This document shows, one piece after another, positions 1 through 31,940 of a DNA stretch of 31,940 nt (positions are counted from its first letter, which is position 1; every line of letters begins with the position of its first letter). The notes beneath the pieces are model-generated. The model saw only the letters and a program-made list of their open reading frames with translations, did not search any database and was not told the origin of the DNA. A program made the translations under genes and the position numbers. The stretch lies in IMG/VR virus record IMGVR_UViG_3300030708_001387, positions 1-31,940 of that record. One strand, 5' to 3'. The stretch is from a virus (Duplodnaviria; Caudoviricetes).

Positions 1-38
1 GCACACCTCTCCGAAAAAAATTTACAAAATTGAACTTT

Positions 39-72
39 TGACCTCTGTAGTGACCTCGCAACATTCAAGCGT
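39..72 (+). promoter_or_regulatory. Tandem TGACCTC-N4-GTGACCTC site plus TATA-like box (TTCAAG) of a leaderless promoter
   Basis: TGACCTC at 39-45, GTGACCTC at 50-57 and TTCAAG at 64-69 (about -29 to -24 from GTG 93). The block 50-72 recurs at 458-480 with one mismatch. Confidence 0.7.
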
Positions 73-92
73 GGTCCCCCTATCCCACAACT

Positions 93-461
93 GTGTCCGC
101 TTTCGAGTATGCATGGTCTGTATTGAAAGCATACGAAGTTGATGGTAAGTTATCCATGACACCAAACCCTGAAGATAACTATAACCTAACATTCCCTACC
201 CGAACAGATGCTGCTTTGGATGAGATTTATTCTACTTCCCCTCGTCATTTTGCCATCCCCGGTCGCCATGACGCAAAGATGGGGCGAACAGCACCGGTTG
301 ATAGAGAAAGAAACTTAGTGCGAATTATGGCTGATTACCTTGGTGTTAGTGAAATGGATGCGCTTGATTTAATGTATCCTCAATTTACAAACCCTGAAAA
401 TAAATCCCTTGAGGGTGATGACCAACATATGTTCCAAAGGCATGAATTAAGTTACATGTGA
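93..461 (+). CDS. Hypothetical protein with N-terminal SAFEYAWSVLK tag (putative virion-internal cargo)
   Basis: 122-aa ORF from GTG. The N-terminal tag is shared with neighbouring ORFs and the gene has its own promoter block. Confidence 0.75.
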   Translation: MSAFEYAWSVLKAYEVDGKLSMTPNPEDNYNLTFPTRTDAALDEIYSTSPRHFAIPGRHDAKMGRTAPVDRERNLVRIMADYLGVSEMDALDLMYPQFTNPENKSLEGDDQHMFQRHELSYM

Positions 462-480
462 CCTCACAACATTCAAGCGT
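458..480 (+). promoter_or_regulatory. GTGACCTC motif plus TTCAAG TATA-like box
   Basis: gtgacctcacaacattcaagcgt is 22/23 identical to 50-72. It starts 43 bp before GTG 501, and its TGA is the stop codon of the upstream ORF. Confidence 0.7.
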
Positions 481-500
481 CGCACCGTTGTCCGATGACT

Positions 501-875
501 GTGTCCGCCTTCGAGTATGCATGGGCCTTACTCAAGTCAGTTGACTTCAGAGACATCGCTCCTATGCCCACTCGATACATTACGCATCCAGATTCTGTTC
601 GATATGGAGAAACAAAACCAAGAAGATTAACCAGTCCTTTCAAAGAAGTGTATGAGCAGCAACCAAAAAGAGAGCAAGCCTACATGGAAGAAACATACAT
701 ACCGGAATTACAAGCAATGCTTGAACGACAGGCCATGATTCAAGCAATGAAAAATCAACAACTTCCTGACGAACAAACGCAAAACTTCGCAACCCGTGAA
801 ATGTTGAGGAATAGAGGTGATGCGAGCGGTGTGATGTATAATTTACCTGAGTATATTCCAGAGAGTTATCGTTAA
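501..875 (+). CDS. Hypothetical protein with N-terminal SAFEYAWALLK tag
   Basis: The ORF track start is 495. GTG 501 is preferred because it reproduces the 43-bp spacing and the actgtgtccgc context seen at 93. Confidence 0.75.
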   Translation: MSAFEYAWALLKSVDFRDIAPMPTRYITHPDSVRYGETKPRRLTSPFKEVYEQQPKREQAYMEETYIPELQAMLERQAMIQAMKNQQLPDEQTQNFATREMLRNRGDASGVMYNLPEYIPESYR

Positions 876-897
876 GTGACCTCGCAATCTTCAACTC
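876..897 (+). promoter_or_regulatory. GTGACCTC motif plus TTCAAC TATA-like box
   Basis: gtgacctcgcaatcttcaactc follows TAA 873-875 directly and begins 44 bp before ATG 920. Confidence 0.65.
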
Positions 898-919
898 CTA
901 CCCCCACCTGCGTAAGCCC

Positions 920-1471
920 ATGAGTGGCGCCTTCGACTTTGCATGGGCCGTCCTCAAAGCACCAGTATACCTCGGTGGACTGGGAGAGACGCCTCCTACA
1001 CAATACGGTCGCCATTACGAAATGCTACCTAACTTGGAGCAGTTTGGTGGCTTCATGTGGCAGTCCGAAGACGGGATGTCTCGTGGAACCATGCGTCCTG
1101 ATTTTTATCACAATTCACTACTAATCAATAATTTTGAGATGGGGGGTCCGATGCGTAATCAGGGGAATGCTCGCGAGTATCTTCAACAAATGATTGACGA
1201 GGGCCATGCGCAGTTTGACCATGAGTTAGACGGCATACACGTTACCAATGTTGAGCCACATACTGCTGGTTTTTGGAACAAATTAGTTGATGAGGGTATG
1301 CTCGATGGTGCCCATGAGCGAAGTAGCATCCGAATAAATCTCGATGGTGATGAGCATTTTACCCATGCCTATGATAGCAAAACCAAACAACCGTGGGGAC
1401 ATGAGTTGAGCGAGGACTATGCTGATTATCACGATTTACCAAGAGAGGGATATTTGGATAACCTTCAATAG
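920..1471 (+). CDS. GNAT-family acetyltransferase-like protein with N-terminal AFDFAWAVLK tag
   Basis: LLINNFEM followed by RNQGNAREYL fits GNAT motif A (R/QxxGxA), and TAGFWNKL fits motif B. Confidence 0.6.
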   Translation: MSGAFDFAWAVLKAPVYLGGLGETPPTQYGRHYEMLPNLEQFGGFMWQSEDGMSRGTMRPDFYHNSLLINNFEMGGPMRNQGNAREYLQQMIDEGHAQFDHELDGIHVTNVEPHTAGFWNKLVDEGMLDGAHERSSIRINLDGDEHFTHAYDSKTKQPWGHELSEDYADYHDLPREGYLDNLQ

Positions 1472-1494
1472 CGTAGCCCCCGTGCGTGAGAACA

Positions 1495-1728
1495 ATGTCT
1501 CCGTTTGATATTGCTTGGATGTTACTCAAAGAAGATGAGAAGTTCAAGCCTGAGCCTTCACGCACAGAGGAAGGACAAAAACAACACCCTTCAACAACTT
1601 ACGGTATGAAAACCCCTTCTATGACAAGAAAACCCACTGCTTCACTACGCACTGGTCGAGTTCCAGCACGGGCTTCTCAAGAAGACATGGAAGAATTTAT
1701 GAGAATTAACAGTCCTAAGGACGAGTGA
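1495..1728 (+). CDS. Small low-complexity protein with N-terminal SPFDIAWMLLK tag
   Basis: ATG 1495 gives MSPFDIAWMLLK, with TATA-like TTCAATA at 1464-1470. Confidence 0.7.
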   Translation: MSPFDIAWMLLKEDEKFKPEPSRTEEGQKQHPSTTYGMKTPSMTRKPTASLRTGRVPARASQEDMEEFMRINSPKDE

Positions 1729-1753
1729 CCTCTGAAGAGGTAAGTGTTAAATC
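1725..1753 (+). promoter_or_regulatory. GTGACCTC motif and TATA-like GTTAAAT
   Basis: GTGACCTC at 1725-1732 overlaps the TGA stop and lies 44 bp before ATG 1769. Confidence 0.55.
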
Positions 1754-1768
1754 TACACCGCCCCTGCG

Positions 1769-1930
1769 ATGCACATGCTTGGAGTATTCCTCATCAGTTT
1801 TGTATTCGTTTTAATGGTCGTTGCGTTCTACCTCATGTTTAGTGAGGGTGTAGAAATCAAGCAACTGTTTGATGAAGAAGGCGAACTTGATGAGATGTTT
1901 ATTGAAGGGCTGCGGAGGTCGCAGCGTTGA
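1769..1930 (+). CDS. Small single-pass membrane protein, 53 aa (absent from the ORF track)
   Basis: Translates to MHMLGVFLISFVFVLMVVAFYLMFSEGVEIKQLFDEEGELDEMFIEGLRRSQR. Its stop overlaps the TTG start of the next gene (TTGA). Alternative start at 1775. Confidence 0.7.
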   Translation: MHMLGVFLISFVFVLMVVAFYLMFSEGVEIKQLFDEEGELDEMFIEGLRRSQR

Positions 1931-2760
1931 CTGTAACTGTCTATGAAGTTGGTCCTCGCGATGGTTTGCAGAGCATCAAGCCCTTCATAGACACGGACAT
2001 CAAGCGTCAACTTATTAGCGCTCTCTACGAGGCTGGCCTCGAAAATATCGAAGAAGTTTCATTCGCACATCCGCGACTTGTGCCTCAAATGTCTGACGCA
2101 GAGGATGTTTTTACAGGAAGAGGCGCAGGTCTTGTAATGAATCAGCGCGGGTTTGAACGTGCCCGAATCATCAATGTCGAAAAAATCAACTTAGTCATAT
2201 CACCTTGTGAGACATTTAGTATGAAAAACTTAGGAAAACCACATAGCGAAGTAGTGCATGAATACTGGTCGTTCATGAATGGATATCCAAAAGATAAGGT
2301 CCGCGTTTACATCTCAATGGCATTTGGCTCTCCACATAGCGGTGAAATCACAAAGCGCCGAATGAAAGCGATGTTAAGAGATGTAGCATTATTTGGAGAC
2401 ACTGTGGTTTTCTCTGACACTATCGGAGTTGGTTGCACAGATAACGTTCACACTTGGGTCCGTATGGCACGTGACGAAAATCTTACTCCTGCACTTCACC
2501 TGCATCACAAAGGTGATGAATTAAAGGCACTTCAACTCATACGTGCTGGGTTAATTGCCGGAGTCACTGAGTTTGATAGTAGCATTGGTGGGCTTGGTGG
2601 ATGTCCTTTTGCTGAAGGCAGTGGTGCGAATCTTTCAACTGAAACATTGGTTCGTCATCTAAACTCATGGGGAATCGACTGCGGTATCCACGAAGAGTCA
2701 CTAAATAAGGCAACAAAAATTGCTTGGAAGATAAAGAACGAAAGCGCAATTGCTATATGA
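1927..2760 (+). CDS. hmgL: Hydroxymethylglutaryl-CoA lyase (DRE-TIM metallolyase), auxiliary metabolic gene
   Basis: Motifs EVGPRDGLQ, metal-binding HLH and GGLGGCPFAEGSGANLSTE with the catalytic Cys. Full TIM-barrel length of 277 aa. Confidence 0.88.
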   Translation: MTVTVYEVGPRDGLQSIKPFIDTDIKRQLISALYEAGLENIEEVSFAHPRLVPQMSDAEDVFTGRGAGLVMNQRGFERARIINVEKINLVISPCETFSMKNLGKPHSEVVHEYWSFMNGYPKDKVRVYISMAFGSPHSGEITKRRMKAMLRDVALFGDTVVFSDTIGVGCTDNVHTWVRMARDENLTPALHLHHKGDELKALQLIRAGLIAGVTEFDSSIGGLGGCPFAEGSGANLSTETLVRHLNSWGIDCGIHEESLNKATKIAWKIKNESAIAI

Positions 2761-2783
2761 TACAGCACTGTGCGATAAAGCAG

Positions 2784-3296
2784 ATGTCCGCGTTCAACTT
2801 TGCATGGTCTATCATCAAAGCAATGCCGGGTGACCCTCGAATTGAGCAAATGAGAAACTATGTTCTCTCGAACAGTAACAGTCCTTCGCCTGAGGTGCGT
2901 GAAAGCGCTGAGAATGTATATAGATATATAACAAGTATAAACTCAGGACAAGACCCCGGCCCAATGCCTAAGATGTTTGATATGCATGAAATCATACGAC
3001 TAAACGCAGAAGGAGGCTTACCACGAGGCGCAATGGCTTCTCAACAAGCGGTTGGCACAAGAGGTATGCCTATGATGCCTCCAAGAACTGACGATTTGAG
3101 TGGATTGCCTATGGCAGCACAAGAAGCACTTAGAGCAGCGCAAGCAAAACGCGCTAGACCTGCACGCATGAGTAGAATGCCTTCGGAAGCAGAAGAAAGA
3201 GCAATGGCTGATGTTGACATGATGCGTGAGGTATCCAAAGGTCTTTCACCAATGCAGAGAGCAATGCGTCACATTATCAACAAACACTTTGCTTAA
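2784..3296 (+). CDS. Met/Arg/Ala-rich protein with N-terminal SAFNFAWSIIK tag
   Basis: ATG 2784 gives the tag. TATA-like CTATATGA at 2753-2760 is at about -31 to -24. Confidence 0.75.
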   Translation: MSAFNFAWSIIKAMPGDPRIEQMRNYVLSNSNSPSPEVRESAENVYRYITSINSGQDPGPMPKMFDMHEIIRLNAEGGLPRGAMASQQAVGTRGMPMMPPRTDDLSGLPMAAQEALRAAQAKRARPARMSRMPSEAEERAMADVDMMREVSKGLSPMQRAMRHIINKHFA

Positions 3297-3347
3297 TTCC
3301 GCTTCTTAAGTGGGAATGCTTTTCATCCGTAGCGTGTTCGCAAGTTC

Positions 3348-4544
3348 ATGCCAGCGCCAGCAGCAGCCGGTGCATTGGTGGGTGTTGTCGGAAGGCTTGC
3401 TGGTAAAAAAGGCGCACAAGCGGCGGCAGGTGCTGCGGCAGGTGCTGCGGCAGGTGCTGCGGCAAAGGAAGGTGCTGAAGAAGCAGTTGAAGGTGGCGCA
3501 AAAGCGGTTGCTGGTAAGGTGCAACAAGGATTAGGAATGGTCCAAGCCAATCAACAACAAGCCCAGCAAAAAAGACAAAACATGCAACAGCGCTTACAAG
3601 ATGCTACTCGCGAAGGAGCAAGCACTGGTTCTACGATAGGGAAAGCAGTTCTTGTGAAAGAGCGTAAGTCCCCTGAAGCCATGCGCCATAAGCGCGAATA
3701 CGACAAGAAATACGAGTCATCCCCGGAACGCGTGAAATACCGTGAAGAACTGAACCGTGAGCGTCGGCGTCGTGGAATCTACGGCTCGCATGACCACATG
3801 GATGTCAGTCACACGGAAGGTGGGGGCCTAACTCTTGAAAGTCAACACGCGAACCGGGGGCGGCACTTCAAAGACAAAGGAACGCTTCGTGTGGTAAAAG
3901 CAAGAGACGTTCGTGATTTTACTGAACAATACCCTGATTTACAATTTCGTCAAACTGAGGTATTGGAAGACCCGTTAGAAACCTATGGTCTTTCAACAAC
4001 ACCTCGTGAACCAATGCTTTCATCAAATAAGTTTTCAACACGATTAACACCAACTTCAGATTTTGCTAATGCTCAATTTCGCACTATGGACCCTGCTCGT
4101 GTTGCAATTTTACAACGCTTTGCTGACCGTAGTCGAGTGAAAAGACCAGTTAAAATTGAACAGACAGTCGGAATGGGTGAAAATGCTGATTTTGGTCCTC
4201 ATAGCAATCTTTCAGACATGTCTTCTCTTTATGATGACTATTTCTTAGAAAGCGCTAATTATGCTCAACCACCATATTCTGATGAAGAAATTCAAGCATA
4301 CCGTGAACAATTTCCTAAAACAAGATTCGATGACCGAATGACCATGCAAGATATCCGTAATTTCAAAAAGTCCCTTAGTGAAGACCTAGAACTTCTACGC
4401 AATCTTTTGGCGGGACCAATGGATGAACAGGACAAGAAAATCGGTCTTGCAATGGTCGGTATGTTAGAAGAGCGTCATGAAAATGACGATGAAGAAGAAG
4501 AGGAAGACAAGTTCAAACACGAGTATCATGGTGGATTTTTGTGA
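3348..4544 (+). CDS. Modular protein: Gly/Ala-rich N-terminus, HNH-like (beta-beta-alpha) module, unknown module, acidic tail
   Basis: The segment 3660-3899 (REYDKKY...DHMDVSHTEGGGLTLESQHANRGR) resembles small phage HNH proteins and is bounded by VLVK|E and VVK|A. Confidence 0.65.
   Translation: MPAPAAAGALVGVVGRLAGKKGAQAAAGAAAGAAAGAAAKEGAEEAVEGGAKAVAGKVQQGLGMVQANQQQAQQKRQNMQQRLQDATREGASTGSTIGKAVLVKERKSPEAMRHKREYDKKYESSPERVKYREELNRERRRRGIYGSHDHMDVSHTEGGGLTLESQHANRGRHFKDKGTLRVVKARDVRDFTEQYPDLQFRQTEVLEDPLETYGLSTTPREPMLSSNKFSTRLTPTSDFANAQFRTMDPARVAILQRFADRSRVKRPVKIEQTVGMGENADFGPHSNLSDMSSLYDDYFLESANYAQPPYSDEEIQAYREQFPKTRFDDRMTMQDIRNFKKSLSEDLELLRNLLAGPMDEQDKKIGLAMVGMLEERHENDDEEEEEDKFKHEYHGGFL
3423..3464 (+). 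repeat. 12-bp tandem repeat (gcggcaggtgct) x3.5 encoding GAAA repeats
   Basis: Exact copies at 3423, 3435 and 3447, with a partial copy at 3459. Confidence 0.9.
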
Positions 4545-4552
4545 AGATTGTA

Positions 4553-4575
4553 AAGATAATAGTTTATATTATCTT
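4553..4575. promoter_or_regulatory. AT-rich inverted repeat in an intergenic region
   Basis: aagataata-gttta-tattatctt (9-bp arms) lies inside the strongly AT-rich gap 4545-4650. Confidence 0.4.
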
Positions 4576-4650
4576 AATATTTAGTAAATAATACAAACAA
4601 TATACTTTACATTCTTTACTATTGCTCTCGCATCATTCGCTACCTTTATC

Positions 4651-5271
4651 ATGACCTCTACGGTGGACACTCCAGTGGTCGCTATGGATGAGTATGAGCA
4701 ACACGACGCAGAAATCCGATTGATGGGACTGATTCTCGCACAGAGTATCTTAGTCGCTATCGCTGTCGGCATCTTTAGTTCGGGCGTTTGGCTACCGGGA
4801 GGAAGCGGAGCATCTGATTGGGTGAATGGATTGACATATGGTATGGGAGCATTGGCTGTTCAAGTCCTTGCTTACTACGTTTTCAAGATGTTCTTTGAGC
4901 AGCAAATGAGAGAGCGAGTGAGAATGACGAACATTGAACGACAACGCACATCGAAGTATCGAAACATGCAACAGTCATTCGACCATCGTCGCGCTGAAAT
5001 GGAGATTCGTCTCCAAGAGGCACAACTTGAGCGAGAACTTCGATGGATGGAAGCCAATCCCGGTAAAATGCCTCCAAGTTGGGGTGTTCAGGGCGGTGGG
5101 CCTTCTATCATTGGTGCTTTCGATGCTAAGCAAAATGAGCGTTTTGACGGAAGTCGCATTCCTACACACGAGGCTGAATCTCAAACACCTGTTAATCTTG
5201 GAATTAAAGACGATGTCCCACTCACAAAGGATGGTAAGCCCGATAAGCGATATACCAAGAAGAGTGAGTGA
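4651..5271 (+). CDS. Membrane protein with two TM helices and a cytoplasmic coiled coil
   Basis: Hydrophobic LMGLILAQSILVAIAVGIF and GLTYGMGALAVQVLAYYVF, followed by a charged helical region. Confidence 0.75.
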   Translation: MTSTVDTPVVAMDEYEQHDAEIRLMGLILAQSILVAIAVGIFSSGVWLPGGSGASDWVNGLTYGMGALAVQVLAYYVFKMFFEQQMRERVRMTNIERQRTSKYRNMQQSFDHRRAEMEIRLQEAQLERELRWMEANPGKMPPSWGVQGGGPSIIGAFDAKQNERFDGSRIPTHEAESQTPVNLGIKDDVPLTKDGKPDKRYTKKSE

Positions 5272-5276
5272 AGTGT

Positions 5277-5531
5277 ATGGGCCGTATCTTCAAAACTCCC
5301 TCTGATAACGCTACAGAGGAAACTCTTCGCGCAATGCACATTGCAAACACAGTTGATACAACTTATGAGCGAACTTGGGGCTGGGTCAAGACAATAATTG
5401 CATCCGCTATTACCGCCTTAGTAGTTAGTGGTTTCGAGTTTTACAACCCTAATTTTAGTTTATTCGACAATACTGTAGATTGGGGTGTTGGTAAATTAAG
5501 AGATTTCATTGACTGGTTGAAATGGTGGTAA
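5277..5531 (+). CDS. Small membrane protein
   Basis: TM segment WVKTIIASAITALVVSGF and amphipathic Trp-rich C-terminus KLRDFIDWLKWW. Confidence 0.7.
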   Translation: MGRIFKTPSDNATEETLRAMHIANTVDTTYERTWGWVKTIIASAITALVVSGFEFYNPNFSLFDNTVDWGVGKLRDFIDWLKWW

Positions 5532-5534
5532 CGT

Positions 5535-6248
5535 ATGCCTGACCCAACAGGAACCGCACTGGTTGGTGCGGCCATGTGGGGTCAAATGTTGTATCATACT
5601 TATCGACCCCGAAGAGTTGGTATTTATGGAGCACCTATGGTTGGGAAAACAACACTTGACCGATACATGACCACACCGGGTGAGATGGAAGAAATAGAAG
5701 AGCGAACGATACACAATCGAATCTTGAAATTAGGTAATTATAGAATGCCTAAGCCTACACGGAAACGACTTTCTTGGAACAATGAACGTCGTCTTGTGTT
5801 TTCATCTGACGTTGGTGGTGACACGAGATTTTGGAATCTTTGGGTAGAAGATATGGTAACACGTGGAGTTGAAGGTGTAGTATATATGTTCGATGACCGT
5901 GCGTTCAAGGGTGAAGACGCTGGAGAGCAAATTGCGGGATTTCGCTTTCTTGTTGACAGAGTTATTGCTCGCGATTATCGCTACCGCTCTCTTTGGTCAC
6001 GATTGAAAGGTCGTCGTTATCATCCTCGTATTATCATGCTTGTTGCAAACAAAGCAGACCGTTTCTTTGACGACACGGCATCTAAGTTGTGGCGGGATGG
6101 TAGAATTGGTGAGCACAAGATATTCGACCCATTTCGTGATGACCTCATTCGCTTGCAAAAAGCAGGTATACCAACTAAGCGTTCTTTCATGGCTACGCGC
6201 ATAGGTTGGAACGTAGAAAAGACAATGTTGGATTTATTGACCCTTTGA
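5535..6248 (+). CDS. Small P-loop GTPase, Arf/Ras-like
   Basis: G1 GAPMVGKT, G2 Thr (ERTI), G3 DVGG, VEGVVYMFD strand, G4 NKAD, G5-like MATRIG, and an N-terminal hydrophobic helix. Confidence 0.85.
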   Translation: MPDPTGTALVGAAMWGQMLYHTYRPRRVGIYGAPMVGKTTLDRYMTTPGEMEEIEERTIHNRILKLGNYRMPKPTRKRLSWNNERRLVFSSDVGGDTRFWNLWVEDMVTRGVEGVVYMFDDRAFKGEDAGEQIAGFRFLVDRVIARDYRYRSLWSRLKGRRYHPRIIMLVANKADRFFDDTASKLWRDGRIGEHKIFDPFRDDLIRLQKAGIPTKRSFMATRIGWNVEKTMLDLLTL

Positions 6249-6283
6249 GTGACCTTTATGTGCGACAGGAGTGTGGGATAGTC

Positions 6284-6454
6284 ATGGTCAGCACGCGTCT
6301 TGTCTCCACAGGCGGAACAAGTCGTAGTTTGCGCACCACCGTTCCTCAATGGGTTGTAGAGCATTTTTCTCTTACTCCCGGTGACGCTGTTAATTGGGCA
6401 CTTAAAGTTGAGAACGGAGAGGTGTCTCTCGTTGTGACTCCCAAAAAGGATTGA
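6284..6454 (+). CDS. AbrB/MazE/SpoVT-family swapped-hairpin DNA-binding protein
   Basis: SLRTTVPQWVVEHFSLTPGDAVNW matches the archaeal AbrB pattern. TTTATG at 6255-6260 sits at about -29 from ATG 6284. Confidence 0.8.
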   Translation: MVSTRLVSTGGTSRSLRTTVPQWVVEHFSLTPGDAVNWALKVENGEVSLVVTPKKD

Positions 6455-7380
6455 TTTACGTGATGATGCGACAGAACGAACAGGTTTCTTTGGCAAGTGT
6501 CAATGAGGCTCATCTTTCTATGCTTGCCGCACAAGGTAATGAACAACTCACTCAAGCCGCTCTTTCAGAAATGGTCAACGCACAGCAAGCCATGCAAGCG
6601 GCGGCTGAAGTGCGAAATATCGAAGTCCCGAAGGTTAACTTCTATCCGAGCACACACCCCGACCCTCGGAAAGCACGCCGGAGGGACATCAAACAGGCTT
6701 ACAAACTTCTTCAACCAGCAAAGAGAAGTCGGTTTTCTCCTCTACGTTGGTTTGGAAACAAGTATCGTTACGACAAAGATACTGGAGTTTGTGTCGTTGA
6801 TGGTTGTGATGTGGCGGAACTTATCAAGCATGATAACCTCTACATGCGTATTTGCGATGAAGACACAGGTCGTAGTTTGTGGGAAATGTATTGGCAGAAT
6901 CCTGTTACTGGTGAGCCTGAAGCGTTCATTGCCCGTGACAAGGTAACAAGTGGTCGTAAAATGCGTGGCACATATTGTCCTGAACATCTTCACCTCTATC
7001 ATTTGTTAAAGAAATGGGAAGCAGAAGAAGAAAAAGAAAAAGAGATGAATCCAAATCGTCTTCGTGACAAAGTAAAGCGGGGTGTCTCGATTGTCTCAGT
7101 CCCTGTGGCTTCTGTAAAAAAGAAAGACCCACAACCTGCAATGCTCCAAAAGTATGAACCGTTCTTTGCTGAACTTGAACGTGACTCAGGGAAAACAAAA
7201 GGCATCAGTATTCTTCACTACAAGAACCCAGTTACTGAGGTAAATGATGTCACAATGATTGTCTTTGATTTGCGTATTTTCCAAGCAGAATTAGAGGCAA
7301 TGAATACTCCAACTCAGGCGTTTCAAGATTTAGTCGCTCAACAGAACATTGATTCGACACAAGGTCTTGGGGGTGAGTAG
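6451..7380 (+). CDS. Hypothetical protein with a putative Zn site (CVVDGC...CPEH)
   Basis: Long ORF coupled to both neighbours. The start could be 6451 (TTG) or ATG 6463/6466. Confidence 0.7.
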   Translation: MIYVMMRQNEQVSLASVNEAHLSMLAAQGNEQLTQAALSEMVNAQQAMQAAAEVRNIEVPKVNFYPSTHPDPRKARRRDIKQAYKLLQPAKRSRFSPLRWFGNKYRYDKDTGVCVVDGCDVAELIKHDNLYMRICDEDTGRSLWEMYWQNPVTGEPEAFIARDKVTSGRKMRGTYCPEHLHLYHLLKKWEAEEEKEKEMNPNRLRDKVKRGVSIVSVPVASVKKKDPQPAMLQKYEPFFAELERDSGKTKGISILHYKNPVTEVNDVTMIVFDLRIFQAELEAMNTPTQAFQDLVAQQNIDSTQGLGGE

Positions 7381-8025
7381 ATGTTCAACTTCGGCACACA
7401 ACCAACACAACCCGGTTCCTTAAATTTATCAGCCACTGGCGCACCAGTCGCTGCCCAGCAGTCATTTGGTTTCGCTCAACAACCTGTTCAACAAATGCAA
7501 CAAAATCCTATGATGCAAGGTATGATGGGTGGCATGGGAGTTACCCCTCAACAACAGCAGTTCATGCAACAACCTGTTACACCTCCAAGTGAAATGGAAA
7601 TACTCAATGCTCTTCTTATCTCACAGAACCCACTTCATCGCTTCATTAAAGACGGTGGTCTTGGGACTTTAGTCGAAATTGTAGCAGCGACTACAACTCT
7701 TTCACTTCTTACAATTCTCAAAGATGCAACTTTTGCAATTGATGAAGATGAAGGTGGTATGAAGTTAGATACAGCCAGCCTACCTGAAAATCTCAAAACG
7801 TTAAGTGCAGAAAATGTGGGTATTCTCATCAATCAAATGGTTGCAAACAGCACACAAACTGTGCAACAGGCTGAGATGCAACGTCAACAAATTATCGCCG
7901 TATCCCAACAATCCATGATGGGTGGTGCTCTTCAAGCAGCGCTCGCGAACGAAGGAATGATGGAGAAGGTTGGAGGTGGCATTGGAAGTGTCGCTCGCTC
8001 CTTCATGGGTCTACCAAAACAGTGA
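7381..8025 (+). CDS. Gln/Met-rich protein with a hydrophobic helix and amphipathic C-terminus
   Basis: Low-complexity N-terminus, LGTLVEIVAATTTLSLLTIL, and C-terminal MMEKVGGGIGSVARSFMG. SD-like GGTGA upstream. Confidence 0.7.
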   Translation: MFNFGTQPTQPGSLNLSATGAPVAAQQSFGFAQQPVQQMQQNPMMQGMMGGMGVTPQQQQFMQQPVTPPSEMEILNALLISQNPLHRFIKDGGLGTLVEIVAATTTLSLLTILKDATFAIDEDEGGMKLDTASLPENLKTLSAENVGILINQMVANSTQTVQQAEMQRQQIIAVSQQSMMGGALQAALANEGMMEKVGGGIGSVARSFMGLPKQ

Positions 8026-8288
8026 TTGACATGATGCCTACACCAAGAGATGCAATTGAAATCCCAATGCGGGGTATAACGACTTCTAGTATTGATGTGT
8101 TTGCCCCAAATCGCTCTGTTATCACAGACATGATTATGGTGCAATTCATCAGTATTATCGTAGTGTTCTTTGCTCTTTTACTATTCAAAGGTCAGACACT
8201 TTCGTCTACAGATGTGAGTTTAGCATTGGTCGGAATTTTTAGCGCATCCATGATGCTTGGCACTATTTACTCACGACTCACTCGCTGA
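8022..8288 (+). CDS. Small two-TM membrane protein (holin-like topology)
   Basis: MIMVQFISIIVVFFALLLF and VSLALVGIFSASMMLGTIY. Confidence 0.7.
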   Translation: MIDMMPTPRDAIEIPMRGITTSSIDVFAPNRSVITDMIMVQFISIIVVFFALLLFKGQTLSSTDVSLALVGIFSASMMLGTIYSRLTR

Positions 8289-8507
8289 CCATTTTCCCAT
8301 TGGGCACTCCATACTCGGAAGTGCTGCTTTTACACGCATTACACAACCGCATGAGCGACACATACCTGCTCTTTTCATGAGTAACGGACAGGTGTCACAA
8401 ATCGAGAGACGCCGAGCATACTCTACTTTTGTAACTCGTTTGTTTTTGATAACATCAGAACTTGCTTGAACAAGTTCACCCGGAATCCGTTTGAGGCGTC
8501 GGGGCAT
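8271..8507 (-). CDS. Small Cys-rich metal-binding protein (DUF6171-like)
   Basis: RRLSICDTC...CRSCGCVMRVKA...CPMGKW pattern. It fills the gap between + strand genes. Confidence 0.7.
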   Translation of the reverse strand: MPRRLKRIPGELVQASSDVIKNKRVTKVEYARRLSICDTCPLLMKRAGMCRSCGCVMRVKAALPSMECPMGKWSASES

Positions 8508-8566
8508 ATTTGGTCGCTGTTGTTCTCTCTGAAAAGGATTATCTCCAATGCCGTTTTAAGGGCACC

Positions 8567-9247
8567 ATGACCGGAGCGGAGCGTGTCTCTAAACGTTCCT
8601 GCCCTTTTTGTCAACATCCGAGTCGTGATGAGTTAGAAGAAGCGCTTTTGTTGGGCGAAATCTCTCCAAAACAACTTGACCAAGATATGGGTTGGCGCTT
8701 CAATACGGCTGACCGTCATTATCGAAATCACATGGGACAATTTCACATGGCCTCTAATCCTCAATGTAAGATTTGTAGCCACCCTCAACGGGCTGAGTTT
8801 GAAGAGAGATTTTTCGCAGATGGTTCTCAATCTGATGCTATTGCTGAAGAAGTCGGCGTTGCTGAATCTTCTGTATATCACCACATGAAACACCACTTTC
8901 AACCGATGGTTCAAAGAGCCGCTGTGTCTGAGGTCGTGATGGTTGTGGGGAAGGAAGTAGATGCACTCAGGTCGAACGTCGAACTTCTCAACCATAAATT
9001 GTCTGAATTGCTCAATGAGGGAAGTGTTCACGAGGATGGATTTGTTCGGGATGCCGTGTCTTTGCACAAAGAGGTCAGAGAATCTCTAAAGGATTTGATG
9101 AAGATGCAAGAAACTTGGGGTCCAACTACTGAAAATGGTGAGATTCACAATACCATCAATATTCTCAAAGTTGAACTTGGAAAAGAAAGTCCTGAATCTT
9201 GGGCACGTATTCGTGAGAAGTTAGTCGGTCATGTGGAGGATTTGTAA
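8567..9247 (+). CDS. Probable terminase small subunit with tandem Zn-binding HTH repeats and a coiled coil
   Basis: CPFCQHP...RHYRNH and CKICSHP...YHHMKHH, then a helical oligomerisation region and HNTINI. It lies upstream of the large terminase. Confidence 0.55.
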   Translation: MTGAERVSKRSCPFCQHPSRDELEEALLLGEISPKQLDQDMGWRFNTADRHYRNHMGQFHMASNPQCKICSHPQRAEFEERFFADGSQSDAIAEEVGVAESSVYHHMKHHFQPMVQRAAVSEVVMVVGKEVDALRSNVELLNHKLSELLNEGSVHEDGFVRDAVSLHKEVRESLKDLMKMQETWGPTTENGEIHNTINILKVELGKESPESWARIREKLVGHVEDL

Positions 9248-9645
9248 TGATACAAGTTCCAGTTTCAGACCTTCTTCAAATGACCCATCCGGGTTTCATG
9301 AACATCAAGAACGATGCAAATCTTTCCCACTTACCTGCTATTCTTGATTACTCCCGTTGCTTGGTTGAAAGATTTGAGCACTATGGTGATGTAAAGGTCA
9401 GTCCTTCAGACATGTTCCCCATACTCGGAAAAATGTTTGAAACGTTGAGCACAGAAGATGAGCCTGAAATTGTTCTACCAATTCGTATGCAACTTCCACG
9501 TGTTCTTGAAGAGTTTGAGGCGATGACTGAAAAAATGTGTGAAGCCTTTCCAATGAATTGGACTATCAAGAAAATCTACCGTGATATTTCTGAGTATTTC
9601 TATGAAATGTTCGACATGCTTACTGGAGGTGAAATAAATGACTGA
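9247..9645 (+). CDS. Hypothetical helical protein
   Basis: 132-aa ORF translationally coupled on both sides. Confidence 0.65.
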   Translation: MIQVPVSDLLQMTHPGFMNIKNDANLSHLPAILDYSRCLVERFEHYGDVKVSPSDMFPILGKMFETLSTEDEPEIVLPIRMQLPRVLEEFEAMTEKMCEAFPMNWTIKKIYRDISEYFYEMFDMLTGGEIND

Positions 9646-11131
9646 AGGTATGATGGGTCGAACTTCTGATACTCGGATGTATAATCCTCACTCTGAATCT
9701 TCTCACATGTATCGTGAGAATCATGAGGAGGAATCTACCCGCACTGGTTACGAAGACCCTCGTGATGCTGACGCTAAGGCTGACCGTCGTCAGAAGAAGA
9801 AGGAAGCCGAGGAAAAGGAAGACCGTAAGATTCGTCATATTAAGATTCGTCGTCATCATATGGGTCTTGGAGAAAAAGAATCACCCGATGAAATGCCTGA
9901 AGAAGAATCTAAGTTCAAGCCACGTGAATCGCCATCCGAACCAACAATCCCTGCGGGTGCTGGTGGATTCCTAACAAGCCTCGCTGCACAAGCAAAAGGT
10001 CCGGGTGCTGCTGCTGGTCAAATGGTTCAGATGAGCGAGCCGATGGAGCACGCTTGGTCTGAGTTGTTGAAGCAGGGAGGACCAGACGTAACTGATGAGT
10101 ATGATTACTATAATTACTATGATACTTATGCAGATGAAGACCGGCCTTTAGTGCATATGCCTCATTCCACTCTTGATGCAAGGTTAGCAGAAAGGGGTGA
10201 GGCTGGTGAATATGCTCATGATAACGATGATGAATTTGATGAGTTAATACATGAGTATCTTATGAGAGACAGGGAAAATCGGAGTGGGCTTGATGGTGGA
10301 GGTTTTTCACAAGAGTTTCAAGATATCCGCACAAGCGAGCCAATGGAGCACGCTTGGTCTACGTTGTTAAAAGAGTCCAAGCGTAAGACCGAGAAGCGAC
10401 GCAAGAAAGAACAACGCGCAAAGTGGCGACCGTCCACTGGTAAGTTCAAGCGACCTCGTGGTGGATACACTGGGCGCTCAGGAACATCTGCTCGTGCTAA
10501 GTTACTTTCTCGACACATCAAAGGTGGGCGTAAGTCAGGACTAATGTTACCTCATCTTGCTGTTGAGATGTCTCACCGTGGTGTCGCATCCAAGCAACCA
10601 ATGTCTAAAGACCCTCAAGCATATGGTCAGTATCGCGCTTACCAAGAGCAGCAAAATATACTTGGAAACGTCCGCCCACAACGCGGTGCGCGTCTTCCTT
10701 CTTCTCAAATCCGTATGCCACGGGTTCCTAAACCTCGCCTCAAGCCTCATCGCATCGCACCAATTCAGCCCCCGGCCATGCGTAGACCTCATCTTGTTCG
10801 TCCAAAAATGCCTAGCATGGTGACCATGAGTGAAGATGAACCTATTAGTTCTGAAATTCTTAAGGCTCCTAATCGTCATCTCCTAATCGAGATGCGAAAT
10901 GAACTCAAGCAACTCAAAGAGATGATGAAACGTCGCGACCGCGATAGCAAGAAGAAAGGCATGGGTGAACCTGACACAGCGGGTGCTGCTTCTACCATGC
11001 CGAAATATCCGGGCAACAATCCAAAGCAAACTACTCGTCCTGAGGGCGCAACAGAAGATGAAACCGATGCACGGACTTTTGGACTCGACCCTATTGGTTA
11101 CTTGGTAGGTCGAGGAGGTAACCGAGCATGA
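9638..11131 (+). CDS. Disordered modular protein with alternating acidic and basic blocks and two internal EPMEHAWSxLLK tags
   Basis: SD GGAGGTGA upstream, duplicated tag, and an EILK|A junction. Confidence 0.75.
   Translation: MTEGMMGRTSDTRMYNPHSESSHMYRENHEEESTRTGYEDPRDADAKADRRQKKKEAEEKEDRKIRHIKIRRHHMGLGEKESPDEMPEEESKFKPRESPSEPTIPAGAGGFLTSLAAQAKGPGAAAGQMVQMSEPMEHAWSELLKQGGPDVTDEYDYYNYYDTYADEDRPLVHMPHSTLDARLAERGEAGEYAHDNDDEFDELIHEYLMRDRENRSGLDGGGFSQEFQDIRTSEPMEHAWSTLLKESKRKTEKRRKKEQRAKWRPSTGKFKRPRGGYTGRSGTSARAKLLSRHIKGGRKSGLMLPHLAVEMSHRGVASKQPMSKDPQAYGQYRAYQEQQNILGNVRPQRGARLPSSQIRMPRVPKPRLKPHRIAPIQPPAMRRPHLVRPKMPSMVTMSEDEPISSEILKAPNRHLLIEMRNELKQLKEMMKRRDRDSKKKGMGEPDTAGAASTMPKYPGNNPKQTTRPEGATEDETDARTFGLDPIGYLVGRGGNRA
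10034..10372 (+). repeat. 39-bp imperfect direct repeat at 10034-10072 and 10334-10372 encoding SEPMEHAWS(E/T)LLK
   Basis: agcgagcc(g/a)atggagcacgcttggtct...ttgtt(g/a)aa, with the copies exactly 300 bp apart. Confidence 0.9.
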
Positions 11132-13479
11132 GTTACATCATGGTGCGTAAGTCACTCATCATCAAGGGTGATGGTGTCTATGCGTATCATGGTGGAGTCC
11201 CTCATCTTCTAACTGCGCCTCCGCCTGAGGCTTTTGGAATCGGTCCTGACGGAATTGATGCTCCTGCCTTTGCTCACTTTGGAAACTCAGCGCCTCATGA
11301 AAGCGGTCACCCCGGTATGGGTCAGTTGATTCCGGGTGAGTTTAGAAGTGGTAAATATGGTGAAACAGCATATCATGATGGAGAGCGCAATCATTTTCAC
11401 GGTCATGACGGTGTATGGCATCAGATTGGTAAAGCGCTTGAGGAAAATAATTTACTCGGAAAAGAGCATCCTGAACTTGGTGTTTTAACTCCTGAGAATA
11501 TTTTGCAGAGAGCAATTGATGACCACAACATGAAACATCACACTGAAAATAATTTTCACGAACTCCCTGATGTAAATAGTCCTGAGTGGAGGAAAATACA
11601 CTCTGCTGGTTGGACTGGGAAAAACCCATCAAAAAGACCAAATCGAAACTCTGAAAGTAATTTAATTACAACTTTTACTAATCGTGGTGAAGAGCGAGCC
11701 AAGATTGGACATTTCGTTGAGTCATATTCAGTGCCTTACAACCAAGAACTTCAGGAAATTATGCTCCGCACTCTCGGTCTTCAGCAGTATGCAAAAGAAG
11801 AGTGGCTTTCTCGTAATTACATTTCTATTGACGACCTTGACGATACAGGTCGTTATGGTAAACGATTCAAAGGTTATGGTGGTAGCAAGCCCGGAGATAA
11901 AGGGGAAATTCCTGATGACCATATGGATGAAAGACATAATGCTGCTCATCAACGTATTCAATCTTGGGAAGTTGCACATCATCTCCCTGATATGTTTCAT
12001 TACAAATTAAGTCGTCAACCCACAGAACCTGCTACACAAAGCGCTATGCAACACATTGATATGGCTTTGAGGTCGATTGACCCCAACAAAATACCTGACG
12101 TAATGGTTCCAGTCAACACCACTCAGACCACCATGGATGGACAAGGCACAAGTTACAGTATGCAACCTCTCCGCACGGTTTTACGCGACCCAAAGTCGCT
12201 TGGAAATCTCGTAACAGAATTAGCGAAAACTCCGGCATTTCATTTTATGTTTGGGAGAGTAGGGTCAGGTGGTGAAAGAGCGACTCCTCCTAAGCGTATG
12301 TTTCAACATCTTTTAGAGCAATTTGGTGGAGATAATTTTTCAGATGCAAGAACGCATGTGGTTGCTGGTCCACATATGAAAATGTCACCAGCGAATCCAT
12401 ATGGACAAAAAGCACTAACAAGTGGAAAAGGGACACATAAAAGTGCTGCTCAATTTTTTACAAAAGTAATGCTTGCTGGGCCGCATGAAGAAGGACCAAG
12501 TGCCATGCGCCATTATCAGCCTGATGAAGATGTGCTTCGGTCACTTGGTGTTGACCCAGCAAGCGCAAAAACGGCTGACGCGAGAAGACAAGGGCTTGAG
12601 GCGATTGCCGACCTTATTTCAGAGTCACAAGGTCACCAAACTCGTCGTCCTGTTCCTGAAGAAATTCCAACTGGTGCACTTTTCTCACGTCTTGTTCAAG
12701 GCTATCCACAGCCTGATTCTCTTATTGAGCGACTACCTCCTCACATTCCGTTTTCTACGGACCTTTCTATGCCCCCAAAGGCTTCGGGACCACCCCGTGA
12801 GCGCACAACAACCACTCCTTCGGCGGCGCCGTCCCCGCCGAGAGAGGCCAGTTCTCCTCCGCTGGCAATCACCCAACGACCTCCTACAAGGGCGGCACCT
12901 TCTCCTCAAACAAGATTAGACGACCCAAGATTTGCAAGAGTGCAACGTCCTCTTACCATGCAACAAGAGTTCCAGCGTCGTTTGGCTCGTGGGCCAAACC
13001 GAGCACAACCACCTGAACTTGTGCAAGTTCGTCGTGATGTCGGCGGGATGGACCCTCAGCAACTTCGCGCATATATGGCAAGCACTGGTCTTGGACCGAC
13101 ACCGGGTGTTGGTGAACTTACTCCAAGAGAGCAACAATTCCAGCAAGCGTTTGGTGACCCTCGTCAGCAGTTGATTGAGCAATATTTGAGAAGCCTTGAC
13201 GAGACACTCCCTGAGGCTGACCGTTTATTGAAAGCAATGGAAACTATGCAACGGGATGATGCGATGAGTGATGAAGTGGTTATGAAGCACGCTCTTACTC
13301 GTCCAGTTAATATCGCTGATAATCATGGTATTAGTCATCTTGCGAAAATGGTGGGGCTGACTCCACTCGATGTTCGCTCTATTGCACATCAAACAGGTGA
13401 TTGGAATCGTATTGCAAAGCGCCTGAATGTTTCTGACAATGTTGTGAAGGTCATCAAAGTAAGCATCGGAGGTGTCTGA
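11128..13479 (+). CDS. Large putative virion-internal protein (His-rich N-terminal half, Pro-rich linker, C-terminal HTH-like domain)
   Basis: 783-aa ORF with N-terminal MVRK|S and LIIK|G, and C-terminal LLK|A...DWNRIAKRLNVSDNVVKVIK. Confidence 0.65.
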   Translation: MSYIMVRKSLIIKGDGVYAYHGGVPHLLTAPPPEAFGIGPDGIDAPAFAHFGNSAPHESGHPGMGQLIPGEFRSGKYGETAYHDGERNHFHGHDGVWHQIGKALEENNLLGKEHPELGVLTPENILQRAIDDHNMKHHTENNFHELPDVNSPEWRKIHSAGWTGKNPSKRPNRNSESNLITTFTNRGEERAKIGHFVESYSVPYNQELQEIMLRTLGLQQYAKEEWLSRNYISIDDLDDTGRYGKRFKGYGGSKPGDKGEIPDDHMDERHNAAHQRIQSWEVAHHLPDMFHYKLSRQPTEPATQSAMQHIDMALRSIDPNKIPDVMVPVNTTQTTMDGQGTSYSMQPLRTVLRDPKSLGNLVTELAKTPAFHFMFGRVGSGGERATPPKRMFQHLLEQFGGDNFSDARTHVVAGPHMKMSPANPYGQKALTSGKGTHKSAAQFFTKVMLAGPHEEGPSAMRHYQPDEDVLRSLGVDPASAKTADARRQGLEAIADLISESQGHQTRRPVPEEIPTGALFSRLVQGYPQPDSLIERLPPHIPFSTDLSMPPKASGPPRERTTTTPSAAPSPPREASSPPLAITQRPPTRAAPSPQTRLDDPRFARVQRPLTMQQEFQRRLARGPNRAQPPELVQVRRDVGGMDPQQLRAYMASTGLGPTPGVGELTPREQQFQQAFGDPRQQLIEQYLRSLDETLPEADRLLKAMETMQRDDAMSDEVVMKHALTRPVNIADNHGISHLAKMVGLTPLDVRSIAHQTGDWNRIAKRLNVSDNVVKVIKVSIGGV

Positions 13480-14718
13480 ATGGAACAAGTCGGTGTTTTG
13501 CGAAAGCAAGATAATTTTGTCGGTGTTTTGCGAAAGCAAGTTGGGGGCATGGAACCAGAACTTATTCAAACTGGTGGTGGGACACCTCAAATTCAATTCC
13601 GCACGCCTATTGGGAGAGCAACGCAAGATAGAAAAATGCCTTTGCGTGCTGACCCTAAACGTGGTATTACGTCTCGTGATTTTAGAGAAATGTCCGCCGC
13701 TCAAGAAAGGGCGAGGTCCGCCGCTGATAAAATTGCTGAACTTGAAAGTGGAAGAAAAACCATTAAAGAAATCGGGGACATGACTCCAAGAGAGTTTGAC
13801 CAACACATGAGAAGAACTGACCTTGACATAGGTGTTCTAAAACCAAGAGTAGAAGCAGCAGAACCACGGACATTCCAAGAGAAGTATGGAGTTGAAGCAG
13901 CACAACGAGCACCTGCCGCTCAGCAAGAGGCAGCATATGGTCGTGGTGGAGTAGGTGGAGTAACTGGTCGTGGTGTTGGCACTGCGTTGGCTGGTGCCTA
14001 TGGTGGACTTCAGGCGCTACTTGCGTTGAATAGAGCAAGTGCTTCCGGTCAAGATTTTGCAAGCGGTCTTGGGGGCGCTGCACTTCAAGGTTTATCGAGT
14101 TATCAGACAACTGCACCGACTGCGCAAGACATTGGAGGTGAGGTTGGAAGTAGAGTTGCCGTTCGTGGCGGACCAGCACTAGACGCATATAGAGCAGCCC
14201 GTGACGCACGTGCTACTACGCGCATGTCTCGTGAAGGCTCTCGATTCCTTGGGGATATGGGATTCGACCCTAATTTGAATTTCAATCAGCGTCCTGCTGA
14301 ACCTACTGTTCCAACTTATTCGGGTCAAATACCGTTTGCCTATACACCAGTTCCACAATCCCAAGTAAAATATGTTGGAATTGAAGCGGATGAAAGAGGG
14401 CGAGCAAATGAAAGGCTCCGCCTACAAGGTTTTTCTCCTCTTAGACCCATGATGGCTCCTTTACCAAATGCACCAGCGCCTTCAGCACCTCCAGTCGCTG
14501 TTGCACAACCTGTTGCAGAATCTACTTCCATAGAACCTCCTACTAAACCTGCGCCTCCGGGTCAAGGCACTCTTACAGCCCTTATGGAACAAGGAGAAAA
14601 AGAACAGAAAGAGGCTGCTGAAGAAGAACAAGAGCGAGTAGAAGAACGTCAAAAAAATGCACTCGATGAACTTGCTAGACAAGCCCAACAAAAAAGTAGT
14701 GTTGATGGAGGGTTTTAG
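13480..14718 (+). CDS. Putative internal/ejection-type virion protein with Gly-rich hydrophobic helices
   Basis: VGVLRK|Q twice at the N-terminus and GVGTALAGAYGGLQALLAL. It directly precedes the large terminase. Confidence 0.6.
   Translation: MEQVGVLRKQDNFVGVLRKQVGGMEPELIQTGGGTPQIQFRTPIGRATQDRKMPLRADPKRGITSRDFREMSAAQERARSAADKIAELESGRKTIKEIGDMTPREFDQHMRRTDLDIGVLKPRVEAAEPRTFQEKYGVEAAQRAPAAQQEAAYGRGGVGGVTGRGVGTALAGAYGGLQALLALNRASASGQDFASGLGGAALQGLSSYQTTAPTAQDIGGEVGSRVAVRGGPALDAYRAARDARATTRMSREGSRFLGDMGFDPNLNFNQRPAEPTVPTYSGQIPFAYTPVPQSQVKYVGIEADERGRANERLRLQGFSPLRPMMAPLPNAPAPSAPPVAVAQPVAESTSIEPPTKPAPPGQGTLTALMEQGEKEQKEAAEEEQERVEERQKNALDELARQAQQKSSVDGGF
13489..13540 (+). repeat. 22-bp exact direct repeat gtcggtgttttgcgaaagcaag with 30-bp period
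   Basis: Copies at 13489-13510 and 13519-13540. Confidence 0.9.
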
Positions 14719-16203
14719 ATGGAAAAGCGCGAAGCCGAGATGAAGGAACTTGTTATCGAGATGGACAAGAAGATGTCCGCTCGCTCGTTCAAGTATTTCT
14801 TTGAAACAGTTCTCGGCTTCGACTATGCTGACCATCATGGTTTGTGGGATAAGGGACTTGCAGACAATCGCTACTATTGTGTAAAAGCGTCTCGTGACCA
14901 TGGTAAATCTGTCTTTTTCATGTCGTATGCTCTGTGGCTCGCTGCTTTCAATCCGGGTAAACACATCATGATTTTCAGTCACTCGTTGGAGCAGACACTG
15001 GAACACATGCGTTTTATTCGTGGTAACATCGACACATCACCCTGCCTTCAAGAATTGAAGCCGGGTGGTATTCCGTGGAGAAAGACCTACTTCGAGTTCA
15101 CCAACGGTAGTCGTATCATGGCTAAGTCGGTTGGTGGAGGAACTCGTGGTTTTCACCCTGATATTGTTCTTTGTGACGATATTCTTTGGGGCACAACTGG
15201 TTCTGAATTGCAACGTGCTGCTGATTGGTTCTATGGTGTATTGCTTCCAGTTCTCCATCATACTGGTCGTTTGATGATGGTTGGAACACCGTTTAGTTAC
15301 AACGACCTCTATGCTCAGTTGGAAAAGACCGAGACATTCACTGTCGAAACTTATCCTGCTATCAACAAAGAGGGTGAGGCGCTATGGCCTGAGCGTTGGA
15401 GTTTAGACGCACTTGACCAACGTCGAATGTCTATGCCAGCAATACAGTTTACTCGTGAGTATCTGTGTGAGCCAATTCACGATGTTGCAAGTATGTTCCC
15501 AATGGAACTGCTTGAGAAAGCACGCGACCATAATCTCAAAATCCTCGACCACGCAGAACGTGATTTCAACGAAGAAGGAGAAGACATCGGTGTATTTGGT
15601 CAACATTTCATTGGCTGGGATACAGCGATTGCATCTGACAAGAACGCTGACTTCACTGCTATGACCGTGATGCGAACAATTCCTGATGAGGACATCAAAC
15701 AAATTGTTGGTATTGTTCATGAGAAGGGTATGTCGTCTATGGCACAGAAACGTCAGATTATCATTCTCAATAACAAGTTCCAGCCCGACCTCATCGAACT
15801 TGAGGGTAACAACTTCCAGCGAATGTTTGCTATGGAGTTACAAGACATTCGGCAAGACATTCCAATTCGCACCTTCATGACTACGCGCACGAAGAAAGAA
15901 AGCCTGTTTATGTCGTTACTTCTTGCATTTGAGCAAGGGCAAATCAAGACACCGTATGGCGATGAACGCTCCAAGCGCTTCACTCACAAGTTGGAAGAAG
16001 AACTCAATCGCTTTGGAATGCAGAAGAGCGGAAGGCTTGAGTCCGTAGGCACGCACGACGACTTGGCTATGTCACTTGCGTTGGCGAACTGGGCAACTAA
16101 AGAGTTCCGTGGAAGTGTTGTTATGCTTGATGATTATATGCCCGGTTTTGATGAATGGATAACGGGTAAACCTCGTAAGAAAGATGGATGGATGATACCA
16201 TGA
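14719..16203 (+). CDS. terL: Terminase large subunit
   Basis: Walker A ASRDHGKS, Walker B IVLCDD, coupling motif GTP, and RNase H-like nuclease IGWDTA, ADFTA, HDDLAMSLALA. Confidence 0.95.
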   Translation: MEKREAEMKELVIEMDKKMSARSFKYFFETVLGFDYADHHGLWDKGLADNRYYCVKASRDHGKSVFFMSYALWLAAFNPGKHIMIFSHSLEQTLEHMRFIRGNIDTSPCLQELKPGGIPWRKTYFEFTNGSRIMAKSVGGGTRGFHPDIVLCDDILWGTTGSELQRAADWFYGVLLPVLHHTGRLMMVGTPFSYNDLYAQLEKTETFTVETYPAINKEGEALWPERWSLDALDQRRMSMPAIQFTREYLCEPIHDVASMFPMELLEKARDHNLKILDHAERDFNEEGEDIGVFGQHFIGWDTAIASDKNADFTAMTVMRTIPDEDIKQIVGIVHEKGMSSMAQKRQIIILNNKFQPDLIELEGNNFQRMFAMELQDIRQDIPIRTFMTTRTKKESLFMSLLLAFEQGQIKTPYGDERSKRFTHKLEEELNRFGMQKSGRLESVGTHDDLAMSLALANWATKEFRGSVVMLDDYMPGFDEWITGKPRKKDGWMIP

Positions 16204-17087
16204 AAGAAGAAAAAGTTGGAAAGAAACCTAAGGGTATGGTCGTTGTTATCTCAGTGGGTAAGCCCGGTGGTAAGAAACCTGAGCGAGAGGCTGACCCTGA
16301 TACGAAGAAGAAAGCCAGTATCGAAGAACTTCAACAAGAAGCCGAGTCCCTTCGTGGTGCTCGTGATTTCCCAACTGCCCGTCGCTTCCAATCAACTGCA
16401 AATATGTTAGGTCAGGAAACACCGGGACGCGAAGTGGCTGCACAGGCTGCACAGGTTCTTTCACCCGGAGATGAGCAGATGCCGGGTGCTCTTTACGAAG
16501 AAGGGCTTCAATCTCCCGACTTTATGGATATGCGACAGAATCCTGAAGCATACGACCCAGTTTACCGTGAAAACTTCATGCGTTTGATGCGACAAATGGA
16601 AAAACATCGCCGTCAAGTTGCACGAGGGCAAGAAAATCTTGCTGAACTTCGTCGCGATGACCCGTCTAAGTTTTTCTCTGACCGAATGACAGGGCGTGTA
16701 AAAACAAGTGAAGATGATGATGCTTTATCTGACATTCTCAAAGGTGACTTGTCTAATGTTGATTTCTGTGACTGTTGTAGCCCCAGTGAACTTGCTTGGG
16801 CTGTTATGAAAGCCAAGAAGAAGTCCAAACCGTTTCATGGATATAATCCAAAGCGCCACCATAGAAAAGGTGGGTTAAGTGCTAAAGGAAGGGCTAAGTT
16901 CAAGCGTGAGACGGGTGCAAATCTCAAACCACCTGTAACTACTAAGCCAAGTAAACTCAAACCCGGCTCTAAGAAAGCCAAACGTCGTAAATCATTTTGC
17001 GCTCGTATGGGTGGTATGAAAGGACCAACGTCAAAGAAAGGTAAATTGACCCCCAAGGGTGCGGCATTGAAAAGGTGGAATTGTTAA
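16200..17087 (+). CDS. Modular head-associated protein with a C-terminal basic domain (DUF6321-like)
   Basis: ATGA overlap with terL. Internal tag ELAWAVMK|A is followed by GGLSAKGRAK...RRKSFCARMGGMKG...LKRWNC. Confidence 0.7.
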   Translation: MKEEKVGKKPKGMVVVISVGKPGGKKPEREADPDTKKKASIEELQQEAESLRGARDFPTARRFQSTANMLGQETPGREVAAQAAQVLSPGDEQMPGALYEEGLQSPDFMDMRQNPEAYDPVYRENFMRLMRQMEKHRRQVARGQENLAELRRDDPSKFFSDRMTGRVKTSEDDDALSDILKGDLSNVDFCDCCSPSELAWAVMKAKKKSKPFHGYNPKRHHRKGGLSAKGRAKFKRETGANLKPPVTTKPSKLKPGSKKAKRRKSFCARMGGMKGPTSKKGKLTPKGAALKRWNC

Positions 17088-17485
17088 TGACTCATCCGGT
17101 TCACGTTTCCAACTTTCTTAAGGGTAAGGAGGATGCTCCTAACTATCGAAAGGCTTCAGAGTCAGAAAAGAAAGCGGGTGAAATGTGCGGAACTTGTAAA
17201 GCGTGGGATGAGTCAGCCACAGAAAATCCCAATACAGGTTATTGTAAGTGGTATGATTTTACCTGTAACCGTGAACACATTTGTGATGCTTGGGTTGGTA
17301 AAGAGATAAAGAAAAGTGATGCAATGAATCCTGCTTGGGACGTTTTAAAAAATACTGCCATTGACCCTGCTGATGAAAGTAGAAGTGGCATGGGGCGTTG
17401 CAAATTTTGTGGGTCTTATGCTGTTAATTTTAACGCGTATGGTATTGGTGAATGTGCTGAGTGTGGAAGACAAAACTACAGGTGA
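17087..17485 (+). CDS. Two Cys-rich modules (HiPIP-like and Zn ribbon) separated by the NPAWDVLK tag
   Basis: NYR...CGTC...C...CDAW, then CKFC...CAEC. TAATG overlap with the upstream gene. Confidence 0.65.
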   Translation: MTHPVHVSNFLKGKEDAPNYRKASESEKKAGEMCGTCKAWDESATENPNTGYCKWYDFTCNREHICDAWVGKEIKKSDAMNPAWDVLKNTAIDPADESRSGMGRCKFCGSYAVNFNAYGIGECAECGRQNYR

Positions 17486-17490
17486 TTAAG

Positions 17491-17661
17491 ATGAGTCCGT
17501 TTGATATTGCTTTTGATGAATTAAAGAAAAAATTGTGCCCTGAGGGTAAGGCTGCTGCTAAGAGGAAGTTCAAGGTCTATCCTTCAGCATATGCGAATGG
17601 TTGGGCTGTTCAATACTGCCGTGGAAAGTTCCGTAAGAAAAAGGGTGGGAAAAAGAAATGA
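17491..17661 (+). CDS. Small basic protein with SPFDIAFDELK tag and YPSAYANG module
   Basis: SD GGTGA at 17481-17485. AAAKRKFKVYPSAYANGWAVQYC is a recurrent marine viral motif. Confidence 0.7.
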   Translation: MSPFDIAFDELKKKLCPEGKAAAKRKFKVYPSAYANGWAVQYCRGKFRKKKGGKKK

Positions 17662-18395
17662 TGAGTTTTGAGAGGGGTAATGCTCCATGTTCTGTATGTG
17701 GTGTAGATAACCCCACTGAAAGATGTGGCGTTCACTCCTCTCATAATGCAGGTCAATGTCTATATTACGGTGAATCACAAAGAGAAGTCCGTAAAATGGA
17801 TGTTCTTGTAATTAAGAACCTGAACCGTTGGTTCAAAGAGAAGTGGGTAGACGTTAGTCGTAAAGACCCAAAGACAGGTAAGCATCCGCCTTGTGGTCGT
17901 TCCAAAGCAAAGAAAGGGAGTAAGGGTTATCCCAAGTGTCGTCCTTCTGTGCGTGTAAGTTCTAAAACACCAAAGACATCAGGTGAGATGACCAGTGGAC
18001 AGAAGCGAGCGGCCACTAAACGCAAACGTGCTAAGAAGCAAGGTGTTGGCGGCAAGCCTACTATTGTAAAAGGTGTATTAGTCAAAGCCCCTCGTATACC
18101 GCGAAAGAAAGGGCAACCTGCTAATTCAAAGAAGCACTCAGACCTCTATACCGATGAAAACCCAAAAGGAACTATTCACGGTTTGGGGTTTAAGAATCCT
18201 GCAAAGGCAAAACAATCTGTATCTAAAATTAAGAATAGCAGTCGTAGCCATGCTCATAAAACTCAAGCAGCGATTGCAATGGAACAAAGAGCAAGAGAAA
18301 TGGGTAAAACTTCTGAGGCTGGTGTCTATCGTAAGTTCATAGAGCAACAGAAAAAGAAAACCAAGTCAATGAAGAAAATGGTAGTCGTTAAGTAG
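17658..18395 (+). CDS. Basic three-module protein (Cys/His finger; RWFKEKWVD...YPKCRP; HSDLYTDENPKGTIHGLGF)
   Basis: Modules are separated by VLVIK|N and VLVK|A. The protein is very Lys-rich. Confidence 0.7.
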   Translation: MMSFERGNAPCSVCGVDNPTERCGVHSSHNAGQCLYYGESQREVRKMDVLVIKNLNRWFKEKWVDVSRKDPKTGKHPPCGRSKAKKGSKGYPKCRPSVRVSSKTPKTSGEMTSGQKRAATKRKRAKKQGVGGKPTIVKGVLVKAPRIPRKKGQPANSKKHSDLYTDENPKGTIHGLGFKNPAKAKQSVSKIKNSSRSHAHKTQAAIAMEQRAREMGKTSEAGVYRKFIEQQKKKTKSMKKMVVVK

Positions 18396-18413
18396 AGGTC
18401 ACTCGTGAGGTCA
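18395..18413 (-). promoter_or_regulatory. Inverted TGACCTC-N4-GTGACCTC tandem site (putative operator)
   Basis: Reverse complement is tgacctc-acga-gtgacctc, the same architecture as 39-57. It lies between TATA-like GTTAAGTA (18387-18394) and ATG 18418. Confidence 0.6.
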
Positions 18414-18417
18414 AAGT

Positions 18418-19635
18418 ATGTGGGGGTCGGCAGTCATAGAAGAATTGCCATCCTCTGTTGAGCAAGAGTTGAAAATCAACACGTTCAGTAAATCCTACGA
18501 GTTTTCACCGAACGGAGACGGTTGGTTTGAAACAAAGATGGGATGCTCCGCTGATGCTCTTGTAAAACGCCTTCGTAAAGCACGTCGTCACAACAAAGAC
18601 AACGTTGGGGAAATTGATGCATTTATTGATGATATTCGCACAATAAAATCACTTGAAACAGAGATGACTATTCGTAATCTTTCATGGGGTGACGGTTATG
18701 AAAACTCAATCAAAAACTTAGGTTTGTCTGATAGAACGTTAAAGCATCTTAGACAATTTGGAGAATCGAGAGCAGTGTCTCTCCAGCAAGCATGTAACTT
18801 ATGGGAGAAAGCAGATAGTGCCCTAAAGATGCTTGATGAGTTTGAAGATGTTTGGGGAGAAGAAGAGCAACGAGCATGGGCTGGTGCTATGCGTGACCGC
18901 TCAGATGCACGAAAAATGTGGAGGACGGCTTTGTTTCAATCTGATAAATTAACAAAGAAAGAGCAGGACTATCTCGATTTTGCATCCAATGAATTATTGG
19001 TAAAGGGACCAATGCGTGCTGTAGACATCATGGACAATCTTAGCGAAGAGGGTATTATTCACAAAGCATATACAGATAAGAAATTGGCTCGCCTTCTTTC
19101 TCTTTATGGTGAAGAATATGATATCATGAAAGGTGGTGAAAGAGGCACTTATGTAAGAGTGACAAATGAGGGGCTTGTTCTAAAAGATGCATGGGCATAT
19201 GGCGCAGGTTTCCTAGACGCTGATGGTTATATTGCAATCACTGAACGCGGAGAGCCTCGTGCTGGTATGATTGCAACTGGTGACCGTGGGCGTATACATT
19301 GTGAAGACCTCTACAAAACACTGGGTTGTGGTATTCTTCAGTTGGACAACAAGATTCACAAGAACTCTAAACGTAGTCAACATCGACTTCAATTCTACTC
19401 TAAGGCTGACCTTCGTAAGTTTTTGACCGGTGTTTTACCTCATCTAAAGATGAAATCTACTCAAGCAAAGGCGGTTCTAGCATATATTGATGAGAAGGAT
19501 AGCGCTCGGAAGGAAGAGTTGAAGCGCCTCGTGAGGTTCAAAAACTGGGAAGATGATGAGAAGAAATCAGTAGAACTCTTGTCTTCTTGGGGTGTTGATG
19601 CAGATACAATTGGAAAATACGCAGAGGGATTGTGA
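18418..19635 (+). CDS. Protein with helical/wHTH-like N-terminal region and a C-terminal single LAGLIDADG domain
   Basis: YGAGFLDADGYI at about 19198-19233, plus GCGILQ, HRLQF and VLPHLKMKSTQA typical of LAGLIDADG endonucleases. Confidence 0.75.
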   Translation: MWGSAVIEELPSSVEQELKINTFSKSYEFSPNGDGWFETKMGCSADALVKRLRKARRHNKDNVGEIDAFIDDIRTIKSLETEMTIRNLSWGDGYENSIKNLGLSDRTLKHLRQFGESRAVSLQQACNLWEKADSALKMLDEFEDVWGEEEQRAWAGAMRDRSDARKMWRTALFQSDKLTKKEQDYLDFASNELLVKGPMRAVDIMDNLSEEGIIHKAYTDKKLARLLSLYGEEYDIMKGGERGTYVRVTNEGLVLKDAWAYGAGFLDADGYIAITERGEPRAGMIATGDRGRIHCEDLYKTLGCGILQLDNKIHKNSKRSQHRLQFYSKADLRKFLTGVLPHLKMKSTQAKAVLAYIDEKDSARKEELKRLVRFKNWEDDEKKSVELLSSWGVDADTIGKYAEGL

Positions 19636-21377
19636 TGGTAGAAGAACAAACAGGTCCAGTCAGTCGTTTCTTATCGGCATTAGCCAGTCCTTTCCGTCGG
19701 CGCACCACACCTCAACCACAGATGCCTCTGTATACCACTGGTATTCAGGAGCCTGTTCTTGCGCAAGGTATCACTCTCCCTGCTTTGTATGCAGTGAGTC
19801 ATGAGAATCTGATTCTTAGGACTGTTCAATCTAAACTCAATCAAGAAATTTTTCGACGTGGTTTTCATTGGGAAAAGAAGTTTCGTAAGAAGTGCACTGA
19901 GTGCGATGAAGAGTTTCATCATGAAGTTGATGCATGCACAAGTTGTGGTGGGCAAGTTCGTGACCCTGACCCTGAGCAAGCCATCTATCCTAAGTGGTTA
20001 ATTAATCAAGAAAACTCTATGGAACAAACCTTCATGCAAGTGCTTTCTGAAATTGAAAATGACTTGAATATTGTTGACGATGCATTCCTTATTCTTGTAA
20101 AAGAATATTATGTGGACGCTGAAACAGGAGATGTTCAATTCTTTCGTGTAAAAGAAATCATTCGTGGTGACCCCATCTTTATGCGAATTATTGCAGATAA
20201 GCGTGGTGTTCGTGGTGGTCGTTACAAGATTTGTAGAATCCATCGTGACCAAGTGGCATATCCGGGTCAAGAACCTGCGTGTCAAATATGTGGTTCAAAA
20301 CTCGTTGACGCTCACTATGTGAATATGGCAGGTTCAGGAAAGAACCAGTATTACACGAAAGGTGAAGTTATCCACATAAGTAAGTATAATCCGTCTAAGT
20401 TGTATGGTCGTAGCCCTGTCAATACGATGTGGCGCCAAGCGATGAGCCTCACTGCGATGGATAATTACATTTACACAGCGTATCAAAAACGTCGAACTCC
20501 AAAAGGTATCATATCTGTTACAACTGATAATCTGGAGTCAATGAAATCGTTTTGGAAGTCCGTTGATGAGAAGATGGAACGTGACCCTCACTATGTTCCT
20601 AAAGTTGGAATCGAATCTTCCAGTGGTCGTGGTGGTGTAAATTGGGTTAAGTTCATGGACACATTAGAAGAGATGCAATACATTGCTGTGCGTGATGAAA
20701 TCCGTAACCGTATTGCTGCGTATTATGGTGTATCTAGCATCTTCATGATTGACAATGGAAAATCAGGTGGTCTAAACAACGAGGGTATGCAGATTCTTGT
20801 AACAAATCGTGCAGTTGAGTTTGGTCAGAAAGTATACACAGAAAACCTCTTTCCACGTATGTTGCGTGAAATGGATGTAAGTGATTGGAAACTTACACTT
20901 TACCCCAATGAAGAAGAGGATGAAATTACTCGTCTTCGACGCGATGAAATGGAAGTCAACTTGGCACAGAGAATGCAAATGTTAGGCTATCAACCTGAAC
21001 TAATGGAAGAAGGTGACCGAGACATCAGATTCGTTTATCGTAAGCAGGAAGAAGAACAAGCACCTGCGCCCGGCGGTGGTATGCCTCCGGGTGGAGCAAT
21101 GCCTCCGGGTGGAGCAATGCCTCCGGGTGGAGCAATGCCAATGAGAACAAGTATGCCTCGCGGTGGTGGTATGCCAATGCCACCCATACCCCCATCACAA
21201 CCCGGCGGTGAGGGCATGGGGATAAGAACACCAAGAAGTCCAGCAAGACCTCAGCAACGCGGCTCACCCGGCGCTGGCTCTCCTATAACAAGCGTTCAAC
21301 AACGTGGGCCAGCAGAAACTCTACAGCAAAGAAACTCTAACGCTTTGATTGACTCCCGAAGACCTCGTGGAGCATAA
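19632..21377 (+). CDS. Portal protein with Zn-ribbon insertions and a Pro/Gly/Met-rich tail
   Basis: EVIHISKYNPSKLYGRSPV, RNRIAAYYGVS and GGLNNEGMQ fit portal proteins, and the gene lies between terL and the protease/MCP. Confidence 0.85.
   Translation: MMVEEQTGPVSRFLSALASPFRRRTTPQPQMPLYTTGIQEPVLAQGITLPALYAVSHENLILRTVQSKLNQEIFRRGFHWEKKFRKKCTECDEEFHHEVDACTSCGGQVRDPDPEQAIYPKWLINQENSMEQTFMQVLSEIENDLNIVDDAFLILVKEYYVDAETGDVQFFRVKEIIRGDPIFMRIIADKRGVRGGRYKICRIHRDQVAYPGQEPACQICGSKLVDAHYVNMAGSGKNQYYTKGEVIHISKYNPSKLYGRSPVNTMWRQAMSLTAMDNYIYTAYQKRRTPKGIISVTTDNLESMKSFWKSVDEKMERDPHYVPKVGIESSSGRGGVNWVKFMDTLEEMQYIAVRDEIRNRIAAYYGVSSIFMIDNGKSGGLNNEGMQILVTNRAVEFGQKVYTENLFPRMLREMDVSDWKLTLYPNEEEDEITRLRRDEMEVNLAQRMQMLGYQPELMEEGDRDIRFVYRKQEEEQAPAPGGGMPPGGAMPPGGAMPPGGAMPMRTSMPRGGGMPMPPIPPSQPGGEGMGIRTPRSPARPQQRGSPGAGSPITSVQQRGPAETLQQRNSNALIDSRRPRGA
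21081..21139 (+). repeat. 18-bp tandem repeat (atgcctccgggtggagca) x3 encoding MPPGGA
   Basis: Exact copies at 21081, 21099 and 21117. Confidence 0.9.
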
Positions 21378-21421
21378 CTTCTTTTAATGGACAGGACTTA
21401 CGAAAGGATAGTGGTGCACGA

Positions 21422-21766
21422 ATGGACTTACAGAAGATGAATCCTTTGGCTCGAAAAATGATGGTCCATAGCGAGGCTTTTACGAAGGCTCTTGAAGATG
21501 GAAATACGAATGCTGCTCACGACCATATCGTGGAAGTTCTCAAATTTGCTGAGTATCTTTCTCAGGATGTTTCAAATCATATTGCAAAATCACAAGACAT
21601 CGGTTTTACTCTTGAACCAGTCATGGTTCGCAAAATGAATGAAAGTGGTCAGAAATTCGATGTAGCATCTCGTGACCGCGTTCTACCGGGAACCATTATT
21701 CCTGCCCGAACCCACACAGGTTTGCGCCCACATCACGGAACTTTTGGGAGATACACGCCTCAGTGA
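21422..21766 (+). CDS. Hypothetical head-module protein
   Basis: 114-aa ORF with FTK|A and IAK|S junction-like sites. Confidence 0.65.
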   Translation: MDLQKMNPLARKMMVHSEAFTKALEDGNTNAAHDHIVEVLKFAEYLSQDVSNHIAKSQDIGFTLEPVMVRKMNESGQKFDVASRDRVLPGTIIPARTHTGLRPHHGTFGRYTPQ

Positions 21767-21775
21767 GTTGATTTA

Positions 21776-22099
21776 ATGGATGAGGAAGTTTCAGCGACCG
21801 AGCGTCTTATGACGACTCTTATCTCCAAGATGGAGAGCATGGACTCCGACCTTCAATCTCTAAAACGTGAAAATGCCATGCTTCGCAAAGCAGTGAATGA
21901 CCCAACTGCACTTCTTCGTAAGGCAGGTTTTATCGCCACAATGACTCCTTTGAGTGAGGACGTTGAAACAGATATGTTCCGCTCTGACGAAGGTGTTCTT
22001 CTCAAAGCAAACGATTCTTTTACCAATGAAGAGATTCATCTCATGAGTTGGGAAGAAATACACGATATGGCTGAACAAGCAAAAAGCACAGAGGTATGA
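21776..22099 (+). CDS. Small scaffold-like coiled-coil protein with C-terminal MSWEEIH motif
   Basis: Heptad coiled coil. The C-terminal motif is shared with the protease-scaffold protein. Confidence 0.65.
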   Translation: MDEEVSATERLMTTLISKMESMDSDLQSLKRENAMLRKAVNDPTALLRKAGFIATMTPLSEDVETDMFRSDEGVLLKANDSFTNEEIHLMSWEEIHDMAEQAKSTEV

Positions 22100-22818
22100 A
22101 AATGCGACCAATCCCATCTCCCGCAAGTCACGAAGCAATTACACAGTTAGAACGCGCTCAACGCCTTCTTGAAAAGGCTGAGAAGTTAGAGATGGTCGAG
22201 CATGAAGGGAAGAAAGTTCCTGCTTTTGCCGCTGATGGTAAGGGCGCGAAGGACATGAAAGAAAAGGGAGAAGGTCACGAGCAGAAAATTATCTCTTGCC
22301 TCAAAAAGAAAGGTGGCGCTGCCAGCCTTGAAGAGTGTGCTAAAGAATGCGGTGTATCTCCTGAAGAATGTAAGAAAATCATCAAGCGAATGGATAATGT
22401 CAAGATGTCCCCTCATGGTGATGTCATTCTAATGGATGGTTTAGAAAAAGGTAGTAAGAAGTGTCCTGAGTGTGGTGAAGATATGAACAAAGGCGCTTGC
22501 ATGAAGATGGGATGCGGTGGAAAGATGAATGTAGAAAAGTCCGAAATGGGCACTCAACCGGGTTTCGCAACATCATTCAACTCTGACCCCGGTGGAGTTA
22601 TGTTCATGGCTGAAAGCGGTGGACAAACACGCAGTGCTTACTACACAACCAATCAGTATCTATACGGTGGAGAGGATGTTGCTAACAAAGGCGCAACATC
22701 TGAATCAATTACTATGGACAAGTTGTCCGGTCAGTTGAACCCCCATGACGGCGGTGGAGTTGACCGTCAAGTTGTAGACGGAATCCTCAGTAAGATGCGA
22801 AGCATGTTAGAATCCTGA
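22096..22818 (+). CDS. Modular head-associated protein (KKVPAFAADGKG motif, HTH-like module, Cys cluster)
   Basis: Modules are separated by LEK|A, KEK|G, LEK|G and VEK|S. Confidence 0.65.
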   Translation: MKMRPIPSPASHEAITQLERAQRLLEKAEKLEMVEHEGKKVPAFAADGKGAKDMKEKGEGHEQKIISCLKKKGGAASLEECAKECGVSPEECKKIIKRMDNVKMSPHGDVILMDGLEKGSKKCPECGEDMNKGACMKMGCGGKMNVEKSEMGTQPGFATSFNSDPGGVMFMAESGGQTRSAYYTTNQYLYGGEDVANKGATSESITMDKLSGQLNPHDGGGVDRQVVDGILSKMRSMLES

Positions 22819-22830
22819 GGGTGACGAAGT

Positions 22831-25800
22831 GTGCGCGAAGATGCTGTTGACACTTACATTCGCTCAAGAGGCGAGTTGCTAAAGTCAATTCTTGATGGCG
22901 CAGATTATGACCTCAGTGTCGGTAACTACATTGCCGCTCAAATCAATCTTGAGCGTCATGGATATGTGATAGAGAAGACAACAGACGATTTGTTGTGTGA
23001 CTATGTTGTTCGTAAGGAACTGTCTGATGAACAATTAGCGCAAATTGAGGCTCTTCGTGCGGAAGCACAAGGTGCTGACCTTGAAACTAAATTCCAAATC
23101 TCTGACAAAATTAGAGAGATTGAGTTGTCTGCTGAAGGGAAAGAGAAAAAAGAAGAAGAAGGCGATGTGAAAGAAAGAAAGTTTCGCTTCCGTCGTGGCG
23201 CTGAGTTTGTTGTGCCTAATCACACATGGACAAATGGTTATGACGAACATAGTTTAGAAGATTCTCATGCGCTTTGGCCTAACGCTCCTTTCGATGAACT
23301 CCGCTCCCACGGTGGCGATAAACATCCAATGATGGAAACAGTTCACCCACATCTCCAAAAAAATCATGTTACTGGTTATCCAAATTGGATACAAACTCTA
23401 CATGATTTTTACCTTCCTTCTGAGAAAGGGGGTGAATCGTTATCACAACGCTATGCCTATCACGAAAGCGCTGAGGATAAATATCATCGTAAAAAAGACC
23501 ATGGTTTAGTAAATGGTGAAGATAGAGAAGACGTGATGACTGGGAAGATGGTAAAACATCAGCCATATCTTGGTCCTTTGGAACAGAGTGGTGCTCTCTC
23601 ACATCTTCATGACATCTACGAAAGAAATTATCACGATTGGAAAGAAAGCAATCCAAAAATTGTTGATGAGATTACAAAAGAGAATCCCATCACAGAAGAC
23701 CATGAGTTTCTTCTTAGACAAATGCATTTCAAAGAGGCAGCAGAAGGCTGGATGAATGAGGATAAAAATATCAATTTCACAATGGGTGATTATGCAAAGG
23801 GCACTGACATATATGACCTTAGTGAAGAAGAAATGGCGGGTTATAATATTCGTGGAAGCCTTGGGCATAAGGGGTATCTTTTTGGTCTTGAGTTTCTAAA
23901 ACCAAAGCAACGTCACCTTGTTATGAGGCATCTGCATGAAAAAGGAAGTGATGCTCATGACGCTCAGGTCATCGACATTGGTGATGGACAGAAACTTTCA
24001 ATGGGGCGCATTAAAAGAAATATTGCACAAAGGTTTACTCCTGAGTTTTTACACTATCAACGCTCTACTCATATATCCGGCCCAAATATGCATCCCACTC
24101 ACGTGGAATCTGACAAAGACCATCCAAAAGCAGTGGAAATGGCATCAGCACTTCATATGATTCCTGCTCTCTATACTCATGAGATGGAAGATGGACGTGT
24201 CGCTGCTGAGCATCTTCTTGATGGAATTAACAATCATCTTTATGGTGGAGACGAAGAGGATGAAGAGGGCAACAGAATACACCTTAGCGACTTACCTGAC
24301 CTTGGAAAAATAGCCGTTTATAACAAAGAAGCGCAGAAGATGGTTGACGATGGTATTGTCGATACAGTCGGTGATGGTATCCGAAACATCTTGAGAAGAG
24401 AAGATGGTGGTAGTGTATTTTCTAATCATAAGCAATTACTGAATATGGTCGGATATAATGAAAGTTTAGATACAGCACACGAATCCAATGCTCATCCTAT
24501 ATTCCCTGATTTTGACCAACCGTTTCTTTCTAAAGATACGATGGAAGAGGTTATGAAAATAGCCGGTAAAATGGGTGATAAAGCCTTTGTTGCTAAAGAT
24601 ATTCGTAATGGAGATTCTTTTCATTACTTGGGTGTAAATGGCCCAAGGCTTGAAGATATTGACCCTGATTTTAGAGACGCATGGTTAATTGGACCGGATG
24701 GACATCCAGTTGGTTTGTCTGCTCATTTTGCAAGAACGTTTCAAGAGCAAGGAGGAAGGGGGAGAAGTCCACTGTCTTTGCTTCAAATTATGCATCAATC
24801 TCTACCAAAAGATGACGCTGGTTTTTCATTAATTGGAAGAATTGGACCTAATGGTATGTTTGAACCTAATCAAAAGACGCTTGGATTATTTGGTCGTTAT
24901 CTCCCCATACTCAGTGACAAACACAATCATGAGTTATTTGGCTCTCATGGAATACAAAGCCTGTGGGAATCAACTTCACCACAACAACTTAAAGGTGGTA
25001 AAAATCCTCGAACCTTAAAGAATAGAGCAGGTGAAAGTCGCTCAAACTTTTCAAAAAGTTACGCAAATAAAACACACGGTAAAACTCAAAAATCAATAAA
25101 CGCAGAATTTGGTCAGGCGACAACGAAGGCTAAAGATTCAAGATTATGGGGTAAAGGATTTTTCTCCACTGAACCCCTTATGGCGATTGGTGGTATGGGG
25201 CAAAAAGCAACTCAAACCATCAATAATGCTCGAAATGCACATGCTCGTAAAACTGCGTTTGGCCATGTCGCACCTCCTCATAAACCGAATAAAACAGGAG
25301 TGCTTACTCGTCTGCAAATGATGAGATTAGATGAAGAAAAATTATCACATGGAGATGCAGGAAGGTTTGGGGAACACCAGAACTTTTCAGGTAAAAGACA
25401 AGAAGAAATGGATTTATCATCAGAAGAAATAGAAAGCATGGAAGCACAAATGGATGTTTTAATCCGAAATATTGATGAAAGTAAAAACGCTGATGAGAAG
25501 AAAAAGTTTCAAGAAGAACTTCATGAGTTAGAAAGAAATTATGAAAATCTAACAGGTTTACGAGAAAGAGGGCAAAGTATCACGAGTCATTTTAAAGATT
25601 ATGATAATAAGCGAAACGCTGACAAAGATGCGATTTTTAACATGGCTAAGATTTTGAAACCTATAATGGAAGAAGCAGACCCTACTGCTTTTGATACTTC
25701 TAATCCTGAGAAAGCAATGTCCAATATGGCGGCGTTACTTCAAGATGCAAATCGAGCGTTACTCTCACTACCTCATGAAGCACATGGTCTAACGACGTAT

Positions 25801-28356
25801 GGTTATGATGTTGACATGGTCCCTGTAAAAAGTGCAAGTAGTATGTTAAGCACTGAAGAAGAGGTCGTGTCACCGCATGCAAGTTTAGCGAGTTTACTTA
25901 TCGCATCAAAGAAGCGAATTGACCCAACAATGTCACATGAGGCAGTCATTGAAACTCTTGGTTTTCCTGATGATGAGATTCATCGTGAAGTTGCATCACG
26001 TGTTCTTGACCAAGCGACTGATGCATCTCAACAAGGAAAAGTATTCTTTGCAATGAATCATGGAGATATTCTTGCCTCCGGTGCTATTCCCGGTGTATCT
26101 CAAATACATCAAGGAGTAGAAAATCATCATGATGAATTAGAAAGATTCTATGACGAAAATATTAGAGGTCTAAGGAAAAAAGACCACAAAAAAGTTATGG
26201 CGCCTATTAGGAGCGCTTTAACAAATCTGACAGTATTACATAATCCAACTTTTAGTGCTGAGAAGGAAAGGTATGGTGTTGAAAAAATTCCGTTTACAGA
26301 CATGACCAATAAGAAATATAGCGGCAAAAAAAATCAATTTGGGCCTACTGGAAACGCGTATAAAACACATTATATGAATAAACTAAAGTCACAGATACAT
26401 GATGTTTTTAGTGTCTCTCTCGATGAGCCTACTTTGAATAATATTCAGAATCCTGAGATTACACCTGAGCAAATGGTCCAACAGGCTGGCTGGAGAAGCG
26501 ACCGGAAAATTACTCCTGCTTGGTCTACAGATGGAGAAGGAGTTCAAGACGCCTACATATCCGGTATGTTAGATTCAGGTAGAGAATATAATCCGACAGT
26601 AGGGTTTGAGTTTGGCACAGGGCAACCAGTTGCTGGCACTGCAACAGCAGGTCAACCTCGTCGTCTCCCCACACCATCTCTTGAGTTCATGAATACTATA
26701 GGAGGCGAAGATTTTCACAATCAAATTATGCAAACTGGGTATACACACCCTGAGGAAAACATACCAGCGTTAACCACTAATCCTTTCGGGCAAGCACACA
26801 ATGATGACCCAACTAATATCGCTTTGAGTGAAGATGATACTTTAGCGGTTCTAATGAATCCCGATGTTCTTCTCAAAGCAAGTGAAGGTAAGCCACCCCC
26901 TATCTTCCCTATGCACCGTATCTTTTCTATCAAGGACTTTGATGCGCTACGTGGCTTTAGTGGTGAATGGGCTGTTTCATCTTATCCCGGTGGACAACGT
27001 ATGATTGTTCAGCGCAAGAGCAACCAAGTTTCAGCCTATGATGAAAATGGAGAATCAGTCCCTCTTACTGATAATGAGAGAAAGTATTTCCGTAAGATTG
27101 GCGAAAAGAACTTCTTGGTGGATGCGGCAAGAACAGAGGATGAGATTCATATCATTGACATTATAGAATATGATAATACCAATGTTGCTGACATGAATGT
27201 GCGTGAGCGCCTTAAGGTTCTTCGTGGACAATTTGATAGTCACGAAACTGTCCTTGTTCCCGGTCCTCACAACTTACGTTTGACTGACCATGAAGGTTTA
27301 GATAACGCTGTAAAGGACATGACGGAATCTCATCCACAAGTTCTACTTCGTGATGCAACCTCTACATATATGCGTGGAGAGCGTCGCCATCCGAAGTGGT
27401 TTGTTCTTCGTCCTGACAAGAACATCCCATTCATTATCCTCGATGTTCGTGGTAAGGGGCCATACACATATCGTCTTGGTGCTGGTCCTCTTGATGCAGA
27501 AGGTTTCGGTAATCGTGGCGTTGAGTATGAGGGTGAATCTTACCTTGATGTTGGAACAGTGCGAAGCCCAAAGGCGTTTGAAGAGGGCGAAATCGTTAGC
27601 GTTGGTGTTTCCGGCGTTCGCTCTCACAAGCGCAATGGTTCTACTATCTATACAGTAACACCCACTAAGATACGAGGAGAATGTGAAAGTGCAGCATCCA
27701 GCCTTGAGACACTCTCACTTCTAACTAAGTCCCACCCAATCATCCCTGTAGAGTATTCGATGAAGATTGAAGATGAGCGTATCATCTTATCTTTCCCTGA
27801 GTTGGATGATGTCATCTACAAGATGGAACAGCACCGTGCTGGGCGTTGGGTTCACAGTCCTGTGTCCTCACTTGGAGAACTTATGAAATCAGAATACCCC
27901 ACTTTGTTGGCAGAAAGCGTTCGTCCATTGTGGTCTGAGGCTGTTGCGTTGATGGTAAAGGGTGTAAAGGCTCGTAGTATGACTGACCCTAAACACCGCG
28001 AGCGCTCAGAAAAAGAATCGGCTGGTGTCATCGACGCTGATGATGATGCGAATATCCTCAAACCTCAGAAAGCCGAGGCCATGGTAAAGACGCTTCTTCG
28101 TATCGCTGACCTTGTAGACCGTATAGAGAAAGAGAAGATGAGTGGGAGAACCAGTGCTCAGGGCCTTGGTATCTTTGGAGATGGGGTAGAATCTCCACGT
28201 GGCCCAACGCGCCTTACATCTGAACAATCCATGCCTGATTGGGACATGCTGGAGCGCCCTACAGAAGACCCCGAAGAGGAATATCCCGGTGCTGCTGAGA
28301 AACGCAAAAAAGCCGAGCAGTATGACGAAATTGAAGTTGGCGATGCAGGGCCTTGA
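22831..28356 (+). CDS. 1841-aa virion-associated protein with a C-terminal degenerate ATP-dependent ligase-like (NTase + OB) domain
   Basis: From about 26880 the sequence follows ligase motif order: WAVSSYPGGQR, FLVDAA, IIDII, ERLKVL, QVLLRDATSTYMRG, KWFVLR, followed by an OB-like region. Confidence 0.7.
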   Translation: MREDAVDTYIRSRGELLKSILDGADYDLSVGNYIAAQINLERHGYVIEKTTDDLLCDYVVRKELSDEQLAQIEALRAEAQGADLETKFQISDKIREIELSAEGKEKKEEEGDVKERKFRFRRGAEFVVPNHTWTNGYDEHSLEDSHALWPNAPFDELRSHGGDKHPMMETVHPHLQKNHVTGYPNWIQTLHDFYLPSEKGGESLSQRYAYHESAEDKYHRKKDHGLVNGEDREDVMTGKMVKHQPYLGPLEQSGALSHLHDIYERNYHDWKESNPKIVDEITKENPITEDHEFLLRQMHFKEAAEGWMNEDKNINFTMGDYAKGTDIYDLSEEEMAGYNIRGSLGHKGYLFGLEFLKPKQRHLVMRHLHEKGSDAHDAQVIDIGDGQKLSMGRIKRNIAQRFTPEFLHYQRSTHISGPNMHPTHVESDKDHPKAVEMASALHMIPALYTHEMEDGRVAAEHLLDGINNHLYGGDEEDEEGNRIHLSDLPDLGKIAVYNKEAQKMVDDGIVDTVGDGIRNILRREDGGSVFSNHKQLLNMVGYNESLDTAHESNAHPIFPDFDQPFLSKDTMEEVMKIAGKMGDKAFVAKDIRNGDSFHYLGVNGPRLEDIDPDFRDAWLIGPDGHPVGLSAHFARTFQEQGGRGRSPLSLLQIMHQSLPKDDAGFSLIGRIGPNGMFEPNQKTLGLFGRYLPILSDKHNHELFGSHGIQSLWESTSPQQLKGGKNPRTLKNRAGESRSNFSKSYANKTHGKTQKSINAEFGQATTKAKDSRLWGKGFFSTEPLMAIGGMGQKATQTINNARNAHARKTAFGHVAPPHKPNKTGVLTRLQMMRLDEEKLSHGDAGRFGEHQNFSGKRQEEMDLSSEEIESMEAQMDVLIRNIDESKNADEKKKFQEELHELERNYENLTGLRERGQSITSHFKDYDNKRNADKDAIFNMAKILKPIMEEADPTAFDTSNPEKAMSNMAALLQDANRALLSLPHEAHGLTTYGYDVDMVPVKSASSMLSTEEEVVSPHASLASLLIASKKRIDPTMSHEAVIETLGFPDDEIHREVASRVLDQATDASQQGKVFFAMNHGDILASGAIPGVSQIHQGVENHHDELERFYDENIRGLRKKDHKKVMAPIRSALTNLTVLHNPTFSAEKERYGVEKIPFTDMTNKKYSGKKNQFGPTGNAYKTHYMNKLKSQIHDVFSVSLDEPTLNNIQNPEITPEQMVQQAGWRSDRKITPAWSTDGEGVQDAYISGMLDSGREYNPTVGFEFGTGQPVAGTATAGQPRRLPTPSLEFMNTIGGEDFHNQIMQTGYTHPEENIPALTTNPFGQAHNDDPTNIALSEDDTLAVLMNPDVLLKASEGKPPPIFPMHRIFSIKDFDALRGFSGEWAVSSYPGGQRMIVQRKSNQVSAYDENGESVPLTDNERKYFRKIGEKNFLVDAARTEDEIHIIDIIEYDNTNVADMNVRERLKVLRGQFDSHETVLVPGPHNLRLTDHEGLDNAVKDMTESHPQVLLRDATSTYMRGERRHPKWFVLRPDKNIPFIILDVRGKGPYTYRLGAGPLDAEGFGNRGVEYEGESYLDVGTVRSPKAFEEGEIVSVGVSGVRSHKRNGSTIYTVTPTKIRGECESAASSLETLSLLTKSHPIIPVEYSMKIEDERIILSFPELDDVIYKMEQHRAGRWVHSPVSSLGELMKSEYPTLLAESVRPLWSEAVALMVKGVKARSMTDPKHRERSEKESAGVIDADDDANILKPQKAEAMVKTLLRIADLVDRIEKEKMSGRTSAQGLGIFGDGVESPRGPTRLTSEQSMPDWDMLERPTEDPEEEYPGAAEKRKKAEQYDEIEVGDAGP

Positions 28357-28398
28357 TGCCGCTTTATTAATATAGATGAACAATGAGTGGTGGGGTGT

Positions 28399-29793
28399 GT
28401 GCTTCGACAACCGGAACGACTCAGTGGTCTTTCACTCCTCAAGGGGAGTTCAGACCTCGTGGTCGCAGGATATGCCTCAGTTGAACTGGTCGACAAGCAG
28501 GGAGATTTGATAACGCGCTCGGCTTTGAAAGATGCTTTCAAGAAATTCATGACAGAGCCAAAATATCGCAATGTTCAACTCGCGCACTCAAATATTCAAG
28601 TTGGAGAAGTAATACCAAATTATACAGACACAGAAGGGAGGATGTGGAAAAGCGAAGTTGATGACGCCGGAATGTTCGTCGTAGTCCAACTGAGAAATGA
28701 TATCGAAAAGGCACGAGAAGTCGCAGCCGAAGTAAGAAAAGGAAATCTCACAGGATTCAGTATTGGAGGACAAGCATTCAAGCGCGTAAATAAGAGCGAT
28801 AATACTCACGGCTCATACCAAGAAATCAGCAAACTGGAACTACACGAAATCACAATCTGCGAAAAAGGAATAAACCCGGAAGCGACATTCAAGATATTGA
28901 AAGAAGATAAAAACAACAAGGTGACAAAAATGACCGACGATGTAATGGAACAAATGAACAGCGTTCTCGAACGCTTAGAAGGACGATTGGACTCGATGGA
29001 GAAAGGTGAAATGCCACCCGGACTCAAAGAGCACATGAAAGACAAGAAGGGCGACGAGAAGAAAGAAGACAAGGATGACGCCGAGAAAGGCGTGCATGCT
29101 AAAATGAAGGACGAGGAAAAGATGTATGGTAAGATGGAAGACGAGGATGATAAGAAGAAGTCCGATGAGTTCTCTGATGTTATCACTGCTGAATACCTCG
29201 ACTGGATGGAGAACACTCTCAAATCCGCTGGTGTAGACACCGCAGAGGCTCGCATGCACTTCGACAATCTTGCTAAGGCTAACCTCGGCTCTACTCCTGA
29301 ATCCATTGGAGACGGTGCTGACTACTTCGCTGCTCAGGTAAAGGGCCGTGCTCAAGAAAGCGGCTCCCCTTCCACTAACGCTATTTCACGCGCTGGTCTT
29401 GGAAGTGGTGGAGAAGTTACCAAGGGTGATTTCCTAACATCTGTAGACCCAGCATCTGCTGAAGAAGCATACGCTGTCTTCAAGGCTGCAAAGCAGGAAG
29501 AAGAACTTCGCAAGGCACTTGAGGGTAACTTCGAGGCTCGCTACGCTGAAGAGCGCACTGCTGAAATCACAAAGGCTCAGGCTCAAGAATTTGATGCCCG
29601 TGGTCCTCTTAGTGAAGTCATGAAGGCTCTTGACGCTCTGAATGAGCGCATTGACAACATTGGCTCATCTGTTGAATCCTCAACTATTGCAAAGGCTGAC
29701 AGTCCTTCCATCGAGGTGCCTTCTACGGCTGACCTCGCCAACATGAGTTGGGAAGAAGTTCACCGCCTCGCAGGAGGATTGTTCACTGAGTGA
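28399..29793 (+). CDS. Prohead maturation protease (HK97/XkdF-like) fused to scaffold
   Basis: VVAGYASVELVDKQGD, catalytic His (QLAH) and Ser (GFSIGG), and LHEITICEKGINPEA, followed by an acidic coiled-coil scaffold. TAATATAG at 28368-28375 supports GTG 28399 (track start 28387). Confidence 0.9.
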   Translation: MLRQPERLSGLSLLKGSSDLVVAGYASVELVDKQGDLITRSALKDAFKKFMTEPKYRNVQLAHSNIQVGEVIPNYTDTEGRMWKSEVDDAGMFVVVQLRNDIEKAREVAAEVRKGNLTGFSIGGQAFKRVNKSDNTHGSYQEISKLELHEITICEKGINPEATFKILKEDKNNKVTKMTDDVMEQMNSVLERLEGRLDSMEKGEMPPGLKEHMKDKKGDEKKEDKDDAEKGVHAKMKDEEKMYGKMEDEDDKKKSDEFSDVITAEYLDWMENTLKSAGVDTAEARMHFDNLAKANLGSTPESIGDGADYFAAQVKGRAQESGSPSTNAISRAGLGSGGEVTKGDFLTSVDPASAEEAYAVFKAAKQEEELRKALEGNFEARYAEERTAEITKAQAQEFDARGPLSEVMKALDALNERIDNIGSSVESSTIAKADSPSIEVPSTADLANMSWEEVHRLAGGLFTE

Positions 29794-29827
29794 ACAGGAA
29801 TTGAATTAAAAAAGAGAGATGATTAAA

Positions 29828-31000
29828 ATGGCACGAAACTACGTTAGAACAGTTACAGACATGGAGCGCTACTACTATGGCGCTGGAAATGCAATGGGAT
29901 ACACCTACAGTGGTAGTGAACTATTGAAGGCTGACAGCCCAATGCTATCCTCAACTGCTGGAACCTACCAAGCAATCTACGGTCGCAAGGTATGGAGCCA
30001 GTTGAACCAAGAGTTCAACGCTTTCTCAATCCTACCAAAGCGCCCATGGGACCGCAGTGGTTGGAGAGTTATCACAGAGAAGCCAAACGCTGGTGTTGTC
30101 CACGGTGGACTACCTGAGAACGGCGTTCTTCCTGACACTGTAAAGCCTACCTTCCAGCACGTCGCTGCAAAGCCTAAGACCATTGCTCACTCATTCGATG
30201 TGAGCGAAGTCGCTGTGTTCCTTGCAGACAAAGACGATGGATTGGGCGACATGCGTGCAGTCCTAAAGGAAGAAATGGGTAAGCACCATGCTGAGATGGT
30301 CAACAAGATGCTACTAACTGACTCCGATACAGTCGCAGGAAACAACTTCGAGTCCCTTGACCGAATCACTGGAAACGACGGTGGTTCCTCCGGTGGAACT
30401 ACTTCCATGGAAACTGGCTCAGCATCCGCAGACCACTGTGGTGCAAATGACCTCGACATCTACAGCATTGACCGAAGTGCAAACTCATGGTCCAATGCTG
30501 TCGTCAACTGTGGCACTGACCAAGATTCAGCCAACCGCAGAACTTTCTCCCTCGACCAACTGGACGATGTGTTTCAGAGAATGTGGGAACTTGGTGGAAA
30601 CCCTAAGGTTATGCTAACTGGATATGACACTCTAATGCGCCTACAGCAGTTGCTACAGGCACAGCAGAGATTCATGGAAGAGAAGCGCGTTACACCAACC
30701 TACAACGGTGTAAAGGGTGTTCCCGGTATCGAAGCCGGTTTCATCGTCGCTACCTACAACGGTGTTCCAATCATTCCATCCAAGGACGTTGAGAAGGACG
30801 GCATCAGCCGAGTTTACTTCCTCGACACGGACTACCTTTACTTCTCCACGGCAATCCCGACTCAATACTTCGAGTCCGGTATCGAGACAGGCGACCCGTT
30901 CGCTATCAACCGTCTCGGTCAGGAAGGGCTATACCGAACCATGGGTGAGGTATGGACTACCTTCTTCCGCGCACAAGGGAGCATTAGGGACTTGTCCTGA
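29828..31000 (+). CDS. Major capsid protein (HK97 fold)
   Basis: Follows the protease-scaffold, about 390 aa, VATYNGVPIIPS strand, and strong C-ending codon bias typical of high expression. Confidence 0.9.
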   Translation: MARNYVRTVTDMERYYYGAGNAMGYTYSGSELLKADSPMLSSTAGTYQAIYGRKVWSQLNQEFNAFSILPKRPWDRSGWRVITEKPNAGVVHGGLPENGVLPDTVKPTFQHVAAKPKTIAHSFDVSEVAVFLADKDDGLGDMRAVLKEEMGKHHAEMVNKMLLTDSDTVAGNNFESLDRITGNDGGSSGGTTSMETGSASADHCGANDLDIYSIDRSANSWSNAVVNCGTDQDSANRRTFSLDQLDDVFQRMWELGGNPKVMLTGYDTLMRLQQLLQAQQRFMEEKRVTPTYNGVKGVPGIEAGFIVATYNGVPIIPSKDVEKDGISRVYFLDTDYLYFSTAIPTQYFESGIETGDPFAINRLGQEGLYRTMGEVWTTFFRAQGSIRDLS

Positions 31001-31032
31001 TGGAGAACAGAGAAATAAGGAGATGATGAAAA

Positions 31033-31482
31033 ATGGCACACAGCAACTTAACAGTAACGACCACCTACTTGGATATCCCAATGGCTGGAAACAGCCCCGG
31101 TGCGCCAGCATCGGTCCCTGACGCTGACGGCACTGTTGGCGACAACACCGCATGGCTATCCGGCACAGCAGCAGCAGGAACTTACCCCGGTGCTCTCACA
31201 GGATTCCAAGCAGCGAACTCCAGTAGCAACTCACCCGTTTCAGGACTACGCATGATTTCAGTCATGGTCACTGGTGATACAGGAACAACTCAGAAGTTCG
31301 ATGTAAACGCGTATGATAGTTCATTGAGCAAGATTTACGCGGTTCTTTCGCTTATCAACAATACCGACACTAATGAGTCACTATTAGCGGCTGCTACAAC
31401 TGTAGCACACGAAGATGGTGAACTAACCTTCACAGTCGGTGACGCTACAGACACGACTCTGATTACGCTAATCGCTGGTTGA
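31033..31482 (+). CDS. Putative capsid decoration/minor structural protein
   Basis: Thr/Ala/Gly-rich beta-type sequence immediately downstream of the MCP. Confidence 0.55.
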   Translation: MAHSNLTVTTTYLDIPMAGNSPGAPASVPDADGTVGDNTAWLSGTAAAGTYPGALTGFQAANSSSNSPVSGLRMISVMVTGDTGTTQKFDVNAYDSSLSKIYAVLSLINNTDTNESLLAAATTVAHEDGELTFTVGDATDTTLITLIAG

Positions 31483-31494
31483 AGGTGTATCTTA

Positions 31495-31881
31495 ATGCCT
31501 ATCGTGACTTACATTGGTCGTTCTCATACTCGTCGGGCTACAGACCCGAAGATGCCTGATTGGGAACAGAATCGACCAGTCGAAGTAACAACCGCATGGG
31601 TTGATAGATACGCTGCTCGTCTCGATGAGGTTAACTTCCGCATCGAAGGCTGGACTGCAACAGAGGCAGAGGAGCGAAGTGAAGACCTTGGTAATGATGG
31701 TATACCTGATGAGAAATGGTCCCGTAAGGATATTCAAGGCTGGTTGGCTACTTATGATATCAAACCTAAGGGCTACGCAACCAAGTCCACACTACTCGAA
31801 CTCGTAGCAACTGTTATGAGTCCCGACGGAGTGGCAGAGACAGAAGAACTCGTAGCCGAGTCCGCAGAAGAAGAAGAGTGA
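31495..31881 (+). CDS. Hypothetical protein with an HeH/SAP-like module
   Basis: WSRKDIQGWLATYDIKPKGYATKSTLLELV fits a helix-extended-helix module. SD AGGTG upstream. Confidence 0.6.
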   Translation: MPIVTYIGRSHTRRATDPKMPDWEQNRPVEVTTAWVDRYAARLDEVNFRIEGWTATEAEERSEDLGNDGIPDEKWSRKDIQGWLATYDIKPKGYATKSTLLELVATVMSPDGVAETEELVAESAEEEE

Positions 31882-31886
31882 TTTGA

Positions 31887-31940
31887 ATGGCAGTAACTAT
31901 TGACCCCCGACCTACCTATTTTGGTGACCGAATGATTGTA
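31887..31940 (+). CDS. 5' end of the next structural gene (partial)
   Basis: ATG 31887 gives MAVTIDPRPTYFGDRMIV and stays open to the window end. Confidence 0.55.
   Translation, partial: MAVTIDPRPTYFGDRMIV

What the first reader, a model, noticed from the sequence alone, without database searches (positions are those of the whole stretch)
4651..8288. Virus-encoded Arf-like small GTPase in an operon of membrane proteins: candidate membrane-remodelling or egress system
Seen: tightly packed genes for a 2-TM coiled-coil protein, a 1-TM protein with an amphipathic Trp tail, the GTPase, an AbrB regulator, a Zn-site protein, a Gln/Met-rich protein with an amphipathic C-terminus, and a 2-TM protein. 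None carries the AWxxLK tag. Known: Arf/Sar1 GTPases drive membrane curvature via N-terminal helices, and egress machinery of most archaeal tailed viruses is unidentified. Inference: this is a GTP-timed lysis or budding apparatus, or a membrane-anchored assembly site, placed directly upstream of the packaging genes.
Basis: partly seen in the sequence, partly recalled or inferred. Interest (0 to 1): 0.85.

Follow-up and report, generated by a model that had tools for sequence, protein, structure and literature searches.

The report
Arf-like GTPase cassette of magroviruses
Abundant ocean viruses thought to infect Marine Group II archaea carry a conserved five-gene set built around their own very divergent Arf-like GTP switch; the same set occurs in a likely tailless relative, so it likely acts on the host membrane, possibly to release new virus, rather than in building the head.

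Summary
The window is a magrovirus-type tailed virus. Genes 4684-8288 form a tight same-strand block whose central 237-aa protein has G1-G5 GTPase motifs and a predicted small-GTPase fold. Its best sequence matches are Asgard ArfR1 and Arl8; SRbeta, Arf6, Arl2, Rag and Sar1 lead the structural list. It fails two of three Arf signature tests, so it is Arf-like, not a member.

The conserved core is five genes: 2-TM protein, 1-TM protein, GTPase, Zn-finger protein, Gln/Met-rich protein. AbrB and the last 2-TM gene are accessory. All 8 near-complete genomes chosen by capsid gene carry the GTPase.

New here: the core also sits in 'group D'-type elements with no match to this virus's capsid or terminase and with a likely jelly-roll protein and HerA-type ATPase. 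In a third clade it lies between head and tail genes, so closeness to packaging genes is not conserved. This argues for a late, host-membrane-directed role (lysis or egress most likely, 0.45). Membrane binding, GTPase activity and partner binding are untested. The scan noted this cassette before on at least eight other genomes; no paper I searched describes it.

The parts
4640..4683 (+). TATA-like element (CCTTTAT) and leader of gene A, with a TGACC-N20-GGTC inverted repeat
   Evidence: alignment; loose TTA[TA] box in 62 of 63 unique upstream regions (no shuffle control); inverted repeat in only 9 of 63 against 0.3% in shuffles. Promoter role inferred.
4684..5271 (+). Gene A (core): 195-aa protein, two TM segments, Gln/Arg-rich helical middle, low-complexity tail ending in a KKDGxPDxRY motif
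   Evidence: found in 78 of 80 close loci, the two misses being truncated; profile match to clade 2 (90%) and clade 4 (96%), none to the clade 3 positional analogue
5277..5531 (+). Gene B (core): 84-aa protein, one TM segment, Trp-rich C-terminal helix
   Evidence: 80 of 80 close loci; profile match to clade 2 (78%) and clade 4 (66%, one sequence), none to clade 3
5535..6248 (+). Gene C (core): 237-aa Arf-like small GTPase with N-terminal hydrophobic helix, a switch-I insertion (about 59-74) and a basic/aromatic insertion (about 146-163)
6249..6283 (+). Second TATA-like element (GACCTTTAT) before gene D, present only in the subclade with a long C-D gap
   Evidence: role inferred
6284..6454 (+). 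Gene D (accessory): 56-aa AbrB/MazE-like regulator
   Evidence: Pfam PF04014 E 0.0035, below cut-off; 83 of 84 clade 1 sequences; 0 of 13, 0 of 80 and 0 of 4 loci in clades 2-4
6451..7380 (+). Gene E (core): about 305-aa soluble protein with a split Cys/His zinc site; start may be ATG 6463
   Evidence: 80 of 80; homologous across clades; no family or structure hit
7381..8025 (+). Gene F (core): 214-aa Gln/Met/Gly-rich protein with a conserved core and invariant Asn145
   Evidence: 80 of 80; no family or structure hit
8022..8288 (+). Gene G (accessory): 88-aa protein with two TM segments
   Evidence: 80 of 80 in clade 1; 12 of 13 in clade 2; 0 of 80 and 0 of 4 in clades 3 and 4

Best explanation
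The block is a conserved five-gene viral module (A, B, GTPase, E, F) that likely acts late in infection as a GTP-switched machine on the host membrane and would most likely trigger release of progeny. Shown: the genes, their order, their conservation, the GTPase motifs and the TM segments. Predicted: the small-GTPase fold with an N-terminal helix. Inferred steps: (1) A and B sit in the host membrane as anchors or activators. (2) GTP binding lets the GTPase dock through its N-terminal hydrophobic helix and its basic/aromatic insertion. (3) E and F are its soluble regulator and effector or scaffold; because the catalytic Gln after DxxG is not conserved, hydrolysis would depend on a partner, which gives a timer. 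(4) The assembled complex deforms or breaks the membrane. D (AbrB-like) would only tune expression, and G is an add-on of clades 1-2.
Confidence: 0.45

Rival explanations
1. The module builds or anchors an intracellular membrane site (a virus factory or assembly platform) and does not break the cell.
For: Same anatomy and conservation. It lies among structural genes and, in clade 4, directly after the thermosome gene. A tailless, membrane-containing virus would need membrane recruitment. A's basic C-terminal motif could bind DNA (inference).
Against: Tailed heads need no internal membrane (established knowledge). The motif in A is missing from several homologues.
Confidence: 0.2
2. The module is a host-takeover switch that reroutes host vesicle formation, division or surface proteins (for example to exclude other viruses), like a viral counterpart of ArvABC.
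For: Sharing between unrelated virion types fits any host-directed job. ArvA has an N-terminal helix and a Zn-ribbon partner (PMC10927574). The block has its own TATA-like element and a small regulator.
Against: It sits with late structural genes in all four clades. No ArvB (DUF2073) or ArvC (DUF2072) match among the neighbours.
Confidence: 0.2
3. The GTPase is an accessory factor of DNA packaging or head assembly.
For: In clades 1 and 2 a terminase-small-like gene follows the block (80 of 80; 12 of 13).
Against: That gene is not beside the block in clades 3 and 4 (0 of 80, 0 of 4). The core occurs in elements with no terminase or HK97 capsid match.
Confidence: 0.07
4. The block is a soluble signalling or counter-defence unit whose membrane genes are incidental neighbours.
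For: C, E and F are the most clearly homologous genes across clades, while A and B of clade 3 are not detectably related. Atlas neighbours include bacterial GTPases of unknown role.
Against: A 2-TM and a 1-TM gene precede the GTPase in every clade. Near-universal presence is unlike patchy counter-defence genes (established knowledge).
Confidence: 0.08

Closest known systems
Arf-family GTPases: Asgard GerdArfR1 (PDB 8OUN/8OUM), Arl8, Arf6, Arl2, Sar1
   Same: G-domain with G1-G5 motifs, helical N-terminal extension, DxGG and an invariant Trp eleven residues after the G3 Asp; best sequence matches and top structural rows.
   Different: 237 aa with two insertions; G2-to-G3 distance 32-35 residues (24 in clade 3); no Trp before the Asp; Arg of RxxW replaced by Trp in the window; catalytic Gln variable; no Gly2; virus-encoded with fixed partners.
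ArvA (OapA) and the arvABC operon of Haloferax (PMC10927574)
   Same: Archaeal small GTPase with a predicted N-terminal helix, in an operon with a Zn-binding partner, tied to membrane shaping.
   Different: No DUF2073 or DUF2072 neighbour; two or three membrane-protein genes instead; viral, not cellular. No direct sequence comparison with ArvA was run.
SRP receptor beta and Rag GTPases
   Different: No TM anchor on the viral GTPase; no SRX or roadblock partner seen.
Holin and virus-associated pyramid lysis systems (PMC10791045)
   Same: Small virus-encoded membrane proteins expressed with late genes.
   Different: No family match for A, B or G; the passages I read name no GTPase in these systems.
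Magrovirus group D (PMC5434244)
   Same: Clade 4 carrier G001 has PolB, thermosome, resolvase and RNA polymerase A.
   Different: The paper found no morphogenetic block; here a HerA-type ATPase, a likely jelly-roll protein and the GTPase cassette are present.

Membership tests
Ras-superfamily (TRAFAC) small GTPase | G1 GxxxxGK[ST], G3 DxxG, G4 NKxD motifs | tested here: met
   G32, G37, K38, D92, G95, N172, K173, D175 invariant in 53 sequences
Ras-superfamily (TRAFAC) small GTPase | G-domain fold | tested here: met
Ras-superfamily (TRAFAC) small GTPase | Binds and hydrolyses GTP | not testable with these tools
   Needs biochemistry; Gln after DxxG in 96 of 145 unique sequences, Asp in the window
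Arf family | Helical N-terminal extension that is amphipathic (PMC2063696; bioRxiv 2024.02.28.582541) | tested here: inconclusive
   Helix 4-23 predicted at pLDDT 48-74; moment 0.19 in the window, medians 0.28, 0.36, 0.42, 0.44 in clades 1-4 with 39%, 8%, 6%, 6% of shuffles as high
Arf family | Signature wDvGGqXXXRxxW | tested here: not met
   Window SDVGGDTRFWNLW: D, GG and the last W are in register, but the first w, the q and the R are not; clade 2 mostly keeps RxxW (definition)
Arf family | Short interswitch | tested here: not met
   Thr-to-Asp distance 32-35 in clades 1, 2, 4 and 24 in clade 3, against 19 in Arf1 (recalled). The modelled beta hairpin 75-93 is itself short; the excess is a loop at 59-74
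Arf family | Nucleotide-driven interswitch toggle and membrane recruitment | not testable with these tools
   Needs GDP and GTP structures and liposome assays
Arf family | Phylogenetic placement inside the Arf clade | not tested
   The tree holds only viral and metagenomic relatives, no reference GTPases
ArvA family (arvABC) | arvB (DUF2073) and arvC (DUF2072) downstream | tested here: not met
   No such Pfam match in D, E, F or G at E<=1; definition
ArvA family (arvABC) | Sequence similarity to HVO_3014 | not tested
   No ArvA sequence was at hand; no NCBIfam match for the window protein
ArfGAP (for gene E) | Cx2Cx16-17Cx2Cx4R zinc finger with arginine finger (recalled) | tested here: not met
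   E has C114 and C176-x2-H179 about 60 residues apart and His, not Arg, five residues after H179
Holin-endolysin cassette | Holin family match and adjacent wall-degrading enzyme | tested here: inconclusive
   No Pfam, PHROG or NCBIfam holin or enzyme match; holins diverge too far for absence to count
Magrovirales (tailed viruses assigned to Marine Group II) | HK97-type head module with terminase, inserted ligase and nuclease | tested here: met
   Terminase E 5e-63; capsid gene 83%, 64% and 39-48% identical in clade 1-3 genomes; ligase and LAGLIDADG genes read by eye, not scanned
Magrovirus group A (Apasviridae) | Thermosome-type chaperonin; about 108 kb genome | tested here: inconclusive
   Full-length 33-35% match to a thermosome in 3 of 3 clade 1-2 genomes and 0 of 2 clade 3 genomes; the window itself is a 32-kb fragment; no tree against the type genome
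Tailless jelly-roll virus (clade 4 carriers) | Jelly-roll major capsid protein and FtsK/HerA-type packaging ATPase, no HK97 module | tested here: inconclusive

The most novel reading that the evidence does not exclude
A GTP-timed lysis or egress machine of a new kind: an Arf-like switch with its own membrane anchors, zinc-finger regulator and scaffold, shared across two virus realms (tailed Duplodnaviria and a tailless jelly-roll lineage) that infect the same ocean archaea. It would be the missing release system of tailed archaeal viruses of this group and a prokaryotic-virus parallel of Sar1/Arf coat systems.
Probability: 0.35. Interest if true: 0.92.

Novelty: new variant of a known kind. 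Interest (0 to 1): 0.74.

Why it matters
Magroviruses are reported as the third most abundant virus group in the sampled surface ocean (PMC5434244), and the lysis genes of tailed archaeal viruses are unknown (PMC10791045). A near-universal five-gene module gives a short, testable candidate list: it can be expressed in Haloferax and reconstituted on liposomes without culturing the host. An Arf-like GTPase with fixed partners outside Asgard archaea and eukaryotes also bears on how small-GTPase membrane shaping arose. Its presence in group D elements links two unrelated virion types through one host-directed module.

Tried and rejected
Family searches. The window GTPase has no Pfam, PHROG or NCBIfam match, and single-sequence or narrow-profile PDB searches gave only E>=0.3; a signal appeared only with the 53-sequence profile (the RecA rows there are repeated Walker A matches in fusion constructs). 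B was scanned without its first three residues. E and F have no PDB profile match, and E has no usable Atlas hit. E, F, A, B and G were not folded.

Expression and binding. No RNA holder was listed, which is no evidence on expression; no reads were laid. Complex prediction of the GTPase with E was not available, so binding is open. The sigma-70 scan gave 9 sites against 6.5 expected and is not suited to archaea.

Cellular relatives. The species-genome scan used two patterns and gave 3 hits at 68-81% identity on 8-16 kb contigs of three MAGs. I read these as misbinned viral contigs. The 1.84-billion search gave 83 hits, with no named cellular family. Neither excludes distant cellular relatives, and the host genomes could not be searched. 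P0129 had no viral locus. P0158, P0161, P0202 and P0203 lack context and sit on long branches.

Operator idea. The inverted repeat upstream of A is in only 9 of 63 regions, and TGACC recurs in several intergenic gaps of the window, so a general AbrB operator is not supported.

Other. The two named magrovirus type genomes are not in the annotated collections. The 136-138 kb group-D-type metagenome contigs could not be searched whole. PHROG 'portal' rows in G001/G002 fall on NUDIX domains, and the 'terminase' row matches only the C-terminal part of phrog_2666 on the HerA-type ATPase; I discounted both. Only 84 of 133 called ORFs of G001/G002 were scanned.
Full report
Setting. The window is a 31,940-base virus record with a large terminase at 14719-16203 (PHROG E 5e-63) and a capsid gene at 29819-31000 whose relatives lie in 97-106 kb genomes. 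This layout fits the magroviruses described in PMC5434244 (Results parts 1-2 of 3 read). A thermosome-like gene occurs in 3 of 3 tested genomes of the two nearest clades and 0 of 2 of the third, so the window is likely group A; this is inferred. The host assignment to Marine Group II archaea rests on the literature and was not tested.

Observation. The seven ORFs are real and tightly packed. Gene A most likely starts at 4684: the ATG at 4651 lies in a conserved TATA-like element and many homologues have an in-frame stop between the two. Gene B starts at 5277. Hydropathy gives two TM segments in A, one in B and two in G. F has one hydrophobic stretch that is mostly absent in distant clades (1 of 57 in clade 3), so it is probably a buried helix. 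F's C-terminus is amphipathic beyond chance (0.3% of shuffles) but B's tail is not (17%). The AWxxLK-type motif marks 8 of 34 listed genes and none of the cassette. Since 26 of 34 genes lack it, including capsid and portal, its absence says little.

Conservation in close relatives. Among 80 kept of 143 loci, B, C, E, F and G were found in 80, A in 78 (two truncated) and D in 74 by tblastn, always in the same order; an ORF-level search finds D in 83 of 84 sequences. To avoid choosing by the GTPase, I picked long contigs by capsid gene (8 of 80 and 10 of 80 loci). The GTPase was found in 6 of 7 searched and 10 of 10, and in 8 of 8 genomes at least 90% complete. Nine of these 17 were already known from the GTPase scans; 7 of the 8 new ones had it, and the miss is 74% complete.

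Distant clades define the core. A search of 1.84 billion proteins gave 83 hits, which fall into separate clades. Clade 2 (13 loci) has A-B-C-E-F-G and no D. Clade 3 (80 loci) has two small membrane genes, C, E and F, placed after the capsid gene and before genes that look like head-tail connectors (my reading), with no D, G or terminase-small-like neighbour. Clade 4 (4 loci, 2 distinct sequences) has A-B-C-E-F. Profile comparisons link E and F across clades (E clade 1-4 100%, E clade 3-4 94%, F clade 1-2 99.5%, F clade 3-4 97%, but F clade 1-4 only 29% and 1-3 45%). They link A and B of clades 1, 2 and 4, but not of clade 3 (under 1%). The highest of 20 cross-gene controls was 15%. E keeps a split Cys/His zinc site in all clades, with one clade 4 sequence lacking the His. 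F keeps Asn145 in all 18 aligned rows.

Mechanism. A module that is kept by tailed viruses in different genomic positions, and by a likely tailless virus, probably acts on something they share: the host cell. Two membrane-protein genes always precede an Arf-like switch, and the block sits with structural genes. I therefore infer a late, membrane-directed job, with release of progeny most likely (0.45). A and B would anchor or activate the GTPase. The GTPase would dock by its N-helix and basic insertion. E and F would regulate it and act as effector or scaffold. The variable catalytic Gln suggests a partner completes the active site, as for Rap or Sar1 (recalled); F's invariant Asn is a candidate, which is speculation. 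E is not an ArfGAP by motif. Rivals are a membrane assembly site (0.2), host takeover (0.2), soluble signalling (0.08) and packaging (0.07). No step of this mechanism was shown.

Literature. Searches for magrovirus with GTPase gave 0 papers; seven other searches listed none that describes the cassette by title or abstract start. 'GTP' or 'GTPase' does not occur in the main text of PMC11706807, PMC10160649, PMC5434244 or PMC5332604 (term searches and passages). The two ICTV profiles, read whole, do not mention it. GTPase terms were absent from three supplements of PMC10160649. For PMC11706807 only 8,917 characters of supplement were held, so its annotation tables were not seen and could list the gene. 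Zhou et al. 2023 was not read. JGI's automatic label 'GTPase SAR1 family protein' is on some relatives. PMC10927574, PMC10791045 and bioRxiv 2024.02.28.582541 were seen as passages. The scan itself noted this cassette on at least eight other genomes; that listing gave me the ArvA lead.

Verdict. A real, deeply conserved, apparently undescribed viral module around a divergent Arf-like GTPase. The function is inferred only. Interest 0.74; new variant of a known kind, with a 0.35 chance of being a new class of lysis machine.

Noticed in passing
window 93-3296, 9638-11131, 16188-17485: Eight genes share an 'AW..LK' motif (often after F-x-x), twice in one gene; it could be a head-targeting or protease-cleavage tag.
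   Followed up: partly
window 1927-2760: HMG-CoA lyase-like gene (Pfam HMGL-like E 5e-14), present near the cassette in 24 of 80 loci; this function is already listed for Aoguangviridae.
   Followed up: partly
window intergenic gaps before 93, 495, 920, 1769, 4684, 6284: A TGACCT motif recurs 32-43 nt before the start codons; possible virus-specific promoter element.
   Followed up: no
window 8271-8507 (- strand): Small Cys-rich DUF6171 gene (E 1.6e-10) overlapping the end of gene G, found in 51 of 80 loci.
   Followed up: partly
window 8510-9247: Conserved protein with two Cys/His repeats, a weak helix-turn-helix signal and a coiled C-terminus; follows the cassette in clades 1-2; terminase-small-like by my reading.
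   Followed up: partly
L084:5078-5296: In clade 2, which lacks the AbrB gene, a small ORF that looks like a ribbon-helix-helix regulator (by eye, not scanned) lies directly upstream of gene A.
   Followed up: no
G001 (L181-L186) and G002 (L187-L189): Group-D-type elements with their own RNA polymerase subunit, a HerA-type ATPase, a likely jelly-roll protein and several giant multi-enzyme proteins (NUDIX, glutaredoxin, SET, HD domains).
   Followed up: partly
L081, L082, L083: Three species-representative MAGs (Parvibaculum, Maricaulis, a Promethearchaeati archaeon) hold the viral cassette on short contigs, probably misbinned; the last could be mistaken for an Asgard Arf gene.
   Followed up: partly
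window 22831-28356: 1841-aa protein between portal and prohead protease genes with a ligase-like C-terminal part (read by eye).
   Followed up: no
P0158, P0161, P0202, P0203: Very distant GTPase relatives on 2-11 kb metagenome contigs with unknown context; P0203 has an Arf-like PTLG at switch I.
   Followed up: no
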